Source: Poseidonia sp. (GTDB lineage Archaea > Thermoplasmatota > Poseidoniia > Poseidoniales > Poseidoniaceae). From it: a DNA stretch of 64,000 nucleotides. The stretch covers positions 17,299 to 81,298 of the forward strand of contig JBMZJQ010000001.1 of assembly GCA_049617635.1 (NCBI GenBank). The letters are read 5' to 3'. The notes beneath the pieces are model-generated. The model was not told the DNA's origin, made no database searches, and was given only the letters and a program-made list of their open reading frames with translations. Made by a program: the position numbers and the translations under genes. Shown here piece after piece: positions 1 through 64,000 of this stretch (positions are counted from its first letter, which is position 1; each line of letters starts with the position of its first letter).

Positions 1-1
1 C

Positions 2-325
2 TACGGTTCCATGGGCATCTTCATCGCCGCGTTTTCACCCATTCCGTACAAGGTGCTGGGATGGATGGCAGGCATGGGCCATATGGCCAAGAAACCCTTC
101 ATCATTGCAGGCTTGGTGGGCCGCAGCCTCCGGTTTGGCCTCGAAGCCATGCTGATTGGATTGTACGGCGATGCTGCCTTCGACGCCATGATGTGGTTCT
201 TGGACAACGAAATCCTCCTCGGCCTTGGCCTGATCCTCGCGGGGGTTGCGAGTTGGTTGCTTTGGCGATGGTGGAATGGACTGGAAGGGCAACCGCCATC
301 ATCGGAAACCGAGACCGCCGCATGA
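2..325 (+). CDS. VTT/SNARE-associated (DedA/YqaA-like) membrane protein, C-terminal part; 5' end outside window
   Basis: The frame of ORF 11..325 stays open to the window edge. It is hydrophobic, and the segment FSPIPYKVLGWMAG resembles the conserved core of DedA/YqaA proteins. The family call is from remembered motifs only. Confidence 0.5.
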   Translation, partial: YGSMGIFIAAFSPIPYKVLGWMAGMGHMAKKPFIIAGLVGRSLRFGLEAMLIGLYGDAAFDAMMWFLDNEILLGLGLILAGVASWLLWRWWNGLEGQPPSSETETAA

Positions 326-375
326 GCCGTTGAAACGGGAACGGTTATGAACAGCCCACGGATGGGCGAAGCACC

Positions 376-450
376 GCTGGTGTGGTGTAGTCAGGTCCAT
401 CATTACGGGTTTTCATCCCGTCGACCCGGGTTCGAATCCCGGCACTAGCA
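376..450 (+). tRNA. tRNA-Glu (anticodon UUC)
   Basis: Manual cloverleaf. Acceptor stem GCTGGTG/CACTAGC (7 bp, one G-T). Anticodon stem ACGGG/CCCGT with loop TTTTCAT (anticodon TTC). T arm CCGGG-TTCGAAT-CCCGG, discriminator A, no encoded CCA. A T-run follows (cgttttc). It resembles archaeal tRNA-Glu sequences. Confidence 0.9.
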
Positions 451-558
451 TAAATGGCCCGCAGTCCCTCGTTTTCACGAAGTTTTCAACCCGAATCAAA
501 GGCTGATTTCATCCGGCCCTACGGTCAAAGTTAAGGGGTCGCGGCCTTCCCAAACAAC

Positions 559-1020
559 ATGGTCACCGTAGGAGACACCGCCCCCGCCTTTACCTTGACA
601 GCCACTGACAAAAGTCAGGTGAGCCTCGCCGATTTCGCTGGCCAGCGCGTGGTGCTGGCGTTCTATCCTGCGGCCTTCACCGGCGTGTGCACCGCAGAAA
701 TGTGCGCTTTCCGTGACTCCATGGCGAACCTGAACGATGTTGGAGCGACCGTCCTCGGTGTGTCGGTTGACGCACCGTTCTCCAACGGAGCCTTTGCCAA
801 AGAAAACGGCCTTGAATTCACCCTCCTCTCGGACGTGCACCGAACCATGATCACCGATTACGGCATGACCTTCGAGAACTTCGTTATCGAGGGATACACC
901 GTGGCCAACCGCGGCGTCGTCATCGTTGAAAGCGACGGTACGGTCGGTTACACCTGGACGTGCGAGAGCCTCGGTCAGGAACCCGATTACGAGGCCATCA
1001 TCGCTCACTGCGCTCAGTGA
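559..1020 (+). CDS. peroxiredoxin (AhpC/TSA-Bcp family thiol peroxidase)
   Basis: 153 aa. YPAAFTGVCTAE matches the PxxxT/SxxC peroxidatic-Cys motif. Confidence 0.85.
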   Translation: MVTVGDTAPAFTLTATDKSQVSLADFAGQRVVLAFYPAAFTGVCTAEMCAFRDSMANLNDVGATVLGVSVDAPFSNGAFAKENGLEFTLLSDVHRTMITDYGMTFENFVIEGYTVANRGVVIVESDGTVGYTWTCESLGQEPDYEAIIAHCAQ

Positions 1021-1021
1021 A

Positions 1022-1870
1022 TCAAGCCAGCGTTCCGTTTTGGAAATCTTCGATGGCCTGGTAGATTTCCTCTCGTGTGTTCATGACGAAGGGACCGTAA
1101 CGTGCAATGGGTTCGTCAATTTCTGGACCCCCGAGCAACAAGCACTCCGCTCCTGCTGAACCGGCGACCAGCGTGACGTGCTCACCTTCTGACAGCAGAC
1201 CGAGCCCACCGTCACGGAGTGTTTTGCCTTCAATCTCCATGTCACCGCCAAAGGCGTAGACCATCAGGTTGTGATCGGCCGTGGACGGGTGGGTGTATCG
1301 TGCACCCGACTCCAACTTGAGGTGAATGTACGTGATGGGAATGACCGTATCAATGACGGCTTCAACACCGAGGGCTTTGCCTGCGATGACCTTGGCCCAC
1401 ACATCACCTTCCGATGAAGTCGCCTCGGGAATTTCGCTGGAGGGAATGTCCTGATAGCGAGGAGCCATCATTTTGTCCTTGGCAGGGAGGTTCACCCAAA
1501 TTTGGAAACCGTGCATCAATCCTCCTTGCTCCATCATCTGGTCTTGGGGCAATTCGGAATGGATAACGCCTCTTCCAGCCGTCATCCACTGGACATCGCC
1601 GGGATTGAGGTCGCCACTGTTTCCTGCCGAATCGGCATGCTTCATACCACCTGCGAGGAGGTAGGTGACGGTCTCAAATCCCCGATGAGGATGGTCGGGT
1701 GCGCCGACGGCTTCGCCCGGCCCGTAGGTGACCGGCCCCATTTCATCAAGCAGCAAGAACGGACTCATGAGTCGGCCCATGGCGACCGGGCGTCGAACTC
1801 TGAAACCACCACCTTCCAAGACGGTGTGGGTGGGGACGATTGAACGAAGGGTTCGGTTCATGAGGCTCAC
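1022..1870 (-). CDS. pirin family protein
   Basis: HPHRGFETVTYLLAG is the pirin N-terminal metal-binding signature, and the two-cupin length fits. The start at 1870 is GTG (GTGA overlap with the upstream stop); an alternative ATG lies at 1861. Confidence 0.85.
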   Translation of the reverse strand: MSLMNRTLRSIVPTHTVLEGGGFRVRRPVAMGRLMSPFLLLDEMGPVTYGPGEAVGAPDHPHRGFETVTYLLAGGMKHADSAGNSGDLNPGDVQWMTAGRGVIHSELPQDQMMEQGGLMHGFQIWVNLPAKDKMMAPRYQDIPSSEIPEATSSEGDVWAKVIAGKALGVEAVIDTVIPITYIHLKLESGARYTHPSTADHNLMVYAFGGDMEIEGKTLRDGGLGLLSEGEHVTLVAGSAGAECLLLGGPEIDEPIARYGPFVMNTREEIYQAIEDFQNGTLA

Positions 1871-2367
1871 ACCCTGGACATGCTGTGCAACATGGCATCG
1901 ATGGTCTCTGGATTCGCTGGCTTGTTTCGATTGGTGACCAACGACCGGCCAATCACGTTGCAGCCAAGGAAGGAAAATTGGTGGCGCATCGCCATGATGA
2001 CATGCGAGCCGCCACCTCCCGAGTGGGTGCCCAACGCCACTGTACGGTCGCGGAACAGACGACGGAAATCATCGCCTTCCCGACTCAGCCAAGCGATGGC
2101 GTTGTTGAGGACGGGAGGGACAGAGCCGTTGTATTCCGGAGCGAACACGAACCAAGCGTCGCCTTGCTCCAATCGACCGATGAGGTCGCTGATGCCCTCA
2201 AGCGTGGGCGTAGCTCGCTCGCGTTCGACGGTGTAGATGGGAAAATCGTACGCGTTGAGAGCGACGTGCTCAACGGTGTGGCCAAGCGCCAAAGCACGCT
2301 GTTCGACCAACCGTGCCAGTTCCGCATTGTTGCCGTCGGAAGCGTGGATGAACACATGATGTGCCAT
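1867..2367 (-). CDS. NAD(P)H-dependent FMN reductase (flavodoxin-like fold)
   Basis: 166 aa. APEYNGSVPPVLNNAIAWLS matches the conserved PEYNgs..g.LKNaiDW segment of the FMN_red family. Confidence 0.8.
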   Translation of the reverse strand: MAHHVFIHASDGNNAELARLVEQRALALGHTVEHVALNAYDFPIYTVERERATPTLEGISDLIGRLEQGDAWFVFAPEYNGSVPPVLNNAIAWLSREGDDFRRLFRDRTVALGTHSGGGGSHVIMAMRHQFSFLGCNVIGRSLVTNRNKPANPETIDAMLHSMSRV

Positions 2368-2425
2368 GCCCCACCGATGAAGCAGGCGGCTATATGAGTA
2401 GCCGTTTCAAGTCGGAGATGACCAT

Positions 2426-2614
2426 TTACGATTCAGCGGCCTGGTTGTAGGCCTCGGTGAACCGTTCCATCCAGGTGTCTCGCTCTTCGTTCGGACTCGA
2501 CATAATGTCCTGATGGGCCTCAAAGTAATGGGGCATCATCAAGGTCAACATTTCTCGAAGTGAAGAGGCCTCAATGACTACGGCACCGCAATCGATGCAT
2601 GCCATTTTGACCAT
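2426..2614 (-). CDS. small hypothetical protein (possibly DUF1059-like)
   Basis: 62 aa with an ATG start. MACIDCG...EAH loosely resembles small DUF1059 proteins. Weak call. Confidence 0.4.
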   Translation of the reverse strand: MVKMACIDCGAVVIEASSLREMLTLMMPHYFEAHQDIMSSPNEERDTWMERFTEAYNQAAES

Positions 2615-2738
2615 GCCCCCGGCTGGGGGTGAAGGTTACTTGAAGTTGACCGAAGGGGAAGGAAACAGAGGGAACGGCGTTGGATTCAGCGAGGGGATTA
2701 TAGCCCACGGCCGTTGAACAAATCATGTGTCTGAAGCC

Positions 2739-3005
2739 ATGATTCTGGAGCATGCCTCCATGGCCGAAACCGACTTCCTCGTTTATACCGGTCACTTTTG
2801 CGGATACTGTCGTGCGCTCAAAAACCTCCTGAACACCAAGGAATTGTCGTTCACGGAATACAACTTTGACGAGCAAGCACCCGAAATGCGCAACCTTGTG
2901 GTTCGGGCAACGGGGCATCGAACCGTTCCAGTGGTGTTTGACCTCCGAGGTGAACAGCCGCTCTTTATCGGTGGGTTCGACGAGACCAAGCGCTACCTCA
3001 AGTGA
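2739..3005 (+). CDS. glutaredoxin
   Basis: FLVYTGHFCGYC (CxxC), TVPVVF and GGFDE are glutaredoxin hallmarks. The track start 2727 is GTG. In-frame ATGs lie at 2739 and 2760, and ATTATAG at about 2697-2703 is a possible TATA box. Confidence 0.8.
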   Translation: MILEHASMAETDFLVYTGHFCGYCRALKNLLNTKELSFTEYNFDEQAPEMRNLVVRATGHRTVPVVFDLRGEQPLFIGGFDETKRYLK

Positions 3006-3600
3006 TGGTCGTCAGCCATTCTTTGAGGGCATCGTGATGTTCAGTGGGGATCATGTGACCTTTCTGGTGTTCAACCAACTCCACCGCCCAACCGGCGGTT
3101 TCAAACAGATGGGCAACCGCCCAACCGTCCTCAATCGGTACGCGAACATCCTTCTCACCGTGCATCCAAAACAAGCGCTTTGAGCCCAACTCCTCCAACC
3201 TCAACCGAAGTTCCATCGGACGAACCAACCGCGTCGCCATGCAGACAACACCCTCAATTCGGTCAGCGATGGGCAACTGGAGCAATTCCTGTGCCATGGC
3301 ACCACCTTGGGAAAAACCTCCCACCACAAGTGGGCCAAGCGGCGCTTCTTCAGCGATGAGTTTCTCCAATTGCGAAAGGCTGGCATCAACGTCCATCAAT
3401 TCCCTGCGAGAGAGGTTCATTCGACGGGTGACATCGGCATCGAAATCCTCGTATCGCCACCACGTGAAGCCGCGGTTTGGATGCGGGTAACGCGCTTGGG
3501 GCACCAACAGTGTCCAGCCCTCGGGAAGGATCTTTTCGGCAAACGGCCGCATCATCGAGGCATCACCCGTCATGCCGTGCATCATGATGAGGGTGGGCAT
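2998..3600 (-). CDS. alpha/beta hydrolase, phospholipase/carboxylesterase family
   Basis: 200 aa. It has the nucleophile elbow GGFSQGGAMA and a C-terminal His (QKGHMIP). Confidence 0.75.
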   Translation of the reverse strand: MPTLIMMHGMTGDASMMRPFAEKILPEGWTLLVPQARYPHPNRGFTWWRYEDFDADVTRRMNLSRRELMDVDASLSQLEKLIAEEAPLGPLVVGGFSQGGAMAQELLQLPIADRIEGVVCMATRLVRPMELRLRLEELGSKRLFWMHGEKDVRVPIEDGWAVAHLFETAGWAVELVEHQKGHMIPTEHHDALKEWLTTIT

Positions 3601-3609
3601 GGGCGTCCC

Positions 3610-4566
3610 TCACAAGGTCCACTGCGTGGTGATCGCTCCGGCAACTTTGAGATGAAGCGAGGAGGACTGGCCGCGAAGCGTGATGGTGAGCGAATAGTCT
3701 CCCGAGAGCGAAGGAATGGTGCCGATGGCGCCTTTTTCAGTCGCTCCAGAGCCCCAGGCACGCGTCAACGGGGAAGCGCCTTGGTGGTCTTTCATGGTCA
3801 GTGTACCCGACCCACCGCCTGCGATTTCAACATCCAAGTACCAGACGAGAACATCCCAATCATCCCCGTCGGGATGACCGCTGTCAAGGAACGAATCGTA
3901 GATGTCGTTGTCGTTTTGCTGGTACGTGCTGTCCAACAGGTCGCGGGCTTGGTAAAAATACACGTCACCTTCGTACCCGGTTCGTGATTGTGTGAGGGTC
4001 ATTCGCAACTGTTCGATGCTGGCCTCATCGGTCCACACCAAGGAATCGATGAAGCCTTCCCGACCGCTAAAGGCGTAGATGAGGCGATGGCCCTCGTCCG
4101 AATCGGCGACCACATCAACCACGCCGTTGTAGATGGAAACCGTGGAAGCCGTCCAAGCCTGACCAAACAAGGTGAACGACCATGTTTGTCCCTCTTCCCA
4201 AGGGAAGTTGAACACCGGCTGAGCCTCACCTTGCTCATAGACGGAAAGACCGTCCATGGTGATTCGACCGAGGAAGGGGTTGTGGTTGATGACGGCATGG
4301 CGCTGGGCCTCACGCTCGTTTGAAATGCCCAATCGGTAGAGTTGGTCGTCTTCGTCCATTTCGGCCACGACCAAACGTGCACTGTCTTCACCAAACTGAG
4401 GCGTCGTGAAGGTGTAGAGCCACTGGTCCCCGACCGACCAGGTGGGGAGAACCAACTCTTCGGCCCTCGTATCACCTTGACCGGAGGTCGAAACGGTTGG
4501 GCCGTCAAGACAACCTGCAAGACTGAGCGAAAGCATGAGCAGGGACATGAACCACACGCTTCGCAT
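3610..4566 (-). CDS. secreted lipoprotein, unknown function
   Basis: The track start 4581 is TTG; the first ATG at 4566 gives MRSVWFMSLLMLSLSLAGC (signal peptide plus lipobox). It contains PTWSVGDQWLY and NFPWEEGQTWS motifs that are shared with the CDS at 62340. Confidence 0.7.
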   Translation of the reverse strand: MRSVWFMSLLMLSLSLAGCLDGPTVSTSGQGDTRAEELVLPTWSVGDQWLYTFTTPQFGEDSARLVVAEMDEDDQLYRLGISNEREAQRHAVINHNPFLGRITMDGLSVYEQGEAQPVFNFPWEEGQTWSFTLFGQAWTASTVSIYNGVVDVVADSDEGHRLIYAFSGREGFIDSLVWTDEASIEQLRMTLTQSRTGYEGDVYFYQARDLLDSTYQQNDNDIYDSFLDSGHPDGDDWDVLVWYLDVEIAGGGSGTLTMKDHQGASPLTRAWGSGATEKGAIGTIPSLSGDYSLTITLRGQSSSLHLKVAGAITTQWTL

Positions 4567-4605
4567 GGTCAGTGGTCTCAAGCCTTGCTTGAAAGCCTAA
4601 CGCTC

Positions 4606-4622
4606 CCAAGCACCACGCTTGG
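4606..4622 (-). other. inverted repeat (6-bp stem CCAAGC/GCTTGG, 5-nt loop) just downstream of the hppA stop
   Basis: Read directly from the sequence. No flanking T-run, so the function is unknown. Confidence 0.25.
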
Positions 4623-4627
4623 TGTGC

Positions 4628-6691
4628 TCAAAGCAGACCGTTCTGGGTCATCACGTCGGCGCCGGCGAGGACGACGGCCACGATGGACATCAGCTTGATC
4701 AGAATGTTGAGCGAAGGGCCCGAGGTGTCCTTGAACGGGTCGCCGATGGTGTCGCCGATGACGGCAGCATCGTGAGCCTCGTCGCCCTTCTTGGCGCCGG
4801 GAATGTGGTCTTGCTCGATGGCTTTCTTGGCGTTGTCCCAAGCACCGCCAGCGTTGGCCATGAACAAGGCCAACAACACACCGGAGACCAGGGAACCGGC
4901 CAACAAGCCGCCGAGAGCGTCGTATCCGAGAACATAGCCAACGAGCACGGGGGCCACAACGGCCACCACACCGGGGCCAACCATTTCACGAAGGGCGGCC
5001 TTGGTGGAGATGTCAACACAGGTTTGCGAATCAGGCTTCACGCCTTCCTTGCCTTCGAGGAGGCCTGGGATTTCCTTGAACTGGCGACGGATTTCAACAA
5101 CCATGTCGCCAGCAGCCTTGCCCACGGAGGTCATGGTCATAGCGGCCACAACGAAGGGCAAACCGCCACCGATGAGCAGGCCGATGACGACCATGGGGTT
5201 GGTCAACTCGAGGTTCAGATTGTCGGCACCGATGGCCGAGGTGTATGCTGCAAACAGAGCGAGAGCGGTCAGTGCAGCGGAACCGATGGCGAAGCCCTTC
5301 CCAACAGCGGCGGTGGTGTTGCCGATGGAGTCGAGTTCGTCGGTGATGGCACGGACGTCCTCGCCCAAGCCACTCATCTCTGCGATACCGCCGGCGTTGT
5401 CCGCAACAGGGCCGTAGGCGTCGACCGTCATGGTGACGCCGACCGTAGCGAGCATGCCCATGGCGGCCATGGCAATGCAGTAGAGCCCGTACGTGTCGCC
5501 ACCCAGTTGGTTGGCACCGAGGATGCCCAAAGCGATGAGGACGACGGGAATGAAGGTGGACATCATGCCGACGGACAGGCCAGCGATGGCGTTGGTGGCT
5601 GGACCGGTCTTGGACATCTCACCGATGTGTTGGATGGCCTTGGTCTTCACACCCATCACGGGCTCGATACCCGTGTAGTACTCGGTGACCAGACCGATAA
5701 GGATACCGACGATGCTGCCGAGCACCACGGAGTGCATGATACCCATCTCGACGTTGATGAAGCCTTGGCTGATGGCAGCGTAGCCACCGAGCCAGAACAG
5801 CCCCGCACCGATGAACGTGGTGTTGCGCAGAGCAACGGCAGGGTCGTCGCCGTTCTTCAGAATGGCCATCGAGAACACACCGACGATGGAAGCGATGTAG
5901 CCGATGAAGCCGAGGAGAATGGGCATCATCACGTAGTCGACGTCCCAGCCATCGGAAGTGCTGGCGATGATCATGGCGGCGATGATGGAACCGACGAAGG
6001 ATTCGAAGATGTCCGCACCCATGCCGGCGACGTCACCAACGTTGTCGCCGACGTTGTCAGCGATAACACCGGGGTTGCGAGGGTCGTCTTCAGGAATACC
6101 TGCTTCGACCTTGCCGACGAGGTCAGCACCGACGTCGGCAGCCTTGGTGTAGATTCCGCCGCCGACACGAGCGAACAGTGCAATCGAGGATGCACCCATA
6201 CCGAAGCCAGCAGCTGCGGAAAGGTCAGCGCCGCCTTCAGCATCGAGCCAAAGAGCGACGAGGGAAATACCGAGGAGGCCGAGGCCACCAACCGACAGGC
6301 CCATGACGGCCCCGCCGTTGTAGGAGACGGCCAAGGCACCGGCTCGACCTTCGGACTTGGCGGCCATGGCGGTTCGGCCGTTGGCCGAGGTCGCTGCTCG
6401 CATGCCGGAGAAACCGGCGAGCACGGAGGCGATGGCACCCAAGAAGAAGGCAATGGCGGTGTTGGCGTCGTTGATGAAGAACAACAAGCCACCGACGGCC
6501 ACACAGAAAATGGCGAGGACTCGGTACTCAGCGAAGAGGAACGCCATCGCACCTTTTTGAATTTCATCGGTGATGTCGGCAACCGTTTCGTTGTCGATCT
6601 TCACTTTGTTCACTTGTTGGTAAAGCACGAACGCAATCAGCAAACCAACGGCTGCTGCGCCTGCCGAAATCAGTGCAATGTTTGTCATCAT
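4628..6691 (-). CDS. hppA: membrane-bound H+-translocating pyrophosphatase
   Basis: Polytopic protein of about 687 aa with the signatures [20 protein letters not shown] and DNVGDNVGD. The track start 6700 is GTG; ATG at 6691 has a GGTGAT SD 4 nt upstream. Confidence 0.95.
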
Positions 6692-6845
6692 TTGTATCAC
6701 CTGTTGCCCTGCGCCACTTAGGAACCCTTCATAAGCCGTTCCCCCTTGAAAAGACCCGCAGTGACGGTTTTTTACAGACGGAGCGTAAGCCGAATGGATT
6801 TTGTCTTGGGCAATCGTTCAAAGAGGTGGAAGCGGTCGCCGAACC

Positions 6846-7199
6846 ATGAGCATCACAGCCGAGGAGATCCTCGCTGAGATTGGACCCGTCCAGGAAATCT
6901 TGGACGAACACGACGGCGTGGTGACCGTGATCGACACCTCGGACGGCAACATCATGCTCTCGCTTGATGGCGGCTGCACCGGTTGTTCCTCAACGCCGAT
7001 GACCGCCATGCAAATTTACTACTCGCTGAAGAAACTCGACCAGGTGAACGACGTCATCTTTGTCAACGGGGAATTGCCCGAATACATGCGGACGTTCATC
7101 GACCAGAAGATGGCCAAGGAAGCAGAGGAAAACGACGCCAACGGAACGGCATCAAAGGACAACGATGGCGGCGACGAACCCCAAGGCGAGATCGTTTGA
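6846..7199 (+). CDS. NifU-like (Nfu C-terminal domain) Fe-S cluster assembly protein with acidic tail
   Basis: GGCTGCSSTPMT matches the NifU CxxC motif. The first ATG is at 6846; the track start 6801 is TTG. Confidence 0.75.
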   Translation: MSITAEEILAEIGPVQEILDEHDGVVTVIDTSDGNIMLSLDGGCTGCSSTPMTAMQIYYSLKKLDQVNDVIFVNGELPEYMRTFIDQKMAKEAEENDANGTASKDNDGGDEPQGEIV

Positions 7200-7529
7200 T
7201 CACTCCTCTTCGCTCGACCGACCGATGCTGTGTGGATTGGCGCCGAAGGACACGTTTTCCCCTTTGATGTTCATCCGAGCAGAAATCGCCAAAATGACGC
7301 AAAAAAGGGCAAGCGGACGAGGAAGGTAGGACGAGCCCCAGAGCTGTCCTCCCAGCGTCGGCAACCACCAGAGCACGGCAGCAGCCGCAAGGAGGCACAC
7401 GAAAATCACGTTTTGTACGGCTTGTTCGGCCCGTGGTGAGCGGGAAAACGTCGCAATGAAAGTGAACAACACCGCTGAGATGCCGCACAAGGCTTCAGCG
7501 AGCAACTCAACACTCGAGGCTTCCACCAT
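7200..7529 (-). CDS. small membrane protein, unknown function
   Basis: About three hydrophobic helices. ATG at 7529 has a GGTGGAG SD 6 nt upstream; the longer start at 7562 lacks an SD. Confidence 0.45.
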   Translation of the reverse strand: MVEASSVELLAEALCGISAVLFTFIATFSRSPRAEQAVQNVIFVCLLAAAAVLWWLPTLGGQLWGSSYLPRPLALFCVILAISARMNIKGENVSFGANPHSIGRSSEEE

Positions 7530-7607
7530 GGTACGCTCCACCCGGTGTATGTTCTTGAACATGGGCCTTGGCGAACCTTTGTGTAGGGTCGTCAGCCTCT
7601 TCTCCGC

Positions 7608-9545
7608 ATGGCAGGCGGTTCGTTCTCACTTCCCAAACCACGGCCCAACGGACCGCCGTTTTACTCACGCAACCAAATCGCCAACGTGCTGCACCAAGTA
7701 GCGGTGTTGCTCGAACTTCAAGGAGCCAACGTGTTTCGGGTTCGTTCCTACCAGAACGCAAGCCGTATGCTTGGAAGTTTGACCGAAGATTTGGCGGAAC
7801 TGGTCGCAAGCGGTGAAATCTACGAGATGAAAGGTATTGGCAAAGGACTCGGCAGCGCCCTGACCCAAGCCATCAGCGAAGGGCAGTGGCCCGATGACTG
7901 GGTGGACCTGCACACGAGTACACCTCCCGGCCTCATCGAGATGTTAGGGATACCTGGCTTGGGCCCCAAGCGAATCAAATTGATGGCCGATGAACTGGGT
8001 GTTGACTCCGTTGCGAGCCTCAAGCAGGCGGCGCTCGACAACAACATCGCCCCCATGAAGGGGTTTGGTGCCAAATCACAACAGCGCATACTCGACGGCA
8101 TTGAGTTGCTTTCCCGCTTTCGCGCCCGCCGAAGGCTCGACATTGGGTTGCGGTACGGTGAAGCCTTCCAGCGAAAAATCGCCGCCCTCGACGGGGTTCA
8201 TCGAGCGACGCTGGCCGGGAGTGCTCGTCGTCGCAAGGACACCATTGGCGACCTTGATGTCGTCGTTGCTGTGGACGAAACCGACCACGAAGCGGTCGCC
8301 AACGCCATCTTGAATCTCCCCGGAATTGCCGACGTCAAAGGCGCGGGTGATTCCAAAATTAGCCTCATCCTCGACACGACCATCTTCGACGAATCGTTCA
8401 CGGTGGGTCACATCGACCCAAACGTGCTTGACGCCATCGGCGGTGATGACTACGAGCAGTTGGAAGCGGGAGGGACCATCGACGCACAAGTTCGCCTCGT
8501 TCCACCCCACGTTGAACCGTTCACCTTGGCCTATTTCACCGGCAGCAAAGAACACAACATCGCCATGCGACAACGGGCCATCGACCGAGGCCTTCGCCTC
8601 AACGAATTCGGATTGATTCCCGAGGCAAAAGCAGGCGAACTCAAGGGCATGGATGCGGCTGTTCACTCACTGGTCGCCAGCGATGAGGCAGCGATTTATG
8701 CCCACCTCGACATGGCGTATGTCCCTCCTGAATTGCGAGAGGACATGGGTGAAGTCGATGCGGCCGCCAGCGGTGCATTACCGACACTGATCCAAACTTC
8801 CGACATCAGAGGGTCGCTCCACAACCACACCACCTTGTCGGACGGGGAAGCGAGTCTGGAAGTCATGGCGGACACGGCTCGCAAGATGGGTTGGTCCTGG
8901 TTGGGCATCGCTGACCACTCGCCCACGCTGAAAATCGCCAACGGCGCAAGCGCAGACGACCTGCTTGCTCAAGGGCGAACCATCAAGCAATACAACGCGA
9001 ATTGGGCATCGGAGGGCGTTGATTTCCGTTTGTTCCACGGGGTGGAATCCGACATTCTCGAAGGAGGAAAACTCGACCACCCCGATGACGTGCTCGCAGA
9101 ATTGGACTACGTGGTGGCCAGTGTCCACGCCATGACGAAATGGCGGGGCAGAGACGAGGTTGACAACACGGAGGAGTTGATGAAGGTCATCGACCATCCT
9201 GCCACCACCGTGCTCGGCCACCCTACGGGGCGCATCTTGCAGGGGCGGGAAGGCTACGAAGTGGACTTGTTTGCCGTGCTTGAACACATGGCCGAGCACA
9301 ACGAAGAAGGGCGACTCAAAGCGGTTGAACTCAACGCCAGCCCCTATCGCTTGGACTTGGACTGGCGGTTGTGCAAACACGCCAAAGGACTCGGCGTGCC
9401 CGTTGCCATCAATCCCGACGCTCACTCCATCCGTGGCCTGAGCGACATCGCTTACGGCGTGATGACCGCCCGCAAAGGGTGGCTGGAGCCAGAAAACACG
9501 CTCAATGCGCTTGGTGGAGCCGACCTCGCATCCAGATTGGCTTGA
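7608..9545 (+). CDS. polX: DNA polymerase X family protein with C-terminal PHP (histidinol-phosphatase) domain
   Basis: HhH GIGKGLG, nucleotidyltransferase motif LAGSARRRKDTIGDLDVVVA, and PHP motif HNHTTLSDG. Confidence 0.9.
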   Translation: MAGGSFSLPKPRPNGPPFYSRNQIANVLHQVAVLLELQGANVFRVRSYQNASRMLGSLTEDLAELVASGEIYEMKGIGKGLGSALTQAISEGQWPDDWVDLHTSTPPGLIEMLGIPGLGPKRIKLMADELGVDSVASLKQAALDNNIAPMKGFGAKSQQRILDGIELLSRFRARRRLDIGLRYGEAFQRKIAALDGVHRATLAGSARRRKDTIGDLDVVVAVDETDHEAVANAILNLPGIADVKGAGDSKISLILDTTIFDESFTVGHIDPNVLDAIGGDDYEQLEAGGTIDAQVRLVPPHVEPFTLAYFTGSKEHNIAMRQRAIDRGLRLNEFGLIPEAKAGELKGMDAAVHSLVASDEAAIYAHLDMAYVPPELREDMGEVDAAASGALPTLIQTSDIRGSLHNHTTLSDGEASLEVMADTARKMGWSWLGIADHSPTLKIANGASADDLLAQGRTIKQYNANWASEGVDFRLFHGVESDILEGGKLDHPDDVLAELDYVVASVHAMTKWRGRDEVDNTEELMKVIDHPATTVLGHPTGRILQGREGYEVDLFAVLEHMAEHNEEGRLKAVELNASPYRLDLDWRLCKHAKGLGVPVAINPDAHSIRGLSDIAYGVMTARKGWLEPENTLNALGGADLASRLA

Positions 9546-9590
9546 GGCCGTGAAGCACACATTGATGACTCTCGGGGATGTGGAAACACC

Positions 9591-9800
9591 ATGCGAACCC
9601 TCCGAACCCTGATCATGGGCAGCATGATGGTCATTCCCGGACTTCTGCTGGGCCTGCTGGTGTGGTACATCGCAGGGAAACCCGAAACAGAACCGCTTGA
9701 AACGCTCATTTGCAACGGTATTCCACTGACTTCAATTTTCCTCGGATTGTACTTCGGGTGGCAAACCGGTGAAGAATACAGCGCCACGTACGAAGGCTAG
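9591..9800 (+). CDS. small two-helix membrane protein, unknown
   Basis: 69 aa with two hydrophobic stretches. It sits between polX and nth on the same strand. Confidence 0.4.
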   Translation: MRTLRTLIMGSMMVIPGLLLGLLVWYIAGKPETEPLETLICNGIPLTSIFLGLYFGWQTGEEYSATYEG

Positions 9801-9808
9801 GTGGGTCC

Positions 9809-10459
9809 GTGAAGCGTTTGGAAAAAGCGGAAAGAATCGCTCAACAACTGGAAGCCTTCTACCCTGTCATTCCCATTCCCCTCGACCACAGCAATCCGTT
9901 TGAGCTCCTGGTCGCCGTGCTGATGAGTGCACAAACCACCGACTTGAAAGTCAACGAAGTCACACCGGCCTTGTTCTCCAAAGCCAGTTCAGCGGCTGAC
10001 ATGGCCCAGTTGGAGGTCGAGACCATCTTGGCGGACATCCGCCAGGTGGGTTTGGCTCCCACGAAGGCCAAGAACATCAAACGACTTTCTGAACTCCTGG
10101 TGGAACGTCACGGCGGTGAAGTCCCTGCCTCGTTTGAAGACCTCGAAGCCCTGCCGGGCGTGGGCCACAAAACGGCCAGTGTCGTGATGTCCCAAGCCTT
10201 TGGCGTTCCGGCCTTTCCCGTGGACACCCACATTCACCGTTTGGCCGCTCGATGGGGTCTTTCCAACGGGACCACGGTTGAAAAAACCGAACACGACCTC
10301 AAAGCGGTGTTTCCCAAGGAAAAGTGGAACGATTTGCATTTGCAAATCATCTTCTTTGGTCGAGAATACTGCCCGGCTCGTTTCCACGACCTCACGCAGT
10401 GTCCTATCTGTTCATGGGCCGCTTCGAAAAAGCGAATTCGCGAGGAGATGAAGCGTTAA
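9809..10459 (+). CDS. nth: endonuclease III (HhH-GPD DNA glycosylase/AP lyase)
   Basis: NPFELLVAVLMSAQTTD, LPGVGHKTASVVM (catalytic Lys) and VDTHIHR (Asp). GTG start with a GGTGGG SD. The C-terminal cluster region has only three Cys (see findings). Confidence 0.85.
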   Translation: MKRLEKAERIAQQLEAFYPVIPIPLDHSNPFELLVAVLMSAQTTDLKVNEVTPALFSKASSAADMAQLEVETILADIRQVGLAPTKAKNIKRLSELLVERHGGEVPASFEDLEALPGVGHKTASVVMSQAFGVPAFPVDTHIHRLAARWGLSNGTTVEKTEHDLKAVFPKEKWNDLHLQIIFFGREYCPARFHDLTQCPICSWAASKKRIREEMKR

Positions 10460-10463
10460 CGCC

Positions 10464-10895
10464 TCAGAACAGCGAGAAGCCTCGCCCAACGATGCTTGTG
10501 ATCAACACAACAGCAGCGAGCATGAAGGCAATGCGAATGCCGACGTGCTGCCCTTGTTCTTCTTGCGCTTCTCGCACAAAGGCATAGCCAAGCATGGTCA
10601 ACGCACCGGTCTGGAGAACGGCACTCATGGCGCCGAAGAGGGAGATTTGGAACATGTAACTGTCCACATCGTCTGCGTACTCTTCGGCTTCCTTGGTGTC
10701 GGTCATGTCGTAATCGGCCGTATCAGGCATCGAAGAGGCGAATGGAAGTTCACTGAAGGCTGCGGAAAACACCAACAACGCAAGGCCAATCATCAACCAT
10801 TTCTGAAAGGTGTAGATGTTGCCTTTCAACATGCCTGAGGCAGGAGGCTGGTAGGGTGAAGCGGCAGCAGGTGCAGGCGGTAGCGGAGGTTGCAT
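10464..10895 (-). CDS. membrane protein (about 3 TM), last gene of the archaellum-strand array
   Basis: Pro-rich N-terminus, three hydrophobic helices and an acidic loop. First ATG at 10895; the track start 10913 is TTG. Confidence 0.5.
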   Translation of the reverse strand: MQPPLPPAPAAASPYQPPASGMLKGNIYTFQKWLMIGLALLVFSAAFSELPFASSMPDTADYDMTDTKEAEEYADDVDSYMFQISLFGAMSAVLQTGALTMLGYAFVREAQEEQGQHVGIRIAFMLAAVVLITSIVGRGFSLF

Positions 10896-10939
10896 TGAAC
10901 GGAAGAAGAACAAAACGGAGTATCAATGTTCCCGAATCG

Positions 10940-12742
10940 TCATACGCTGAAGATACTGCTCGCACTTTCCAACAAGACGGCCGTGATCAATGAGGCTATG
11001 CCGGCCACCCAAGTGAGTTGAATCATCTGCCCGATGGCGCTTGTTCGTGTACCACCTCGAAGCCGAGTGGCGATGGAAGACACCGCCACGACCTGCATGA
11101 TAATGAGCAACGAGATGATGATTTTGAACATCCGGATGTTGTCGTCCACGGATGAGGCATCTTCCATGACCGGTAACGCAACACCGCCACCAAAGTCTGA
11201 AAGAGCACCGACATCGGTTCCCACCAGTCCAGTCGCCACCCCAGCGATAGCGTCACCCAACTGCAACACGATGGCCGTGGTGACGTTCAAGGAGGCAACG
11301 CTCGAAATCAACAACCCGAGCGCAACACCCCACATGGTGTTGGCTGACAGCGACCGACGGTTCCGTAGCGAAAGCAGGTTACCGACCGAACGGGACACCA
11401 TTTCGGCGGTTTCTGCAGGTTTTCCAGAGGATTGTGAACCCTCGATGTAAATGCGAGTGTATCGAGAAATCACGGCCGAGTTCGTGTCGGCGGTGAAGTA
11501 ATCCCAGGCTCTGTCGGAGTCAATGCGGGTGGCCAACCGTTTTTCAAGGCGGTCAATGGAGTTGTCAAGCATACCGAAATCAATGCCACGAAGGGCTTTG
11601 ATGGTCGCAGAGGGTTCGGCTGAACGCGCCTGCGCCGTTCCACCCAGAGCACGAATGAAATCCGGATAGGTCTCGTCGCGGCGTTGAATCTGACCCTCTT
11701 CTCGGCGCACCAAGAAAGCAGGAACAAGCAAGGGTGAAAACGGAATGGCAATGAACAGCAGCCCGTATTTATCCCATTGGGACGTGATGGTGTCCCAAAT
11801 CCAAATCAGCGTGAACACCGCCAAAACGAACAAGCCGGCGGTGATGGCCCCTGAAAGAAGCAAGGAACGACGGAAATTGATACGGAACGGTGTGTCCATT
11901 TGGTCCCTCGCAAAGGTCTGGTCCTTCGGAATTGTCGCCCGAAATGCGAACACTGCGCCGATTTGAATGAACATAAACAGAAGCGATGCGAGCAACAAAA
12001 ATCGCAAACGACTGGCGATTTCAATGGGTGTATCGTTGGCACTCCCGACCTCGAAAAGCACCAAATGAATGCCAGCGATCACCAAACCGAACAAGCCGGC
12101 GGTCACCAGCGAGACGTAAATCTCCTTGAGTGTATCCACCGACTCAAGGCGTGTGTCGTACAGCGTGTTGTACTGCTCAGCAATCGTTTCCTGCTCTGAG
12201 CGCATGAATTCGTCGATGGGTTGACCCGCTTCGATGGAGAACGCCATTCGGTCAAGGAAGTCCGACCACAGCGGTGAAGGGCTCTGATGAGCGACGATAC
12301 GGGCGGCTTCGGGAAGGGAAGTGTGCCATTTTTCGACCAAGGTCTCGATGCGTTGCACTTCCGAGGCCAACTCACCGTAATCTCGCATTTGTTTGAGAAT
12401 ATCAAAAATGGATTGGGCGCCCACTTCACCGATGGAAAGAATCCCCATACGCGTAATGAACATGTGCATCTCGGCTTCGATGAGGGTAGCTGAGCGTTGA
12501 ACTTCGAGCACCGGGTACGCCACGGCCGCCACCAAGGACATGGCGGTGAGCATAATGACGAACAGTACACCGGTAAAACCGGCGAACAAGGCGCCTTCAC
12601 CCAACCCTCCGGTGAGGAACACCAAGACGATGGCCGTCAGAAACGTCACGGCGACGATGGGCGCCACGTAGATGGCGAGGAAACGCCCGACGGGCATTTC
12701 AAGACGTCGAAGGGCAATGTGCCAAATTGGCATGCGCTCCAT
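10940..12742 (-). CDS. arlJ: archaellum assembly platform membrane protein ArlJ (FlaJ)
   Basis: 600-aa polytopic protein with TadC/GspF-like architecture, immediately downstream of arlI. Confidence 0.85.
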   Translation of the reverse strand: MERMPIWHIALRRLEMPVGRFLAIYVAPIVAVTFLTAIVLVFLTGGLGEGALFAGFTGVLFVIMLTAMSLVAAVAYPVLEVQRSATLIEAEMHMFITRMGILSIGEVGAQSIFDILKQMRDYGELASEVQRIETLVEKWHTSLPEAARIVAHQSPSPLWSDFLDRMAFSIEAGQPIDEFMRSEQETIAEQYNTLYDTRLESVDTLKEIYVSLVTAGLFGLVIAGIHLVLFEVGSANDTPIEIASRLRFLLLASLLFMFIQIGAVFAFRATIPKDQTFARDQMDTPFRINFRRSLLLSGAITAGLFVLAVFTLIWIWDTITSQWDKYGLLFIAIPFSPLLVPAFLVRREEGQIQRRDETYPDFIRALGGTAQARSAEPSATIKALRGIDFGMLDNSIDRLEKRLATRIDSDRAWDYFTADTNSAVISRYTRIYIEGSQSSGKPAETAEMVSRSVGNLLSLRNRRSLSANTMWGVALGLLISSVASLNVTTAIVLQLGDAIAGVATGLVGTDVGALSDFGGGVALPVMEDASSVDDNIRMFKIIISLLIIMQVVAVSSIATRLRGGTRTSAIGQMIQLTWVAGIASLITAVLLESASSIFSV

Positions 12743-12754
12743 GTCTCATCATCC

Positions 12755-14470
12755 TCACTTGTGATTGACCCCAACCCACGTGTCGATGGCGCGGTCGAAA
12801 TGCTCCCAACCGTTGGAGTAATACAAGCCCAGGAGGTCAAAGACATCGTCGTAATGCGTGAGGTCGCGGTCGGCCATGCGCTGAATAGCAGCCGCCCGGC
12901 GAAGCATTTCATCGTAGATGTCACGCTTGTTGGCAAACCCTGCCATGGCGGCGATCTTGTTCTCGAGGAGATGCGACTGGAACATACCGCGGAAGTAGTG
13001 CTTGTCTTTCACCGGGTCCCACTCAAACATACCACGGGTCAACACACCGTCGCTGTGCTTGTTGTACCCAATCACCTCATCAATTCCGGTGATACGACGA
13101 GCGATACCGCCGCCGGGTGCCTCGACGACTTCTTGGAAAATCGCAAAGTTGAGGTTGTCGAAGAAACGGATGGGGACGTTGATTGGGTCGCCGGTGAAAC
13201 GCTGAATCATCTTGACGATGGACGATGCGTGGAAGGTGGCAATGACCGGGTGACCGGTTTGCATAGCTTGGAACGCCGTGGCACCCTCAACACCACGGAT
13301 TTCACCGATGATGATGTAGCGAGGGCGGCTTCGCAACGCTGCCTTGAGTAGGTCAAACATTTCCACTCTCGAATCTTCGTTCTTGGCATCACGGGTGACC
13401 AGACGCTGCCAAATCTTGTGGCGCACCTTCACTTCAGGTGTGTCCTCTGCCGAGTAAATCTTGACGTTGTGGTCGATGAACGGCAAAATAGCATTCAGCG
13501 TGGTGGTCTTTCCGGAGGCCGTTTCTCCGGACACGAGAACGGACATGCCGTATTCGAGACATATCCAGATGTAGGCCGCTTGTTGGGCCGACATCGTCCC
13601 CCACTGGATGAGTTGAATCACCGAAATCGTTTCTTCGGCGAACTTACGGATGGTGAACGAAGGTCCGAGCATGGACACGTCGTCGGAGAAGATGATGTTG
13701 ATACGGGAACCGTCAAGCAGCACACCGTCGATGATGGGTTTGTTGTCCGAGACTGGTCGACCGATACGCTCGGACATGGCTCGAAGGTAACGAGAGAGCA
13801 ATTCCCGTTCCCTGAAACGGATGTTCGAGGTGACCATCCCAAACACCTTGTGGTCCATGTGGATGTGTTTGAGGCCAACCGAGTGAATATCTTCCAACAT
13901 TTCGTCAGAAAGCAAGGGTTCGAGAGGCCCGTTTCGAATAAGGTCACGAATCACAACGTAGGTGAGGCGCTCTCGTTGGGCCTGCGTGACCGTCAAGCGT
14001 TTGTCGTCCATTCCAACCAACTCCCACATACGACCTTGACGGCGAACGAGGTTGTTGGCTTCAGAATCGAGGATGGTGTAGCGCTCAATCATTTGTTGAA
14101 GGATGTTCTCAAATTCGGTGTCGGTGGTGAAGGAAGGAGCGGTTGGTGCCTCTTGAAGCAGGGTCTCAACGAGTTCACGTCGGATGTTTTCTTCCTCTTC
14201 GGTCAATTGCGGTTCAAGACCGAACCAGAGGACGGTCCCTCCACCGTCCTCGTCGGCAGGTGGTTCGTAGATATGGACAAAGATGGGTTCTCGAGTGACA
14301 TAAATCAGGTTCAGAGGCCGTTGTTTCTTGGCGTCTCGGTCAAGTGGGCCGTAGTAGATGGGGCGAGAGCCGTAACGCATCTCGAAATCCCGCACCCATT
14401 CGGCGACGTGGGGATAAGCAGCCATGACGCCGTTGAGGTCGCCTTTCGCAAATCGGGGTTCGTCGCTCAT
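12755..14470 (-). CDS. arlI: archaellum motor/assembly ATPase ArlI (FlaI), type II/IV secretion ATPase family
   Basis: Walker A GETASGKTTTLNA, Walker B-like PRYIIIGEIRG. GGAGGGGAG SD upstream of the ATG at 14470. Confidence 0.95.
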   Translation of the reverse strand: MSDEPRFAKGDLNGVMAAYPHVAEWVRDFEMRYGSRPIYYGPLDRDAKKQRPLNLIYVTREPIFVHIYEPPADEDGGGTVLWFGLEPQLTEEEENIRRELVETLLQEAPTAPSFTTDTEFENILQQMIERYTILDSEANNLVRRQGRMWELVGMDDKRLTVTQAQRERLTYVVIRDLIRNGPLEPLLSDEMLEDIHSVGLKHIHMDHKVFGMVTSNIRFRERELLSRYLRAMSERIGRPVSDNKPIIDGVLLDGSRINIIFSDDVSMLGPSFTIRKFAEETISVIQLIQWGTMSAQQAAYIWICLEYGMSVLVSGETASGKTTTLNAILPFIDHNVKIYSAEDTPEVKVRHKIWQRLVTRDAKNEDSRVEMFDLLKAALRSRPRYIIIGEIRGVEGATAFQAMQTGHPVIATFHASSIVKMIQRFTGDPINVPIRFFDNLNFAIFQEVVEAPGGGIARRITGIDEVIGYNKHSDGVLTRGMFEWDPVKDKHYFRGMFQSHLLENKIAAMAGFANKRDIYDEMLRRAAAIQRMADRDLTHYDDVFDLLGLYYSNGWEHFDRAIDTWVGVNHK

Positions 14471-14483
14471 CCATCTCCCCTCC

Positions 14484-15209
14484 TCAGCTCACCGCCGTGA
14501 TGTCGACGATGAAGCCCATGCCGGGCTCAACACGCCAACCGATGGACGATTGAATAGGTCCAGCAGCACGCAGGTAGCGTGTGACGATCATCGATCGCTT
14601 GAGGTCACCGCCGATCAGCGTCGTGGAGAGGTCCAACACCACTTCTGCTCCAGAACGGAGCAGGTGGAGCAACTTGGCATCCATCTCGTCGGCGTCAACG
14701 GTGAGCATCAACGTGCGTCCTGTGGAAGCGATTTTCCGCATGCGTTGAACCAATTCGAAACGCTCGGTTTCGGTGGTGTTCTCTGGCATCAAGGAACTGG
14801 CAGAATCGATCACAACGATGTCGGCGTGCTCAATGGCTTCGCTTTCAAGCACCTCGTTGAGGCCGACATCAGCGATGGGTTCAGCGATGGTTCCAAAGCG
14901 TGAAAACACCATTAACGCACCGCTGGCGAGGGCTTTTGTTACGCCGTATCCGATGGATTCCATCTGTTCAATCCAACCACGTGTCGTCAGTTCGGTCGTG
15001 ATGACCAAGACCTTCACGCCGTTTTCAAGAAGACCGTGCACGAAGCGTTGGCTGACGAGGGATTTTCCTGCACCCACCGGGCCTTGCAGCACGGCAAGAC
15101 TCCGATTCGGTATCCGAAGGCCGAGGGAATCGGCCAGACTATCGGTTTCAACCTCGTAGGGGAAGCCGTCTTCCACCGGCGTGGGGTTTTCGCCCAAGGC
15201 ATCAATCAT
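14484..15209 (-). CDS. arlH: archaellum KaiC/RecA-like ATP-binding protein ArlH (FlaH)
   Basis: Walker A GPVGAGKS and Walker B-like ADIVVIDS. ATG at 15209 overlaps the arlG stop as ATGATTGA. Confidence 0.85.
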   Translation of the reverse strand: MIDALGENPTPVEDGFPYEVETDSLADSLGLRIPNRSLAVLQGPVGAGKSLVSQRFVHGLLENGVKVLVITTELTTRGWIEQMESIGYGVTKALASGALMVFSRFGTIAEPIADVGLNEVLESEAIEHADIVVIDSASSLMPENTTETERFELVQRMRKIASTGRTLMLTVDADEMDAKLLHLLRSGAEVVLDLSTTLIGGDLKRSMIVTRYLRAAGPIQSSIGWRVEPGMGFIVDITAVS

Positions 15210-15690
15210 GCAATCGAACCTCCAAACTGATGGATGTTGAACCACGGTATCCACTGGTGACCTCAGACGAAACCGCCACGGTCAACGCAATATCGTCACC
15301 GGACGAGTACGACCAGGTTCCGGAGTCAACCGTGACCTCGAGCAGGCGCGTGTCGTCCCATTCCGTTCCGGTGGGAACAAGCGTATCGACGATGGAACCG
15401 GTCACAGACTCGCCATCAACGATGACCACGAGCGTGGAAGGGTCGAGCAGGTTCTCACCGATGTTCTGCAAATAGAACGTGATCTCCTGGTTGGTCGTGT
15501 CCAAATCCACCATCATCGGGTCGCCAGCAAAGGCCACACCTGTCGCCTGTTCAGCTTGGAGAGCGGCCACGTTGACCGTGCTGCTCTGCGCCATTTGGCC
15601 CCACTGATTGATCAGAAGGATACTGACGCTTCCCGACACCAAGAGGGCTGTGACCAGCATGATGAACGAGGATGAGCCGCCGTCTGCCAT
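15202..15690 (-). CDS. arlG: archaellum protein ArlG (FlaG)-like
   Basis: 162 aa with an archaellin-like N-terminal hydrophobic helix followed by a beta-rich domain. It is second after the archaellins in the canonical F-G-H-I-J order. GAGGTGAT SD. Confidence 0.6.
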   Translation of the reverse strand: MADGGSSSFIMLVTALLVSGSVSILLINQWGQMAQSSTVNVAALQAEQATGVAFAGDPMMVDLDTTNQEITFYLQNIGENLLDPSTLVVIVDGESVTGSIVDTLVPTGTEWDDTRLLEVTVDSGTWSYSSGDDIALTVAVSSEVTSGYRGSTSISLEVRLHD

Positions 15691-15699
15691 GGTATCACC

Positions 15700-16359
15700 T
15701 CATGCAAGGGGGAGTCCGACTGTTTGTCCGAGAACCGTCAGAGCGATTCGTTCGTACGAGGACGCTCCGTCTTCGGGCCACTCCACGACGATGGTTTCGC
15801 CGGGGTACCAGTTCGTGCTGTTGATCGTGGGGGTGTAGGCTGATGCAAGGTTGGTCGGTGCAGGACCGCTTGAACCGTCAAGGAAAATCCATCCATCTGC
15901 CAAACCAACCGTGGTCGAACCCACGTTGGTCATGTTGGCGTAGATGAAGTTGCCAATGTCGACGGTGAAAGTGGCCCCTGATGCTGACCCGGGTTGCCCG
16001 GTGGGGTCGACAATCACGGTGGGAGCCGAGGAATAATTACCGCGAATGGTGATGTACACGGTTTCAATTCCTCCAGAAGCGTCCACGGTGAATCCACCGA
16101 GGAAGCCTCCCGTTCCACCCGATGTGGTCAACGTCCCGTTCAGATAGCCGCTGCCGTTGCTGGCAACGGTGACGGACAGCACAGCGCCTTCCCACAGGGT
16201 CGCATCGTCAATTCGGATTTCAGGCGTAGCGTCGGCGGCCTCTTCGATGATCTCGAGACTGGCATCCAAGCGGTCGTCAAGTGTTTGGATTGCAATCGCA
16301 AACACCAACAACAGCGACGTGCCAATCACGAGAGCACCAATACCAACCGACGCACCCAT
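15700..16359 (-). CDS. arlF: archaellum protein ArlF (FlaF)-like, with Gly/Ser/Thr-rich insertion
   Basis: The N-terminus MGASVGIGALVIGTSLLLVF resembles the FlaF N-terminal helix, and a beta-rich domain follows. The position before arlG fits. GGAGGA SD. Confidence 0.6.
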   Translation of the reverse strand: MGASVGIGALVIGTSLLLVFAIAIQTLDDRLDASLEIIEEAADATPEIRIDDATLWEGAVLSVTVASNGSGYLNGTLTTSGGTGGFLGGFTVDASGGIETVYITIRGNYSSAPTVIVDPTGQPGSASGATFTVDIGNFIYANMTNVGSTTVGLADGWIFLDGSSGPAPTNLASAYTPTINSTNWYPGETIVVEWPEDGASSYERIALTVLGQTVGLPLA

Positions 16360-16362
16360 CCA

Positions 16363-17214
16363 TCATTCCTCCGATGTGCCTTGCCCTGCTCGCCAAGAGG
16401 CGACCATGGCCGAAAACAACAACAACTGACGGTGTGGCAGGTGATCCAACAAAGCGGAATCTGCGTCCCCTGGTTCAGCGAGCTGGACGATGGCCAACAC
16501 GTTGGATCCTTCGGGTTCCGTCAGCATGCCTGAATCGATGGCCTTCTGCGTAAAACTCACCGCCGCCATGCCCGACATGTGGTCGAGCAAGAGGGCAGCA
16601 ACCGCAGGTGCACCGGCAGAACCGCTGGCGTTCCCTGCCAATCCCAGCGTGTGGGGATTGGACAAGAAGGGGTTGGCGGCCAAGGCTTGCGCTTCGTACA
16701 ATTCGACGAGGCGCCCTTGGTCGTCTTCCATCATCCGGGCCGTTCCGCTGACATTCAACACTTCGCCGCTTGCCGAGATGATTCGTTCACCGGCAAAGCC
16801 GGTGTCGTCATCGTCCTCGTCTTCGGCAGCATCGTCCTCATTGACACTTGCAGCGGCCGCGGGGGCCTCTTCCAAGCGAATTTCGACCATGCGGAGGACA
16901 TCCTCCACCATGTCAAGACGACTGCTGATGAGCCGTTCAAGACCCGAAGTGTCGACGGTTGCCGTGCCAACAGGCTGCGGTACACTCGGTGGAGCGAGAC
17001 TCGCTGCGACGTTGGGCACGCTTTGCTGGCTGTTGATCCGAGCCTTGGTGGGCCCCGGCGAGATGGTCCAAGCATCCTCTTCCGTGAGCATCCCTTGTTC
17101 AGGGAACGGCACCTGTTCGATTGCCACGTTGGACAAAATCTTCAGGCGCTCTTCGCTCAGGGACTGGTCTGCGCTTTTGCCTTCTCCCGAGTTTCCAGTA
17201 AATGGCCAAACCAT
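16363..17214 (-). CDS. acidic cytoplasmic protein of unknown function in the ArlC/D/E (or ArlX) slot of the archaellum operon
   Basis: 283 aa with no TM or signal peptide and the low-complexity segment EDDAAEDEDDDDTG. GGAGGT SD 6 nt before the ATG at 17214. Flanked by arlB and arlF. Confidence 0.7.
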   Translation of the reverse strand: MVWPFTGNSGEGKSADQSLSEERLKILSNVAIEQVPFPEQGMLTEEDAWTISPGPTKARINSQQSVPNVAASLAPPSVPQPVGTATVDTSGLERLISSRLDMVEDVLRMVEIRLEEAPAAAASVNEDDAAEDEDDDDTGFAGERIISASGEVLNVSGTARMMEDDQGRLVELYEAQALAANPFLSNPHTLGLAGNASGSAGAPAVAALLLDHMSGMAAVSFTQKAIDSGMLTEPEGSNVLAIVQLAEPGDADSALLDHLPHRQLLLFSAMVASWRAGQGTSEE

Positions 17215-17229
17215 TTCAGAACCTCCTTC

Positions 17230-17253
17230 TGAGAATCCAAGGAAGGATTCTCA
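17230..17253 (-). promoter_or_regulatory. perfect hairpin (9-bp stem, 6-nt loop) in the arlB / downstream-gene spacer
   Basis: tGAGAATCC-aaggaa-GGATTCTCa, read directly. It lies between the arlB stop (17261) and the SD of the next gene. Confidence 0.5.
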
Positions 17254-17260
17254 AAAGTGA

Positions 17261-17890
17261 TCAGACCACAACTGCGCCACGGCTTGCATCGTTGACCTTC
17301 AGGACGTCGTAGGTTGAACCGCCACCAACAACGTGAACGTAGAGCGTACCCTTGATGTTCTCGTTGAACATGTGGTCGGGAGCACAATCGTTGTTGGCGT
17401 TGTCGTCAATGTCGAGGGAAACACGGTACGAAATACCTGCTTCCACGGTGGAGACAGCGGTGGGCGTGGCAGATGCATCATCGAGAGCAAAGACAATGCT
17501 CGCTGGTGTAGCAGCGCCGTCGGTGAAGTCACCGGCCAAGCGGTCGGTGGTAGCAACACCAGCACCGCCACCGTCAGGGTCTTCGCAGAAGACCTGCCAG
17601 AGGATGCCGTCCACAGCGGTGTCGTCGGAACCGGCTGCCAATCGGAAGTACATCACGATCGATTCAGAAGGTTCGTCAACGAACACGTTGAGAATCTGAA
17701 TCTTTCCAGACATCTCGTCCGTCGTGTCGTCACCGGTCGATTGGGCGTTCTGTTGCAACTTTTCAGCGGTTTGAATGATCACCGCTGCAGCCACGGCGGC
17801 CACAAGGATCAGGGCAATGAACACAATCATTGCACCGATACCGATGGCTGCCAGTTTGTCGTTTTCCATGTGTGTGTTATTCTTCTTCAT
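17261..17890 (-). CDS. arlB: archaellin ArlB (FlaB), copy 1
   Basis: Class III signal peptide plus the conserved hydrophobic N-terminus AIGIGAMIVFIALILVAAVAAAVIIQT. ATG at 17890 has a GAGGTGA SD 5 nt upstream; the track start 17899 is GTG. Confidence 0.9.
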   Translation of the reverse strand: MKKNNTHMENDKLAAIGIGAMIVFIALILVAAVAAAVIIQTAEKLQQNAQSTGDDTTDEMSGKIQILNVFVDEPSESIVMYFRLAAGSDDTAVDGILWQVFCEDPDGGGAGVATTDRLAGDFTDGAATPASIVFALDDASATPTAVSTVEAGISYRVSLDIDDNANNDCAPDHMFNENIKGTLYVHVVGGGSTYDVLKVNDASRGAVVV

Positions 17891-17900
17891 GTTGTTCACC

Positions 17901-18551
17901 TCAAACTACTGAGTCACCCACCGTGGGGGCGCTTCCGTATTGGAGTTCCTCGTACGTGCTACCGCCGCTGTCGACGGTAAAGAGAAGGATGTGGTCGGCG
18001 TTGGCCGTTGGGATGCACTCATCGATCTCCATCACCACGACGTACGTGGTGCCAGGATCAATGGTGATGACGGGGGTCGCCACGGTTTCACCGTTGCCGG
18101 TGTGTATTGTGGCCCCTGCCAATGTTCCTTGAGCGAACACCGTGGAATCGGCGTTAGTGCCGGTACCGCCAACGGCACCGTCGTCACCGAGACTCTCGCA
18201 GATCACCGTGTAACCGATGTCGTCACCCTGTGTGGGCTGGGAGCCTGGCGCCAATTCAAACGTCACAAACAGTTCTGCTGCATCAGCATCACCGCCTGTG
18301 CCGCCCAGGGCGTTGTCAGCACCAAGGTCCAGTTCCTCAATGATGACGTTGAGGAGCGTCATCTTGGTAGACATCTGCTCTTGGGTGTCATCACCGCTGG
18401 CTTGTGCGTTTTGCTGCAACTTCTCGGCCGTCTGGATGATGACCGCTGCTGCAACCGCTGCAACGAGAATCAACGCAATGAACACAATCATTGCACCAAT
18501 ACCAATGGCAGCGAGGTTATCGCTTTCTTCTTTCTTCATTTCTTGCTTCAT
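17901..18551 (-). CDS. arlB: archaellin ArlB (FlaB), copy 2
   Basis: It has the same N-terminal 40-residue core as copy 1 and a divergent C-terminal domain. GGTGAT SD 3 nt before the ATG at 18551. Confidence 0.9.
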   Translation of the reverse strand: MKQEMKKEESDNLAAIGIGAMIVFIALILVAAVAAAVIIQTAEKLQQNAQASGDDTQEQMSTKMTLLNVIIEELDLGADNALGGTGGDADAAELFVTFELAPGSQPTQGDDIGYTVICESLGDDGAVGGTGTNADSTVFAQGTLAGATIHTGNGETVATPVITIDPGTTYVVVMEIDECIPTANADHILLFTVDSGGSTYEELQYGSAPTVGDSVV

Positions 18552-18610
18552 ATTATCACCATTTTGTGTTTTTTTTGCCTCCCGCTCCTTGCGGGTGGAA
18601 TTGGATGCGG
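18552..18610 (-). promoter_or_regulatory. arlB upstream spacer: GC hairpin (CCCGC-N5-GCGGG), A8 tract and GGTGAT SD; possible internal archaellin promoter
   Basis: Read directly. The A-rich tract sits about 25-30 nt upstream of the ATG and could act as a TATA-like element. The polarity is wrong for an oligo-U terminator. Confidence 0.3.
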
Positions 18611-19564
18611 TCAGAGTTCACCTCCCTGACCGAGGTTGATGCGAAGCGGCATGCGTATGATGGCCACCTCGTCTGGAGCAAGATTTCTGATGAAGGGGAC
18701 TTCTTCTGCGACGAAGCCTGAAGGAATCCAGGGGGTAAGGAGGACCTCTGACAACGGTTCCATGGCCCGATTTTGCACGCGCATGGTCACTGTAATTTCA
18801 CCCGAGCGCATCTCGTATGCGGTAGCGACGGACAGTTTTCGGGTCAACGGGATGTCTTCAGAACTCAGTCGGAAGTTGGGTTTGATTTCAAAGCGAAGCG
18901 GGATGTTTCCTCCCGGGGCGATGATGGGGAGGTCCACGTTGGCAGGCGTGGCGGTCCATCCATCGGGGACCGGGGGCTTCAGGCGGAGCATGGGCATCGG
19001 AATCGGACCGTCATTGATGATGCGGACCAACAGCACACCGGACTCACCGCCTGCTGGCCAACGCGTGTCAACACCCATCCAAAAGTGGCGGAAGAGGAAG
19101 GGGTTGAGGGTGGAGGTGTTGCCGCCGATCATGTCTTCCAGCAAATCTTCTACTTCGGTGGTGGAGGCTCGAATATCACCCATTTCTGCGGCAGCCGTGG
19201 CTTCACGCAGCTTGTAGAGAATACGTTCTGCCTCCTCGAGGGTGATGTGCTTGTGAACCAACAAGCGGTGAAGCATGGCGATGCTTCGGCGCAGGGTGAG
19301 CACGTCCTCTTCCAACTCGTCCAAGGTGCGTTCGGCTCGCTTGATGGTTTTCTTGGCTTTCGAAAGTTGGTGAATACCAAGGTAGACCTTGGCTTCGGCC
19401 AAATCCATCTCGGTCTCGGTCAACGAGGGGTTTTCTCGCCGAGCCGCCTGACGCGCAATTCGCTCAAGCGTCTGAGAGGCTTCCAAGATACCCTGCTCCC
19501 GCGCAGCACGGTCCTCCTCAAGCATGTCGCTTGGCGTGTCCATGGCAAAGGTCTCGTCAGCCAT
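18611..19564 (-). CDS. coiled-coil N-half plus beta-sandwich C-half protein, no signal peptide, unknown function
   Basis: 317 aa from ATG 19564, with a perfect GGAGGTG SD 7 nt upstream. The ATG overlaps the stop of the giant upstream gene (ATGGCTGA). Charged helical N-half. The C-half contains LLVRIINDGP and VTMRVQNRAM, which are CARDB-like strands. Confidence 0.75.
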   Translation of the reverse strand: MADETFAMDTPSDMLEEDRAAREQGILEASQTLERIARQAARRENPSLTETEMDLAEAKVYLGIHQLSKAKKTIKRAERTLDELEEDVLTLRRSIAMLHRLLVHKHITLEEAERILYKLREATAAAEMGDIRASTTEVEDLLEDMIGGNTSTLNPFLFRHFWMGVDTRWPAGGESGVLLVRIINDGPIPMPMLRLKPPVPDGWTATPANVDLPIIAPGGNIPLRFEIKPNFRLSSEDIPLTRKLSVATAYEMRSGEITVTMRVQNRAMEPLSEVLLTPWIPSGFVAEEVPFIRNLAPDEVAIIRMPLRINLGQGGEL

Positions 19565-22500
19565 CGCTTTCCACCTCCGTGGATGCATCAATGTCTTCTG
19601 AGTTCGGGCTCAGGTCAACGGGATCTTTGGCGACCTCGCCTCCGGATGCTGAGGCGACTGATGGAACAGGTTCACCGAGTATCGCACCGAAATCCAAGCC
19701 TTCATCGGCCAAATCGTTGAGCAAGCGGGCGGGGTCGTTCAAGTCACGCTCGATGCGGATGGACTTGACTTCTGCATCGGTCATGCGGCCGTAGAGGTTG
19801 CCGTACATCTTGTCCGAGCGCTTGAGCAGGTACCACACACCAAGCATGATGGCGAAGAAATAGACGGCCATGGCCGCCAAGTTGTTTTGATCGGCGGAGA
19901 GTTGTGGCGGCAATCCAAGCACGATGGCGAGCATCCCCAGCACGGGGATGGAGAGAATGATGGTCAGTTGGCGTCGACTGTCGGTCAGGGCAACGAAATG
20001 GTCGGAGTAAACGGTCGAGATGCCCTTCCGTGCACGCTGATAATCCTCGTGAATCAAACGGAATTCTTCGCTTGACTTCCAAGTCATGCGCCAAATCCAC
20101 AGCGCACAGAGAATCAGCACGGCTGGACCCCAGTACTGGACATGGAACAAATGGAAGGCGAATCCGAAGGCGATCACGCCGGCGTAGACGCCTCCGAGTT
20201 GCCACTTCTCAGATTGTGTCGAAAGGCGAACGAAAACAAACGAAAGCAGGAAGGCGACCACACAGGCCACGAATGCAACGGAGAGGTCGGGGGACCACGA
20301 GCGAACCGTTTCTTGGCCGAGCTCGACGGATTGACCGTCTCGTTGCACGGCACGGGAGACGTCGTTGGCCTCGTTGTTGCCTTCACCGACGTAGAGGAAG
20401 CCGAGCGACGCATCGCATTGAATGTCTTTGCTCACTTCCCACCAATCGATGGTTCCGGGACGAACATCCCAGACGAAGGTGTGCGTTTCTTGAGAACCCA
20501 AGAGAGGAACGATGTCCGGTTGACTCAATATCTCCACATCGCCGTGACAGTCCAATGCAGCGGTGATTCCGAGTGCTTGGGCGGTGCCAAGGTTACGAAC
20601 ATCCACGCTGTAGGTGGTCTCTTGTCCCTCGAAGAAGGCATCGGGGTCGGCTGGACCCTGGTCCTCGATGGACGGGTCGGCAAACACAGCGAGTTTGTAG
20701 GTGAAAATGGCCTGGTCAAACACGGTGTATGCGTTGTTTTCATCGGGATGATAGAGTCGGAATTTCAAATCCCAACCGTCTCCGGCCAGGATGTTTGGTG
20801 AGGTAGGCGCGTCAACCACCAACTGAATGGGGTCGGTCGTGACCCACGGCTGACGGGTTGGAAGCGTCAACCGAGACTCAGCGCCAAGTGAGGTCAAACC
20901 GCATTCCTGGTTGAGGTCAAGAGGGAAGTCGGTGTTGTCAATGCGTACAGCAAAGGACCATTCGTAAAGCGATTCGTTTTGATCGAGTTCCTCAACGTCC
21001 AGCAAACGTTCGGCATCGCACAGTTCCAACTCGTAGGCGACAGCACTCTCAGGCCCGGTGGGAATGTGGGAATAATCGATGGAATAGACCGTCGGACCGT
21101 TTGAGGGATTGACCGCAGTATCGCCGTCCTCGTGGAACCGGTCCATGCGAAGTTCGGTGGTGTATTCGGCGCTTCCTTGCACCCCCGCGTCCACCGGGGC
21201 AATGGATACGATGAGGTTGGCTGCAAGGGTCAGGGCCGGTTCTGGTGCCACGGCTCGAACGGTGAACGAGAACGGTGTTGCCACCCCTCGTTGTAGACTG
21301 AGTGTTGACGGGGCTGCGTTTGAGACTTCCCAATCGGTGCTTGGCAGGGTCAAACCACCCTGAAGCAAAGTGTAGGTCACATCAACATCAATGTCGGTGT
21401 TCCCGGTGTTGGTGATGATCACGTCCCATGTACGGTCGTAACCACGGTGGTAGTATTTCTCGCTGGGCCAGTTTTCAACTTCAACGATGAAAATTGGCGC
21501 CACGATGAAGTTGAAACGGTGCACCTTCAGTTCGTCCTGGGTGGTGGCGTTCAGGATACGCATCGTCACAGGGATGATGGTGCCGTCGAGCATGGTGTTG
21601 TCATCACCAAGGGCGGGAACCTCCACGACGATGGACCCGCTTTGGGTTTCGTCGACAGCGAGGGTCAGCGGTTGGGTAGCAGGCGAAACGCTCCATCCCC
21701 CGCTCACGTTCGTTTCGATGATGATGTTTTCAACCAGGTTTCCGCTGTTGGTGATCGTGAAGTTCACGGTTTGATCTTCGCCCGGAATCACACCGATTTG
21801 GTCCGGCGTGTCGACAATGATTCCGTGTTCTTCGCTGATGTTCCCGAGAATGTCCGCTGAGAGGTTCAATCCCGAATCGGCATTGGACACCCAAAGCGTT
21901 GCTTTGTAATCGGTGGCGGCCAACGCATCGATGGTGGGCGTCAGTCGAACGCGTACGGTGGCTTCGTAGCCAGCCCCAATGGCGACCACGGAGGGTGTTT
22001 CAAGCACGTAGTCCACCTCGCCGGCCTGCGAAGTGTCCAACCACACCGAGAACGTGGCAGGCGTGTTCCCGATGTTGCTAACGACGACGCTGGTGGTGAT
22101 GGATTCGCCGATGGTCAGATTGATTTCCTGACTGGTCGGGCTGAGCGATGCATTCACTTTCTCACCCACGCGGATGGGAACATCGAAACTCGAAATGTAC
22201 GTCCCAGACGTCAATTCCTGGATTTCGATGGTCAAACGCTCAACGCTGTTCGCTGGAGCCATCGGGTCGGTGGTTATCACAAGCGGGAAGGTTTTGATGT
22301 GGTCGGTGGCGTTTGAGGGGTAGTTGGCCACGTCGGCAGGTACCGAGAGCACCGTGGTTGAGGGCATGAGGCTGCCCGAAGAAAAAGAGGCGACCCAGCC
22401 TTGGGGAAGGGAATCGGTCATGATCAAACGATAAGATGTCATGTTGTTGCCGGTGTTCGCCAACGAAATGTCGTACGACGTTTCTTCACCAACCATGACA

Positions 22501-24491
22501 TCAAGCGTGGTTCCGTTGTGCCCCTCAGCTCCCAACACAGGCGGGATGTTGATGTTGAGCGATTGCGTCACCGCTGAGGGGATCACGCCCGAACCTTGGT
22601 GCACGCTTCCAAGCGTGGGTTCTGCCGTGATGAGGACCGAAAGGGTTCCAGAAACCGGATAGTCATCATCGGGGCCTTGGATGGTCAACACCGCATCACT
22701 AGAGTCGCCGAGCGACATGTCGGTGAACAACGAGGGCGTCAAACCAATGGCCCAGCGGTCGGCTTCCTCGAAGCCTCCCGATGAATCGGATGTGAACACA
22801 GGCATATCCAAGGTCAAGGTGGCGTTCACGGTCTCGGCAAGTTCGCTGACGAGGTTGTGACGAACCTCAACATTCAGGTCAAGAATTTCCTCAAGACCCA
22901 TTCCGAGGCGAGCTTGCATGACTTGCTCCACCGTCATGTCGATGCTATCGGTGGGCAAGCCCGGGTCAACCACGATGACGGGAAGGATCGATACGGGTGT
23001 GGCGTTGAGGTGAGGCACACCGCCGTTGGTCGAAGCCGCTTGCACCCAAACCGACATCGAGTCACCAGCGCGATTGTACTCCGCTGAAACCAGAGGACGC
23101 TTGATCACCGGTGGCGTCACCGACAGTGAGACGTTCACCGATTCACCCGGGGCCAATGTCCCGGTGCTCTGGCTGGACAGGTCAAGATCCCAGTTGATTG
23201 GGTTGGTGGAGATGCCGGCATTCAGAGCGAAGGTGCTTGGAGCATTACCGGTGTTTTCGATCTTGACTTGGAGCGTGGTGCTCTGTCCGGGCGTCAAACT
23301 CTTCGAATCAGCGTCCATTTCCACGTGCGCTTCGTAGGATTCGCTGGCCAAAACGGTGGTCGTCACCACCTTGGTGAAACTGCCACCATTGGACTCAACG
23401 GTCAGTGTCACGAGTTCTGAATCGGTTCGAAGTGCGTCCGAAGGAACAGCGACTTGGACAAAGACGGATGTGGTGACGTTGGGGGAAATGGTCGCCGTTT
23501 GGCTTGAAGGAGACATACTTGAAACCCATCCGTTCACGTTGGATTGGCTCACGGTGTAGTCGTCAGAAGCGACGCCCGTGTTCTTCACGATGAAGGTGAG
23601 CGTGGAGGTTTGTCCTGGCTCAACGCTGCGGTCGTGCGCAGCGGTCAATGTGAAGTCGTAGTTCGAAAACACCACACGTTGGTTGAGGAATTCAACCGAA
23701 GTGGTCCAGCCAGTACCCTCGGCGTACATCGTTCCGACGACGTCCCATTCACCGGTCCGAGCCGTGGCGTCAAACGTCATCGCCACCTCTTCGGCAACGG
23801 CTCCACCGTTGTACAATGAACCTGGTCGTACCACTGGAACGATGTTGGACATCTCAGAAAACGTGTTGCCCGTCCCGACCTGCGTGGCGTTTATCCAGAA
23901 GCGAGCCGATTGATTCTTCACGCCGTCGTTGCGCACGGCGATGTCGAAGTCGTGAACGGTTTGTGACCACACCACACTGTTGCCTCCGGTCATGGGTTGG
24001 GGAATGTTGACCACAGGAACGCTGGAGGCTTGATAGCGGCTCACATTGACGATCATTTCATCCTGATTGTTGTTGTTGTTCACGTCGGCTGGACCTGACA
24101 CGCGGGCCTTGAGAATCTGGTTGTTGCCGATGGTGGCCGACCACGAAAACACGGTCACGGAACTTGAGGCACCGGCTTGAATCACGCCAAGGTCCGTGCT
24201 TTCGAGCACCACATCGCCAGAAGATGCCGTTCCTTGAAGCAACAGGGAAAGCGAGGCTTGGCCGGCAGCAAGGCCGATGTTGCGAACTTGAATGCGGACG
24301 ATGTGGGTGGCATCTTCGACTTCGATGCCTCCGCCAAGCACCATTGAACCAGCGTCATCGAGCGTGAACGAAGTGACGACGAAATCCGGTGTGGAGCGCC
24401 CTTCGGCACCGGAAGCGAGCGGAGACAAACTGGTGACCAGCAGCAGCGTGACCAAGGCGAGGGGGAGGGTCCGATTAGACAGGGTCGGCAC
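19557..24491 (-). CDS. giant envelope protein: signal peptide, at least 9 CARDB/NEW3-like beta-sandwich modules, about 5 C-terminal TM helices, acidic cytoplasmic tail
   Basis: Continuous ORF. Recurrent x-[VI]-x-N-x-G strands: IQVRNIG, IAVRNDG, FIVKNTG, VKIENTG, ISLANTG, VVVSNIG, FTITNSG, VIITNTG, VDVRNLG. Signal peptide SNRTLPLALVTLLLVTSLSPLASG. The start is uncertain: GTG 24491 lies inside GGAGGTG, and CTG 24482 lies 6 nt after it. The track extension to 24722 overlaps the upstream gene and looks non-coding. Confidence 0.85.
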   Translation of the reverse strand: MPTLSNRTLPLALVTLLLVTSLSPLASGAEGRSTPDFVVTSFTLDDAGSMVLGGGIEVEDATHIVRIQVRNIGLAAGQASLSLLLQGTASSGDVVLESTDLGVIQAGASSSVTVFSWSATIGNNQILKARVSGPADVNNNNNQDEMIVNVSRYQASSVPVVNIPQPMTGGNSVVWSQTVHDFDIAVRNDGVKNQSARFWINATQVGTGNTFSEMSNIVPVVRPGSLYNGGAVAEEVAMTFDATARTGEWDVVGTMYAEGTGWTTSVEFLNQRVVFSNYDFTLTAAHDRSVEPGQTSTLTFIVKNTGVASDDYTVSQSNVNGWVSSMSPSSQTATISPNVTTSVFVQVAVPSDALRTDSELVTLTVESNGGSFTKVVTTTVLASESYEAHVEMDADSKSLTPGQSTTLQVKIENTGNAPSTFALNAGISTNPINWDLDLSSQSTGTLAPGESVNVSLSVTPPVIKRPLVSAEYNRAGDSMSVWVQAASTNGGVPHLNATPVSILPVIVVDPGLPTDSIDMTVEQVMQARLGMGLEEILDLNVEVRHNLVSELAETVNATLTLDMPVFTSDSSGGFEEADRWAIGLTPSLFTDMSLGDSSDAVLTIQGPDDDYPVSGTLSVLITAEPTLGSVHQGSGVIPSAVTQSLNINIPPVLGAEGHNGTTLDVMVGEETSYDISLANTGNNMTSYRLIMTDSLPQGWVASFSSGSLMPSTTVLSVPADVANYPSNATDHIKTFPLVITTDPMAPANSVERLTIEIQELTSGTYISSFDVPIRVGEKVNASLSPTSQEINLTIGESITTSVVVSNIGNTPATFSVWLDTSQAGEVDYVLETPSVVAIGAGYEATVRVRLTPTIDALAATDYKATLWVSNADSGLNLSADILGNISEEHGIIVDTPDQIGVIPGEDQTVNFTITNSGNLVENIIIETNVSGGWSVSPATQPLTLAVDETQSGSIVVEVPALGDDNTMLDGTIIPVTMRILNATTQDELKVHRFNFIVAPIFIVEVENWPSEKYYHRGYDRTWDVIITNTGNTDIDVDVTYTLLQGGLTLPSTDWEVSNAAPSTLSLQRGVATPFSFTVRAVAPEPALTLAANLIVSIAPVDAGVQGSAEYTTELRMDRFHEDGDTAVNPSNGPTVYSIDYSHIPTGPESAVAYELELCDAERLLDVEELDQNESLYEWSFAVRIDNTDFPLDLNQECGLTSLGAESRLTLPTRQPWVTTDPIQLVVDAPTSPNILAGDGWDLKFRLYHPDENNAYTVFDQAIFTYKLAVFADPSIEDQGPADPDAFFEGQETTYSVDVRNLGTAQALGITAALDCHGDVEILSQPDIVPLLGSQETHTFVWDVRPGTIDWWEVSKDIQCDASLGFLYVGEGNNEANDVSRAVQRDGQSVELGQETVRSWSPDLSVAFVACVVAFLLSFVFVRLSTQSEKWQLGGVYAGVIAFGFAFHLFHVQYWGPAVLILCALWIWRMTWKSSEEFRLIHEDYQRARKGISTVYSDHFVALTDSRRQLTIILSIPVLGMLAIVLGLPPQLSADQNNLAAMAVYFFAIMLGVWYLLKRSDKMYGNLYGRMTDAEVKSIRIERDLNDPARLLNDLADEGLDFGAILGEPVPSVASASGGEVAKDPVDLSPNSEDIDASTEVESDG

Positions 24492-24966
24492 CTCCAGACG
24501 GTTTTTCGAAGCGGTCAATGGTGACCGCTCTGCCTTGCCGCTTCCACTGGGCGAGCAACTGACCGAGCAAGGCTTCGTGTTCGGCATCGGTGATGCCGAG
24601 GCGGCGACGCTCCTCCCAAAGCAACAACTGTTCGGTACGGGTGAGGAGCGCGTCTCGAAGGTACAACTCAAGGGTGCGCCGATACGCATCCCGGTCCGAA
24701 ATGGCATAGACGATGGAATCACCTGGGACTTGATCGGCGCGGTTCTGAATCAGGTTCCCCAACATCAAGGCCTCGTCGTAGCTCAAATGACGCTTGTCGA
24801 GGTCGGTTTGAATAGCACTGGCGATTTCCTGCAGCGTGTATTTGCTATCAGCACGCTGAATTTTCTTGAAGTGTCGACGCGCCTTCCGGGACATGCGTGC
24901 GCCGACCATGGGTTCCTGTGAGTCCTGCCAGTTATTCAAAGAATCGGTTGTAAAGCATGATTTCAC
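24475..24966 (-). CDS. small basic/helical protein, unknown function; first gene of the minus-strand array
   Basis: 163 aa from GTG 24966; ATG alternatives at 24909 and 24894. AATAAAAAG lies about 25 nt upstream of the GTG, so the transcript may be leaderless. Its stop overlaps the start region of the giant gene. Confidence 0.6.
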   Translation of the reverse strand: MKSCFTTDSLNNWQDSQEPMVGARMSRKARRHFKKIQRADSKYTLQEIASAIQTDLDKRHLSYDEALMLGNLIQNRADQVPGDSIVYAISDRDAYRRTLELYLRDALLTRTEQLLLWEERRRLGITDAEHEALLGQLLAQWKRQGRAVTIDRFEKPSGGADPV

Positions 24967-25096
24967 TCATTTTGGCTTACTTTTTATTCAATTTGCATAA
25001 TCGCCATGCTGCGATGCTTTTCGCTCACTCAACAACGCAAATTGTTTGAAAAAAACAAGCAATTCCTTTATTGGACGAGGGTTGGAGGTAATTTTC
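24967..25096. promoter_or_regulatory. AT-rich divergent promoter region (archaellum-strand array to the left, bcp operon to the right)
   Basis: This is the only markedly AT-rich gap in about 15 kb. It has TATA-like tttttattca and cctttattgg, an A7 tract, and a GGAGGT SD 7 nt before the bcp ATG. Confidence 0.5.
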
Positions 25097-25582
25097 ATGA
25101 GCCAACCCGTCGAACTCAGCGTGGGCGACCAAGCCCCCGACTTCACCGCCACCGATCAAAACGGAACGTCCCACTCGCTTTCTGAATACCTCGCCAACGG
25201 CACGTCCGTCATTCTCTACTTCTATCCGAAGGATTCCACACCGGGCTGCACCACACAGGCCTGTGATTTCCGGGACAACCTTGCCCTGTTGAATCAAGGC
25301 GACTACGTGGTGTTTGGTGTTTCGAAGGATTCGGAAAAATCTCACCAAAACTTTGTCAACAAGCAGGAATTGAATTTCCCCCTCTTGATGGACGAAGACC
25401 TCGCTCTCCATGACGCCTTTGGGACGTGGAGAATGAAGAAAAATTACGGTAAGGAATACATGGGCTGCGCCCGCTCAACGTTCGTGATTCGGCCCGATGG
25501 TACCTTGGGATGGTGCCGATACAACGTCAAAGCCAAAGGTCATGTTTCCATGCTCATGCGTGAACTCGGTCTCGGTCAGTGA
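25097..25582 (+). CDS. bcp: thioredoxin-dependent thiol peroxidase (Bcp-type peroxiredoxin)
   Basis: FYPKDSTPGCTTQAC motif. ATG 25097 has a GGAGGT SD; the track start 25046 lacks support. Confidence 0.9.
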   Translation: MSQPVELSVGDQAPDFTATDQNGTSHSLSEYLANGTSVILYFYPKDSTPGCTTQACDFRDNLALLNQGDYVVFGVSKDSEKSHQNFVNKQELNFPLLMDEDLALHDAFGTWRMKKNYGKEYMGCARSTFVIRPDGTLGWCRYNVKAKGHVSMLMRELGLGQ

Positions 25583-25591
25583 GGTGACGAC

Positions 25592-26074
25592 GTGAACGAC
25601 GTGCCCCTCGCTGGACAACGTCTGGATTTGGGCGACGGTGCCGTGGCTTGGTGGCCATGCCATGTTGGTAAGGACGCCAGCATCGGCACAGGGTGCTCCA
25701 TCGGCGCGCTCGCCCACATCGGCCAGCGGGTTGTGATGGGTGCAAGGTGCAAAATACAGGGGGCTGCCTACATCGCTGACGATTGCCAACTTGGCGACGA
25801 TGTCTTTGTCGGCCCCTCCGCAGTGTTACTCAACGACAAATTCCCTCCCTCCAACGACCGTGGCAAATGGAAACCCGTGATCGTTGGCAACGGGGCCGTC
25901 ATCGGTGGAAACGCCACCGTCGTGCCCGGATGCAACCTCGGTGCCCGAAGCGTTCTTGCGGCAGGCTCCGTGCTCACGCACGATTTGCCCGAGGAAGAAG
26001 TGTGGGCAGGCAACCCCGCCCGCTTCCTGATGAGCAGAGCGGCGTACGAACAGCGAAGGGAGGACGAAGCATGA
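25592..26074 (+). CDS. left-handed beta-helix (hexapeptide repeat) acyl/acetyltransferase
   Basis: Repeated [LIV]-G-x4 hexapeptides (IGTGCSIGALAHIGQRVVMGARCKIQG...IVGNGAVIGGNATV). GTG start with a GAGGTGA SD overlapping the bcp stop. Confidence 0.8.
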   Translation: MNDVPLAGQRLDLGDGAVAWWPCHVGKDASIGTGCSIGALAHIGQRVVMGARCKIQGAAYIADDCQLGDDVFVGPSAVLLNDKFPPSNDRGKWKPVIVGNGAVIGGNATVVPGCNLGARSVLAAGSVLTHDLPEEEVWAGNPARFLMSRAAYEQRREDEA

Positions 26075-26883
26075 GCGACGAACGCAACGCCGTTGCTGCC
26101 TTTCTCAAAAAGTGCAACACCTACGCCAGAGCCTCCATCCAGCGAAAGCAGGAGCGTGGTGAATTGGAGGACATCCCCAAGTGGGAATCCTACATTGAAT
26201 TCAACGAACACGCCCTGCAGGAATTGGCCGACGGCACCCTTGACCGGTGGTTCACCGATGACGGTTCCCCGGTGCTGCAACCTTTGCATCGCCTCCCTGT
26301 CAAGGAAATGGAACACGTCGAGCGCAGCATTTGGCTCAACAACGTCCTCTCCCCGCGCCCGGTCGTTGTCGCCGGCACCCTGGACCAGGACGGGCATCGA
26401 AATCTCGCTCCGCTTTCCTCGGTGATGCAGGTCTCGACGGCCCCTCCCTACCTCACCGCCTCGTTTTCCATTCACAAAGACGGGCGACCCCGTGACACCT
26501 TAGCCAACCTTCGTGCAACGGGACGAATCGTTCTCAACATGATGCCAGCAACGCCACGTGGGGCCGCCATCGTCGACGAAACCGCTACCCCTCTACCAAA
26601 GGGAAGCGACGAAGGCGAACTTCTGGAGATTGAAACCGTTGAAGGCGAACCCTTGCTGCTAAGCGAAGCCGTGGCGGCCATTGAAGCGACCTACGTCGAG
26701 GAACATCCCTTGCCCGATGCGGTGGCGGTGGTGGCTGTCCTCAAAGTGGAAGCGGTATGGTTCACCGGGGCAACAGCGCCCGCTGGTGGATTGGAGGTGC
26801 TCTGTCAGCACGGCAGGGACGACATGACACCTGCACCGCAGGGCTGGACTCGACGAGTTGAGAAGCACTACGGTCAAGGGTGA
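26071..26883 (+). CDS. flavin reductase-like (FMN-binding split-barrel) domain protein with N-terminal extension of about 90 aa
   Basis: ATG 26071 overlaps the upstream stop (ATGA), with a GGGAGGA SD. The core VVVAGTLDQDGHRNLAPLSS...TASFS resembles the Flavin_Reduct domain. The track ORF from 25783 is an out-of-gene extension. Confidence 0.65.
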   Translation: MSDERNAVAAFLKKCNTYARASIQRKQERGELEDIPKWESYIEFNEHALQELADGTLDRWFTDDGSPVLQPLHRLPVKEMEHVERSIWLNNVLSPRPVVVAGTLDQDGHRNLAPLSSVMQVSTAPPYLTASFSIHKDGRPRDTLANLRATGRIVLNMMPATPRGAAIVDETATPLPKGSDEGELLEIETVEGEPLLLSEAVAAIEATYVEEHPLPDAVAVVAVLKVEAVWFTGATAPAGGLEVLCQHGRDDMTPAPQGWTRRVEKHYGQG

Positions 26884-27848
26884 AGGCGTCCCCACATGCG
26901 CGACAAACCGGCCGCAAGCGACGTGGTGCAGTTCCATCCAAGACGCTGTTTCGTGAGGCTGCAATCCGGGACACGCCGTGCTGAATCGCCGGGGTAACCT
27001 CCACCCATCACGATGTCCACGGCTAAGGAGCCAACTGCAGCGTTCACGGCGTGGGCCAGGTCGATGATGCTCGTTTCTTCCTCGCTTCCAACGTTGAAAC
27101 ACCCACCGGTAAGGGAAGAGCCGTCCACGCCTTCTGCCAGTTCACCGGCGAGATAGAACCCCGTAACGATGTCGTCGAGATGGGTGAAACAACGGGTTTG
27201 TTGACCGTCGCCGTGCACCTGAATCGCTTCATTGTTCAACACGGCTCGCATCATCATCGCCACCACCTGCCCGTAGGCATCACCGGAGAGTTGGAAACCA
27301 TAGGCGTTGAACGGGCGCACAATGCGAGCATCGAGTCCGCTTCGAACAGCGTGCTGAACTGCGATTTCGCCAAGGTGTTTGCTCGCGCCGTATGAAAAAC
27401 GTTGGTGTTGACTGGCGGGTGGAAAGACCGCTTGGCTCTCCTCGTTCAGGGGCATGGAGGCCTCGTCTCCAAACGCTTCGGGCGAGGAAGCGAACACCAT
27501 GCGAGCGCCCCATTCCTGCGCTTTGTTGATCACGCACAACGTACCGTTGATGTTGACATCAATGACCGTCATCGCTGCTTCATGAAACCACTTGGTCCCG
27601 TTGATAGCAGCAAGATGGTGAATCAAGTCCACCCCTCCCAACGCATCGAAACATCGGTCAAGGTCCTCTGAACGCGTCACGTCCCCTTCAATGAACACGG
27701 CCCCTTGGTCCAAGAGGGGGGTCAAGTGTTCGATTTTTCCGCGGAACAGGTTGTCCAAAACGACCACACGATGACCCTCGTTCAGAAGGCGTGCAACAAG
27801 ACCGGCCCCGATGAAGCCTGCCCCACCGGTCACCACAATCCGTTTCAT
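26874..27848 (-). CDS. NAD-dependent epimerase/dehydratase (extended SDR, nucleotide-sugar type)
   Basis: MKRIVVTGGAGFIGAGLV Rossmann motif and YGASKHLGE (YxxxK). ATG 27848 overlaps the upstream stop (ATGA). Confidence 0.85.
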   Translation of the reverse strand: MKRIVVTGGAGFIGAGLVARLLNEGHRVVVLDNLFRGKIEHLTPLLDQGAVFIEGDVTRSEDLDRCFDALGGVDLIHHLAAINGTKWFHEAAMTVIDVNINGTLCVINKAQEWGARMVFASSPEAFGDEASMPLNEESQAVFPPASQHQRFSYGASKHLGEIAVQHAVRSGLDARIVRPFNAYGFQLSGDAYGQVVAMMMRAVLNNEAIQVHGDGQQTRCFTHLDDIVTGFYLAGELAEGVDGSSLTGGCFNVGSEEETSIIDLAHAVNAAVGSLAVDIVMGGGYPGDSARRVPDCSLTKQRLGWNCTTSLAAGLSRMWGRLHP

Positions 27849-29620
27849 GCCGAGGCACGCTCCACGACGCGAAGCGTGACGCCATCTTCCGTTCGAGTCA
27901 GCGCCACCGTATCGCCGGTGTTGACCGCCAAACACGGGTCTTCCTCAAATCCGTGTGCATAAGGCAACTCCAGAAGAGAACACGCCGGTAAGGTCAACGG
28001 GCACACGTCCCGGTTGACGATGGCCAATGGGCCTTTTCCGGTGTACATCAGCCCCATCAGGACGTAAGGGGCAACCGTGGAACCCGAACCCTTCGGGTAG
28101 ATGAGCACGGTGTTCTCGATGGCTTCTCCATCCAAGGGGTGACCGGTCTCTTCGATCACACCCGTGTCGCGGTTCACGTAGCCGAGGTAGGTGATGGGCA
28201 CGTCCGTAACCAAGGCACGCCCCACCACCTCGTAGGCGCTTTGCGAGCGGAGTCCCGCCCCTTGGACGGAAAGTGGCCCGCTCTGATGGGTCTTGGTGCT
28301 GGCGTGCTGAGGTTGAGCCTTGGGTGACAAGACCGGTGTCTCTCCTTCGCTGAGCGACGGGTCGAAGGCGTGCGCAACACAGCCCTGAATCGGCATCACG
28401 CTGGTAGGCAAACGGTTCAGCCCGCTTGTCAAGTAGTGTTCAGCCTTGAGCGAGTTGGTCAACAAATGTTGGTATTTTTCTCGGTTGTACGGGGTCACTT
28501 CCGGACAGGTGTCTTTGAGCACCAACGCCCCCGCTTCTTCGAGCAGTGCAAGGGTTCCGTCGCCTTCTGCGAGGTCGTAATTTTCACCGCTCGTGAACAC
28601 CCAGAGTCGCTGGTTGGGAATGGCCTTGCCCATTTCCATGTGCGAGCGAACCGCTGCTGCCGTGATGCGAAGTTCTTCCAAACTGGCTTGCGGGCAGCCG
28701 ATGACCACCAAATCAACCGGCCCATCGGGCGCCAAATCCTCGTAGCGTTGCGCCAAATCCTCAGCGGTAAACACCAACTCGCCTTGCCACCCACCCTCCG
28801 GGGCTTGCACGGAGCCGTCGTCGTTCAGCGAAAGCGGAGGAGCTGCGGTGTGCCCTTCAGCCCAGAGCATGGCGCATCCGTAATTGGCGGCAGCGGCCGT
28901 GAGGGCTTTTTTGGAGGCAAACGACATCCACGACGGCAAACCCGTGATGTACGGCATCGGACCATACGGTGTTTCCCAATCTGGACGCACCTGCTTCCCA
29001 ATCCAGTCGCCCAACACCGACCAGTCGGCCAGGTGCACCAATTCGCAGTCAACATGAACGCGAATGTTGGGGACGCGGTTCGCTTCCAAATGCAACCCCC
29101 AGCGGGGAGCAAAGCCGGTGAGCGCCGTTGCGAGGGCTGAAAGACCGGATTCGCGGTTCGTGATGAGGGACGTCCACGTGTTGGAGAAGCAAACGGCGTT
29201 GGATTCCGCCCAAGAGGCCAAACCGTTCTCCTCCTCGATGCCCCGGTCGTACGGCGTGCAGGACAGGGTCGCATCGATGCCCAACCGTTCGTAGGCATGG
29301 ATGATCTCAAATTGTTGTTCGAGGAAATCAGGCCACTGGATGTCCATTTCCTCCATTTTTTCCCGGTCACAACCGGCCGAATTGAGGGTGGTGGGGATGG
29401 CCACGTGCCCGTCTGCATCGGCGGAAAGGTCGCTGAGGAAACGACGCAGCCCGTGGCCTCCGGTGATCACCGAAACACCGGAAACGTGGGCGTTGGTCAC
29501 GTCCACATAGCCCTCAGCGTTCGTGGTTTCCGCGAGGTCCAAGACCAAGCGTGCGGCCTTTTGCCGTGTCTTTCCTTCCTCGCCGTTCAGTTGACGCATC
29601 AACCGTTCGGGCGTGTCCAT
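27845..29620 (-). CDS. aconitase X family protein, fused large (DUF521) and small (DUF126) modules
   Basis: The N-terminal region (VDVTNAHVSGVSVITGGHGLRRFL...IPTTLNSAGCD) is DUF521-like. The C-terminal region (LIYPKGSGSTVAPYVLMGLMYTGKGPLAIV) is DUF126-like. GGTGGA SD 6 nt before the ATG. Confidence 0.8.
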   Translation of the reverse strand: MDTPERLMRQLNGEEGKTRQKAARLVLDLAETTNAEGYVDVTNAHVSGVSVITGGHGLRRFLSDLSADADGHVAIPTTLNSAGCDREKMEEMDIQWPDFLEQQFEIIHAYERLGIDATLSCTPYDRGIEEENGLASWAESNAVCFSNTWTSLITNRESGLSALATALTGFAPRWGLHLEANRVPNIRVHVDCELVHLADWSVLGDWIGKQVRPDWETPYGPMPYITGLPSWMSFASKKALTAAAANYGCAMLWAEGHTAAPPLSLNDDGSVQAPEGGWQGELVFTAEDLAQRYEDLAPDGPVDLVVIGCPQASLEELRITAAAVRSHMEMGKAIPNQRLWVFTSGENYDLAEGDGTLALLEEAGALVLKDTCPEVTPYNREKYQHLLTNSLKAEHYLTSGLNRLPTSVMPIQGCVAHAFDPSLSEGETPVLSPKAQPQHASTKTHQSGPLSVQGAGLRSQSAYEVVGRALVTDVPITYLGYVNRDTGVIEETGHPLDGEAIENTVLIYPKGSGSTVAPYVLMGLMYTGKGPLAIVNRDVCPLTLPACSLLELPYAHGFEEDPCLAVNTGDTVALTRTEDGVTLRVVERASA

Positions 29621-29728
29621 GACCTTTCCACCCGTTGAAACTTCATCAAGTCACCCCTCGCCGTTGACGCACGACCGTGATAATAACCGGCGGTAGTTTA
29701 AGGAGCATTGAGGGGCTTGTCTCCGTTC

Positions 29729-31870
29729 ATGCCCACAGACACGGCAAACAGCGAGGAAAACCTCCACCTCAACGAGGCGGAGAGAGAAGATACGCAACGG
29801 TCTGCACCGCCTCGTCAACAGCGTCGCTGGCTCACCGTCGTTCAGGTGATGGCCCTCATCGTCGCCTTGACACTGGCCCTCTACAACAACGCCCTGATCG
29901 AGCAGGTTGACACCACCTCCACCGAGGCACCGGCCCTGTTGGTCAGCAGCGAGGGGTTCGAGGGCGTGCCGCCCTGCAACGAAGGCGGCGTTCGCCTTCA
30001 CACCGGCCTGGACCTCAACGCCAACAACATCTTGGATGCCACGGAGACCCAAGCCACGACGGTGTTGTGCAACGGTTTGCGAGGGCTCTCTGGGCCGCAA
30101 GGTCAACCCGGGACCAGCGGACAAGATGCCTTTCTGCAACTGCTCGAACACGAGGTGCTTCCTCTCGGCCATGAAACCTGCCCGACGGGCGGTACCGCGA
30201 TGCACAGCGGTTTGGACCTGAACGGCAACGGCACCCTTGAGGAGGACGAAGCCACCTCAAGCGTGGTGGTGTGCAACGGTTCGGTAGGGACCAACGGATT
30301 CAACGGTCTTGACGGAATGGACGGCGTGAACGGGACGACAGGCCATTCTGCTTTGGTCGACAAAGTGCCTGCCCCAACCTACCTCTGTCTGGACGGGTTC
30401 CTCGTTCGCTTTGGCGTGGACGACGGGCAGGGAACCGCCGTGGCCGGAAACGGCCTGCTCGAGGACGAAGAGGTTCACGAAACCCTCAACTTCTGTTTCG
30501 AGCCCTTGCGCTCCGAACGGATCACGGATTTTGTGGTTGGACAGGGCGACTCAGTAACGGAAGGGTGCGATGCGGCGGTATGGAGCGAAAACCACCTCGG
30601 CCTGTTGCTGGCCGCCAACGACGGCACCAACGGATGCGAACTCTACCGCTACAGCCCGTTGACAAACGCCACGACCATGGTCACTGACCTCCACCCCAAC
30701 GGCGACGGTATGCCTGGGAAGGACCTCGGATTCCTTCTCGTTGAGCAAACCAACCTCGTGCTGTTTGATGCCACGGACGGAGTGAACGGACGCCAACTCT
30801 GGGTCACGGATGGCAGCGAAGCAGGTACACGGGTTCTCGGGCAGATCGAGCTTGCTCCACCGGTGCCATGGTTCGAGGGCTACCTGTTTTTCTCACCCAG
30901 CGCTGACTGGTTGTGGACCAACGGCAGCGATTTGCGCGCTTGGCACGAACACCCTGCGTGGAACGCGTCCACCCAAACAGCCGCACAGGCCCTCCTTGCA
31001 CCACTCTCCCAACCCGGGCAAGCATGGATGGTCGGCACCGAACACGGGCTGTGGTTCACGGCCTCGGATGCGACCGGTGACGTGGAACCCTACCGCTTGG
31101 CCAACGACGGCTCCCTGCAGACATGGGATGTCAACCCTGTGGGGTCCATCCAACTCACCGATGCCTTGGCAGACGGTGAGGACCTCATTGCCGTGGCCAT
31201 GCGTGGAACGGCCAAACAACTGCTTCATCTGTCGACCAACGGGAGCGTGAACTGGTTAACGGCCATCGCACCTTCCACGGGCGACACCCACCTCGGTGAG
31301 GGAATGGGGTTGCACAGAATTGGTGACAACCTGGTGTACGACGCAGTCGTTTCGGCCAACGAAGCACGCCTCTGGACGACCAACCTCGCCAACGGTATCA
31401 CGGTTCAACTCAGCGCAGAACTGCTGGCTCCCGGCGCCCAAGTAGGGGTGGCCAACACGGGAGATCGATTGCTGTTCGACTGCATCACGGTCTCACGTGG
31501 TACGGAGGTGTGCGTGACCGATGCAACACCGTTGGGCACCAAGGTGCTTCACGACCTCACGCCGGGCGTGGTGTCTTCTGACATTCGTGGCTTGGTGGCC
31601 ATCGAAGACGGGTTCGCTTTCATGAGCGACGGGGTCGTTGAAGGCACACCTGTCGGCGTCTCGCTTTGGGTGATTGAGGGTGAAGCCATGCGGTTGGCGC
31701 TGAACCCTTGGCCGGGCAGCAGCAACTCCTCAGGGGCCGTGACCTACGGCAACTTGGTCGTTGGACCCTCCCAACTCTACTTCATCGCGAACGACGGCTC
31801 GAGCGGACACGAATGGTTCAGGTGGAGTCACGGTGAACTGTCGGACGACTGGATCGTCATTGCCCGGTGA
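29729..31870 (+). CDS. membrane-anchored extracellular protein: two Cys-bounded Ca-binding-like modules each followed by a collagen-like G-X-Y run, then ELWxxDG-type repeats
   Basis: N-terminal signal anchor WLTVVQVMALIVALTLALY. G-X-Y runs GLRGLSGPQGQPGTSGQD and GSVGTNGFNGLDGMDGVNGTTGHS. Repeats include CELYRYS, RQLWVTDGSEAGT, ARLWTTN, TEVCVTDATPLGT and GHEWFRW. Start is ATG 29729; the track start 29708 is TTG. Confidence 0.8.
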   Translation: MPTDTANSEENLHLNEAEREDTQRSAPPRQQRRWLTVVQVMALIVALTLALYNNALIEQVDTTSTEAPALLVSSEGFEGVPPCNEGGVRLHTGLDLNANNILDATETQATTVLCNGLRGLSGPQGQPGTSGQDAFLQLLEHEVLPLGHETCPTGGTAMHSGLDLNGNGTLEEDEATSSVVVCNGSVGTNGFNGLDGMDGVNGTTGHSALVDKVPAPTYLCLDGFLVRFGVDDGQGTAVAGNGLLEDEEVHETLNFCFEPLRSERITDFVVGQGDSVTEGCDAAVWSENHLGLLLAANDGTNGCELYRYSPLTNATTMVTDLHPNGDGMPGKDLGFLLVEQTNLVLFDATDGVNGRQLWVTDGSEAGTRVLGQIELAPPVPWFEGYLFFSPSADWLWTNGSDLRAWHEHPAWNASTQTAAQALLAPLSQPGQAWMVGTEHGLWFTASDATGDVEPYRLANDGSLQTWDVNPVGSIQLTDALADGEDLIAVAMRGTAKQLLHLSTNGSVNWLTAIAPSTGDTHLGEGMGLHRIGDNLVYDAVVSANEARLWTTNLANGITVQLSAELLAPGAQVGVANTGDRLLFDCITVSRGTEVCVTDATPLGTKVLHDLTPGVVSSDIRGLVAIEDGFAFMSDGVVEGTPVGVSLWVIEGEAMRLALNPWPGSSNSSGAVTYGNLVVGPSQLYFIANDGSSGHEWFRWSHGELSDDWIVIAR

Positions 31871-32729
31871 TGGGAACAACATCGTCGCGACCGAAACAAT
31901 ACGGGCACGACTCGCCGATGACATAGGTCGAAGCGTTTTGTTCATCTGCCGACAGGGGTTGACGACAGGCAAAACACACCACTGCCTCGGTCTCGTTGAG
32001 GGATGGGTCAACCGCCACACGTTGGTCAAAGACAAAACAATCGCCGTTCCAGTGGTCACCTCCAACCTCCTCAAAGTAGCCCAACACGCCACCTTTGAGT
32101 TGTTTGACGTTGGTGAACCCCGCTTCCATCATGATGGCGCTCGCTTTTTCACAGCGAATGCCACCGGTGCAGAACATCACCACCGGTTCTTCCTTCATCG
32201 ACGAAGGGAGCTTCTTGATGGCCTCGGGAAACGCTCGAAAGGTGCGGATGTCAAGGTCGATGGCGTTCTCGAAGGTTCCAACCCTCAACTCGTAATCGTT
32301 GCGCGTGTCCAACACGTGCACAACTTCACCGCTGTCGAGCATGGCCTTGAAGGCCGAGGGTTCAATCTCTTCACCGGTGAATTCAGCCGGGCGAATGTGG
32401 TCCAACCCGACGGAAATGATCTCGTTTTTTTTGCGGACGTTCATGCGGTTGAACGGTTGGTAGTCGGTGTAGGACACCTTCAGCGGGATGCCCTGGAAGC
32501 GTCCATCCTTTTCCAAATGAGCAACGAAGGCATCAATGGCTGGTTGGGGGCCGGCCAGAAAGAAATTGATGCCTTCGGGAGCCAACAACACCGTGCCTTT
32601 GAGCCCTAAATCGGTGCACACACTTCGCAACACGGCCTGCAAGGCATCACGGTCGTCGAGGTCAACGAACCGGTACCCGGCGATGTTGATGATGGAGCCC
32701 GTCACGTTTTTTCCTGCGGCCACTCGCAT
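31857..32729 (-). CDS. trhO: rhodanese-domain tRNA uridine(34) hydroxylase TrhO (UPF0176/YceA family)
   Basis: INIAGYRFVDL N-terminus, rhodanese active-site loop FCTGGIRCEKAS, and a C-terminal Cys cluster CFACRQP...CPYC. Confidence 0.8.
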   Translation of the reverse strand: MRVAAGKNVTGSIINIAGYRFVDLDDRDALQAVLRSVCTDLGLKGTVLLAPEGINFFLAGPQPAIDAFVAHLEKDGRFQGIPLKVSYTDYQPFNRMNVRKKNEIISVGLDHIRPAEFTGEEIEPSAFKAMLDSGEVVHVLDTRNDYELRVGTFENAIDLDIRTFRAFPEAIKKLPSSMKEEPVVMFCTGGIRCEKASAIMMEAGFTNVKQLKGGVLGYFEEVGGDHWNGDCFVFDQRVAVDPSLNETEAVVCFACRQPLSADEQNASTYVIGESCPYCFGRDDVVPITGQ

Positions 32730-32744
32730 TTGAGCGCATCGCCC

Positions 32745-34511
32745 TCAAGCAGCGCCACGCCAATCGTGACGTGAGGCCAGCGGCCGTCGCCAGCCCTGCC
32801 CGAAAGCGCGGGGAGAAACCCGAGGAGCAGGTGCCATTTGCCAACGCTTGTGCTCGTTACGCTCAAGGCGCATCAGCACGTCCATCACCAAGACTTCATC
32901 GAGGCCTGATGCCACCATTTCATCGGCGTTCAGCCCTCCTTCAATATGGGCTTGCAACACCGCATCCAAGACCTCGTAGGGCGGCAGTGTGTCCTCGTCC
33001 TTCTGGTCAGGTGCCAGTTCCGCCGAGGGAGGCTTGGTCATCGTTGATGCCGAGACAGGGGGGGTCTTTCCTTGCGCTTCTGCACGCTGATTAAACCGTT
33101 GAGCCATGGCGTACACGTCCATCTTGTAGACGTCACCGAGGGGCGCATAGCCTCCTGCCATGTCACCGTACAGGGTGCAATACCCCTGGGCGATTTCGGA
33201 CTTGTTCCCCGTCGAGATGGCCATGCTGGTGTTGGCATTGGCATATCCCATCACGACGATGGCTCGCAAGCGAGCCTGCAGGTTCTCACCGGCAACGGCG
33301 TGGCCTTCACGCAGCACGTTGCCGAGCGTCGCTTCCACGCTGGTGTGCATGTCGTCGATGCGATGTTCTTCGTAGCGCAACCCGAGGGCGTGCGCCGTAT
33401 GGGCTGCATCGTCAATGGAATGCTGAGAGGAAAAGCGGCTCGGCATGGCCAAGCCGGTGACGTGTTCGGGTCCAAGTGCTGCCGCTGCGACACAGGCGGC
33501 AACGGCCGAGTCAATGCCGCCCGACAACCCCAACACGATGGAATGGATGTTCGATTTACGGCAATAATCGGCCAGTCCGGTCACCACAGCGTCGGTGAGT
33601 TCATCCAGACGATCGACCGAATCATGGCCTGATTCATGGGGTGCGAGCACCATCATCTCACCGGCGCCGATGGAGAGGCCGTTAGCCTCGTTGCTGGCAA
33701 CCCAACGGCAAGCATCCGGCTGGTCAAGGTCAACCAGCAACACCCCCTCCTGCCACGAGGGGGCAATCACCGCTCTTCCGTCCGGCCACGCGACCAAACT
33801 TCGCCCGTCAAACAGCAAATCGTCGTTGCCACCAACCTGATTGGCCAGCAAAAATGGATGACCCAAAACACGGGCTGCATGGCGTGCGACCGCCAAGCGG
33901 GTGGTGAATTTCTCGCTGTGGAAAGGCGAGGCTGAGAGGTTGACGGTGGCGTCGATGTGAACGCCTTGACGGCACCACTCGGCGATGTGTTCGATCGGGT
34001 CTTGGCCGTAGGAGGACGGGGTCATGCCCGCCGATTGCCAAGCATCTTCGCACACCGTCACGCCCAACGTTAGCGGCCCCACGGAACGAGCGAGCCCTGA
34101 ACGGTTCTTTGGCGCAAAGTAACGCGCCTCGTCAAACACATCGTAGGTTGGGAGCAATTGCTTTTCTGCCACGATTCGAGCGTGGTGGTTCCCGGTCACG
34201 GTGGTGAATTCCGGCCCACAACGAACCACACCGTTGGTGGGCAACGAGCGAGGCTCCTCTGCAGGCAAGGGTGTGCCAACCAGGAGAGGGATAGCGGATT
34301 GAACGCCCAAGGCCGTCACCATGGAACGTTGAACAAAATCGTGCTCGAGCAGCAAGTCTCGCGGAGGATACCCGCACACGGCCAATTCGGTGGACACGCC
34401 AACGTCTGCACCGTGTTCAACGGCTTGCCCAGCCAGCCGGCTCAACCGTTCAGCATTGTTCTGCAAATCACCGACCGTGGGGTCGAGTTGGAGAAGGGCA
34501 ACGGTGCTCAT
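32745..34511 (-). CDS. nadE: glutamine-dependent NAD+ synthetase (CN-hydrolase domain plus NAD synthase domain)
   Basis: 588 aa. N-terminal nitrilase-like domain and PP-loop GLSGGIDSAV. Confidence 0.9.
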   Translation of the reverse strand: MSTVALLQLDPTVGDLQNNAERLSRLAGQAVEHGADVGVSTELAVCGYPPRDLLLEHDFVQRSMVTALGVQSAIPLLVGTPLPAEEPRSLPTNGVVRCGPEFTTVTGNHHARIVAEKQLLPTYDVFDEARYFAPKNRSGLARSVGPLTLGVTVCEDAWQSAGMTPSSYGQDPIEHIAEWCRQGVHIDATVNLSASPFHSEKFTTRLAVARHAARVLGHPFLLANQVGGNDDLLFDGRSLVAWPDGRAVIAPSWQEGVLLVDLDQPDACRWVASNEANGLSIGAGEMMVLAPHESGHDSVDRLDELTDAVVTGLADYCRKSNIHSIVLGLSGGIDSAVAACVAAAALGPEHVTGLAMPSRFSSQHSIDDAAHTAHALGLRYEEHRIDDMHTSVEATLGNVLREGHAVAGENLQARLRAIVVMGYANANTSMAISTGNKSEIAQGYCTLYGDMAGGYAPLGDVYKMDVYAMAQRFNQRAEAQGKTPPVSASTMTKPPSAELAPDQKDEDTLPPYEVLDAVLQAHIEGGLNADEMVASGLDEVLVMDVLMRLERNEHKRWQMAPAPRVSPRAFGQGWRRPLASRHDWRGAA

Positions 34512-34532
34512 CGCAGTTCACTCTCGACAACC

Positions 34533-37500
34533 TCAAGGATGCTTTACGATCTCACCGTTGGCGTCCTTGTACCACCACTCGTTGGTAGCCTTGTCGTGGT
34601 ACCACCAGTAACCGTCAGCACCCATGACCCAATCCGTTTCTTCGGTCGTTGATGCCGTGGCGGCGGCAGCCGAAGCACCGGCGCTTTCTGCAGCCGTTTC
34701 TGCCGCAACACCCGCAGCCAAATCGAGGTCGTCGTCGTCATCGAGTTCAGAAGAATACTCGTCCCAATCGTAACCAATCTTGGAGCCTTGGTTGACCGTC
34801 ATGCGCTTCATCCATGCGAGCAGCATGAACACCACGGCCAGCAACAGCACGGCGGTGATGCTGCCGATGAGCGGGTTGACATCACCGAACACCTTCTGTG
34901 AAAACGAGGGTTCCTCGGCGATTCGGACATCGACGGTTGGCCCACTGGAGGTCTGACCGTTGTCGAGGGTCGCCTCAACCCACTGCAAGCCGGCATCGGT
35001 TGGAGTCCAATCAATGGAAACCAAGCCCACGCTTCCGGCCTCTGCATCGACCGATGTTCGGTAAACGACCACGCGTTCACCGTCCATGTTCACCGACTCA
35101 AAGACCACGCCGATGGAACCCGCCAGCGTCCCCGTGTTCTCCACTTCAAGTTGAATCGAGGTGGTGTCGCCCACGTCCATTAGCAAACGGGAGTAGGTCA
35201 TGGAGGAGGGCGTCAGTTCGAATTTGGGTTGAAGCCATTCCATGTTCCACGTGGCGATGTAGAGATTGGTGGTTTCCCCGTTCAAACCGGTTACGTCATT
35301 GCCTGCGAGATCACGGCCTTCAATGGCAATCTTCACCACCATGCGGTCAATGAGCATCTCATCGGTGATTTCACTCAAGTTCATGTCGGCATAGACTTCG
35401 AGCTGCAACCCGTCAAGTTCCTCGCCTTTGAGCGTGAGGGGTTCACGTCCGGACCGAATCATGTCCCCGGTTTCATAATCCTCAACCAACCAGACCAGTT
35501 CGAGCGACTGAACATCCAATCCACCCAATTCCTTGAGGGTGACCCGGACTTCGTGGTTTTCACCACCGAGGACGGCCTGCGGGCGAGGAGAGAGAACTTC
35601 CATCGGAGCAGGACCGGTGCCGTCGACCACAATCCATCGCACGGAGGTTTCCTTGTCCGTCAAATCAACCCCTTGTCCCTCCAGGCAAGCAACTTCCCAC
35701 GTCAACGGCAACGAGCCTGAACTGACCGGTGCTTGAACGGGGGTGGACCAAATGCCGTCAATGGCCGTTACCGAGTAGGTTTGGCCGGCAAACAAAACAT
35801 CCACCTCACACGGGAAGGCAGGGACGGTGGAGGTTTCGCTGAACACCAACCCGCCAGAAATTTCCATCGGCGTTAACGGCGTCACCCTCGCCCCATCGCC
35901 GAGGAACGAGCCTCGGGTCAAGTGAAGATTGACGGTTTCCTCCGGAATCGCCAACCCTGCAGAGAAACGCCATCGGTGTTCGGGGAAGTTTCGCATCTCC
36001 TCTTGGCCCGCCCGGTCAACGACCAAAATCGCTGGCTCACGACGGTTGTCACCAAGGTCCGGCGTGTTCCATCCAAACTGCAGTTGTATGTTCAGCACCA
36101 TGTCCTTCTCGAACGGACCGGCCAGCCCGTTGGCACCGAGCATCGTGCAGGATTCGATGATGAGATGGGTTGAGGTCGTGGTGCAGTTGCCCGTTTCAAA
36201 CGCCCAAAGAATGCTCATGCTGTCGCTGCCTTGGTTGCTCGCAAGCATGACTTCGACCGTGGACAAATCCGAACCACCGTTCGGTTCGGTGATCTTGGCG
36301 TTCAACTCGTAAGGTTGGCCGGGGTGGAGCCACGATTGTCGACCACCAACCCAAGCGAACGCGTCAGGGTCGAGGGTTGGTTCGCCGTCAACAGCCAGCT
36401 GGTAGATGAACAACTGTTCGTCTTCTTCAGCACTTCCTGCGTCCTGGAGTGCGTAGCCGGAAGGGTCGGTGCCCTCGAGGTAGACGGCGACTTTCTGGCC
36501 GAGACTTCCCGCGGTGTCGTCGATCATCAAGGTGTAGACGCCGGTCAGGGCCGTCAAGTCGCTTGGTAGCAGCATCGTCACCGGTGAGTATTCGCCCTCA
36601 TCGGGCCAGCCGTTGAGGTTGTCATCGTCCACCCATTCTTTCCAAACCATGGCTTGGACATTGCTTGGGAGAACCGGTTGGTCCATGATGGTGACCTGCA
36701 TCACCTGGGTTGGACTTGGTGTGCGGTGGTCGTACTTGTACATCGAGGATTCAATCACCTTGGGCTTCACCGAGTCGACGGTAAAGGTACGGGCGTAGTC
36801 GGCAGGGTCGACCACGCTCGACCCGTTGAGTGATTGCAACTGTACGGTCCACGTCACGTCGCCGTAGGTGAACGGAATGGATTCGGTGATGTTCCAGAAA
36901 TTCCCGTCCAACTGGGTCGTGTTTCGAATTTGGACGCCGTTGCGGAACAGGGTGAGCATCGCATCCCCGTCAACGAAGGCGTCGTTGGTGGTGATGTCTT
37001 CGAACCCAACTTGAACGGAGAGGTTCATGGATTCACCACCACGGAGGTACTGTCGCGTGGGCGACATGGCCACGCCGTCTTCAGAAAACACCGTGGCCTT
37101 GAGTTCCAAGTCGTTCTCGTACCCTTGGCTCAACGTCGTGCCCCACGTGTGGGAAAACGGGATGGAGATGACACCGTTTTGCATCACGATGCGTGATGTG
37201 GCCGTGAGTTGCATTTCGTCGTCCCAGTCCGGTCGAAGACGGAAGGTGATGTTGGTCATCACGTTCATGCCGTCCTCGGTGACGGTGATGGCATCGGTGG
37301 GGTGCAGCTCAACAAGGTCGGCATCGCCCAGGCCCGCTGGTGCACCACCCGCGGCAGGGAACAACCAGGTGGCTTGGTGAGTCTTGCTGAACACATCCAG
37401 CCGATAGTGGGCCGCAGAGCCTCCGGTGAGTTGGTATTCGGTGGAGACGGTTTGCCAGTGTTGGCTTGGCGTCAGCACATCAGGTGCATCGACCATCGTT

Positions 37501-39620
37501 CCCTGCTGAAGGATCACGTTGCTCGAAGTTTGCAGACCGATAACCTCCACCGTGAGACCGCCTCGCTCCTCCGCCATGAACGGCAAAGGAATGGCTTGCA
37601 TACCACCGACGTTGGGCACGCTGGTTCGGGCCTCGTTCACGCCCATGACAAACGCAGAGGAAGCATCAGCCACGAGATGGTGAGAGGCGTTGTAGGTGGC
37701 TCGAAGACCACCCAGCACGGCCGTGCCGGTCCCGGTGACTTCGATGCGGGCTTCGGTAAAGGGCGTGCTCAGAATATCAACCGAGGCCGCCACGTTGGCC
37801 AAGGCATCGGTAAACGCATCGGTTTCCTCGACCGTGAGGTGGAACAGACCGCTTGAACTGTTGCTGCTGCGGGTGGCAATGAGTTGACTTTGGACGAAGA
37901 GTGCGACGTTTTGCACGGTACCGCTCTGCGCAGCGTAGGAAAATCCAAAGGAACTCAGATCGTCTTTTGGAACCCAGACTTTCGCCACGCTGGGGGAACC
38001 TCCCGTCAGCACCATTTCCATGCGCTCTTCGGCGTTCACAAAGCGATTTTGCCAGCCCCACGTTCCAACGCGCTCGTCGGCACCGCCCCATTCGTAGCGC
38101 TCATCGAGATTGAAATCCAACGCTGGTCGGGCAGGATGCTGACCTCCGAACAGGTCAAGATTGAGTTCAGAAACCGACCACGTCGTGAAGTTGCTCATGT
38201 TTCCGTCGGCGGGCGGGAGGGCCACGATGCGAGCCTGCATGCCCACAATCTCCTGGCTCACGATGGGGGTGTAGGGCAAGGTGACGTTCACCCATGGATG
38301 GTCGCCGTGGTAACGCACCTGTACCTGCGCGTTGGTCACTGTTCCGGTAAGTTTGACATCATACACCGGAGCGTTCGCCAGCATCCATGGCGATGTGAGC
38401 GTGGCGGTGGCGTTCCCGGTGATTCCGGTGGTGGGGCTGTAAGCGGAGCCGCTGAGATTCCATCCTTGCACGGCAGAATCGGTTCGGAAGCTTTGTCGAA
38501 CCGAGCCGTCACCGGCGATGGAGTAGACCAGAGGCATGCCGTTAGCGCCGCCAGAGAGTTCGAGATGGAGGCGGAATTGATCCACCACATCGTGGTCCAG
38601 CAAGCCCAACGGGACAATCAACTCATTCGAGCCGTGCATCCCTGGAATCATTTCTCCAGCGGCGTTGAGTACAGACCAGTTGAGGTAGGACCCTTCGGGA
38701 ATGTTGGCTTCGATGTACAACGGGGCATAGGTATCGTCAGCCAACGGTTGACTGCTCCCACTTTTGTGGCCCAACGTCGGACTGGTCCAGTTGGATTCAG
38801 GAGGCGTGGCGATGTGAACATCGTCAACAAACCAATAGTCGCAGCAGGTGCTGCTCCCGCTTGTTTGGTGGATTCGGAATTGCGAGTTGGCGTGCACAGC
38901 AGCTGCCGGCAAAGTGGTCATGAACTGGAAGTTCGTGGTCTGAGAGCCCCCTCCGCTGAAGGTTCGAAACACCGTCCATCCACCAGCAGCGGTCTTGTAC
39001 TGGAATTGGAGATTCTCGCCGCTATCGGGTGTTTCCCCACAGCCAGAGCGCCCTTCGTGGACCCATGCGTGGAACGGGATGTTCACCCCGCCGGCGAGGT
39101 TGACAACCGGAGAGGTCCCGTAGGTTGACCCTGCATAGGTTCGAAGCGACCCACCCGACGAACCGTTGTACCCGCAAGCGGGCGATGTGACCCGAGCCGT
39201 GTAAGAATTCGAAAAGGTCCACCCTTGGTTGTTGGTGTTGAAGTCCCAGAGCACACCTGCTGAAGAACCGGTGAGCGCACCATTGGACACGCTTGAGCCG
39301 TTCTTGATGGCGTCTGGGTGGTTCCAATCGGCAGCTTCGTCCCAAACAAAACCGGACTGAAGCGGGAGAATCTTGGGAGTGAACATCAATTCAGCATTGA
39401 CCAACGGCTCTGCGTTCGGTAAATCGAGTTTGAAATTGGTGTTGGGGGTGCTGGTCAAGGTCAAATCCATTTGGTCGCCTTCGCCAACCAACTGAGGCCC
39501 AGTTTCCTCGTTGAGTGTCACCGAGGTTGATGCTTCGAAAACCAGCGTACTGAGGCCTCCACTGAAGACCATCAGGGCAACGAGGACCAGAGCCTGTGCG
39601 TGGACACGCCTACCCGCCAT
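34533..39620 (-). CDS. giant surface protein: signal peptide, MAM-like jelly-roll domain, long beta-rich region, CARDB-like module, single TM, acidic tail ending in a Trp/Tyr-rich motif
   Basis: Continuous ORF. ATG 39620 gives MAGRRVHAQALVLVALMVFSGG. One segment runs from LWDFNTNNQGWTF to CCDYWFVDDVHI. LEVENTGTLAGS lies near the C-terminus. TM is ITAVLLLAVVFMLLAWM followed by KRM. The tail is DWVMGADGYWWYHDKATNEWWYKDANGEIV. Confidence 0.85.
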   Translation of the reverse strand: MAGRRVHAQALVLVALMVFSGGLSTLVFEASTSVTLNEETGPQLVGEGDQMDLTLTSTPNTNFKLDLPNAEPLVNAELMFTPKILPLQSGFVWDEAADWNHPDAIKNGSSVSNGALTGSSAGVLWDFNTNNQGWTFSNSYTARVTSPACGYNGSSGGSLRTYAGSTYGTSPVVNLAGGVNIPFHAWVHEGRSGCGETPDSGENLQFQYKTAAGGWTVFRTFSGGGSQTTNFQFMTTLPAAAVHANSQFRIHQTSGSSTCCDYWFVDDVHIATPPESNWTSPTLGHKSGSSQPLADDTYAPLYIEANIPEGSYLNWSVLNAAGEMIPGMHGSNELIVPLGLLDHDVVDQFRLHLELSGGANGMPLVYSIAGDGSVRQSFRTDSAVQGWNLSGSAYSPTTGITGNATATLTSPWMLANAPVYDVKLTGTVTNAQVQVRYHGDHPWVNVTLPYTPIVSQEIVGMQARIVALPPADGNMSNFTTWSVSELNLDLFGGQHPARPALDFNLDERYEWGGADERVGTWGWQNRFVNAEERMEMVLTGGSPSVAKVWVPKDDLSSFGFSYAAQSGTVQNVALFVQSQLIATRSSNSSSGLFHLTVEETDAFTDALANVAASVDILSTPFTEARIEVTGTGTAVLGGLRATYNASHHLVADASSAFVMGVNEARTSVPNVGGMQAIPLPFMAEERGGLTVEVIGLQTSSNVILQQGTMVDAPDVLTPSQHWQTVSTEYQLTGGSAAHYRLDVFSKTHQATWLFPAAGGAPAGLGDADLVELHPTDAITVTEDGMNVMTNITFRLRPDWDDEMQLTATSRIVMQNGVISIPFSHTWGTTLSQGYENDLELKATVFSEDGVAMSPTRQYLRGGESMNLSVQVGFEDITTNDAFVDGDAMLTLFRNGVQIRNTTQLDGNFWNITESIPFTYGDVTWTVQLQSLNGSSVVDPADYARTFTVDSVKPKVIESSMYKYDHRTPSPTQVMQVTIMDQPVLPSNVQAMVWKEWVDDDNLNGWPDEGEYSPVTMLLPSDLTALTGVYTLMIDDTAGSLGQKVAVYLEGTDPSGYALQDAGSAEEDEQLFIYQLAVDGEPTLDPDAFAWVGGRQSWLHPGQPYELNAKITEPNGGSDLSTVEVMLASNQGSDSMSILWAFETGNCTTTSTHLIIESCTMLGANGLAGPFEKDMVLNIQLQFGWNTPDLGDNRREPAILVVDRAGQEEMRNFPEHRWRFSAGLAIPEETVNLHLTRGSFLGDGARVTPLTPMEISGGLVFSETSTVPAFPCEVDVLFAGQTYSVTAIDGIWSTPVQAPVSSGSLPLTWEVACLEGQGVDLTDKETSVRWIVVDGTGPAPMEVLSPRPQAVLGGENHEVRVTLKELGGLDVQSLELVWLVEDYETGDMIRSGREPLTLKGEELDGLQLEVYADMNLSEITDEMLIDRMVVKIAIEGRDLAGNDVTGLNGETTNLYIATWNMEWLQPKFELTPSSMTYSRLLMDVGDTTSIQLEVENTGTLAGSIGVVFESVNMDGERVVVYRTSVDAEAGSVGLVSIDWTPTDAGLQWVEATLDNGQTSSGPTVDVRIAEEPSFSQKVFGDVNPLIGSITAVLLLAVVFMLLAWMKRMTVNQGSKIGYDWDEYSSELDDDDDLDLAAGVAAETAAESAGASAAAATASTTEETDWVMGADGYWWYHDKATNEWWYKDANGEIVKHP

Positions 39621-39789
39621 GCTCCATGGTGGGCATTGAAGGACTTGAAGCATGCGCCTGCGTATCTTTGCTGAACGGAAGAACACAACCATTCAGCACA
39701 TCGTTTTGGTCACCGAAAAACCGCACGGTTTGACAAAAATGAACATCTTTTGGAGTGAGGTTGAAAACCGGGCCGCCGGTGGAAGGAAC

Positions 39790-42700
39790 ATGGCTCAACC
39801 GAAACCAGCGGGTGAACTGAACGCCGTTCAGTTGGAAACCGACCTGCTGAAACGGTGGTCGGAAGACCAAACCTTCCAGGAATCCATCGACGTTCGTCGC
39901 AACGGCGCCCCCTTCATTTTCCTCGAAGGACCACCCACCGCCAACGGAAAACCGGGAATCCACCATGTGGTCGCTCGGACCTACAAAGATCTCGTGTGCC
40001 GTTGGAAGGCCATGGAAGGATTTCTGGTCGAGCGAAAAGGTGGCTGGGACACCCACGGCCTCCCTGTCGAAATCGAGGTGCAGAAGCGGCTCGATTTGAT
40101 GAGCAACGAAGCCATTGAACAGTTCGGGATGGCCGAGTTCAACCAAGCCTGCCGAGAATCGGTGTGGACGTACGAAGCCGCTTGGCGGGAAATGACCGAA
40201 CGCATGGCGTACTGGGTGGATTTGGACAACCCCTACGTGACGCTGGACAACAACTACGTCGAGTCCGCCTGGTGGGCCCTCAAGCAAATGTTCGACAAGG
40301 GCCTGCTGTATCGGGGCCACAAAGTGTTGCCGTACTGCCCCCAAACAGGGACGTCGTATTCCAGCCACGAAGTGGCGCTCGGGTACAAGGAAGTGGAAGA
40401 ACCGTCGGTCTATGTCAAGTTCAAACTCACCGACGACGATGCCTCGATTTTGGCGTGGACGACCACGCCGTGGACCTTGCCCGGCAACGTTGGTCTCGCC
40501 GTTGGACCGGACGTCACCTATGTCCGATGTCGCATCAAAGAAGCGGCGGGCGAAGGATGGGCCGGTGCCGGTGGTGCCGATGTTGGCGAAGAGGTCATCC
40601 TCGCCAAGGCGCTGATGAAAGAGGTGCTTCGCCACCATGTTGACATCGTCGAGGAATTCCCCGGCAGCGACCTCGTTGGCCGAGCCTACGAACCGCTGTT
40701 CCCCGAGGCCGTACCTCGAGGCGATTCTACCACGGCGTGGACCGTGCTCGCAGCCGATTGGGTCACGACCACCGACGGAACCGGCGTGGTCCACACCGCT
40801 GTGATGTACGGTGAAGACGACTACAACTTGGGCATGGAAGCAGGCTTACCTGCCCATCACACGGTGGGCATGGACGGGTCGTTTGTGACCGGAACACACC
40901 CTGAATTGGACGGACGCTACGTCAAGGAATGCGACGAGGCCATCATCGGATTGCTCAGCACCCCCGGAGGTTCCAACGGGAAAGGACCCGAAAGCGGTTT
41001 GCTGTACCGAGAAAAGGCCTATGCGCACGATTACCCGCACTGCTGGCGAACCGACCATCCGCTTCTGTACTACGCCATGGACTCCTGGTTCGTTCGCATG
41101 ACGGCGGTCAAAGACAACCTGCTGAAGTTCAACGACCAAGTGGAATGGGCACCCGATTGGGTGGGTGAAGGTCGCTTTGGCGAATGGTTGCGCAACGTCA
41201 AGGACTGGGCGATTTCACGAGAGCGCTACTGGGGTACGCCTCTGCCTGTTTGGCGCAGCGAAAGCGGTGAAATGAAGTGCGTTGGCTCGATCAAGGAACT
41301 TCAGGAAGAAGTCGCAAAAGCCGTCGCAGCCGGCCTTGAAAACCCCGAATGTCCCGATGACGTTGACCTTCACCGACCGGTGGTGGACGAATTCACCCTC
41401 CTTTCCGATGCTGGTGAACCGATGAAGCGTGAACCCTTCGTGATGGACTGTTGGTTCGATTCGGGCTGCGCTTCGTTTGCCCAGTGGCACTATCCGTTTG
41501 AGAACGAGGATGTGTTCAACGGTTCGTTCCCCGTGGACTACATCTGCGAAGGTGTTGACCAGACGCGAGGGTGGTTCTACACGCTGCTTGCCGTTTCCAC
41601 CACCGTGTTTGACGAAATGTGCTACAAGCGCTGTCTTTCGTTGGGGCTGATCCTCGATGCTGAAGGCAAGAAGATGTCCAAATCCAGAGGCAACATCGTT
41701 GACCCGTGGGACCACTTCAATCGAGAAGGAGCCGACGCCACCCGCTGGTACATGGTCACGGCTGGCGCTCCTTGGAACCCGCTAAAGTTTGACCCCAACG
41801 GCGTGCGAGAAACCTACGCCAAGATGTTCCTCACGATGTGGAACGTGTACAAGTTCCATGTGGACTACGCAGCTTTGGACGACTTTGACCCCGAATCCGC
41901 CGACGTTCCAGTGAACCAGCGCCCTGAACTGGACCGTTGGATTCTGTCACGCCTTGCGAGCGTCGGCCACGCCTACCACGAGCACTTTGTCAACTGGGAT
42001 TTCCACAAGGCCTGCAGAGACCTCGAGGACTTCATGGTCAACGACGTTTCGAACTGGTATGTTCGCCGAAGCCGACGCCGTCTTTGGGATGAAGCCGAGA
42101 CCAACGACAAATTGGCGTGCCAGCACACACTGCACGAGGTGCTTACGACCGTGTGCCGTTTGATGGCGCCGGTGGCGCCGTTCATGGTGGACGAAATCCA
42201 TCGCAACCTCACCGGCCAATCCGTCCACACCGCCCCGTGGCCTTCTGGTGTTCCCGGGTCGCTTGAGGGAGCCACCTCCGATGCATGGGACGAGGCAGCT
42301 GCCAAGGCAACCGCTACGCTCCCTCCCCAAGACCTGCCGCTGGAAGCCACCATGGACCTCGTCCGCGAACTCGCCGAAGCAGGTCGCCGAATCCGCATCG
42401 AAGCCAACCGACGCCAACGCCTCCCCTGCGCCCAAGGATGGATCGTCGCAGGCCCTGACCTCGAGGCGTTCCACGAACTGCTCGCTGAAGAGTTGAATGT
42501 TGAAGCGATTCACATCGAGAGTGACCTTGACCGTTTCCAGCGTATTGAATTGGCTCCCAACTTCCGTGCGCTCGCCCCAAAGGCGAGGGCTCAGGTCAAC
42601 GAGGTCGCCCAAGCCATTCGCACCGCTGAAGACCCGCAGGCCCTCTTGGCAGCGATCAGCGACGGCGGCGCCGAGGTCTTGGGTGTCAAGGTCGAGGAAG

Positions 42701-43080
42701 GTGATGTCGAGGTCAAGCGGGTTGAACGGGAAGGGTTCGCTGCACAAACCGTGGACCTCACCCTCGGCGAAGACCAGCGGCAGGTGAGTCTCGTGCTCGA
42801 CATGAACGATACACCCGCCTTGCTCTCCAAGGGCCTGGCCCGAGACATCACCCGCCGAGTCCAAGCCCAGCGCAAAACACTGAATCTGGACATCGACGCT
42901 ACCATCGACCTTGAGGTATGGACGGAGAACGCTCCAGCACTCCACGCCAACGACGAAGCGTGGGTGGCCTCCGAAACCCGAACGGCTGGTTGCGTGTTCC
43001 ACGCCGATGGTGAACAGCCGCCATCCGACGCCGAGCGTTTCGAAGTCGACGGTGCCGTGGTCCACTTCACGGTCAAGTGA
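39790..43080 (+). CDS. ileS: isoleucyl-tRNA synthetase
   Basis: PTANGKPGIHHV (HIGH-type) and KMSKS motifs, about 1,096 aa. ATG 39790; the track start 39652 is an upstream extension. Confidence 0.95.
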   Translation: MAQPKPAGELNAVQLETDLLKRWSEDQTFQESIDVRRNGAPFIFLEGPPTANGKPGIHHVVARTYKDLVCRWKAMEGFLVERKGGWDTHGLPVEIEVQKRLDLMSNEAIEQFGMAEFNQACRESVWTYEAAWREMTERMAYWVDLDNPYVTLDNNYVESAWWALKQMFDKGLLYRGHKVLPYCPQTGTSYSSHEVALGYKEVEEPSVYVKFKLTDDDASILAWTTTPWTLPGNVGLAVGPDVTYVRCRIKEAAGEGWAGAGGADVGEEVILAKALMKEVLRHHVDIVEEFPGSDLVGRAYEPLFPEAVPRGDSTTAWTVLAADWVTTTDGTGVVHTAVMYGEDDYNLGMEAGLPAHHTVGMDGSFVTGTHPELDGRYVKECDEAIIGLLSTPGGSNGKGPESGLLYREKAYAHDYPHCWRTDHPLLYYAMDSWFVRMTAVKDNLLKFNDQVEWAPDWVGEGRFGEWLRNVKDWAISRERYWGTPLPVWRSESGEMKCVGSIKELQEEVAKAVAAGLENPECPDDVDLHRPVVDEFTLLSDAGEPMKREPFVMDCWFDSGCASFAQWHYPFENEDVFNGSFPVDYICEGVDQTRGWFYTLLAVSTTVFDEMCYKRCLSLGLILDAEGKKMSKSRGNIVDPWDHFNREGADATRWYMVTAGAPWNPLKFDPNGVRETYAKMFLTMWNVYKFHVDYAALDDFDPESADVPVNQRPELDRWILSRLASVGHAYHEHFVNWDFHKACRDLEDFMVNDVSNWYVRRSRRRLWDEAETNDKLACQHTLHEVLTTVCRLMAPVAPFMVDEIHRNLTGQSVHTAPWPSGVPGSLEGATSDAWDEAAAKATATLPPQDLPLEATMDLVRELAEAGRRIRIEANRRQRLPCAQGWIVAGPDLEAFHELLAEELNVEAIHIESDLDRFQRIELAPNFRALAPKARAQVNEVAQAIRTAEDPQALLAAISDGGAEVLGVKVEEGDVEVKRVEREGFAAQTVDLTLGEDQRQVSLVLDMNDTPALLSKGLARDITRRVQAQRKTLNLDIDATIDLEVWTENAPALHANDEAWVASETRTAGCVFHADGEQPPSDAERFEVDGAVVHFTVK

Positions 43081-43089
43081 GGCGATGGC

Positions 43090-43827
43090 GTGCGCATCGT
43101 CTCGTTGGTGCCAAGTCTTACCTTGACCCTGTTTGACCTCGGACTTGGTCCAGATGAAATCGTTGGACGTACACCCTGGTGCATCCACCCTGCGCAACAC
43201 GTGCATGAGGTTCCTGTTGTCGGAGGGACAAAGACGCCGACGCTGTCCAAAATCGCAGCCGCACAACCCGACCTCGTGGTGATGGACAGGGACGAGAATC
43301 CCAAAGCCGTGTACGATTGGTGCATCGAGCAAGGATACGCCACCTTTGTGTGCCACGTCAACCACCCAAGCGACGTCCCCACCATGCTGCGAGACCTCGG
43401 CAAGGCGGTGAATCGGATGGATGAAGCGGACGGGTTGGCCAGCGAACTTGAGGACGTCCTTGCCTCCATTCCGGAAAACAACGGACGCGTCGCACTCCCC
43501 CTCATTTGGCACGAACCGCTGATGGCCGCCAACGGTGAAACCTACGCTGGCGGCATGCTCGCCTGCATGGGCTACACGGTTCCAATCATCGACCCCAACG
43601 GTACCGGCTATCCTGAAGTCACCGTGGAGAGCATCATCGAACACGGCGTTACCGACCTGTTTCTTTCAAGCGAGCCTCACGAATTTTCAATGGAAGAAGG
43701 GCAACGACTCGCTGCTGCCATTGAAGCGGCCGGTGCCACCCCACCCGAACTGCACATGATCGACGGTGAGGCGTTGACCTGGATGGGGTCCTTTACCGCA
43801 ACCGGTCTGCGAACCCTGTTGTCCTGA
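43090..43827 (+). CDS. BtuF/TroA-like (helical-backbone) substrate-binding protein without signal peptide
   Basis: MRIVSLVPSLTLTLFDLGL...VVGGTKTPTLSKIAAAQPDLVV resembles cobalamin/siderophore-binding Peripla_BP_2 proteins. GTG start 10 nt after the ileS stop. Confidence 0.65.
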   Translation: MRIVSLVPSLTLTLFDLGLGPDEIVGRTPWCIHPAQHVHEVPVVGGTKTPTLSKIAAAQPDLVVMDRDENPKAVYDWCIEQGYATFVCHVNHPSDVPTMLRDLGKAVNRMDEADGLASELEDVLASIPENNGRVALPLIWHEPLMAANGETYAGGMLACMGYTVPIIDPNGTGYPEVTVESIIEHGVTDLFLSSEPHEFSMEEGQRLAAAIEAAGATPPELHMIDGEALTWMGSFTATGLRTLLS

Positions 43828-43890
43828 TGGGGTGACGGTTGGACGGAGAGAAGGTTCGAGTGAGAACAGCGACGGCTTCAAATCAAGCCC

Positions 43891-45300
43891 ATGCAACGCC
43901 AAATCATGCGACGGGCGCTCCTCGGTGTGGTCATGGCGATGTCCATGGTGCTCGCTGGCTGTTTTGGAGACGGCAGCAGCATCGCTGAAAACGAGCAAGT
44001 GGAACCAATTTGGTCCACCTACGAACGCATCGATGAGGCTGGCCACGTCGACGAACGCATGTTCGTCACCGTTGACCTTCGCACCAACCAGAGCACCAAC
44101 ACGACGTGGGCGGTGTTTGACGCCTCCTACGGCGGAAACTGCTGCGAACACTACCTTGCCACCGACATCGACGGACAAATTCTCAACATCGGTGGAGAAT
44201 ACCCCGTGTTTTCAGAAGACCGCGGTCACGTTTGGGACACCTACATCCCCACCATCCTTCCAGACACCCAGTGCCGTACACCGGTGCCCACCAACCCCGG
44301 TAACGAAGGGTTGGGGGAGGGAAGCATCGTGCAAGCAACCAACGGCGACATCATCTCCATGTCGTGGTTCCCTTACCCGGGTGCCGACCTGAAGTTGGAC
44401 AAATTCTATGCCATTCTCTACGATGAATCCGAAGGCGAGTGGACCTGGTGTTACAACCGAATCACCGAACCCTTCTACGACCGTTCGTGGCAGGTCGAGG
44501 TGATTGGGCCCATTGAATCGAGTCTCGGCACCGGCGATTGGGCCAGCATCGTGGTGTCCAACTTCTGGCATCAAACCCAAAACGCCGGGGGCCAAATCAG
44601 CGTTGACGGCCTCAACTACTACCCGTTCCAATTCCCCGGCCGTGGCGGTGGGGACCCTGCCATTGAATTGGATTTGAACTTCACCGGCGCCGACCTCCCG
44701 GCGTACTGGGACGTGAACAAGCCCCACAAGGAAATGCGGGCCTTTCCGCTGCCTTCCGGTGGTCTCATCTTCCCCTCCTACTACAACAACGGCAACGCTG
44801 CCTACATGGATACGACCCTTTCGTGGAACGAACTCAGCGTTCAGTTCCCCTCTGAATACTGCCATATCGACCGAGCAGGAACCATCCACTGCGTGACCAA
44901 CAGCGGCACGAGTTTCACGCACTTCATGTCGAAGGACGGCGCTCAGACATGGATGAACCACACCTACGATTTGGGAGCCACCGCATCTTCCATTGAGGAA
45001 TGGGAGTTCCAAGGAAACGGTGAACTGGATTTGTTCGTTCTCAACGTGCGGTACCAATCCACCGAAGGACCCGATGTTGACACGGTCTACCATGTCCGAG
45101 GGTACTCCGAAGACATGTCACCCGACACGCTGACCTACATCGGCCAAGGCGACCTCGATTCCACCTCGGGTGCTGGAAACGATATTCGATTCGACTTTGC
45201 GTCGCTTGGTATTCTCAACGACGGTGGCGTGGTGGTCGCCTACCACGATTCAACCGACCCCGACCCGCTGTTCGCCGTTGAACTTGAACTACCGGCGTGA
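43891..45300 (+). CDS. BNR/Asp-box repeat (sialidase-like beta-propeller) lipoprotein
   Basis: Lipobox MSMVLAGC. Asp-boxes SEDRGHVW and SKDGAQTW. Confidence 0.7.
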   Translation: MQRQIMRRALLGVVMAMSMVLAGCFGDGSSIAENEQVEPIWSTYERIDEAGHVDERMFVTVDLRTNQSTNTTWAVFDASYGGNCCEHYLATDIDGQILNIGGEYPVFSEDRGHVWDTYIPTILPDTQCRTPVPTNPGNEGLGEGSIVQATNGDIISMSWFPYPGADLKLDKFYAILYDESEGEWTWCYNRITEPFYDRSWQVEVIGPIESSLGTGDWASIVVSNFWHQTQNAGGQISVDGLNYYPFQFPGRGGGDPAIELDLNFTGADLPAYWDVNKPHKEMRAFPLPSGGLIFPSYYNNGNAAYMDTTLSWNELSVQFPSEYCHIDRAGTIHCVTNSGTSFTHFMSKDGAQTWMNHTYDLGATASSIEEWEFQGNGELDLFVLNVRYQSTEGPDVDTVYHVRGYSEDMSPDTLTYIGQGDLDSTSGAGNDIRFDFASLGILNDGGVVVAYHDSTDPDPLFAVELELPA

Positions 45301-45303
45301 GGG

Positions 45304-47307
45304 TTACTCGGGCGTTGCGAACATCTGCAGAATATCAGCGAACAAGGCCTTGGCGTGCCCGTTGCTCTTCTCCACCAACCGCTTGACGATCAGCTCAGGC
45401 GTTGACCGTGCGAGATGGTTTCGCTTGGGCGTTCGGTCCACGAGCAATTCCAAGTCTTCGCCCAAGCCGCTGGCCTCAATGCCGTCCACACGAAGGTCAT
45501 CTCGGCCCGTGGCTTCGAGAATGGCGGGTGCAAGATGCGTGACCAGCATCATCGTGGTGTCAGGCTGAGCCTCTGCTGCAAGCAGCATGCCAGCAATGAT
45601 TCGAGCACCTGCCCCAGGTTCGGTGATGGCTTCCAATTCATCAGCGAGAATGAGTTTGGGCGTCGGGTCGCTCACCACCGTGGCCAATTCCACCAGTGTT
45701 TGCTCCAGCGCCCCTGCGCTTTGGGTACCGCCTGCCTTCGCCAAAATGTGCAGGGCATCCACCTTTCCAATCCGGGCGGCCTTGGCAGGAACCGGGAGTC
45801 CCATGTGAGCGAGTATGCTGGCGTAGGCCAAACATTCCAACAGCGTGGTTTTCCCACCAGAATTGGCCCCGGTCAACAAAGCGAGCGATTGCTGGTCGCC
45901 GCTCGAAGCAGCCTGGCCAAGTCCGTAGGTGACCGCGTCAGGTTTGACACCGAGAAGCACATGTCGACCGCCGTCCAACCAAACACCGTGGGCCACAAGT
46001 TCGGGCATCACGCACCGGTCGGCATGAGCCCAACGAGCCACGGAAAGCCACTGGTCGGTTTCGATAAGGCGTTGGACGGCCAGTTCGCACGAGGCTTTCA
46101 GGGGACCGAGGGTCCTCGCCATCGACACGAGGTGCCCCGTGGTTTCCGCCTTCAATTTGGATTCCAAGGCAGCATCGATGCCGTCAATGGTTTGCCGGTC
46201 GATTTTGGCCGGCCACGAGGAGGTGAAGATGTCGAAAGGACACCGCAACGAGGCCGGTTCAAGGAAGGCCGCCAGCGTTTCTCTGGCCTGCTGCATCGCT
46301 TCTTGAATCACGTGTCCGGTCGCATCCCTGAGCTTGCGTTGAAACGCCGTCCCGTCGGCCAAGGCTTCGAGCAGTTCAGCGCCGGAGAGGGCCAATTTCG
46401 CATCGTTCATGGCGTGTTCAACTTGGTCGTTGACCTCCTGCTCAAGGGTCTTGACCGTCCCCCAAAGCTCGTCTTTGATGCGAGCCACCGCCTCGATTTG
46501 GGACGCATCGCCAAGCAAACTCAAGGCTTCAGGCAGCGCAGCAAGAGGGCGCAAGGCTTCACCGAGGGATGCCAAGGCTTCGTTCTCGGGGAAGGTACCG
46601 GATTGTACCGCTTCAACCAAATCGCACAGGATGTTCAGCGTCTTCCGGTTGTGCGTGAACCAGTCGATGGTTCGCTCAGGCAACAGGAGCGATGCATCGG
46701 GCGAGGAGCCGAGAACCAACCACCCGTCAGGGGCTTCCATCGGTGCGCCGCTTCCAACCCACGTCACGGTTTTGAACACCGTGTAATCCTTCCAAGTTTC
46801 GTTTTCAGTGGGTTGAAGCACACGGCAAAATTTCTTCAGATGCTCGAGCGGTTCATGGCAGACGACCACGCGTTCATATCGTTCTTGGCGCTCTTTGAGG
46901 CGGGTCAATCCCTGCCAGGCGGTTCGTTGTTCAGCCAACCAGACTGGATCAAGTTCCATGGCAGCGGCGACCAACGTTCGACGGGGGTGCGGATTGGCCA
47001 CCGGCGTGAGCAAACCCATTCGTTCCTTGGTGGCTGCGCAAGCGGCAAAGGATTGGAGATGGTTGAGCAGGTTTTGGTGAAGTTTTCTGGCTTCCTTCGT
47101 AGCGAGGAACTGCCCTTCATCCCCTGCATATTGACGGGCGAGACTGAGGGCTCGTTTCACGGAAAGACCCTCCACTTCCGCCAAGCGACCGACATCGCCT
47201 GCAGCCAGCGTGGTCATCACCGCATCCTCGGAGCCAAAATGCTCGGTCATTTTGCTTGCCATACGCTCGCTGACACCCGGAATTGAAGTCAACACCATGC
47301 TGACCAT
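45304..47307 (-). CDS. MutS-related ATPase (MutS domain V) with N-terminal HhH region; no obvious mismatch-binding or Smr domain
   Basis: Walker A LLTGANSGGKTTLLECLA and Walker B LILADELEAITEP. The N-terminus SIPGVSERMASKMTEHFG is HhH-like. Confidence 0.8.
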   Translation of the reverse strand: MVSMVLTSIPGVSERMASKMTEHFGSEDAVMTTLAAGDVGRLAEVEGLSVKRALSLARQYAGDEGQFLATKEARKLHQNLLNHLQSFAACAATKERMGLLTPVANPHPRRTLVAAAMELDPVWLAEQRTAWQGLTRLKERQERYERVVVCHEPLEHLKKFCRVLQPTENETWKDYTVFKTVTWVGSGAPMEAPDGWLVLGSSPDASLLLPERTIDWFTHNRKTLNILCDLVEAVQSGTFPENEALASLGEALRPLAALPEALSLLGDASQIEAVARIKDELWGTVKTLEQEVNDQVEHAMNDAKLALSGAELLEALADGTAFQRKLRDATGHVIQEAMQQARETLAAFLEPASLRCPFDIFTSSWPAKIDRQTIDGIDAALESKLKAETTGHLVSMARTLGPLKASCELAVQRLIETDQWLSVARWAHADRCVMPELVAHGVWLDGGRHVLLGVKPDAVTYGLGQAASSGDQQSLALLTGANSGGKTTLLECLAYASILAHMGLPVPAKAARIGKVDALHILAKAGGTQSAGALEQTLVELATVVSDPTPKLILADELEAITEPGAGARIIAGMLLAAEAQPDTTMMLVTHLAPAILEATGRDDLRVDGIEASGLGEDLELLVDRTPKRNHLARSTPELIVKRLVEKSNGHAKALFADILQMFATPE

Positions 47308-47396
47308 CGTTTGTCAAGGGCTTAAGAGGATGACGATGGGGGCTGCGCCAACCTCCCACTTCTTTCACCGATGGCCTGACACACACACCGTCACCC

Positions 47397-47458
47397 GAGA
47401 CTATTGAGTCTATGTGGCCAATGCAAAGAGCGTAGGGTGCATTGGGCCAACCAATGCA
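47397..47458 (+). promoter_or_regulatory. cluster of inverted repeats: AGACT-N4-AGTCT, then CCAATGCA (A) - N12 - TGCATTGG (B) - N5 - CCAATGCA (A'), with a 7-codon uORF over element A
   Basis: Read directly. A is 47418-47425, B is 47438-47445, A' is 47451-47458. The uORF is ATG 47412 to TAG 47435. The ATG of the downstream ORF (47454) lies inside A'. Confidence 0.5.
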
Positions 47459-47720
47459 GATGAGATCACGACCGGGCCGCTCGCAGCAGCCAAGTTACGA
47501 CCGCACGTGGGCTGAAATCGATGCCCTCCTCGAGGAAGCGGTCGCTGAAATGAAAACCCAGCACGCCAAGTACATGCTGAGAAAGATGACCGGCCCGAAA
47601 GAGGCAAAATACAGAGCGTTGATGAAGTTCCAACGGGCAAAAGGTATCGTTGATACCCTCAAATGGACCGTCGGTGTTCGAGGCCAACTTTCTCCGCTTG
47701 AGGAAGGCCTGGGCGAGTGA
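47454..47720 (+). CDS. small helical hypothetical protein
   Basis: 88 aa from ATG 47454 (TTG 47442 in the track). Helix-like sequence with GC3-biased codons. The competing minus-strand ORFs overlap the peptidase gene. Confidence 0.45.
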   Translation: MQMRSRPGRSQQPSYDRTWAEIDALLEEAVAEMKTQHAKYMLRKMTGPKEAKYRALMKFQRAKGIVDTLKWTVGVRGQLSPLEEGLGE

Positions 47721-47724
47721 CGCA

Positions 47725-49530
47725 TCAACACGCCCGTTGTGCTTCGTCACCGTAGGCGTGCATCGGTGCTTGGAACAACGCATCGCACGAGCGCTCAATC
47801 AGCGGCAGCGTGAGCGTCGCTTGTGACCAATCGATGGAATAACTTCCAGCGCTTGCTGGGGACGGCACGTAGTCGTACCCGGTTTGCGTCATGGTGATGA
47901 CGATGGATTCACCCGCTTCGAGGAAAATGTCCATGGGAAGGAACTCCATTTTCCCCGTCACGGTCACAAAAGGAGCCAGCACTTCTTGTCCATCACGCCC
48001 TCCGGCATGGAATCGGAAATCCATCACGGCATGGCCGAGATGCATCCCGTTCTCGTCCTCCATCGTCAGGAACCCGTGTGCACCGTTGGTGGTGTGGGGG
48101 GTGACGGGAATGTGGAAACTGGGCATACCGACGATGAAGGTGTCGTTGGCAAACGGCCCGTAGGTCATCGTGATGGAGCCGCTTGACCCTCCGATGGAGG
48201 CCCCTGACGGGCTCAAGTCGTCGCCGTTGATGTCAACGTAGGTGGTGTCTACTGGAGGATAGGTTGTCTCGAAACGCCAGCCGCCGCGGTTGTCCTGCAT
48301 TTCAACACCGAGCGTCGGTGCGCGCCCTTCGCCCTTGAGGTACCAGTTGAACCAGTAGAGCATCTCGTCCGCCCAATCCCATCGGAGGGTGTAAGGGTAG
48401 GCCTCCGCACCCTCGCCCGAAGGAAGGCTGCTGTGACCCGACTTTCGGTCTGGATAGTCGTGCGCCCACTGTCCGGCGAGCGTCTTGATTTCAATGCCTG
48501 CGTCCTCAACAAGTTGGTGGGTTGGGAACGACATGTGCGGGTCAACGTTCCAATCTTGCATGCCCTGAATGATGTAGACGGAACCGTTGTAATTGGCCAG
48601 CACGCGGTCAAGGAAGGAGCGTTCGGTCCAGTAGTCGTTGCCACCGTAGGTGACCATGCCGCCTGAGAGGTAGGCTGCAGGCCCGTTGACGTACCCTTCT
48701 ATGTAGCCTTCACAAAGGGTGTGGGCGTCTTCGGAATCACCGTCGATGCCGAAGGAGCCGTAAACGCCGTTGTGCATGATCATGCCTCGTGCCTCCATGC
48801 TGCCGTTGCGCCACATCAATTCGTGCACGCCAATGAGGCCGGACATGGGCACGATGGTCGCCAGGTGGGGGTTGCCAAAGGTCGCTGCTTGCCACGGCGT
48901 TGAGCCGTCGTAGGACTTTCCGATGATGCCGACGTTGCCGTTGGACCAAGGCTGTGTTCCAAGCCACGTCACGGCCGCATCGATGCCTCGTTGCTCATCG
49001 GTGCCCATGAGGTCCATGCAGTGGTTCGATTCACCGGTTCCGAAGACCGAGACTTGCGCTACGCCAAAACCGTGAGGCACGTAGTTTTCAATCAACATCT
49101 TGCCGAGGCGGTCGGCGGGCGTCAGCGCATCAACGTCCCCGTCATTGTAGTAAGGTCCGATTTCGGCGATGACCGGGACCTGACAGTCTGCGCTCAACGA
49201 TTCGCTCTCCCAATCGCACCCGTCGATCACCGGCAACCACAGGCCGAGATGCACCTCGGCGTCACCGGTCAACCCTGCACCGCCATCAGCAGCCGTGATG
49301 GTCTCGACCGGAACGTACACCGAGCGGACGGCGTCAATGGCGTGGGAACCGTTGACCGTCACTCGAGCGTAAATGTCCTGGTCGTTGTACACCAGGTCGG
49401 TTCGTTCCCACGGTTCGGGATAAACATCGGTGGAGGAGGGAGTGTTCGTGACGGCCTCGTCTTCACCAAAACAACCTGCGAGCATGCTGGTGGCGAAGAG
49501 CAGCACCACCAACAACGGCTTGAGGTCCAT
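47725..49530 (-). CDS. CocE/NonD family hydrolase (S15 X-Pro dipeptidyl-peptidase-like) lipoprotein
   Basis: ATG 49530 gives [20 protein letters not shown] (lipobox). Nucleophile motif GKSYDGS. The track start 49560 is TTG. Confidence 0.8.
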
Positions 49531-49579
49531 GAAACCACGTGAACAAGGCGGTGCTTTCAATCAATCGGCAGACTGTGTT

Positions 49580-49951
49580 TCAATCGTCGTTGCCTTCGTT
49601 GGCTTCCATCTCGGCACGGACTTCATCCATGTCCAACTCCTTCAGTTTTTCAACCAAATCTCGCAACGCTGCCTCGGGCAAGGCACCAGGCTGCATGAAC
49701 ACGCCGATACCCTCCTTGAACGCAATGGTGGTGGGGATGGAACGAATACCGAACATGCCGGCAAGCGCTTGCTGTTCTTCGGTGTCAATTTTCCCAAACA
49801 CCACGTCGGGGAACTCCTCTGAGACGCGCTCGTACACCGGGCCGTAGGCCTTGCAGGGGCCGCACCATTCCGCCCAAAAGTCCAGAATGACCAGCGTGTT
49901 GTTTTCGATGGTCTCAGCGAAGATGGGTTCAGTTAATTCAACGGTTGCCAT
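49580..49951 (-). CDS. trxA: thioredoxin with acidic C-terminal extension
   Basis: WAEWCGPCK active site. GAAAAAGGGTAAAC lies about 25 nt upstream of the ATG, so the transcript may be leaderless. Confidence 0.9.
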   Translation of the reverse strand: MATVELTEPIFAETIENNTLVILDFWAEWCGPCKAYGPVYERVSEEFPDVVFGKIDTEEQQALAGMFGIRSIPTTIAFKEGIGVFMQPGALPEAALRDLVEKLKELDMDEVRAEMEANEGNDD

Positions 49952-50017
49952 GTGGAAACCTAACGTTTACCCTTTTTCAAGCCATGTGAGAATACAACAA
50001 ACATCGGAGTCTTCCTT

Positions 50018-52573
50018 ATGTGCTGGCAGAGTGTCGACGACTCCATGCAAAAGTGGATGCTTTCGCTGCTGCTCGGTGGCCTCTTCTTGACGGCGAGCAT
50101 GACGCCCGTGCTCCAACCCGCAACCCAACCAAGTGTTTCGGAAGTCGCCGCCCGAGGTGCGAGCGATATTCGCATCAGCGAAATTTTGGTTTCTGCGTCG
50201 AGTCCGGACTACAACGGAACGGATTGGAATGGAGATGGAGACATCGGCTCGGTATCGGACCAATTCATCGAACTGTGGAACACCGGCGCTGAACCCGTGG
50301 ATGTTTCCGATTGGATCTTGGACGACATCACCGACGGTGGCTCCGCACCTTGCCGGCTGGCATGGAACACCACCGTCGCCCCCAACGACTACATCGTCAT
50401 TTTTCGCGCCAGTTCCCGAATAGAACTGGATTATTGGAACGATGAAACGGTCACCATCTCCGATGCATCAGGCAACGTCATCGACACGCTGTCCTATCCT
50501 GCCGAAGACTCGTGGTGGGACACTTCCTATGTCAAAGGCCTCAACGGCACCGTCACGAAAGTTGACCCGCCCACACCGGGTTGGGGAGACGACAGTTCGT
50601 ACGGCGTGGCGCAAAACATGGTTCGCTGTTATGGAATGACCGACAACGTGCACACGGGAGCCTACGTGCTCAAGGGCCGAATCGTTCCGATGACCGGTGA
50701 GGCCGACGTCATCAACGAAGGTCACCTCTTGATCAAAGACGGCATGATCGAAGCCGTTTGGGAAAACGACGTTCCTTCCAACATTCAACTCACCAACGTC
50801 CCCGTTTTGGAGACCAACGGGACCATCTACCCCGGCCTCATCGACCTTCACAATCACCTTCACTACAACCAAGCACCCCTCTGGGAAATGACGCCACACC
50901 TTTCGGAACAGAACCGCAACCCTTGGGGCGGGTACAACAATCGCTACGAATGGAAAAACCACCCCGATTACAGCGAACAGGTCACCAAACCGAAAATGCT
51001 CGTTCACTCCGGCCCCTATTGGAACATGGAATCGCAAGCGATGAAGTACATCGAAATGAAGTCCATCGTCGGTGGAACCACCGCCGCCCAAGGCAGCCCC
51101 AGCAACCCCGATGACAGTTACGCTACGGTCCTGGCCCGCAACATCGAGGACTACAACTTCGGAAGGGACGAAATCCACACCAAGGTCACCGAACTGACCT
51201 CGGACTACGTTGGCAACCACATCAAAACCGGCAACGCCAGCGGCGAACTCGACGCGTGGTTCATCCACATCGCCGAAGGCGTTGACGAATCAAGTCGTGC
51301 TGAATTCGATATCCTCGTTCAGAACAACCTTCTCGTGGGCGAATTGGTCCTCATTCACGGCGTAGCGCTTGGCGAACCGGAATTCACCAAGATGGCCGAG
51401 GTGGGCGCGAGTCTTGTGTGGTCGCCTCTGTCCAACCTGTTGCTCTACGGTCAAACCGCCGATATCGCTGCAGCCAAAGCAGCGGGTGTCCACATCACCT
51501 TGGCTCCCGATTGGGCTCCCTCCGGGTCAAAGTCACCGCTGCATGAACTGAAGGTGGCCGACCTGTGGGACGATGAGATGCTTGGCGACATCTTCACCGA
51601 TTACGAACTGGTGGAAATGGTGACCTCCGGCGCAGCCTACGCCACCAACTGGCAAAACGATGTTGGCACCCTCACGCCCGGTACGGCGGCCGACCTCGTC
51701 GTGATCGACAACATCCACACCAATCCCTATCGAAACCTCATCAACGCCGTTGACCCTGATGTTCGTCTCTCGGTGGTGGGTGGTTTGGCAATCTACGGTG
51801 ATGAGGACTTGATGACGGCGCTCAAGGGCGACGACCACGAACCTGCTGGCAAGTTTGACAAGGTGCTCGACGTCACCTTCCTCGCAGCCCCGGAAGGCGC
51901 TCAGACATGGGCCAGCATCACCGAGAACCTGACGATGGCGATGCGCTTTGACGTGGAAGAAATGACCGCCGCCTTCGGTGACGCCAACGACTTCGATGGG
52001 GTTATCGCAGGAATGTCGGAAGTCGGTCTCGACCCCTGGTACACCTACGGCGACGAGCGCTACTTCCGAGTCCTCAACGGTTCTGCGCAAGCCAACGCTC
52101 AAATCGACCTTTCCAACCTCTACGACCGGTATTACGACCGGGCGGAAACGCTTCCTTCGGTCACCGAGTTTGAAACCGTCACGGAAACACAACCTGAACC
52201 GTGCGACGACGGTTCGTTGCCACCGTGTCAAGACGACACCGAGCAACCACAGAACAACGAAACCACCACCAACCAAACCACCGACAACACGCCTGACGAT
52301 GGCGCCTCCAACCCCGGATTGACCAAGGCCCCGGTCGACACCTCGCAAGGTGAGGAAGACATCGAACAGGTTGCGTTGATGTTGTTCTTTGGCATCATCG
52401 TCGTCATGCTGGTGGCGCTCTTCCTCGTATCAAGAGGAAGTGAAGATGCGCTGGCACAAGAAGTCCACATCGAGAAAATGTGGGACGAACAAGAGCAAGC
52501 CCTGGGGGCAGCGGAGGTTGGATTTGTTCCTGCACCGCCGCCGTTGTCAGCGCCGCCCAACGAAGAAGAGTGA
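50018..52573 (+). CDS. extracellular lamin-tail-domain (LTD) plus amidohydrolase-superfamily enzyme with C-terminal TM anchor
   Basis: LTD: IRISEILVSA...DQFIELWNTGAEPVDVSDWILDD. Amidohydrolase: PGLIDLHNHLHYN (HxH), HIAEG, LIHGV, APDWAPSGS. TM: VALMLFFGIIVVMLVALFLV. Alternative start ATG 50045 (MQKWMLSLLLGGLFL). Confidence 0.8.
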   Translation: MCWQSVDDSMQKWMLSLLLGGLFLTASMTPVLQPATQPSVSEVAARGASDIRISEILVSASSPDYNGTDWNGDGDIGSVSDQFIELWNTGAEPVDVSDWILDDITDGGSAPCRLAWNTTVAPNDYIVIFRASSRIELDYWNDETVTISDASGNVIDTLSYPAEDSWWDTSYVKGLNGTVTKVDPPTPGWGDDSSYGVAQNMVRCYGMTDNVHTGAYVLKGRIVPMTGEADVINEGHLLIKDGMIEAVWENDVPSNIQLTNVPVLETNGTIYPGLIDLHNHLHYNQAPLWEMTPHLSEQNRNPWGGYNNRYEWKNHPDYSEQVTKPKMLVHSGPYWNMESQAMKYIEMKSIVGGTTAAQGSPSNPDDSYATVLARNIEDYNFGRDEIHTKVTELTSDYVGNHIKTGNASGELDAWFIHIAEGVDESSRAEFDILVQNNLLVGELVLIHGVALGEPEFTKMAEVGASLVWSPLSNLLLYGQTADIAAAKAAGVHITLAPDWAPSGSKSPLHELKVADLWDDEMLGDIFTDYELVEMVTSGAAYATNWQNDVGTLTPGTAADLVVIDNIHTNPYRNLINAVDPDVRLSVVGGLAIYGDEDLMTALKGDDHEPAGKFDKVLDVTFLAAPEGAQTWASITENLTMAMRFDVEEMTAAFGDANDFDGVIAGMSEVGLDPWYTYGDERYFRVLNGSAQANAQIDLSNLYDRYYDRAETLPSVTEFETVTETQPEPCDDGSLPPCQDDTEQPQNNETTTNQTTDNTPDDGASNPGLTKAPVDTSQGEEDIEQVALMLFFGIIVVMLVALFLVSRGSEDALAQEVHIEKMWDEQEQALGAAEVGFVPAPPPLSAPPNEEE

Positions 52574-54082
52574 TCAGGCCAGATCCCATTCGGGACCGGT
52601 GGCCGTGTCCGTCACGACCACGCCCAACTCGTTGAGTTGGTCACGAATAGAATCGGCAACCGCCCAGTCTTTTGCTTCACGTGCTTCTGCTCGTTGAACC
52701 AACAAGGCCTCGACTTGGTCGGCAATTTCGGCCTTCCGCGGGTCTTCTTCCGGCTCTGCCAACGCCACCTCTTGGGAGGGCAACACGCCCAAGACCCGTC
52801 CAGCGGTTTCTTCCAACAACTCCACAGCGTAATGGGCGAAGGCGTTGTGGTCAGCCGATTCCATGTCAGAACCGAGAACTTTCGTGATTTCACGTACCAT
52901 GCCGAGCACCTTGGCGACAGCTTCTCGGGAATTGAAGTCGTCATCCATCGCTTGGGCGAACCCTTCACCCATTTTTTCGAGCAACCCAAGCGATTTGCCG
53001 AGGGGCAGGGGAGAAGCAAGGTCGGGTTGGGGCAAGGCCACAGGGTTGGGGTCCTTTGCGGCCTTGAGGGCATCAACATAGCAGCCCAACAAGCGGTTGT
53101 AATTTCGCTCGGCATCGTTGAGCAAGGCCTCGTTCATGTCGATGGGTGAACGATAGTGTGCGTTGATGAGGGCAAAGCGGAGCACCATGGCATCGACTTG
53201 AGCGAGGATGTCTCGAATGGTCCAGAAGTTGTCAAGCGACTTGCTCATCTTTTCTCCATCGATGTTGACAAAGCCGTTGTGCAACCAGTGATGCACGACG
53301 GGCGAATGACCGGTGTGGCATTCGCCTTGGAAAATTTCAGCCTCGTGATGCGGGAAGCGCAGGTCATGGCCGCCGCCGTGAATGTCGAATTCCTTTTCGA
53401 AATGGTCCAACGACATGGCCGTGCATTCAATGTGCCACCCGGGCCGGCCTGGCCCCCACGGTGAGTCCCAAGTCGGTTCACCCGGTTTGGCCGCCTTCCA
53501 CAAAGCGAAGTCCTTGTGGTCTCGCTTTCCTGAACCGGTATCGTCCACGCGCCCACCAGCGCCCGAACGAACAGCATCGATGGACTGGCCGGTGAGTTGC
53601 CCGTACTTCTCCGGTGCGGACTCAACGTGGAAGTAGACGCCGTCGTTGGCTTGGTAGGCGTGCCCCTTGTCGATGAGGTCTTGCGTGATGCGAATCATGT
53701 CGTCGACGTACTCTGTGCATCGAGGGTAAACATCGGCTCTCAGAATGTTCAACGCATCCATGTCCTCGTAGTACGCCTCGATGTTGGCATCCACCAAGGC
53801 TTTCCAGTCGCCGTCCAGTTCGTTTGCACGGTGAATGATCTTGTCATCGATATCGGTGAAGTTCTGAACGTAGTGCACGTCGTAACCACTCGATTCGAGC
53901 CAGCGATGAATCAGGTCAAACGCCAAGTAGCAACGAGCATGCCCCAAATGACAGCGGTCGTACACCGTCACACCACAGACATACATCGAGACCTGTCCCG
54001 GCTTCAGGGTGGTGAAATCCACCTTTTCTCGCCGTCGGGTGTCGTGAACGCGGATGGGCATGGGCTTCGTTTGGGGCTGCAT
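52574..54082 (-). CDS. cysS: cysteinyl-tRNA synthetase
   Basis: CGVTVYDRCHLGHAR and KMSKS motifs. ATG 54082, with an alternative at 54061. The track start 54472 is an upstream extension antisense to the neighbouring gene. Confidence 0.93.
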   Translation of the reverse strand: MQPQTKPMPIRVHDTRRREKVDFTTLKPGQVSMYVCGVTVYDRCHLGHARCYLAFDLIHRWLESSGYDVHYVQNFTDIDDKIIHRANELDGDWKALVDANIEAYYEDMDALNILRADVYPRCTEYVDDMIRITQDLIDKGHAYQANDGVYFHVESAPEKYGQLTGQSIDAVRSGAGGRVDDTGSGKRDHKDFALWKAAKPGEPTWDSPWGPGRPGWHIECTAMSLDHFEKEFDIHGGGHDLRFPHHEAEIFQGECHTGHSPVVHHWLHNGFVNIDGEKMSKSLDNFWTIRDILAQVDAMVLRFALINAHYRSPIDMNEALLNDAERNYNRLLGCYVDALKAAKDPNPVALPQPDLASPLPLGKSLGLLEKMGEGFAQAMDDDFNSREAVAKVLGMVREITKVLGSDMESADHNAFAHYAVELLEETAGRVLGVLPSQEVALAEPEEDPRKAEIADQVEALLVQRAEAREAKDWAVADSIRDQLNELGVVVTDTATGPEWDLA

Positions 54083-54130
54083 GGTGATGCACTTGAAGGT
54101 TGATACGGGACCCAAGCCTCGCCGAGGCAT

Positions 54131-55150
54131 ATGGCCGACGTTGCTCCTCGCCGTATCTTCGTTACCGGCGTCAACGGCCACATTGGCAATCACATCGTTC
54201 GCGACCTGCTCGAGCACGGCTACGCCGTCAAAGGCTCCGTGCGGGACCTCAACGATCCCGCCAAGGTGGACCATGTGCGGGCGCATGCCAAGGCGTTGAA
54301 CGCAGAAAATCGCCTTGAATTGGTTCAGGGCGATGTGTTGGATGCGGACGGGTGGGCAGACCTCCTCGAAGGCTGCGATGGGTTGTTTCATACCGCCACC
54401 ATCTACTCCACCCAAGGCCATGCCACGGCCATTCTCGACACCGCCAACAAAGGAACGCTGCACCTCTTCCACGCCGCTGCCAAAGCAGGCATCGAGCGGG
54501 TGGTCTACACCTCCAGCACCGCAGCGGTCGGCACGTCACCCAAAGGGATGAAGAAGGACGAAGCTGTTTGGAACACCGACACGTCCCTGCCCTACAGCAC
54601 GGCCAAAACCCAATCCGAGCACCTGGCGTGGAAATTGGCCGAGGAATTGAATCTCGACCTGCGCGTGATCAACCCCACCGCCGTGCTGGGCGGCGGCTTC
54701 GTTCGTCCAACCCCCAGCGTGGATTTCTTCGCCGATGCCATCGCAGGAAAGTACCCCGTCGTCCCGAAATTCCCGATGTCGGTGGTCCACGTTCGCGACG
54801 TTGCCCGCGCTCATCGACGGGCGTTTGAGGTGGACGAAGCCGAAGGAAGGTTCATTCTTGCACCTCACGCCAATTTGACCTTGGCGACCATTTGCAAGCG
54901 CATTCGAACCCTGAACCCGACGACCAAGGCACCGAAATACAGTCTTCCCAACACGCTCATCCCGCTGGCGGTGTTCCAAGATTGGATAGGTGGAAAACTC
55001 GGACGGCAGCGCTACCTCACGCGCGCCGTGGCCAAGAACATGATGGGTGGAGACACCGACTACTCAAGTGCCAAAGCCGAAGAGGTGTTGGGCATGGAAT
55101 GGGAGGACTTTGACACATGCATCCAAGACACGGTCGACGTCTTCCTCTGA
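54131..55150 (+). CDS. NAD(P)-dependent extended SDR (dihydroflavonol/cinnamoyl-CoA reductase-like aldehyde reductase)
   Basis: VTGVNGHIGNHIV Rossmann motif and YSTAKTQSE (YxxxK). Confidence 0.8.
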   Translation: MADVAPRRIFVTGVNGHIGNHIVRDLLEHGYAVKGSVRDLNDPAKVDHVRAHAKALNAENRLELVQGDVLDADGWADLLEGCDGLFHTATIYSTQGHATAILDTANKGTLHLFHAAAKAGIERVVYTSSTAAVGTSPKGMKKDEAVWNTDTSLPYSTAKTQSEHLAWKLAEELNLDLRVINPTAVLGGGFVRPTPSVDFFADAIAGKYPVVPKFPMSVVHVRDVARAHRRAFEVDEAEGRFILAPHANLTLATICKRIRTLNPTTKAPKYSLPNTLIPLAVFQDWIGGKLGRQRYLTRAVAKNMMGGDTDYSSAKAEEVLGMEWEDFDTCIQDTVDVFL

Positions 55151-55188
55151 CCCGTGAACAGGGCTTGCTGCTCTCCAAAGCGAGTTGG

Positions 55189-55827
55189 ATGGTTCCGCTG
55201 GTCACCGTCGTGACGGCGATGGCGATCCACGGATTGGACAATCCTCGTGCCGTTCCGTTTTTCATTTCAGAGACCGACTACCCCGGCCTGCAGGACCACG
55301 TGTTTAGCCTCGGCCTCACCCTCACTGGCTTGGTGCAGTTGCTCTACGCATGGCACCTGTATCACACACTTGAGGCACAACACCCTGGGCTTTGGTTCAT
55401 CGCTACCTTGTTCGGTTTGGTGGCTGCCCTCAACACCGTGTTGGTGAGTCACCTCGACATGTATGATTTCATCAATCCACACATCGCCACGGCGATGTTG
55501 GCCTTTGGGGGCGGCATTGTTTGGGCCTACCTCGCACAACGCTCCCTCGGCGACCGGTCAAGCATCGACGGGAAACGCATGCGCCGGTTGGGTTTCATCC
55601 TCGCCTTGACCGGTTTCGTGGTCATGGTCACCAGTTTTCAGATGGCCGTGAGCACCTTTGACCCAACCGGGATGAGCACCGAGGCCTTCCTCAATCAGGC
55701 TCAGCACGGCATACGCTTTGCTGCTCCAGCCGAATACGTGTTGGTGGCCGGGTTGCTGGTCTGCTTGGCCTCGTTCCGCCACGACCTGCTCTTGCAACAG
55801 GCGTCAACAGATGATGAACAAGACTAA
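55189..55827 (+). CDS. polytopic membrane protein (possibly Frag1/DRAM/Sfk1-like)
   Basis: About six hydrophobic helices. FISETDYPG resembles the PYISDTG motif of that family. The start is uncertain: ATG 55189, TTG 55165, or the track start 55117, which overlaps the upstream gene. Confidence 0.5.
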   Translation: MVPLVTVVTAMAIHGLDNPRAVPFFISETDYPGLQDHVFSLGLTLTGLVQLLYAWHLYHTLEAQHPGLWFIATLFGLVAALNTVLVSHLDMYDFINPHIATAMLAFGGGIVWAYLAQRSLGDRSSIDGKRMRRLGFILALTGFVVMVTSFQMAVSTFDPTGMSTEAFLNQAQHGIRFAAPAEYVLVAGLLVCLASFRHDLLLQQASTDDEQD

Positions 55828-55860
55828 GTGAACCGGCATTGAGCCACGAACGGTGAGGTC

Positions 55861-56436
55861 ATGCAACGAAGTACCGTCGTGATGCTTGCCATCACCGTGT
55901 TGCTGGCAGGGTGTGTCAATGAACCACCCGAACGGCAGGTCGAGGACATCGTGGTTGTACCAACCGTCCAGGAACCGGTGGCGATGCCAGCATGGATGGG
56001 AACCGACCACACCAACGCGACCCACACCTACGAAGAGTTTGCGAACGCATCGTACATGGCCTACTTTTCTGCACCATGGTGTGCTCATTGTGAACCAACG
56101 ATCGACGCCTACGATTCGCTGTTGCCAGCAGGGAAAATCGTCGTTTTTTCGATGGAAGCCAGAGAGGAATACAGCAACATGTCCCAGTGGCACAACGACA
56201 CCGAAACCAACCTCAACCGAACGGTGGACCGACCGTTTATTCGAGAGCCCTCATTGGCAAAAGCCCTCGGTGTTCGCTCCATGCCCCATGCCATTTTCAT
56301 CAACGCACAAGGGTACGTGTTTCACGTCCAGGTTGGCAAAATAACCAACGCAACCGCCATTCAAACCATCTGGGAGTCCACCGAAGGTGCAGTCTTTGAC
56401 CCAACCACAGGGTGGAACCGCAGCATCGAGTTGTGA
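55861..56436 (+). CDS. TlpA/thioredoxin-like thiol-disulfide oxidoreductase lipoprotein
   Basis: Lipobox VLLAGC and active site WCAHC. GGTGAGGT SD. Confidence 0.8.
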   Translation: MQRSTVVMLAITVLLAGCVNEPPERQVEDIVVVPTVQEPVAMPAWMGTDHTNATHTYEEFANASYMAYFSAPWCAHCEPTIDAYDSLLPAGKIVVFSMEAREEYSNMSQWHNDTETNLNRTVDRPFIREPSLAKALGVRSMPHAIFINAQGYVFHVQVGKITNATAIQTIWESTEGAVFDPTTGWNRSIEL

Positions 56437-56547
56437 CACCACATCGACCCGTTGCTGGACTCGTCATCCTTCGTGGACAAGCCAGCAAATCACCCGTTAC
56501 ACCCACGATACCAAATTCCTAAGTGGGGCCCAGCATGAACACCATCC

Positions 56548-57408
56548 ATGAAGTTCAATGCATGGCTCCTCGCTGCACTTTTCCTCCTCGTCCCGCTTTC
56601 AGGGTGCCTTGGAAAGGGCGGAGGCGACGGTGAGGGCATCATGGGTCGGTCGCCGGAGGATGTGAAGGAGGACGACTACAACGTGCTTTACATCGGTCAT
56701 AGTTTTGGCCGTAAATTTGCTGAATCCCTCGAAGACTACGCCCACACGGCAGGGGTGGCCAACCACGCCACGTACATTGTGTTCAGCGGCGGGGCCTCGG
56801 GTGCTCCCGACCAACTTTGGGTGGACACCACCGACCGAGAGATGATCAAAGACTTCCTTGACACCGGTGAAATTGACGTTCTCATCATGATCTGTTGCTC
56901 CATTGAATTTGTTGAAACGGGCGGGGAATCGGACGAAGCCGTGTGGAATTTCACGGACTATGCGGTGGAGAAAAATCCCGATATTCGCATCGGCCTCGCC
57001 ATGCCGTGGAAGGATTTCCCTGCGGACTACGACAACGTTGACGAACATCGAAACGGCTCTGATGAAGCCTATGATGGATGGGTCAACGTCTCCTCAGACC
57101 TCGCTGCTGATTACCCGAACACCGAGGTGTTCACCTTCAACCACGGTGCGGTGGTGTACGAACTTCGAGCGATGTATGAAAACGGTGAGCTCGATGACGA
57201 TGTCAAGCAACTTTCTGGCGCCAAGGCCACCTCCATCTTCACCGATGAGAAGGGGCACGCCGGCGAAATCACCCTCGACACGGGCACCTACATGTGGCTT
57301 CATGCTGTTCACGGCGTTGGCCCCATGGACATGCCGAAGGCGGACGGCTACACGGCAGACCTGCGAGCGATTGCGGCGAAGGTGATCGATGACCATCGCC
57401 AAGACTGA
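56548..57408 (+). CDS. lipoprotein, unknown function (possibly SGNH/DUF4886-like)
   Basis: Signal peptide plus lipobox LVPLSGC. NVLYIGHSFG occurs early in the mature part. Confidence 0.6.
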   Translation: MKFNAWLLAALFLLVPLSGCLGKGGGDGEGIMGRSPEDVKEDDYNVLYIGHSFGRKFAESLEDYAHTAGVANHATYIVFSGGASGAPDQLWVDTTDREMIKDFLDTGEIDVLIMICCSIEFVETGGESDEAVWNFTDYAVEKNPDIRIGLAMPWKDFPADYDNVDEHRNGSDEAYDGWVNVSSDLAADYPNTEVFTFNHGAVVYELRAMYENGELDDDVKQLSGAKATSIFTDEKGHAGEITLDTGTYMWLHAVHGVGPMDMPKADGYTADLRAIAAKVIDDHRQD

Positions 57409-57415
57409 CGACCGG

Positions 57416-58405
57416 TCAGTGCTGAGGCCCGTTGTTGTGGGTTTCGGCCAAAGCAAGCACCTTCTCGTCGAGTGTAGAGAGGGCAACTTTCCCGCTATCA
57501 ACACCCGATTGCACCGTTTGGCCGGTGGTCAGCACCACATGCACCGTCATGTTGCGATGGCTGAGCGCGTGCTTCACCACACCGCAGTGCACGTGGTCGT
57601 TGTCAGGGACATTCAACCCTTCGTGGTACGTCGGTCCCCACAACCCCGCAAACAACCCGTCCATCGGCCGTTGGGTCAGCACGGGCCTTCCGTCCTGAGC
57701 CCATTCCACCCATGCGGTCAAGACGACCTCCTTGACCCGTTGGCGCTTCGCCAGCGGGTAGGCTTCTGCATCATCCCTGCCGAGACATGAGTCTCGCACG
57801 GGACAGGCCTCGCACTTGACTCGTTTGGGCGTGCACACGGTCGCCCCCAATTCCATCAGCGCTTGATTCCAGTCGCCTGGGCGCTCATCGACCATCGCTG
57901 CATCCGCCCACGCCTGAACGGCTTGAGGCGTTGGCTCAGCCTGTGCGGTGGTTCGTGCCATGACCCTCCGGATGTTGCCGTCGACGCAGGCCACCGGTTG
58001 CCCGAAAGCGATGCTCGCGACGGCCGCTGCGGTGTAAGGGCCAATCCCGGGAAGGCTGAGGAGCGCTTCGTAGGTCGAGGGCAGTTGGCCGTCAAACCCT
58101 CCCTCGCTGACCGGAAGCATCACCCGTTGACTCAACGCGTGAAGACGGCGTGCACGGCTGTAGTAGCCCGCACCTTCCCATGCCTTGAGCACCGCATCGA
58201 CCGGTGCCTCGGCCATGCTTTGAATGGTGGGAAACGCCTCAATCATGCGCTGCCAGTACACCAGTCCTCGGCTCACTTGGGTCTGCTGGAGCAGCACCTC
58301 GCTCAGCAAAATGGACCACGGGTCGTTGGTCTGACGCCAGGGTAAATCCCGCTGATGTGCATCGTACCAATCGAGCAAGGCCTGTTGGTCGTGTGCTTCA
58401 AGCAC
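57416..58405 (-). CDS. mutY: A/G-specific adenine DNA glycosylase
   Basis: HhH-GPD core, canonical C-x6-C-x2-C-x5-C (CTPKRVKCEACPVRDSC) and a C-terminal NUDIX-like domain. GTG start with a GAGGATGAT SD. Confidence 0.9.
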   Translation of the reverse strand: MLEAHDQQALLDWYDAHQRDLPWRQTNDPWSILLSEVLLQQTQVSRGLVYWQRMIEAFPTIQSMAEAPVDAVLKAWEGAGYYSRARRLHALSQRVMLPVSEGGFDGQLPSTYEALLSLPGIGPYTAAAVASIAFGQPVACVDGNIRRVMARTTAQAEPTPQAVQAWADAAMVDERPGDWNQALMELGATVCTPKRVKCEACPVRDSCLGRDDAEAYPLAKRQRVKEVVLTAWVEWAQDGRPVLTQRPMDGLFAGLWGPTYHEGLNVPDNDHVHCGVVKHALSHRNMTVHVVLTTGQTVQSGVDSGKVALSTLDEKVLALAETHNNGPQH

Positions 58406-58417
58406 GCCCCATCATCC

Positions 58418-60472
58418 TCAGGCTTCGGCGGCTTCGGCAGGCTCAGCGGTGGCCTTCTTGGCCTCGATCTTGGCATCGTTGGCCTTGATTTGCTCCCAAA
58501 CCAATTCGGCGATGTCTTTGACTTCCATTTCCGAGCCAATGGCACTCAATCCATCGGTCACCATCGTGGAACAGAACGGACAGCCCACGGCGACGGTGTC
58601 GGCACCGGTCGCAGCGAGTTCTTTCGAGCGAATGATGTTGACACGGTCGTGACCTTCATCCACATGCTCCTCCATCCACATCTGTGCACCGCCAGCACCG
58701 CAGCAGAAGGAATCCCTTCCGTGGCGCTCCGCTTCAACGTCCACGCCGCCGATGGCGTCGCGTGGTGCATCCAGTTCGCCACCGATGCGACCGAGGTAAC
58801 ACGGGTCGTGGTAGGTCACTGAACCATCGTGCTTGGGTTCGGGCAACTTCCCTTCCTTCTGAAGATGGTTGATGAGTTGCGAGTGGTGCATGACTTCGAT
58901 GTCTTCGCCGCCGTAGTCCTTGTACTCCTTTCCGAGCGTGTGGAAACAGTGAGGGCAGGAGGCGACGACCTTCTTGACGCCGATCTCCTCGAAGGTGGAC
59001 AGGTTCGTCTCGGCGAGCATTTGGAACAGGTATTCGTTACCCGCACGGCGAGCAGCATCCCCGCTGCAGCCTTCTTGCATGCCGAGGATACCGACATCAA
59101 GTCCGGCTTCTTTCATGATGCTGATGGTGTCTCGAGCGACCTTCTTGTTGCGCTCGTCAAAGGACGCCGCACAGCCTGCGAAGTAGATGTATTCGGCAGG
59201 CTCGGCCACCTTGACATCCAGCCCTTCAGCCCAGTCGCCTCGCTCGTGGGAAGGCAAGCCGTAGGGATTGGAATCGGATTCCAAGTTCTCGATGGTCGCC
59301 ATCAGCGGCATGACGGTGTCTTCGACGCTTTCTGCAAATTCCATGCGCTCCATCATCAGATGGCGGCGTGCATCGGTCAATTTGGGCACGTGGTCGATGT
59401 AGATGGGACAGGCCTCTACACAAGCATGACAGGTGGTGCAGGCCCAGATGGCGTCCTCACCGAAGCGAGCGATGATGTCCTCCTCGGGCGTTTCACCGGC
59501 GAGGAGCGTTCCTGCGTGGTCGTTGGCGTAGTGGCGTACATCGTGAATGATCTGCATCGGGTTCAGGGCCTTGCCGCTGGCGTAGGCAGGGCAGACATCT
59601 TGGCAGCGTGCACACGACGTGCAGGCCCAACCGTCGATGAGGTCTCGCCACGTGAAGTCGGTGTAGTTCACGGCACCAAAGGATTCGAGGTCGAGGTCGT
59701 CGAGCATGACCGCCTTTCCGTCCTCGCCCCGGGCAAGAGGCTCCATCGTGGCCATCGGTCGCAGGTCATGGAAGAACACGTTCGGGAAGGCCATCACCAA
59801 GTGCATGTGCTTGGAGAGTGGAATCAGGAAGAGGAAGACACAGATGGCCAACATGTGCGCCCAGTAGGCAGCGACCACCATGGCGGTGGAAGGCACAAGG
59901 GTGCTGGCCACCCAGTACCCGATGGGCTCGTAGGTTGACGAGACCGTGGATTCACCGGCTTCCACCACGAAGGAGGTGGTTGTGATGGTCATGATGAGCA
60001 GCAAAATGACGTTGCCCTCAAGTTGGGATTTGCCCTTGAGTTTCTCGGGCGTGAACACGACGCGCCGAACCAGCGCAAGCACGCACCCGACAAAGGCAAG
60101 GGCGTATCCAGTCTCCACGATCAAATTCCATGGCCCTCGCAAGGCATCGGGCAGCACCTCTTGGGAGAACTTGTTGCCCGTGGCCAAATCGAACATATCG
60201 GTCGACAGCATCAGGAATCCCCAGAACATGAGGACGTGGATGCCACCGGCAACGCGGTCCTTCAGCACCTTCTTTTGGCCGAGCCAACCGGTGATGACTT
60301 CAGAAATTCGAGCCCCCCAGTTGTCAAACCTGTTCTCGGGTTTGCCCTTGAGTACGAGACGAGAGGCCTTGACAACCTGATAGAGAAAGAAACCTCCGGA
60401 CACGCCGGCCATCACCAAAAGAATGACCCATCCAGGAAGCGGTCCGTACTCCATAAACAACGGGTGTTCCAT
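58418..60472 (-). CDS. membrane-bound Fe-S oxidoreductase: NarI/DsrM-like 5-TM domain fused to an HdrD/GlpC/DsrK-like module (2x 4Fe-4S plus 2x CCG)
   Basis: Five N-terminal helices with conserved His. CTSCARCQDVCP and CTTCHACVEACP ferredoxin motifs. CCG-type Cys motifs FCCGAGG, CPHCFH and GCPFC. ATG 60472 has a GGTGAT SD 4 nt upstream. Confidence 0.8.
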   Translation of the reverse strand: MEHPLFMEYGPLPGWVILLVMAGVSGGFFLYQVVKASRLVLKGKPENRFDNWGARISEVITGWLGQKKVLKDRVAGGIHVLMFWGFLMLSTDMFDLATGNKFSQEVLPDALRGPWNLIVETGYALAFVGCVLALVRRVVFTPEKLKGKSQLEGNVILLLIMTITTTSFVVEAGESTVSSTYEPIGYWVASTLVPSTAMVVAAYWAHMLAICVFLFLIPLSKHMHLVMAFPNVFFHDLRPMATMEPLARGEDGKAVMLDDLDLESFGAVNYTDFTWRDLIDGWACTSCARCQDVCPAYASGKALNPMQIIHDVRHYANDHAGTLLAGETPEEDIIARFGEDAIWACTTCHACVEACPIYIDHVPKLTDARRHLMMERMEFAESVEDTVMPLMATIENLESDSNPYGLPSHERGDWAEGLDVKVAEPAEYIYFAGCAASFDERNKKVARDTISIMKEAGLDVGILGMQEGCSGDAARRAGNEYLFQMLAETNLSTFEEIGVKKVVASCPHCFHTLGKEYKDYGGEDIEVMHHSQLINHLQKEGKLPEPKHDGSVTYHDPCYLGRIGGELDAPRDAIGGVDVEAERHGRDSFCCGAGGAQMWMEEHVDEGHDRVNIIRSKELAATGADTVAVGCPFCSTMVTDGLSAIGSEMEVKDIAELVWEQIKANDAKIEAKKATAEPAEAAEA

Positions 60473-60586
60473 GTTCATCACCAAAGACGCCGTTCTGCGT
60501 TCAACTTCCCCAGTTCAAGACGCACTTTCAATGCACCGTCAAAATCCGACGATTTCAGGGCACCCTGCACGAAGGAATATGAAGTC

Positions 60587-61609
60587 ATGGCCCGTGTTCA
60601 ATCCATGGGGGACCAAGGACCGATTTTGGTGACCAGCGCCCCCGGCAAATGCATCTTGTTTGGCGAACATGCGGTCGTGTACGGTCAACCCGCTGTGGCC
60701 GTGGCCATTGAACAGCGACTCACCGTCTCGATGACACCGGCCGCATCGTGGAGCGTGGATGGCGGGGCGTTGAGCGAACACAAGCACCCTCACATCCTGT
60801 CGCTGCGGGAACAATTGTTGGACCCCAACCACGACACCCCGTTGGCGATTCACATCCAAGGCGACATCCCGAGTGCCTCTGGATTGGGGTCCAGCGCTGC
60901 GTTGAGTGCAGCGGTTGCCGCAGCCATGAACGAACTGCGTGAGGCAGGTGACGACGATACCGAACACCTCAGCCGAGCAGCCCATCTTGCTGAAGCCGAG
61001 GCCCAAAAGGGCCGAGCCTCGCCGATGGACACATCCACCAGCGTTGAAGGCGGTGTTGTCGTGCTCTCAGACGTCAAGGAAGCCAGTGCACAATGGGCCT
61101 ACACCCGAACGCTGGCCACGCCGGAAGGTGAGCGTCGGTGGGAAGTTCATCGCTTGCACCCACCTGAAGGCGATGTGTTTCTTGTCCTCGGCAACACCGG
61201 CGTTCACGCCTCGACATCGCACCAGGTGGCCATGGTCGCTCAAGCCTTGCAGGAAGCACCCGAGCGCATGAAGGAGATCACGGCCATTGGCACGGTCGCA
61301 CGCCGAGGTCTGCAAGCCTTGGTCGATGGTGACTACGATGCGGTGGGTCACGCCATGAGTGAAAACCACCTCCTGCTCAGAGGTCTGGGCGTTTCGTCAC
61401 CCGAACTGGAGAACCTCATCCAGGCAGCGGCTCCAACCTCGTTGGGCGTCAAACTGACCGGGGCAGGAGGTGGCGGTTGCATGGTGGCCCTCACACGCCA
61501 GCCAAAAGCGACCAGTGAAGCCATTGAATTGGCCGGTGGGCGCACCTTGATCTCCAAACTTGGCAACCCCGGCGTTCGGATTGAGCACGCGGGCAGTGGC
61601 TTTGAATGA
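60587..61609 (+). CDS. mvk: mevalonate kinase
   Basis: APGKCILFGEHAVVYG and GLGSSAALS GHMP-kinase motifs. ATG 60587; the track ORF from 60023 is an antisense-overlap extension. Confidence 0.9.
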   Translation: MARVQSMGDQGPILVTSAPGKCILFGEHAVVYGQPAVAVAIEQRLTVSMTPAASWSVDGGALSEHKHPHILSLREQLLDPNHDTPLAIHIQGDIPSASGLGSSAALSAAVAAAMNELREAGDDDTEHLSRAAHLAEAEAQKGRASPMDTSTSVEGGVVVLSDVKEASAQWAYTRTLATPEGERRWEVHRLHPPEGDVFLVLGNTGVHASTSHQVAMVAQALQEAPERMKEITAIGTVARRGLQALVDGDYDAVGHAMSENHLLLRGLGVSSPELENLIQAAAPTSLGVKLTGAGGGGCMVALTRQPKATSEAIELAGGRTLISKLGNPGVRIEHAGSGFE

Positions 61610-61629
61610 CGGTTTGGTGCCGAAATTCC

Positions 61630-61638
61630 TTTTATATA
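61630..61638 (+). promoter_or_regulatory. TATA box (TTTTATATA) of the tbp promoter
   Basis: Near-consensus archaeal TATA element centred about 27 nt upstream of the tbp ATG, in the AT-rich spacer 61610-61660. GGGAG at 61651-61655 could alternatively be an SD if the TSS lies further upstream. Confidence 0.7.
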
Positions 61639-61660
61639 CTAAATCAAATTGGGAGTTTAT

Positions 61661-62275
61661 ATGACCACCGATGAAGAACGCCTAACTGTAGTGAACGTCG
61701 TTGCCAGCACCCGTGTTGCTGAGGAACTTGACCTCCCTGATATCGCCATCCAGCTCAACTGCGAGTATGAGCCCGAGCAATTCCCCGGTGTCGTCTACCG
61801 TGTCACCGAACCAAAGCTCGCCATCCTCATGTTCCGCTCCGGGCGTGCAGTGTGCACCGGTGGAAAGGACGAAGACAACATTCACACCGGTATTGACCGC
61901 ATGATCAAGGACTTGCGTGCTGCTGGAATCGAGACCTGGGACCTCAAGGACGTTACCATTGAAGTTCAGAACATGGTTGCCACCTACGCCCTCCACTACC
62001 CCGAGGACTACGACGGCGTGGACAAGTTCACCGGTGAGCCTCAAGCAGGCGTTCCTCGCAAACTCAACCTCAACCACCTCACCTTCCACTTGCCCTTTGA
62101 CAAGGTGGAGTACGAGCCCGAGCAATTCCCCGGCCTCATTTACCGACTCGACATGCCCAAGGTCGTCTGCCTCATCTTCGGATCAGGTAAGATGGTGATC
62201 ACCGGTGCTCGCCACAAGGACGAGATTCTCGAAGCCGTTGAAATCATCAAGGACGAACTGGCTGACCTCCTCTGA
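61661..62275 (+). CDS. tbp: TATA-box binding protein with a 22-aa insertion in the second repeat
   Basis: Two direct repeats, each with EYEPEQFPG and a hydrophobic strand-Gly motif (LMFRSGRAVCTG and LIFGSGKMVITG). ATG 61661; the track start 61649 is a non-ATG start. Confidence 0.93.
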   Translation: MTTDEERLTVVNVVASTRVAEELDLPDIAIQLNCEYEPEQFPGVVYRVTEPKLAILMFRSGRAVCTGGKDEDNIHTGIDRMIKDLRAAGIETWDLKDVTIEVQNMVATYALHYPEDYDGVDKFTGEPQAGVPRKLNLNHLTFHLPFDKVEYEPEQFPGLIYRLDMPKVVCLIFGSGKMVITGARHKDEILEAVEIIKDELADLL

Positions 62276-62284
62276 GTTGGGAAC

Positions 62285-62299
62285 GGTGCCGAAGGCACC
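62285..62299 (+). other. hairpin GGTGCC-gaa-GGCACC just after the tbp stop
   Basis: Read directly. No following T-run, so the function is unknown. Confidence 0.25.
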
Positions 62300-62339
62300 A
62301 AGAGAAGTCTTGATGGCCTCCATCCAATCTGCCTCCACC

Positions 62340-64000
62340 ATGGGCGCAAGCATGGGCCACCGCACCGCCGCCGTGGGGTTGGTGGGCTTGCTCTTGCTCA
62401 TGCTCGCTCCGCTCCAGCACCCTGTGCTCGAGGACGAGCCGATGGTGCTCGGAACGTCCGGATTTGACCCCGGTGTTTCCGATGTGCCGGTGTGGCGTGT
62501 AGGGGACCGCTGGATTTACTCAGGTACCTTCGACCCCAGCATCTTGATCACCGATACCGGTGTTGACGCCACCGTTGGCGAAATCCAAGGGGACACGACC
62601 TCGCAGGTCATGGGCATCACAACCCGGAACGTCGACAACATGACGGTCTTGGCGTATGAGCTTCGCACCTCAGCAAATTTTGACAAATCCGGTGTGAGGC
62701 TGGAAGGTTACACGGGCAACGTCTACATCCAATTCACGCAGACTGAATACCTCCGTGTGAGCGACCTCAGTTCCATCCGCAGCGACCTTGACCTGTACAT
62801 TCGCTTTGTTCCCAGCGGCATCTCGTTCCTCGAACAGATTTTGGGCGATATCACCATCACCACCACCTATTCCCCGGTGAACGAAAATTACGATTTCCCA
62901 CTTCGAGCGGATGAACGATGGTCGACGACGACCACCTCCTATTCCCAATGGTCGGGGCAAAGCGATTACATCACGCCGTTCCCACCGCCAAAAACCGACA
63001 CCAACACCACCACTTGGGTGGTCACGGACGTGGGTAAACCCGTCAACTCCATCGGCCAGTCCACCGATTACGGCGGATGCAACGGGTCCTACGAGATGAC
63101 CTCCTACAACAAAGACGGCGTTTCAGAGGGGTACCGTTGGTATTGCCCCGAAGTTCGCAACTACGCATGGCTCCACACCGACGACGACATCGGCTTGACC
63201 ATCGACTTCCGACTCAAGCGCTACGACCCTGTCGGAGCCACCGGCGTGTCACCCTACACCAACCCGGGGACGCGGTCGGATTGTTTGGAGGTCGTCCCTG
63301 AACGTACGGTCACTGCACTGAACTCGCCGATGCAGGTGTGGGTCAATGCCTCTTCATCGTGTTTCACCAACCCCGCAGGTCTGTCCTTGGAACTGCACCA
63401 TGAAACAGAAGGCTTCGTGCAAACACTGACGACCGCCGCCAACGGAAGCGCATGGACCACCATCGACGTGGGCGACGCTTTGGACTCATCCGCCACCCTC
63501 CTCGACTATGCCAGCCACGGGTTGGTCGCCAAAGCCGGAGACAAGGTCGGTGCGGCAACCGTCACCTTGGACCAATATCTGGTCGGTTTGGACGTCTTCG
63601 CCGATGAAGAAGCGGCCGTCATTTTGCGAGAACGGTGCGTTGGAGAGGATTGCACAACCACCCAACTCAACGCTCTTTCCGGGTACAATGTTTTGCCCGG
63701 AGATGTTCTTGACATCGAGGTCTCCTTCAACAACCGAGGCATCACGACCTCCGCTGCCAGCGATGCTCGACTGGTCGCTCCGGACGGCGTGACAACCACG
63801 ACCGAGTTGCCTGCCCTCCAAACCTATCAAACCTACAAAATGCAGTACGTGTGGACGGTTCCCGAAAGCGCCAGTATCGGCACCCTGCAAATCGTTTGGG
63901 AAGCCGATAGAGCGCGCTTGAACACCGCTGATGTCAATTTCCAAAACAACGTTGGGAGCATCGAATTATTTGTCGGCAGGTTGCCCACACCCCGCGCATC
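62340..64000 (+). CDS. large secreted/surface protein, 3' end outside window (N-terminal PxWxVGDxWxY domain, later CARDB-like module); NOT present in the supplied ORF track
   Basis: I translated this frame by hand from 62340 to 64000 and found no stop. Signal peptide MGHRTAAVGLVGLLLLMLAP. The CARDB-like segment runs from LPGDVLDIEVSFNNRGITTS to TLQIVWEAD. Alternative starts: ATG 62313 or 62352. Confidence 0.8.
   Translation, partial: MGASMGHRTAAVGLVGLLLLMLAPLQHPVLEDEPMVLGTSGFDPGVSDVPVWRVGDRWIYSGTFDPSILITDTGVDATVGEIQGDTTSQVMGITTRNVDNMTVLAYELRTSANFDKSGVRLEGYTGNVYIQFTQTEYLRVSDLSSIRSDLDLYIRFVPSGISFLEQILGDITITTTYSPVNENYDFPLRADERWSTTTTSYSQWSGQSDYITPFPPPKTDTNTTTWVVTDVGKPVNSIGQSTDYGGCNGSYEMTSYNKDGVSEGYRWYCPEVRNYAWLHTDDDIGLTIDFRLKRYDPVGATGVSPYTNPGTRSDCLEVVPERTVTALNSPMQVWVNASSSCFTNPAGLSLELHHETEGFVQTLTTAANGSAWTTIDVGDALDSSATLLDYASHGLVAKAGDKVGAATVTLDQYLVGLDVFADEEAAVILRERCVGEDCTTTQLNALSGYNVLPGDVLDIEVSFNNRGITTSAASDARLVAPDGVTTTTELPALQTYQTYKMQYVWTVPESASIGTLQIVWEADRARLNTADVNFQNNVGSIELFVGRLPTPRA

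What the first reader, a model, noticed from the sequence alone, without database searches (positions are those of the whole stretch)
16363..17214. Unknown acidic cytoplasmic protein occupies the ArlC/D/E (or ArlX) slot of the archaellum operon
Known archaellum operons carry arlC/D/E (euryarchaeal type, coupling to chemotaxis proteins) or arlX (crenarchaeal type) between the archaellins and arlF. Here that position holds a single 283-aa ORF. It has a strong SD (GGAGGT, 6-nt spacing), no TM or signal peptide, a low-complexity acidic centre (EDDAAEDEDDDDTG) and a more ordered C-terminal third. I do not recognise FlaC, FlaD/E or FlaX sequence features in it. It may be a lineage-specific motor-associated component.
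Basis: partly seen in the sequence, partly recalled or inferred. Interest (0 to 1): 0.6.

Follow-up and report, generated by a model that had tools for sequence, protein, structure and literature searches.

The report
Divergent ArlC-like archaellum protein of Poseidoniales
The unannotated 283-residue gene in the swimming-motor (archaellum) operon of this abundant marine archaeon is real, expressed and conserved, and it is most likely a very diverged relative of the known motor protein ArlC rather than something wholly new.

Summary
The ORF (16363-17214, minus strand) is real. It has an SD GGAGGT 6 nt before the ATG, no TM segment, an acidic linker and an ordered C-terminal domain. It lies between arlB2 and arlF in an arlB-arlB-X-arlF-G-H-I-J operon of a Poseidonia (Marine Group II) archaeon.

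Its family is narrow: 73 representatives among 1.84 billion proteins, all labelled hypothetical. Every member with readable context, down to 24% identity, occupies this same slot. The structured blocks are under purifying selection (dN/dS 0.04-0.11) and the linkers are nearly neutral. Marine metatranscriptome contigs join it to arlB2, arlF, arlG and arlH.

It is not featureless. Its most conserved element, a helix ending in Y-E-x6-N-P-F, is also the invariant core of genuine ArlC (Pfam FlaC_arch), in the same structural context. The sequence support is weak: Pfam E 0.016-0.27 in 5 of 14 aligned sequences (2 later dropped as chimeric), hhalign P 1e-4 to 7e-4, probability 27-58%. The motif had no background hits in 1.9 million ORF residues. 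No similarity to ArlD/E was detected, and the TM helix that defines ArlX is absent.

Verdict: a lineage-specific, strongly derived ArlC-type cytoplasmic motor component, probably the only ArlC/D/E-slot protein in a lineage reported to lack chemotaxis genes. It is a new variant of a known kind, of moderate interest.

The parts
16363..17214 (-). ORF283 coding sequence (283 aa plus stop), the ArlC/D/E-slot protein of the Poseidoniales archaellum operon
   Evidence: ORF list. About 1080 homologs were found. The same slot is kept in 139 MGIIa loci and in 4 divergent clades. Whole-gene dN/dS is 0.13. RNA contigs cover it.
17221..17226 (-). Shine-Dalgarno GGAGGT, 6 nt upstream of the ATG
   Evidence: Read from the sequence. 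An SD-like GGAGG is present at this position in 98% of 138 loci.
17226..17257 (-). Conserved intercistronic stem-loop (13-bp stem, 6-nt loop). It starts 4 nt after the arlB2 stop codon, and its last G is the first G of the SD.
   Evidence: Fold. A stem-loop is present in 138 of 138 loci, with stems unrelated in sequence between clades. The median z-score is -3.8 over 94 distinct sequences.
17035..17214 (-). N-terminal region, residues 1-60. It holds the conserved N-terminus M-x-W-P-F, a short helix (15-29) and the conserved EEDAWTISPGP motif in a segment predicted to be disordered.
   Evidence: Alignments A1 and A3. dN/dS is 0.07 although pLDDT is low.
16867..16953 (-). Amphipathic helix, residues 88-116 (DTSGLERLISSRLDMVEDVLRMVEIRLEE). 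It is a likely oligomerisation or coiled-coil element.
   Evidence: AF2 helix 90-116 with pLDDT 82-86. It has the lowest dN/dS in the protein, 0.04. The coiled-coil role is inferred from the heptad-like hydrophobic spacing.
16789..16866 (-). Acidic low-complexity linker, residues 117-142
   Evidence: pLDDT is below 50. dN/dS is 0.61. Length and composition vary and the region is not acidic in divergent clades.
16750..16788 (-). Small beta-hairpin, residues 143-155 (ERIISASGEVLNV)
   Evidence: AF2 strands 144-146 and 152-154. G-(D/E)-x-I and G-E-V are conserved in the family.
16663..16728 (-). Helix 163-180 plus N181-P182-F183-L184, the ArlC-type signature L-x-x-L-Y-E-x6-N-P-F (the core Y173-F183 maps to 16666-16698)
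   Evidence: E174, N181, P182, F183 and L184 are invariant in the family. Matches: Pfam FlaC_arch model positions 30-54 of 55; hhalign to real ArlC, P 1e-4 to 7e-4, with 1 of 150 shuffles scoring as high. The motif had 0 background hits in 1.89 million ORF residues. The AF2 model of real ArlC has the same helix-then-NPF arrangement.
16615..16659 (-). Gly/Ser-rich linker, residues 186-200
   Evidence: pLDDT is below 50. dN/dS is 1.09.
16378..16614 (-). C-terminal four-helix domain, residues 201-279
   Evidence: AF2 helices 202-212, 215-228, 233-246 and 261-279, with pLDDT 83-91 for most of the domain. dN/dS is 0.10. It has no PDB fold match and no significant match to Arch_fla_DE.
17261..18551 (-). 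Two archaellin genes, arlB1 (17901-18551) and arlB2 (17261-17899), at the head of the transcript
   Evidence: PF01917 E 1.7e-18 and 1.2e-19. RNA contig coverage begins just downstream of 18543.
10940..16359 (-). Downstream motor genes: arlF 15700-16359, arlG 15202-15690, arlH 14484-15254, arlI 12755-14470, arlJ 10940-12742
   Evidence: Pfam and NCBIfam matches. One 3,165-nt RNA contig joins arlB2, ORF283, arlF, arlG and arlH.

Best explanation
ORF283 is a soluble cytoplasmic subunit of the Poseidoniales archaellum motor, and the best reading is that it is a strongly diverged ArlC-type protein. It keeps the one element that is invariant in ArlC, a helix whose last two turns carry Y-E and which is capped by N-P-F. 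Around that element it has lineage-specific modules joined by flexible, nearly neutrally evolving linkers. These modules are a constrained N-terminal region that is largely predicted disordered, an amphipathic helix, a small beta-hairpin and a C-terminal four-helix domain. Shown: gene reality, selection, co-transcription with the arl genes, strict synteny, the shared motif and its shared structural context. Inferred by analogy with ArlC/D/E and ArlX: the protein oligomerises through helix 88-116 and docks on the ArlH/ArlI core. There it would form the peripheral cytosolic scaffold or stator that ArlC plus ArlD/E provide in other Euryarchaeota. Because Marine Group II genomes are reported to lack chemotaxis genes, it would serve only the structural and assembly role, not the CheF-coupled switching role. 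That could explain why no ArlD/E-type protein is detectable.
For: - **Position:** it lies between arlB and arlF, where canonical operons carry arlC plus arlD/E. Examples are Ferroglobus, Methanocaldococcus and Argoarchaeum and Oxyplasma (PMC12448462).
- **Synteny:** the slot is kept in 139 MGIIa loci and in clades only 24-38% identical.
- **Transcription:** one RNA contig spans arlB2, ORF283, arlF, arlG and arlH, and four metatranscriptomes cover the gene.
- **Selection:** dN/dS is 0.04-0.11 in the structured blocks and 0.6-1.1 in the linkers.
- **Motif, Pfam:** FlaC_arch is hit by 5 of the 14 sequences in alignment A2 (2 of which were later dropped as chimeric). The hit is always at the LYE...NPF motif and always at model positions 30-54 of 55.
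- **Motif, hhalign:** against 24 genuine ArlC proteins, P is 6.8e-4 for the whole protein and 1e-4 (probability 58%) for the middle region, in register. One of 150 column shuffles scored as high.
- **Motif, HMM search:** an ArlC HMM ranks ORF283-family members 1st to 3rd among 1,328 six-frame ORFs.
- **Motif, background:** YE-x6-NPF occurs 151 times in 1.89 million ORF residues, always in this family or in real ArlC.
- **Structural context:** in ArlC, helix 27-97 is followed by N98-P99-F100. In ORF283, helix 163-180 is followed by N181-P182-F183.
- **Evolutionary rate:** ORF283 diverges as fast as ArlB, ArlF and ArlG (27-42% identity where ArlI keeps 66-79%). The window's own ArlF scores only 23 bits against a 110-bit cutoff, so loss of detectable homology is expected.
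- **Literature:** ArlC/D/E lack TM helices, occur in variable fusions and bind ArlH (PMC8978795, PMC7534055). MGII lacks identifiable chemotaxis genes (PMC6461757).
Against: - The similarity to ArlC covers only about 25 columns. All Pfam scores (12-16 bits) are below the gathering threshold of 27.8 bits.
- hhalign probability is 27-58%, and the window's own protein gets no Pfam hit at all.
- The conserved G-x-S-K-x-T that follows NPF in ArlC is absent.
- In ORF283 the long helix is about 45 residues upstream of the motif, not continuous with it. Deleting the linker in silico did not raise the Pfam score (15.6 bits).
- The C-terminal domain has no counterpart in ArlC (P 0.78).
- Ring formation, ArlH binding and stoichiometry are untested inferences.
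- Contig depth is a poor measure of expression.
- I did not check the absence of chemotaxis genes in this genome; it rests on Rinke et al. only.
Confidence: 0.55

Rival explanations
1. ORF283 is a lineage-specific invention with no ancestry in ArlC/D/E. It is still an archaellum component, and the Y-E-x6-N-P-F helix cap is convergent or was captured as a short module.
For: No family model is matched above threshold. The PDB holds no sequence or fold relative. The family is confined to 73 representatives among 1.84 billion proteins. Outside about 25 columns nothing aligns with ArlC. The review literature already accepts that some lineages (Thaumarchaeota) fill this role with an unidentified protein (PMC8978795).
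Against: The element shared with ArlC is the most conserved element of both families. It lies in the same structural context and the same operon slot, and it had no background hits in 1.9 million residues. Independent origin of all of this is less parsimonious than rapid divergence, which is shown for the neighbouring ArlF and ArlG.
Confidence: 0.22
2. ORF283 is a single-chain ArlC-ArlD/E fusion, comparable to haloarchaeal ArlCE. On this reading the C-terminal four-helix domain is a degenerate Arch_fla_DE domain.
For: ArlC/D/E occur in many fusion arrangements (PMC8978795, PMC7534055). The size (283 aa) and layout resemble ArlD, which is 271-317 aa. The shared layout is an N-terminal region, a helix, an acidic linker and a C-terminal helical domain. 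By eye, [VI]-D-x-G-[MW]-[LI]-[TS]-E at a helix junction and D-H-[LI]...L-L-F at the start of the last helix line up with the Arch_fla_DE motifs YVDIGWISE and DHLxSLLFIE. An unconstrained hhalign path follows the same correspondences.
Against: The comparison is not statistically supported. hhalign gives P 0.3 for the C-terminal domain against a 7-sequence Arch_fla_DE profile. Shuffled templates score as high in 9 of 150 global and 46 of 150 local trials. ArlD/E HMMs find nothing in the window or in the divergent loci. No family member hits Pfam PF04659 even at E up to 10. Several indels are needed to make the by-eye motifs line up. The reference profile is thin (7 sequences), so this is a weak negative.
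Confidence: 0.15
3. ORF283 is not a structural motor part. It would be an accessory factor, such as an archaellin or assembly chaperone or a regulator, that merely rides in the operon.
For: The protein is modular, with long disordered segments and constrained short motifs (M-x-W-P-F, EEAWTISP) typical of binding adaptors. No direct evidence places it in the motor.
Against: It shows strict one-to-one synteny with the motor genes across all clades and is tightly spaced with arlF (a 3-nt gap). No other candidate for the cytosolic ring is present in the operon. In canonical systems, every gene product in this slot is a motor component required for archaellation (PMC7534055, PMC8978795).
Confidence: 0.06
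4. ORF283 is an ArlX-type (crenarchaeal) ring protein.
For: The only support is functional analogy: a single protein in the accessory slot of a lineage without chemotaxis.
Against: ArlX is defined by an N-terminal transmembrane helix (PMC8978795), and ORF283 has none (maximum hydropathy 1.37; AF2). The operon has the euryarchaeal gene order arlF-arlG. No ArlX reference sequences were available for a direct comparison.
Confidence: 0.02

Closest known systems
ArlC (FlaC), Pfam PF05377 FlaC_arch: the euryarchaeal archaellum accessory protein proposed to be part of the cytosolic ring or switch complex
   Same: It occupies the same operon slot, immediately after the archaellins and before arlF. It is a soluble protein without a TM segment. 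It has the same invariant signature, hydrophobic-x-x-L-Y-E-x6-N-P-F, at the end of a helix capped by NPF. The layout is mainly helical with a disordered segment near the N-terminus.
   Different: ORF283 is twice as long (283 aa against 140-170 aa). The Pfam score is below threshold, and zero for the window protein itself. It lacks the G-x-S-K-x-T that follows NPF in ArlC and lacks ArlC's C-terminal helical hairpin. The long helix is separated from the motif by an acidic linker and a beta-hairpin. It has an extra conserved N-terminal region and a C-terminal four-helix domain with no detectable relatives.
ArlD/ArlE (FlaD/E), Pfam PF04659 Arch_fla_DE, and fused forms such as haloarchaeal ArlCE
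   Same: It shares the slot and a comparable length. Both have a helix, then a low-complexity linker that is acidic in this window's clade, then a C-terminal all-helical domain. There is precedent for ArlC fused to an E-type domain.
   Different: No statistically supported similarity was found. ArlD/E bind CheF in chemotactic archaea, and Marine Group II is reported to lack chemotaxis genes (PMC6461757).
ArlX (FlaX), the crenarchaeal cytosolic ring protein
   Same: It has the presumed functional niche: a single scaffold protein in a motor of a lineage without chemotaxis.
   Different: ArlX has an N-terminal TM anchor and ORF283 has none. Gene order and phylogenetic context are euryarchaeal.
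The 'hypothetical proteins' drawn in the Marine Group II motility operon by Tully 2019 (PMC6336850, Fig. 4)
   Same: This is almost certainly the same gene. The paper reports several syntenic orthologous proteins without annotation, conserved among MGIIa and partly among MGIIb.
   Different: The parts of the paper I read give no domain analysis, link to ArlC or functional proposal.

Membership tests
ArlC / Pfam FlaC_arch (PF05377) | Score at or above the Pfam gathering threshold (27.8 bits) | tested here: not met
   The window protein has no hit at E up to 1. Family members score 12-16 bits, E 0.016-0.27. A linker-deleted consensus scores 15.6 bits.
ArlC / Pfam FlaC_arch (PF05377) | The invariant core L-Y-E-V-V-S-x-Q-I-N-P-F-V-G. 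Y, E, V, N, P, F and G are invariant in 24 real ArlC proteins. | tested here: inconclusive
   E, N, P and F are invariant in the ORF283 family, and Y and the preceding L are nearly invariant, all with identical spacing. The V at +2 and the G after NPF(V) are not conserved. hhalign gives P 1e-4 to 7e-4 and probability 27-58%. The motif had 0 background hits in 1.89 million residues.
ArlC / Pfam FlaC_arch (PF05377) | The motif lies at the C-terminal end of a long coiled-coil helix capped by NPF | tested here: inconclusive
   The helix-then-NPF cap is the same in both AF2 models. The ORF283 helix is 18 residues long against 71 in ArlC, and the family's long helix (90-116) is separated from the motif by about 45 residues.
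ArlC / Pfam FlaC_arch (PF05377) | Encoded directly downstream of the archaellin genes in an arl operon with arlF-G-H-I-J | tested here: met
.
ArlC / Pfam FlaC_arch (PF05377) | Part of the motor's cytosolic complex, with ArlH-dependent localisation and a requirement for archaellation | not testable with these tools
   This is known for H. volcanii ArlCE and ArlD (PMC7534055).
ArlD/E / Pfam Arch_fla_DE (PF04659) | Presence of the Arch_fla_DE domain (LKWIEFL...YVDIGWIS...DHIxSLLFIE) | tested here: not met
   No Pfam hit at E up to 10 in any of the 14 aligned sequences. hhalign gives P 0.3. Shuffled templates score as high in 9 of 150 and 46 of 150 trials. ArlD/E HMMs find nothing. The reference profile had only 7 sequences.
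ArlX (FlaX) | A single N-terminal transmembrane helix anchoring a cytosolic coiled-coil ring domain | tested here: not met
   There is no hydrophobic segment (maximum KD 19-residue window 1.37), and AF2 shows no TM-like helix at the N-terminus.
ArlX (FlaX) | Sequence similarity to ArlX proteins | not tested
No ArlX-named model appeared in any Pfam or NCBIfam scan.

The most novel reading that the evidence does not exclude
ORF283 is a minimal, single-polypeptide replacement for the whole ArlC/D/E complex in a chemotaxis-free euryarchaeal lineage. On this reading, the helix-cap Y-E-x6-N-P-F that it alone retains is the universal docking element by which ArlC-type proteins attach to the ArlH/ArlI core. 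That would single out, by natural reduction, the one part of ArlC/D/E needed for motor assembly as opposed to chemotactic switching. It would also give a direct mutational target in model archaea.
Probability: 0.3. Interest if true: 0.6.

Novelty: new variant of a known kind. Interest (0 to 1): 0.42.

Why it matters
The composition and role of the archaellum's cytosolic ring (ArlC/D/E or ArlX) is one of the least understood parts of this motor. Reviews state that the positions and stoichiometry of ArlC/D/E are unknown, and that some lineages use a 'yet to be identified' protein. Marine Group II archaea are reported to be the most abundant planktonic archaea in ocean surface waters (PMC6461757), and whether their archaella drive swimming or adhesion is debated.

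Three things follow if their operon carries one strongly reduced ArlC-type protein and no ArlD/E:
- The 'hypothetical' gene gains a testable annotation.
- The finding fits the reported link between ArlD/E and CheF-based chemotaxis.
- The Y-E-x6-N-P-F helix cap is marked as the evolutionarily indispensable piece of ArlC. It can be mutated in Haloferax or Methanococcus.

This is an incremental advance, not a new kind of system.

Tried and rejected
1. Direct Pfam, NCBIfam and PDB-sequence searches with the window protein found nothing. NCBIfam's silence is uninformative, because genuine ArlC, ArlD and ArlE also get no Arl-named hit there.
2. A PDB profile search with the family alignment gave only spurious coiled-coil or short-helix hits, E at least 0.097.
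3. Foldseek of the AF2 model against the PDB gave a best E of 0.57. The CtsR C-terminal four-helix bundle recurs weakly (Pfam E 0.01-0.04; Foldseek E 2.4), and I regard it as generic helical-bundle resemblance.
4. The plasmid collection holds no archaellum operon that could supply reference ArlC/D/E sequences. The supplementary alignments of PMC12448462 are images.
5. The genome and metagenome locus scans returned only relatives at least 59% identical, because the best 80 are kept. I reached the divergent contexts by exact look-up instead.
6. Synthetic FlaC_arch-like baits were written from memory and used only as fishing hooks. Pfam scored them at 72-87 bits. They retrieved 3 and then 101 real PF05377 proteins. 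No conclusion rests on the synthetic sequences.
The structural comparison of the C-terminal domain with ArlD/E could therefore not be made.
8. The idea that up326 is an ArlD/E- or ArlC-like partner because of its invariant NPF was not supported (hhalign P 0.003-0.03, misaligned). It also has zero depth in the four metatranscriptomes, none of whose contigs link it to the arl genes.
9. RNAalifold on a MAFFT alignment of the intercistronic hairpin gave no structure, because the stems share no sequence. I replaced it with per-sequence folds.
10. The cluster-member look-up gave no useful taxonomy for the divergent clades.
Full report
**Observation.** The finding is accurate as a description. A 283-codon ORF lies at 16363-17214 on the minus strand. 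Its ATG is preceded by GGAGGT with a 6-nt spacer. It has no hydrophobic segment long enough for a TM helix: the maximum 19-residue Kyte-Doolittle mean is 1.37. Residues 126-139 form the acidic run EDDAAEDEDDDDTG. AlphaFold2 gives a confident C-terminal helical domain and disordered linkers.

The surrounding genes on the same strand are two archaellins, followed by ArlF, ArlG, ArlH, ArlI and ArlJ. The archaellins match PF01917. ArlF matches weakly (23 bits), ArlG at 56 bits, ArlH at 179 bits, ArlI at 673 bits and ArlJ at 393 bits. ORF283 ends 3 nt before the arlF start codon.

The protein's acidity (pI 4.18) is not special, because all arl neighbours have pI 4.05-5.6. Source labels on close homologs place the window in Poseidonia, in Marine Group IIa of the Thermoplasmatota.

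**Is it a real, conserved, expressed gene?** Yes.
- About 1,080 homologs were found, all unnamed or labelled 'hypothetical'.
- An exhaustive HMM search of 1.84 billion representative proteins found only 73 representatives, many of them fragments, so the family is narrow.
- In 139 loci from genomes and metagenomes (59-85% identity), the gene order is invariant wherever the contig reaches: big surface protein, 326-aa protein, arlB x2, ORF283, arlF-G-H-I-J.
- Four divergent clades (24-38% identity: P0156, P0179, P0146, P0142) carry their homolog in exactly the same slot.
- Against 130 homologs, dN/dS is 0.04-0.11 in the five conserved blocks, 0.61 in the acidic linker and 1.09 in the Gly/Ser linker. 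dS is near saturation, so these ratios are approximate. The pattern fits structured modules joined by flexible tethers.
- Four independent marine metatranscriptomes contain near-identical RNA contigs over arlB1 to arlH. One 3,165-nt contig joins arlB2, ORF283, arlF, arlG and the start of arlH. Coverage begins just upstream of arlB1, and the two upstream syntenic genes have zero depth. Contig depth is a poor quantitative measure, and DNA carry-over cannot be excluded.

**Anatomy.** Alignments and AF2 give this layout:
- a conserved N-terminus, M-x-W-P-F;
- a short helix at 15-29;
- a segment predicted to be disordered but strongly constrained, containing EEDAWTISPGP;
- a Pro/Val-rich spacer;
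- an amphipathic helix at 90-116 (pLDDT 82-86, the lowest dN/dS in the protein);
- a variable linker, which is acidic only in this clade;
- a small beta-hairpin at 144-154;
- a helix at 163-180 ending in N181-P182-F183;
- a Gly/Ser linker;
- a four-helix domain at 202-279 (pLDDT 83-91 for most of it).

The residues invariant across the whole family cluster at E174, N181, P182, F183 and L184, with further ones in the C-terminal domain.

**Relation to ArlC.** The window protein itself hits nothing in Pfam. Five of the 14 sequences in alignment A2 (2 later dropped as chimeric) touch Pfam FlaC_arch. The hit is always at the L-x-x-L-Y-E-x6-N-P-F-L motif and always at model positions about 30-54 of 55, with E 0.016-0.27.

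To test this properly I needed genuine ArlC sequences. No public annotated source was reachable, so I wrote FlaC_arch-like baits from memory and had Pfam score them (72-87 bits). I used them only to retrieve real proteins. This gave 101 proteins with a precomputed PF05377 annotation, many named FlaC by NCBI, JGI or UniRef, from Methanococcales, Archaeoglobales and Methanosarcinales.

In 24 of these, the invariant residues are Y, E, V, N, P, F and G of LYEVVSxQINPFVG. The tests against this reference set gave:
- hhalign of the ORF283 family against them aligns 25 columns in register: P 6.8e-4, probability 27%.
- With only the middle region as query, P is 1e-4 and probability 58%.
- One of 150 column-shuffled templates scored as high.
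- An HMM built from real ArlC ranks ORF283-family members 1st to 3rd among 1,328 six-frame ORFs, again through this motif, at weak E-values of 0.025-0.7. The window's own ORF283 was not among the hits reported.
Every occurrence is in this family or in a real ArlC.
- In AF2 models of both proteins, the motif occupies the last turns of a helix that stops exactly at NPF. In ArlC this is H27-97 then N98-P99-F100. In ORF283 it is H163-180 then N181-P182-F183.

Beyond the motif the two proteins do not align. ArlC's G-x-S-K-x-T and its C-terminal helical hairpin are missing. ORF283 has extra modules at both ends.

**Relation to ArlD/E and ArlX.** I took seven genuine Arch_fla_DE proteins from the neighbourhoods of real arlC genes. 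By eye, two motifs of that domain (YVDIGWISE and DHIxSLLFIE) resemble AIDSGMLTE and DHLPHRQLLLFSA in ORF283's C-terminal domain, at comparable helix boundaries.

The statistics do not support this resemblance. hhalign gives P 0.3. Shuffled templates score as high in 9 of 150 global and 46 of 150 local trials. The ArlD/E HMMs find nothing. The reference profile is thin, and the planned structural comparison was not possible, so this is a weak negative.

ArlX is defined by an N-terminal TM helix (PMC8978795), which ORF283 lacks. I could not obtain ArlX sequences for a direct comparison.

**Why weak similarity is expected.** Between this window and the divergent clades, ArlI keeps 66-79% identity, ArlH 47-54% and ArlJ 50-55%. 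ArlB, ArlF, ArlG and ORF283 all fall to 27-42%. The window's own ArlF reaches only 23 bits against a 110-bit cutoff and has no Pfam hit. The peripheral archaellum proteins of this lineage are therefore generally at the edge of detectability.

**Most likely function.** In canonical euryarchaeal operons, the slot holds ArlC plus ArlD/E. These proteins lack TM helices, occur in many fusion arrangements, depend on ArlH for localisation and bind the chemotaxis adaptor CheF. They are proposed to form the cytosolic ring seen by cryo-ET (PMC8978795, PMC7534055). Thermoplasmatales relatives still have arlC and arlD (PMC12448462). Marine Group II genomes are reported to lack identifiable chemotaxis genes (PMC6461757). 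A 2026 preprint notes that the presence of arlCDE tracks CheF.

My best reading (confidence 0.55) is this. ORF283 is a strongly derived ArlC-type subunit that alone supplies the scaffold and assembly role of the cytosolic complex. It would oligomerise through helix 88-116 and dock through the conserved helix cap and/or the C-terminal domain. The CheF-coupled ArlD/E part would have been lost or degraded beyond recognition. Everything after 'ArlC-type subunit' is inference.

**Prior knowledge and novelty.** Tully 2019 already drew conserved unannotated genes in the MGII motility operon and noted their synteny (PMC6336850), so the existence of the gene is not new. The link to the ArlC signature, the modular anatomy, the selection pattern and the transcription evidence appear to be new. 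I rate it a new variant of a known kind, of moderate interest.

**Side observation.** A stem-loop lies between the last arlB stop codon and the SD of this gene (window 17226-17257). A stem-loop at this position is present in all 138 loci checked. Stem sequences are unrelated between clades, and the folds are much more stable than shuffled controls. It probably sets the archaellin-to-accessory expression ratio, through mRNA 3'-end stabilisation, partial termination or SD occlusion. I did not pursue this beyond the structural conservation.

Noticed in passing
window 17226-17257 (minus strand), between the arlB2 stop codon (17261-17263) and the ORF283 SD (17221-17226): A perfect 13-bp stem with a 6-nt loop (CUUUUGAGAAUCC / GGAUUCUCAGAAG). 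It starts 4 nt after the arlB2 stop codon and overlaps the first G of the SD. A stem-loop at this position is present in 138 of 138 homologous loci. There are 58 distinct stems, unrelated in sequence between clades. In pairwise comparisons, both sides changed with the pair kept 3,392 times, against 485 one-sided changes. The median z-score is -3.8 over 94 distinct sequences. It probably controls the archaellin-to-accessory-gene expression ratio, by mRNA stabilisation, partial termination or SD occlusion. One RNA contig reads through it.
   Followed up: partly
window 18611-19591 (minus strand), 'up326': A conserved 326-aa protein directly upstream of arlB1 in all clades. It has a helical N-terminal half, an invariant NPF[LMH][FYI]xxFWMG motif and a beta-sandwich C-terminal half (weak NPCBM_assoc/CARDB hits). 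It overlaps the giant upstream gene by 35 nt. It is not significantly related to ArlC, ArlD/E or ORF283 (hhalign P 0.003-0.03). It has zero depth in the metatranscriptomes that cover the arl genes, so it seems to belong to a separate unit with the surface protein.
   Followed up: partly
window 19557-24722 (minus strand), 'big1721': A 1,721-aa protein with repeated Ig/CARDB-like regions and C-terminal hydrophobic helices. Counterparts of 1,393-1,563 aa are syntenic with the archaellum operon in every clade examined. The 2026 TFF preprint describes S-layer-like Ig-fold proteins next to archaellum loci in Methanococcales and Thermococcales, and this gene may be the Poseidoniales counterpart.
   Followed up: no
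window 15700-16359 (ArlF) and 15202-15690 (ArlG): The stator proteins are extremely divergent. ArlF scores 23 bits against a 110-bit NCBIfam cutoff and has no Pfam hit. It varies from 132 to 219 aa between clades. Automated annotation of MGII genomes will miss arlF as well as ORF283.
   Followed up: partly
window 10464-10913 (minus strand), 'dn149': A small predicted membrane protein directly downstream of arlJ. It is conserved at that position in most MGIIa loci but is absent or replaced in the divergent clades. For example, a 913-aa protein follows arlJ in L143.
   Followed up: no
databases (not the window): NCBIfam release 20 appears to hold ArlF, ArlG, ArlH, ArlI and ArlJ models but none for ArlC, ArlD or ArlE, since genuine ArlC, ArlD and ArlE get no such hit. 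PGAP-style annotation therefore cannot name slot proteins like this one. The PDB sequence search also found no relative of an Arch_fla_DE protein (best E 0.71).
   Followed up: yes

Follow-up and report, generated by a model that had tools for sequence, protein, structure and literature searches.

A three-gene module upstream of the archaellin genes as a possible order-specific, envelope-spanning accessory complex of the Poseidoniales archaellum locus

In a window of 64,000 nucleotides from a Poseidoniaceae (Marine Group II) archaeon, three genes, here termed ORF i, giant and ORF iii, lie head-to-tail on the minus strand upstream of the archaellin gene arlB. Poseidoniales (MGII) are the most abundant surface archaea of the ocean. 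The three genes may encode an order-specific, envelope-spanning accessory complex of the Poseidoniales archaellum locus, a reading that we put forward tentatively, as plausible but somewhat short of an even chance. As the module directly precedes arlB in every motile lineage examined, it is probably a lineage-specific add-on to the archaellum. The genes were already drawn as conserved hypotheticals in Tully (2019). A preliminary description of this DNA had placed three uncharacterised ORFs here; all were recovered on the minus strand at the positions given below, and their products stayed uncharacterised across all profile and fold searches run. ORF i and ORF iii are real genes with 527 and 543 homologue clusters, respectively, and the synonymous sites beneath conserved residues are free to vary, which places the module genes under selection.

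ORF i (24475..24909, minus strand) encodes a predicted cytoplasmic protein of 144 aa with a basic N-terminus and six helices. It had been read as a 163-aa protein starting at a GTG at 24966, which had to be revised: the ATG at 24909 is the most likely start, because the frame between a conserved block at 24929-24948 and this ATG is not kept in relatives. Homologues are mostly 139-145 aa long. ORF i is the most conserved member of the module, with 50-61% identity between MGIIa and MGIIb, on par with the conservation of ArlH and ArlJ between these groups. Its AlphaFold model (pLDDT 75) contains six helices, for which a fold search against the PDB gave no match (best E 0.6); sequence searches of Pfam, NCBIfam and PDB gave none either. 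The stop of ORF i is overlapped by the start of the giant by 17 nt, an overlap that had been recognized before, and a GTG at -17 is the most frequent ORF i/giant arrangement among relatives. The ATG of ORF iii overlaps the giant stop (ATGGCTGA) and has the GGAGGTG Shine-Dalgarno sequence described earlier, located 7 nt upstream; this ATGnCTGA overlap is retained in most related loci. Judged from the stop/start overlaps at both junctions, ORF i/giant and giant/ORF iii, the three module genes are translationally coupled to one another.

The giant (19557..24491, minus strand) has a GTG start and comprises 1,644 aa, close to the 1,640 aa estimated earlier, with a signal peptide, an Ig array, five TM helices and a cytoplasmic loop and tail. 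Its ectodomain consists of about a dozen Ig-like domains of the CARDB/NEW3 type; nine [VILF]x[VILA]xNxG strands were found where at least nine beta-sandwich strands had been suggested. Scores lie above the curated Pfam thresholds for CARDB (53.3 bits, cut-off 22.7), NPCBM_assoc (56.6 bits, cut-off 24.4) and HYDIN_VesB_CFA65-like_Ig (59.7 bits, cut-off 25.5), which assigns the giant to the CARDB/NEW3 (COG1470-type) Ig-domain surface proteins, and there are weak matches to choice-of-anchor and putative S-layer models. CARDB, NEW3 and COG1470 are domain-level labels and convey no function. Both sets of matches favour the main rival reading, that of an adhesin or S-layer-like envelope protein at the cell surface. 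ORF iii would serve this protein as anchor or adaptor on the cytoplasmic side, and the giant would have no physical part in the archaellum; we lean against this reading but regard it as possible. Adjacency to the arl genes would then reflect that both serve particle attachment and are co-regulated. The fast evolution of the ectodomain fits an adhesin as well, and type IV pilus loci of archaea are accompanied by large S-layer-like proteins whose TM domain is C-terminal (PMC4858521). Rinke et al. argued that MGII archaella are used for adhesion, since chemotaxis genes are absent (PMC6461757). However, the ectodomain is of fixed length across the order, unlike in repeat-variable adhesins, total length being 1,557-1,664 aa, i.e., within about 6%, at 23-33% identity. 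The proposed count of 18-20 N-x-S/T sequons was matched by 19, compared with 14.8 expected from composition, so that sequons are not notably enriched and glycosylation-site enrichment in the giant is unsupported, which also speaks against an adhesin.

The strongest constraint on the giant is found on its cytoplasmic side, which is likewise not expected of an adhesin. Hydropathy confirmed the five or so TM helices and the acidic tail that had been predicted, as three strong and two moderate C-terminal hydrophobic segments that are kept in the alignment. Between MGIIa genera, block identity is 52-66% for the membrane region (residues 1403-1556; 19824..20285, minus strand) versus 30-45% for the ectodomain. 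Conservation of the giant peaks in the TM3-TM4 cytoplasmic loop within this region (residues about 1471-1508, nt 19968-20081), and the motif EEF..IH.DY.RAR.G is retained in MGIIb. The giant is present as a single copy per locus, and no paralogues were found in 1.4 Mb of related loci.

ORF iii (18611..19564, minus strand) encodes 317 aa and is predicted to be cytoplasmic; hydropathy revealed no TM or hydrophobic segment. The AlphaFold model (pLDDT 66) agrees with the previously proposed helical N-half and two sandwich-like units, showing coiled-coil-like helices at residues 13-146 and NEW3-type beta-sandwiches at residues 161-229 and 244-309, with an invariant linker GGNTSTLNPFLFRHFW between the helical half and the sandwiches. 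The window protein has no family match in Pfam, NCBIfam or PDB and stays below threshold with the NEW3 profile (E 0.029), which is matched by nine of ten family members (best E 4.8e-5). The first sandwich shows weak similarity to the giant's own CARDB/NEW3 domain, and one homologue is labelled 'COG1470 family protein' in UniRef. ORF i and ORF iii would provide the giant with two dedicated, highly conserved cytoplasmic partners, which again is at odds with an adhesin.

The linkage of the module to arlB was compared in arl loci found through ORF iii homologues. The giant-ORF iii pair abuts arlB in 76/76 of those loci, among 80 Poseidoniaceae loci fetched, that extend to arlB, and wherever a Poseidoniaceae locus covers all these genes, they stand in the order ORF i-giant-ORF iii-arlB. 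The pair also adjoins arlB in seven further diverged lineages, including Thalassarchaeaceae; in some of these the upstream or downstream genes differ and the linkage survives, and in L084-86, where ORF i is missing and giant and ORF iii are retained, both flanks are wholly different and giant-ORF iii-arlB are still joined. Adjacency to arlB, which had been proposed as a check in relatives, thus held across the Poseidoniales lineages examined, changed flanks included. An exhaustive ORF iii profile search gave 65 matches among 1.84 billion representatives, and all matches with an informative organism name were Poseidoniales or carried broader labels (e.g., Euryarchaeota archaeon), by which the ORF iii family is restricted to Poseidoniales. 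Of the eight full-length clusters at 50% identity, seven were examined; each of them adjoins arlB, with no arl-free context of the module among them. That ORF iii, translationally coupled to the giant, occurs in these clusters in arl-linked contexts alone argues against a general envelope role, for which non-motile Poseidoniales would need the protein as well.

Adjacency by itself is weak evidence, since peroxiredoxin, flavin reductase, HhH-GPD glycosylase and PolX genes are also syntenic neighbours in many lineages, in MGIIa and in some MGIIb. One rival reading is that inherited synteny, without functional coupling, explains the adjacency, the module being an envelope system unrelated to the arl cluster that happens to sit beside it in a poorly rearranged region. 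This is very unlikely given that the linkage outlasts replacement of both flanks and differing upstream or downstream genes, that the seven clusters contain no arl-free module and that the gap to arlB spans just 37-105 nt in relatives, with conserved elements. ORF i, giant, ORF iii, p283, ArlI and ArlJ share one common phylogenetic pattern, from which the swappable ArlB/F/G cassette differs. Variation in the giant sequence does not follow the type of ArlB/F/G cassette; this lack of co-variation argues against specific contact with stator or filament and counts in favour of the adhesin reading.

In the window the ORF iii-arlB gap measures exactly the 59 nt counted before (18552-18610). It contains an RNA hairpin, CCaCCCGC-aagga-GCGGGaGG (18576..18603, minus strand), preceded by a conserved TTCCA and followed by an A-rich tract and a GGTGA Shine-Dalgarno sequence. 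A covariance model of this hairpin matches the gap in the window and in 60/80 Poseidoniaceae loci, with one weak additional match elsewhere over 1.4 Mb. In the alignment 99% of cells are paired, five of six pairs show double-sided changes, a result that none of 500 shuffles reached, and loop length is variable (3 to 6 nt). At the gathering score Rfam contains no family for it, the sole match in the window being a tRNA at 376-450, and no constrained synonymous sites were found at the ORF iii 3' end. A covarying hairpin of this RNA type indicates that the gap is transcribed. Directly after the arlB2 stop and before the Shine-Dalgarno sequence of p283 there is a perfect 8-bp hairpin, GAGAATCC-ttcctt-GGATTCTC (17231..17252, minus strand); related loci have hairpins of 5-15 bp at the same position with different sequence. 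Both hairpins could alternatively mark separate transcript ends. A single transcription unit of 14.5 kb, as suggested in the preliminary description, is allowed by the sequence: the coding strand has no T6 run from 10464 to 24966, and the gap has no TATA-like box in the window's lineage. Against it count the gap hairpin, the post-arlB2 hairpin and the TATA-like boxes in the longer ORF iii-arlB gap of MGIIb relatives; owing to these boxes co-transcription is not a conserved feature.

Upstream of ORF i two conserved non-coding blocks were found, each occurring once in the window. The AT-rich block TTATGCAAATTGAATAAAA (24982..25000, minus strand), which is kept across Poseidoniaceae genera in the upstream alignment and sits in the divergent gap towards a plus-strand peroxiredoxin gene, is a candidate BRE/TATA region and putative promoter of the module. 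The deeply conserved 20-nt block ACCGATTCTTTGAATAACTG (24929..24948, minus strand), 19 nt upstream of the ORF i ATG, is near-invariant in 18 diverse loci, where the next 20 nt are unconserved, with variants CCGGTTGTTTGATAA and CCGATTGTTTGATAA in the MGIIb loci L087 and L089; it is a putative leader or operator-like element. These unique blocks and the arlB gap element could suit a sensor or regulator of the archaellum, with the giant detecting surface contact or polymers outside the cell and the other two proteins passing the signal on to motor or transcription. ORF i with its basic N-terminus may in that case act on the 20-nt block or on arlB-proximal elements, and it is small, very conserved and first in order. 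The membrane-spanning architecture with conserved cytoplasmic loops would fit too, and no chemotaxis system has been reported for MGII (PMC6461757), which implies a need for another input. Such a sensor is nevertheless unlikely: no DNA-binding, kinase, HAMP, PAS or other signalling domain was detected in the three proteins by profile and fold searches, L084-86 lack ORF i and keep the remainder, and the variable loop and compensatory changes of the gap hairpin fit an RNA structure, not a protein-binding palindrome.

Downstream of the module, all on the minus strand, follow the archaellin genes arlB1 (17901-18551) and arlB2 (17261-17899; Pfam Arch_flagellin, E 1e-18 to 1e-19 for the two), p283 (16363-17214), arlF-like (15700-16359), arlG (15202-15690), arlH (14484-15254), arlI (12755-14470), arlJ (10940-12742) and p149 (10464-10913), encoding a small 2-TM protein. 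The Poseidoniales-specific p283 (283 aa) occupies the ArlC/D/E slot of other Euryarchaeota. Profile searches left the window protein unassigned; among ten members of the p283 family, two weakly match FlaC_arch (best E 0.05), and p283 is possibly a divergent ArlC/D/E/X counterpart. The archaellum has seven universal components (PMC4858521), which would then be complete without the module. With p283 in this slot and a faint FlaC_arch signal in its family, the earlier idea of the module as the missing cytoplasmic scaffold or polar cap loses weight, and the module is probably no replacement for ArlCDE/ArlX. Neither ORF i nor ORF iii, scanned singly and as families, matches FlaC_arch (PF05377) or Arch_fla_DE (PF04659), even at E<=10 or E<=1. 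By position, too, ArlC/D/E are a poor fit, the module lying upstream of arlB1 and the slot between archaellins and arlF/arlG being filled. Measured against ArlX, in which a single N-terminal TM helix precedes a cytoplasmic coiled coil forming a ring around ArlH/I, ORF iii has the helical region and lacks the TM helix.

We infer a physical interaction of ORF i, giant and ORF iii, their co-transcription with arlB and a role of the module in motility. In the accessory complex proposed here the giant would be exported, its dozen or so Ig-like domains facing outwards and five helices holding it in the membrane. The conserved cytoplasmic loop of the giant, together with the helix that follows TM5, would form a docking surface for ORF iii and probably also for ORF i. 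Overlapping stop and start codons would yield the three proteins in coupled amounts. A conserved promoter and leader ahead of ORF i would serve the module, transcription could continue into arlB in the window's lineage, and the hairpins around arlB1-arlB2 would then set a much higher archaellin mRNA level by processing or stabilisation. The complex would act with the archaellum and not as a free-standing adhesin, either anchoring or positioning the motor in the MGII envelope or coupling surface contact to the motor. Counted in favour of an accessory complex were the arlB linkage, the narrow distribution, the coupling, the conservation of the cytoplasmic loop, the near-constant length of the giant, the high conservation of ORF i, the phylogenetic pattern that the module shares with p283, ArlI and ArlJ, the transcribed gap and the precedents in Chloroflexota and pilus loci. 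Counted against it were the CARDB/NEW3 arrays typical of adhesins and surface proteins, the completeness of the seven components if p283 fills the slot, the lack of giant-ArlB/F/G tracking, the syntenic housekeeping neighbours and the TATA-like boxes in MGIIb. A further-reaching claim, which we hold to be doubtful, is that giant, ORF iii, ORF i and p283 constitute a previously unseen architectural class of archaellum base. The motor would be tied to a polytopic trans-envelope Ig-array protein via a cytoplasmic coiled-coil/Ig adaptor, a tie that may be mediated by the invariant LNPFL motif common to ORF iii and p283. If so, the complex takes the anchoring and positioning job done elsewhere by the S-layer/ArlFG link, ArlX or the polar cap, in a lineage with no reported chemotaxis system.

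ArlX in Thermoproteota and ArlC/D/E in Euryarchaeota form the cytoplasmic scaffold or switch ring of the archaellum motor. Like the module, they are lineage-specific, fast-diverging, coiled-coil-rich and encoded at the arl locus; in contrast to them, ORF iii has two Ig-type sandwiches and no TM helix. ArlX combines membrane anchor and cytoplasmic coiled coil in one protein (PMC8978795), a combination whose two halves would here fall to the giant's TM domain and to ORF iii. Archaeal type IV pilus loci encode S-layer-like large proteins, adhesins and extra membrane and intracellular proteins (Makarova et al. 2016, PMC4858521). As in the giant, large size, secretion, richness in Ig domains and a membrane anchor at the C-terminus go together with a gene position next to a type IV filament machine and a proposed accessory role, but such accessory proteins were described for pilus loci and not for the archaellum (PMC4858521), whereas the giant belongs to an archaellum locus. 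They also have a single-pass anchor and lack a dedicated coiled-coil/Ig cytoplasmic partner, while the giant has five helices with conserved cytoplasmic loops and ORF iii. In Chloroflexota, accessory anchoring genes lie upstream of arl loci (PMC12488501). Similar to the module, they are lineage-specific, directly upstream of the arl locus and proposed to encode anchors in a particular envelope; however, their products are bitopic PilN/O-type proteins with a peptidoglycan-binding domain and not a giant Ig array with a polytopic anchor, and the envelope type differs from that of Poseidoniales. The giant's repeats and the ORF iii sandwiches are of the type found in COG1470/CARDB/NPCBM-associated NEW3 surface proteins, a fold that is normally extracellular, so that ORF iii is unusual in carrying it without a signal peptide. 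Pilus operons such as E. coli papBA show differential mRNA stability. In papBA a highly expressed filament-subunit gene lies between stem-loops within a longer unit, and in a similar arrangement hairpins flank arlB1-arlB2 here.

The module consists of three minus-strand genes, namely ORF i (24475-24909, ATG start), the gene for a giant protein (19557-24491, GTG start) and ORF iii (18611-19564), which encode together a conserved set of 2,100 residues and are located directly upstream of the archaellin genes arlB1 (17901-18551) and arlB2 (17261-17899). The arl cluster is complete and of the euryarchaeal type, encoding the two archaellins, a 283-aa protein (p283; 16363-17214, minus strand) in the slot held by ArlC/D/E in other Euryarchaeota, an ArlF-like protein, ArlG, ArlH, ArlI, ArlJ and a small 2-TM protein (10464-10913, minus strand). 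The coordinates and junctions of the preliminary description are correct: the GTG start of the giant lies within ORF i, giving a 17-nt overlap, the stop codon of the giant and the ATG of ORF iii overlap in ATGGCTGA with GGAGGTG upstream, and ORF iii is separated from arlB1 by 59 nt. The exception is the start of ORF i, which had been described as 163 aa and is shortened here to 144 aa, because the extra N-terminal codons sit in a block conserved as DNA and the frame after this block is not preserved. A minus-strand ORF (25025-25411, 128 aa) was considered as fourth member of the module and turned out to be the shadow of a plus-strand gene. The divergent plus-strand gene upstream of ORF i (25046-25582) shows GGAGGT and an ATG at about 25090, and its counterparts in related loci encode AhpC-TSA/Redoxin peroxiredoxins.

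The closest homologues are labelled Poseidonia or Candidatus Poseidoniales, which assigns the window to a Marine Group IIa archaeon. A profile of ORF iii searched against 1.84 billion cluster representatives retrieved 65 proteins, mostly fragments, as well as a small number of giant multi-Ig proteins with marginal scores; all matches with an informative organism label belong to Poseidoniales or carry a broader label (e.g., Euryarchaeota archaeon). ORF iii relatives occur in 173 GTDB species genomes, and the loci studied were the best 80 of these 173, chosen by ORF iii relatives and not by arl genes. The adjacency to arlB, which the preliminary description proposed to check in relatives, was confirmed in these loci: every locus long enough among these 80 has the order ORF i, giant, ORF iii, arlB, arlB, p283, arlF, G, H, I, J on one strand, and in all of seven more diverged lineages, including Thalassarchaeaceae, a giant of 1,557-1,664 aa is followed by an overlapping ORF iii homologue, 28-43% identical to the window copy, and then by arlB. 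That every Poseidoniales arl cluster would carry the module rests on these ORF iii-selected loci and on the figure of Tully, in which orthologous hypothetical proteins flank the MGII motility operon (PMC6336850). Cluster counts (p283 1,080, ORF iii 543, ORF i 527) were dropped as a test of this, because, at 90% identity, the number of clusters is affected by how fast each protein changes and by the word prefilter. Two archaeal loci are deposited in MAGs labelled Verrucomicrobiales bacterium (L011, NZEQ01000038.1) and Salipiger bermudensis (L077, CAXQWT010000116.1), which looks like binning contamination in public records.

The linkage could reflect mere synteny, as the neighbourhood of peroxiredoxin, flavin reductase, glycosylase and PolX genes is also syntenic in many lineages. 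Therefore, lineages with changed flanks are the informative cases. In L084-86, three loci of one Poseidoniales lineage, both flanks consist of different genes and ORF i is missing, but giant, ORF iii and the arl genes are still fused; locus L089 differs downstream of the module locus and L091 upstream. We regard mere synteny as quite improbable. Some of these loci show further genes: in L084-86 an Arc_PepC_II (prearchaellin-peptidase-like) gene directly follows arlJ, and in L091 an additional 1,054-aa gene separates ORF i from the giant. L081 and L087, which belong to the second Poseidoniales family MGIIb, have a second pair of genes on the same strand some kb upstream (positions 1-2870), which encodes a large CARDB/PKD protein of 1,158-1,231 aa and, after it, a small protein of 154-156 aa; tblastn did not detect this pair as a paralogue of the giant.

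The module proteins differ in conservation. Comparing relatives to the window protein between the families MGIIa (Poseidoniaceae, the family of the window) and MGIIb, identities amount to 50-61% for ORF i, 50-64% for ArlH, 49-63% for ArlJ, 28-43% for ORF iii and 23-33% for the giant. Within the related Poseidoniaceae loci L001-L080 compared with 14484-18551, ArlB1, ArlB2, ArlF and ArlG, and to some extent ArlH, group into cassette types that conflict with the species tree, ArlB/F/G being only 42-46% identical in congeners with 97% ArlI identity and 62-65% identical in other genera. The species tree is followed by ORF i, giant, ORF iii, p283, ArlI and ArlJ, with the p283 gene located inside the cassette yet tracking the species tree. 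Thus, the module is part of the stable framework of the locus. The pattern suggests that the genes for the exposed filament and stator are exchanged between lineages, and it argues against a tightly co-adapted contact of the giant with stator or filament.

The giant possesses a signal peptide and nine x-[VI]-x-N-x-G strands spaced by about 110-125 residues, and its Ig domains give CARDB, NEW3 and HYDIN-type Pfam matches above the curated thresholds. In its C-terminal region there are five hydrophobic helices, a basic cytoplasmic loop of 40 residues and an acidic tail. The 18-20 sequons counted earlier stand as a number (19), which does not clearly exceed the composition-based expectation of 14.8, so an enrichment in glycosylation sequons is not significant. 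Neither the window nor 93 loci contain a second copy of the ectodomain or of the TM domain. With its exported Ig domains the giant could belong to a co-located adhesin or S-layer-like system, an alternative that we take seriously but consider rather unlikely; the length of the giant is almost constant despite the sequence divergence, which is more in keeping with a structural element than with a repeat-variable adhesin. The best conserved parts are the TM region and the cytoplasmic loop (52-66% identity vs 30-45% for the ectodomain, between MGIIa genera), and the motif EEF..IH.DY.RAR.G is retained in MGIIb; no such conservation is seen in the acidic tail. We consider it unlikely that the module is a sensory or regulatory device.

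For ORF i, ORF iii and p283, no Pfam, NCBIfam or PDB sequence match of weight was obtained with single sequences, profiles or member-by-member scans, apart from generic NEW3 matches and coiled-coil noise for these families. The AlphaFold model of ORF i (pLDDT 75) consists of six helices and found no PDB fold match by Foldseek. A hydrophobic segment is absent from ORF iii. In its AlphaFold model (pLDDT 66), residues 13-146 form five helices, followed by two beta-sandwiches; Foldseek of this model returned generic Ig/ASH sandwiches only, at low TM-scores. The first sandwich weakly resembles a CARDB/NEW3 domain of the giant and nine of ten family members give weak NEW3 matches. The initial statement that ORF i and ORF iii have no assignable function holds after AlphaFold, Foldseek and profile searches, which gave at most generic Ig/NEW3 similarity. 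While the window p283 is without family, two of ten members of its family show weak FlaC_arch matches (best E 0.05), and p283 is probably a divergent ArlC/D/E/X counterpart of Poseidoniales. LNPFL is invariant across MGIIa and MGIIb in both cytoplasmic proteins, ORF iii (residues 152-157, about 19094-19111) and p283 (residues 180-184, about 16663-16677), and may be a shared docking motif or a chance similarity. Paralogy of the two proteins was rejected, as the hhalign alignment is confined to 17 columns around LNPFL and has a probability of 2%.

Upstream of ORF i, the minus strand carries two non-coding blocks that are conserved across genera and unique in the window, the AT-rich TTATGCAAATTGAATAAAA (24982-25000) and the 20-nt ACCGATTCTTTGAATAACTG (24929-24948); variants of the latter persist in the MGIIb loci L087 and L089. 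They are candidates for a promoter, operator or leader. A sigma-70/terminator scan was uninformative for an archaeon, with counts equal to the shuffle expectation. In the ORF iii-arlB1 gap (18552-18610), a minus-strand hairpin (18576-18603) follows a conserved TTCCA and is itself followed by an A-tract and a GGTGA Shine-Dalgarno sequence. Its stem varies in a compensatory manner (CCCGC/GCGGG, CCTGC/GCAGG, CCCTC/GAGGG, CCGGC/GCCGG, CACTCG/CGAGTG) and its loop comprises 3 to 6 nt. Searched over 1.4 Mb, a covariance model built from 17 copies recovers it in the window and in the ORF iii-arlB gap of 60 of the 80 Poseidoniaceae loci; outside the gap it gave a single weak match. In the alignment, which is fitted to the model and thereby slightly favours structure, 99% of the cells pair and five of six pairs show double-sided changes; shuffles and slid registers came nowhere near the observed pairing. 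Rfam contains no family for it. An intrinsic terminator is disfavoured, because an A-tract and not a T-tract follows the stem, and a T6 run is absent from the coding strand between 10464 and 24966; a palindromic operator is disfavoured by the variable loop length (3 to 6 nt) and by stem sequences that differ between close relatives. In the final 60 codons of ORF iii, synonymous sites show no constraint except for GGAGGT at codons -5/-4, and therefore no promoter is hidden there. This GGAGGT (18623-18628, minus strand), about 10 nt ahead of the stop codon, encodes two invariant glycines near the C-terminus as GGA GGT, with A at the first wobble site in 78/79, and no start codon lies downstream of it at Shine-Dalgarno distance.

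A second minus-strand hairpin with a perfect 8-bp stem (17231-17252) is located directly after the arlB2 stop codon and before the Shine-Dalgarno sequence of p283. It is stronger than the gap hairpin and occurs at the same position in relatives (L001-L080) with 5-15 bp and unrelated sequence, so that stem-loops bracket the archaellin pair. In MGIIb relatives the ORF iii-arlB gap is longer and contains ACTATSATATAC-like boxes some 40 nt ahead of arlB, and therefore co-transcription is not a conserved property of the linkage. In the window lineage, the single 14.5-kb transcription unit proposed in the preliminary description is possible; in the simplest reading, there would be one long transcript or overlapping transcripts, with the bracketing stem-loops setting the archaellin mRNA level.

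We tentatively favour, with somewhat less than even confidence, that the module forms an envelope-spanning accessory complex that cooperates with the archaellum, whether in anchoring, positioning or contact coupling. This reading is preferred because the linkage is strict through rearrangements and combined with translational coupling, because the giant has a conserved cytoplasmic face and a fixed size, because two predicted dedicated cytoplasmic partners accompany it, and because the family was absent from any arl-free context among those examined.

Poseidoniales are the most abundant archaea of surface ocean water, and we know of none in culture. The interest of the module stems from this abundance and from the question of archaellum motor anchoring. 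The module is the most obvious clue to how the Poseidoniales archaellum is built into the cell and to its use. If part of the machine, it would be a new solution to motor anchoring and organisation (the ArlX/ArlCDE/polar cap question) and would offer targets for cryo-ET and heterologous reconstitution. If an adhesin complex, it would support the particle-attachment view of MGIIa and supply a marker gene set for that lifestyle; whether this archaellum serves swimming or sticking is an ecological question under debate (PMC6461757, PMC6336850). Testable leads on archaellin expression and surface variation in Poseidoniales are offered by the bracketing hairpins and by the swappable ArlB/F/G cassette. 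Tully (2019) drew these genes as conserved hypotheticals without analysis (PMC6336850); the literature searched contains no description of the module families and their architecture, of the coupling throughout the order or of the RNA elements.

Seven components are common to all archaellated archaea, including the very divergent FlaC/D/E/X (Makarova et al.; PMC4858521). As p283 fills the FlaC/D/E/X slot, with the faint FlaC_arch matches of its family, the module is probably an extra and not the missing archaellum scaffold. Archaeal type IV pilus loci contain S-layer-like, adhesin and membrane proteins as extras (PMC4858521), a parallel to the module as accessory genes. In Chloroflexota, PilN/O-LysM genes, proposed to encode anchors of the machine in a foreign envelope, are likewise located upstream of arl loci (PMC12488501). 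The module would belong among such lineage-specific accessories of type IV filament machines.
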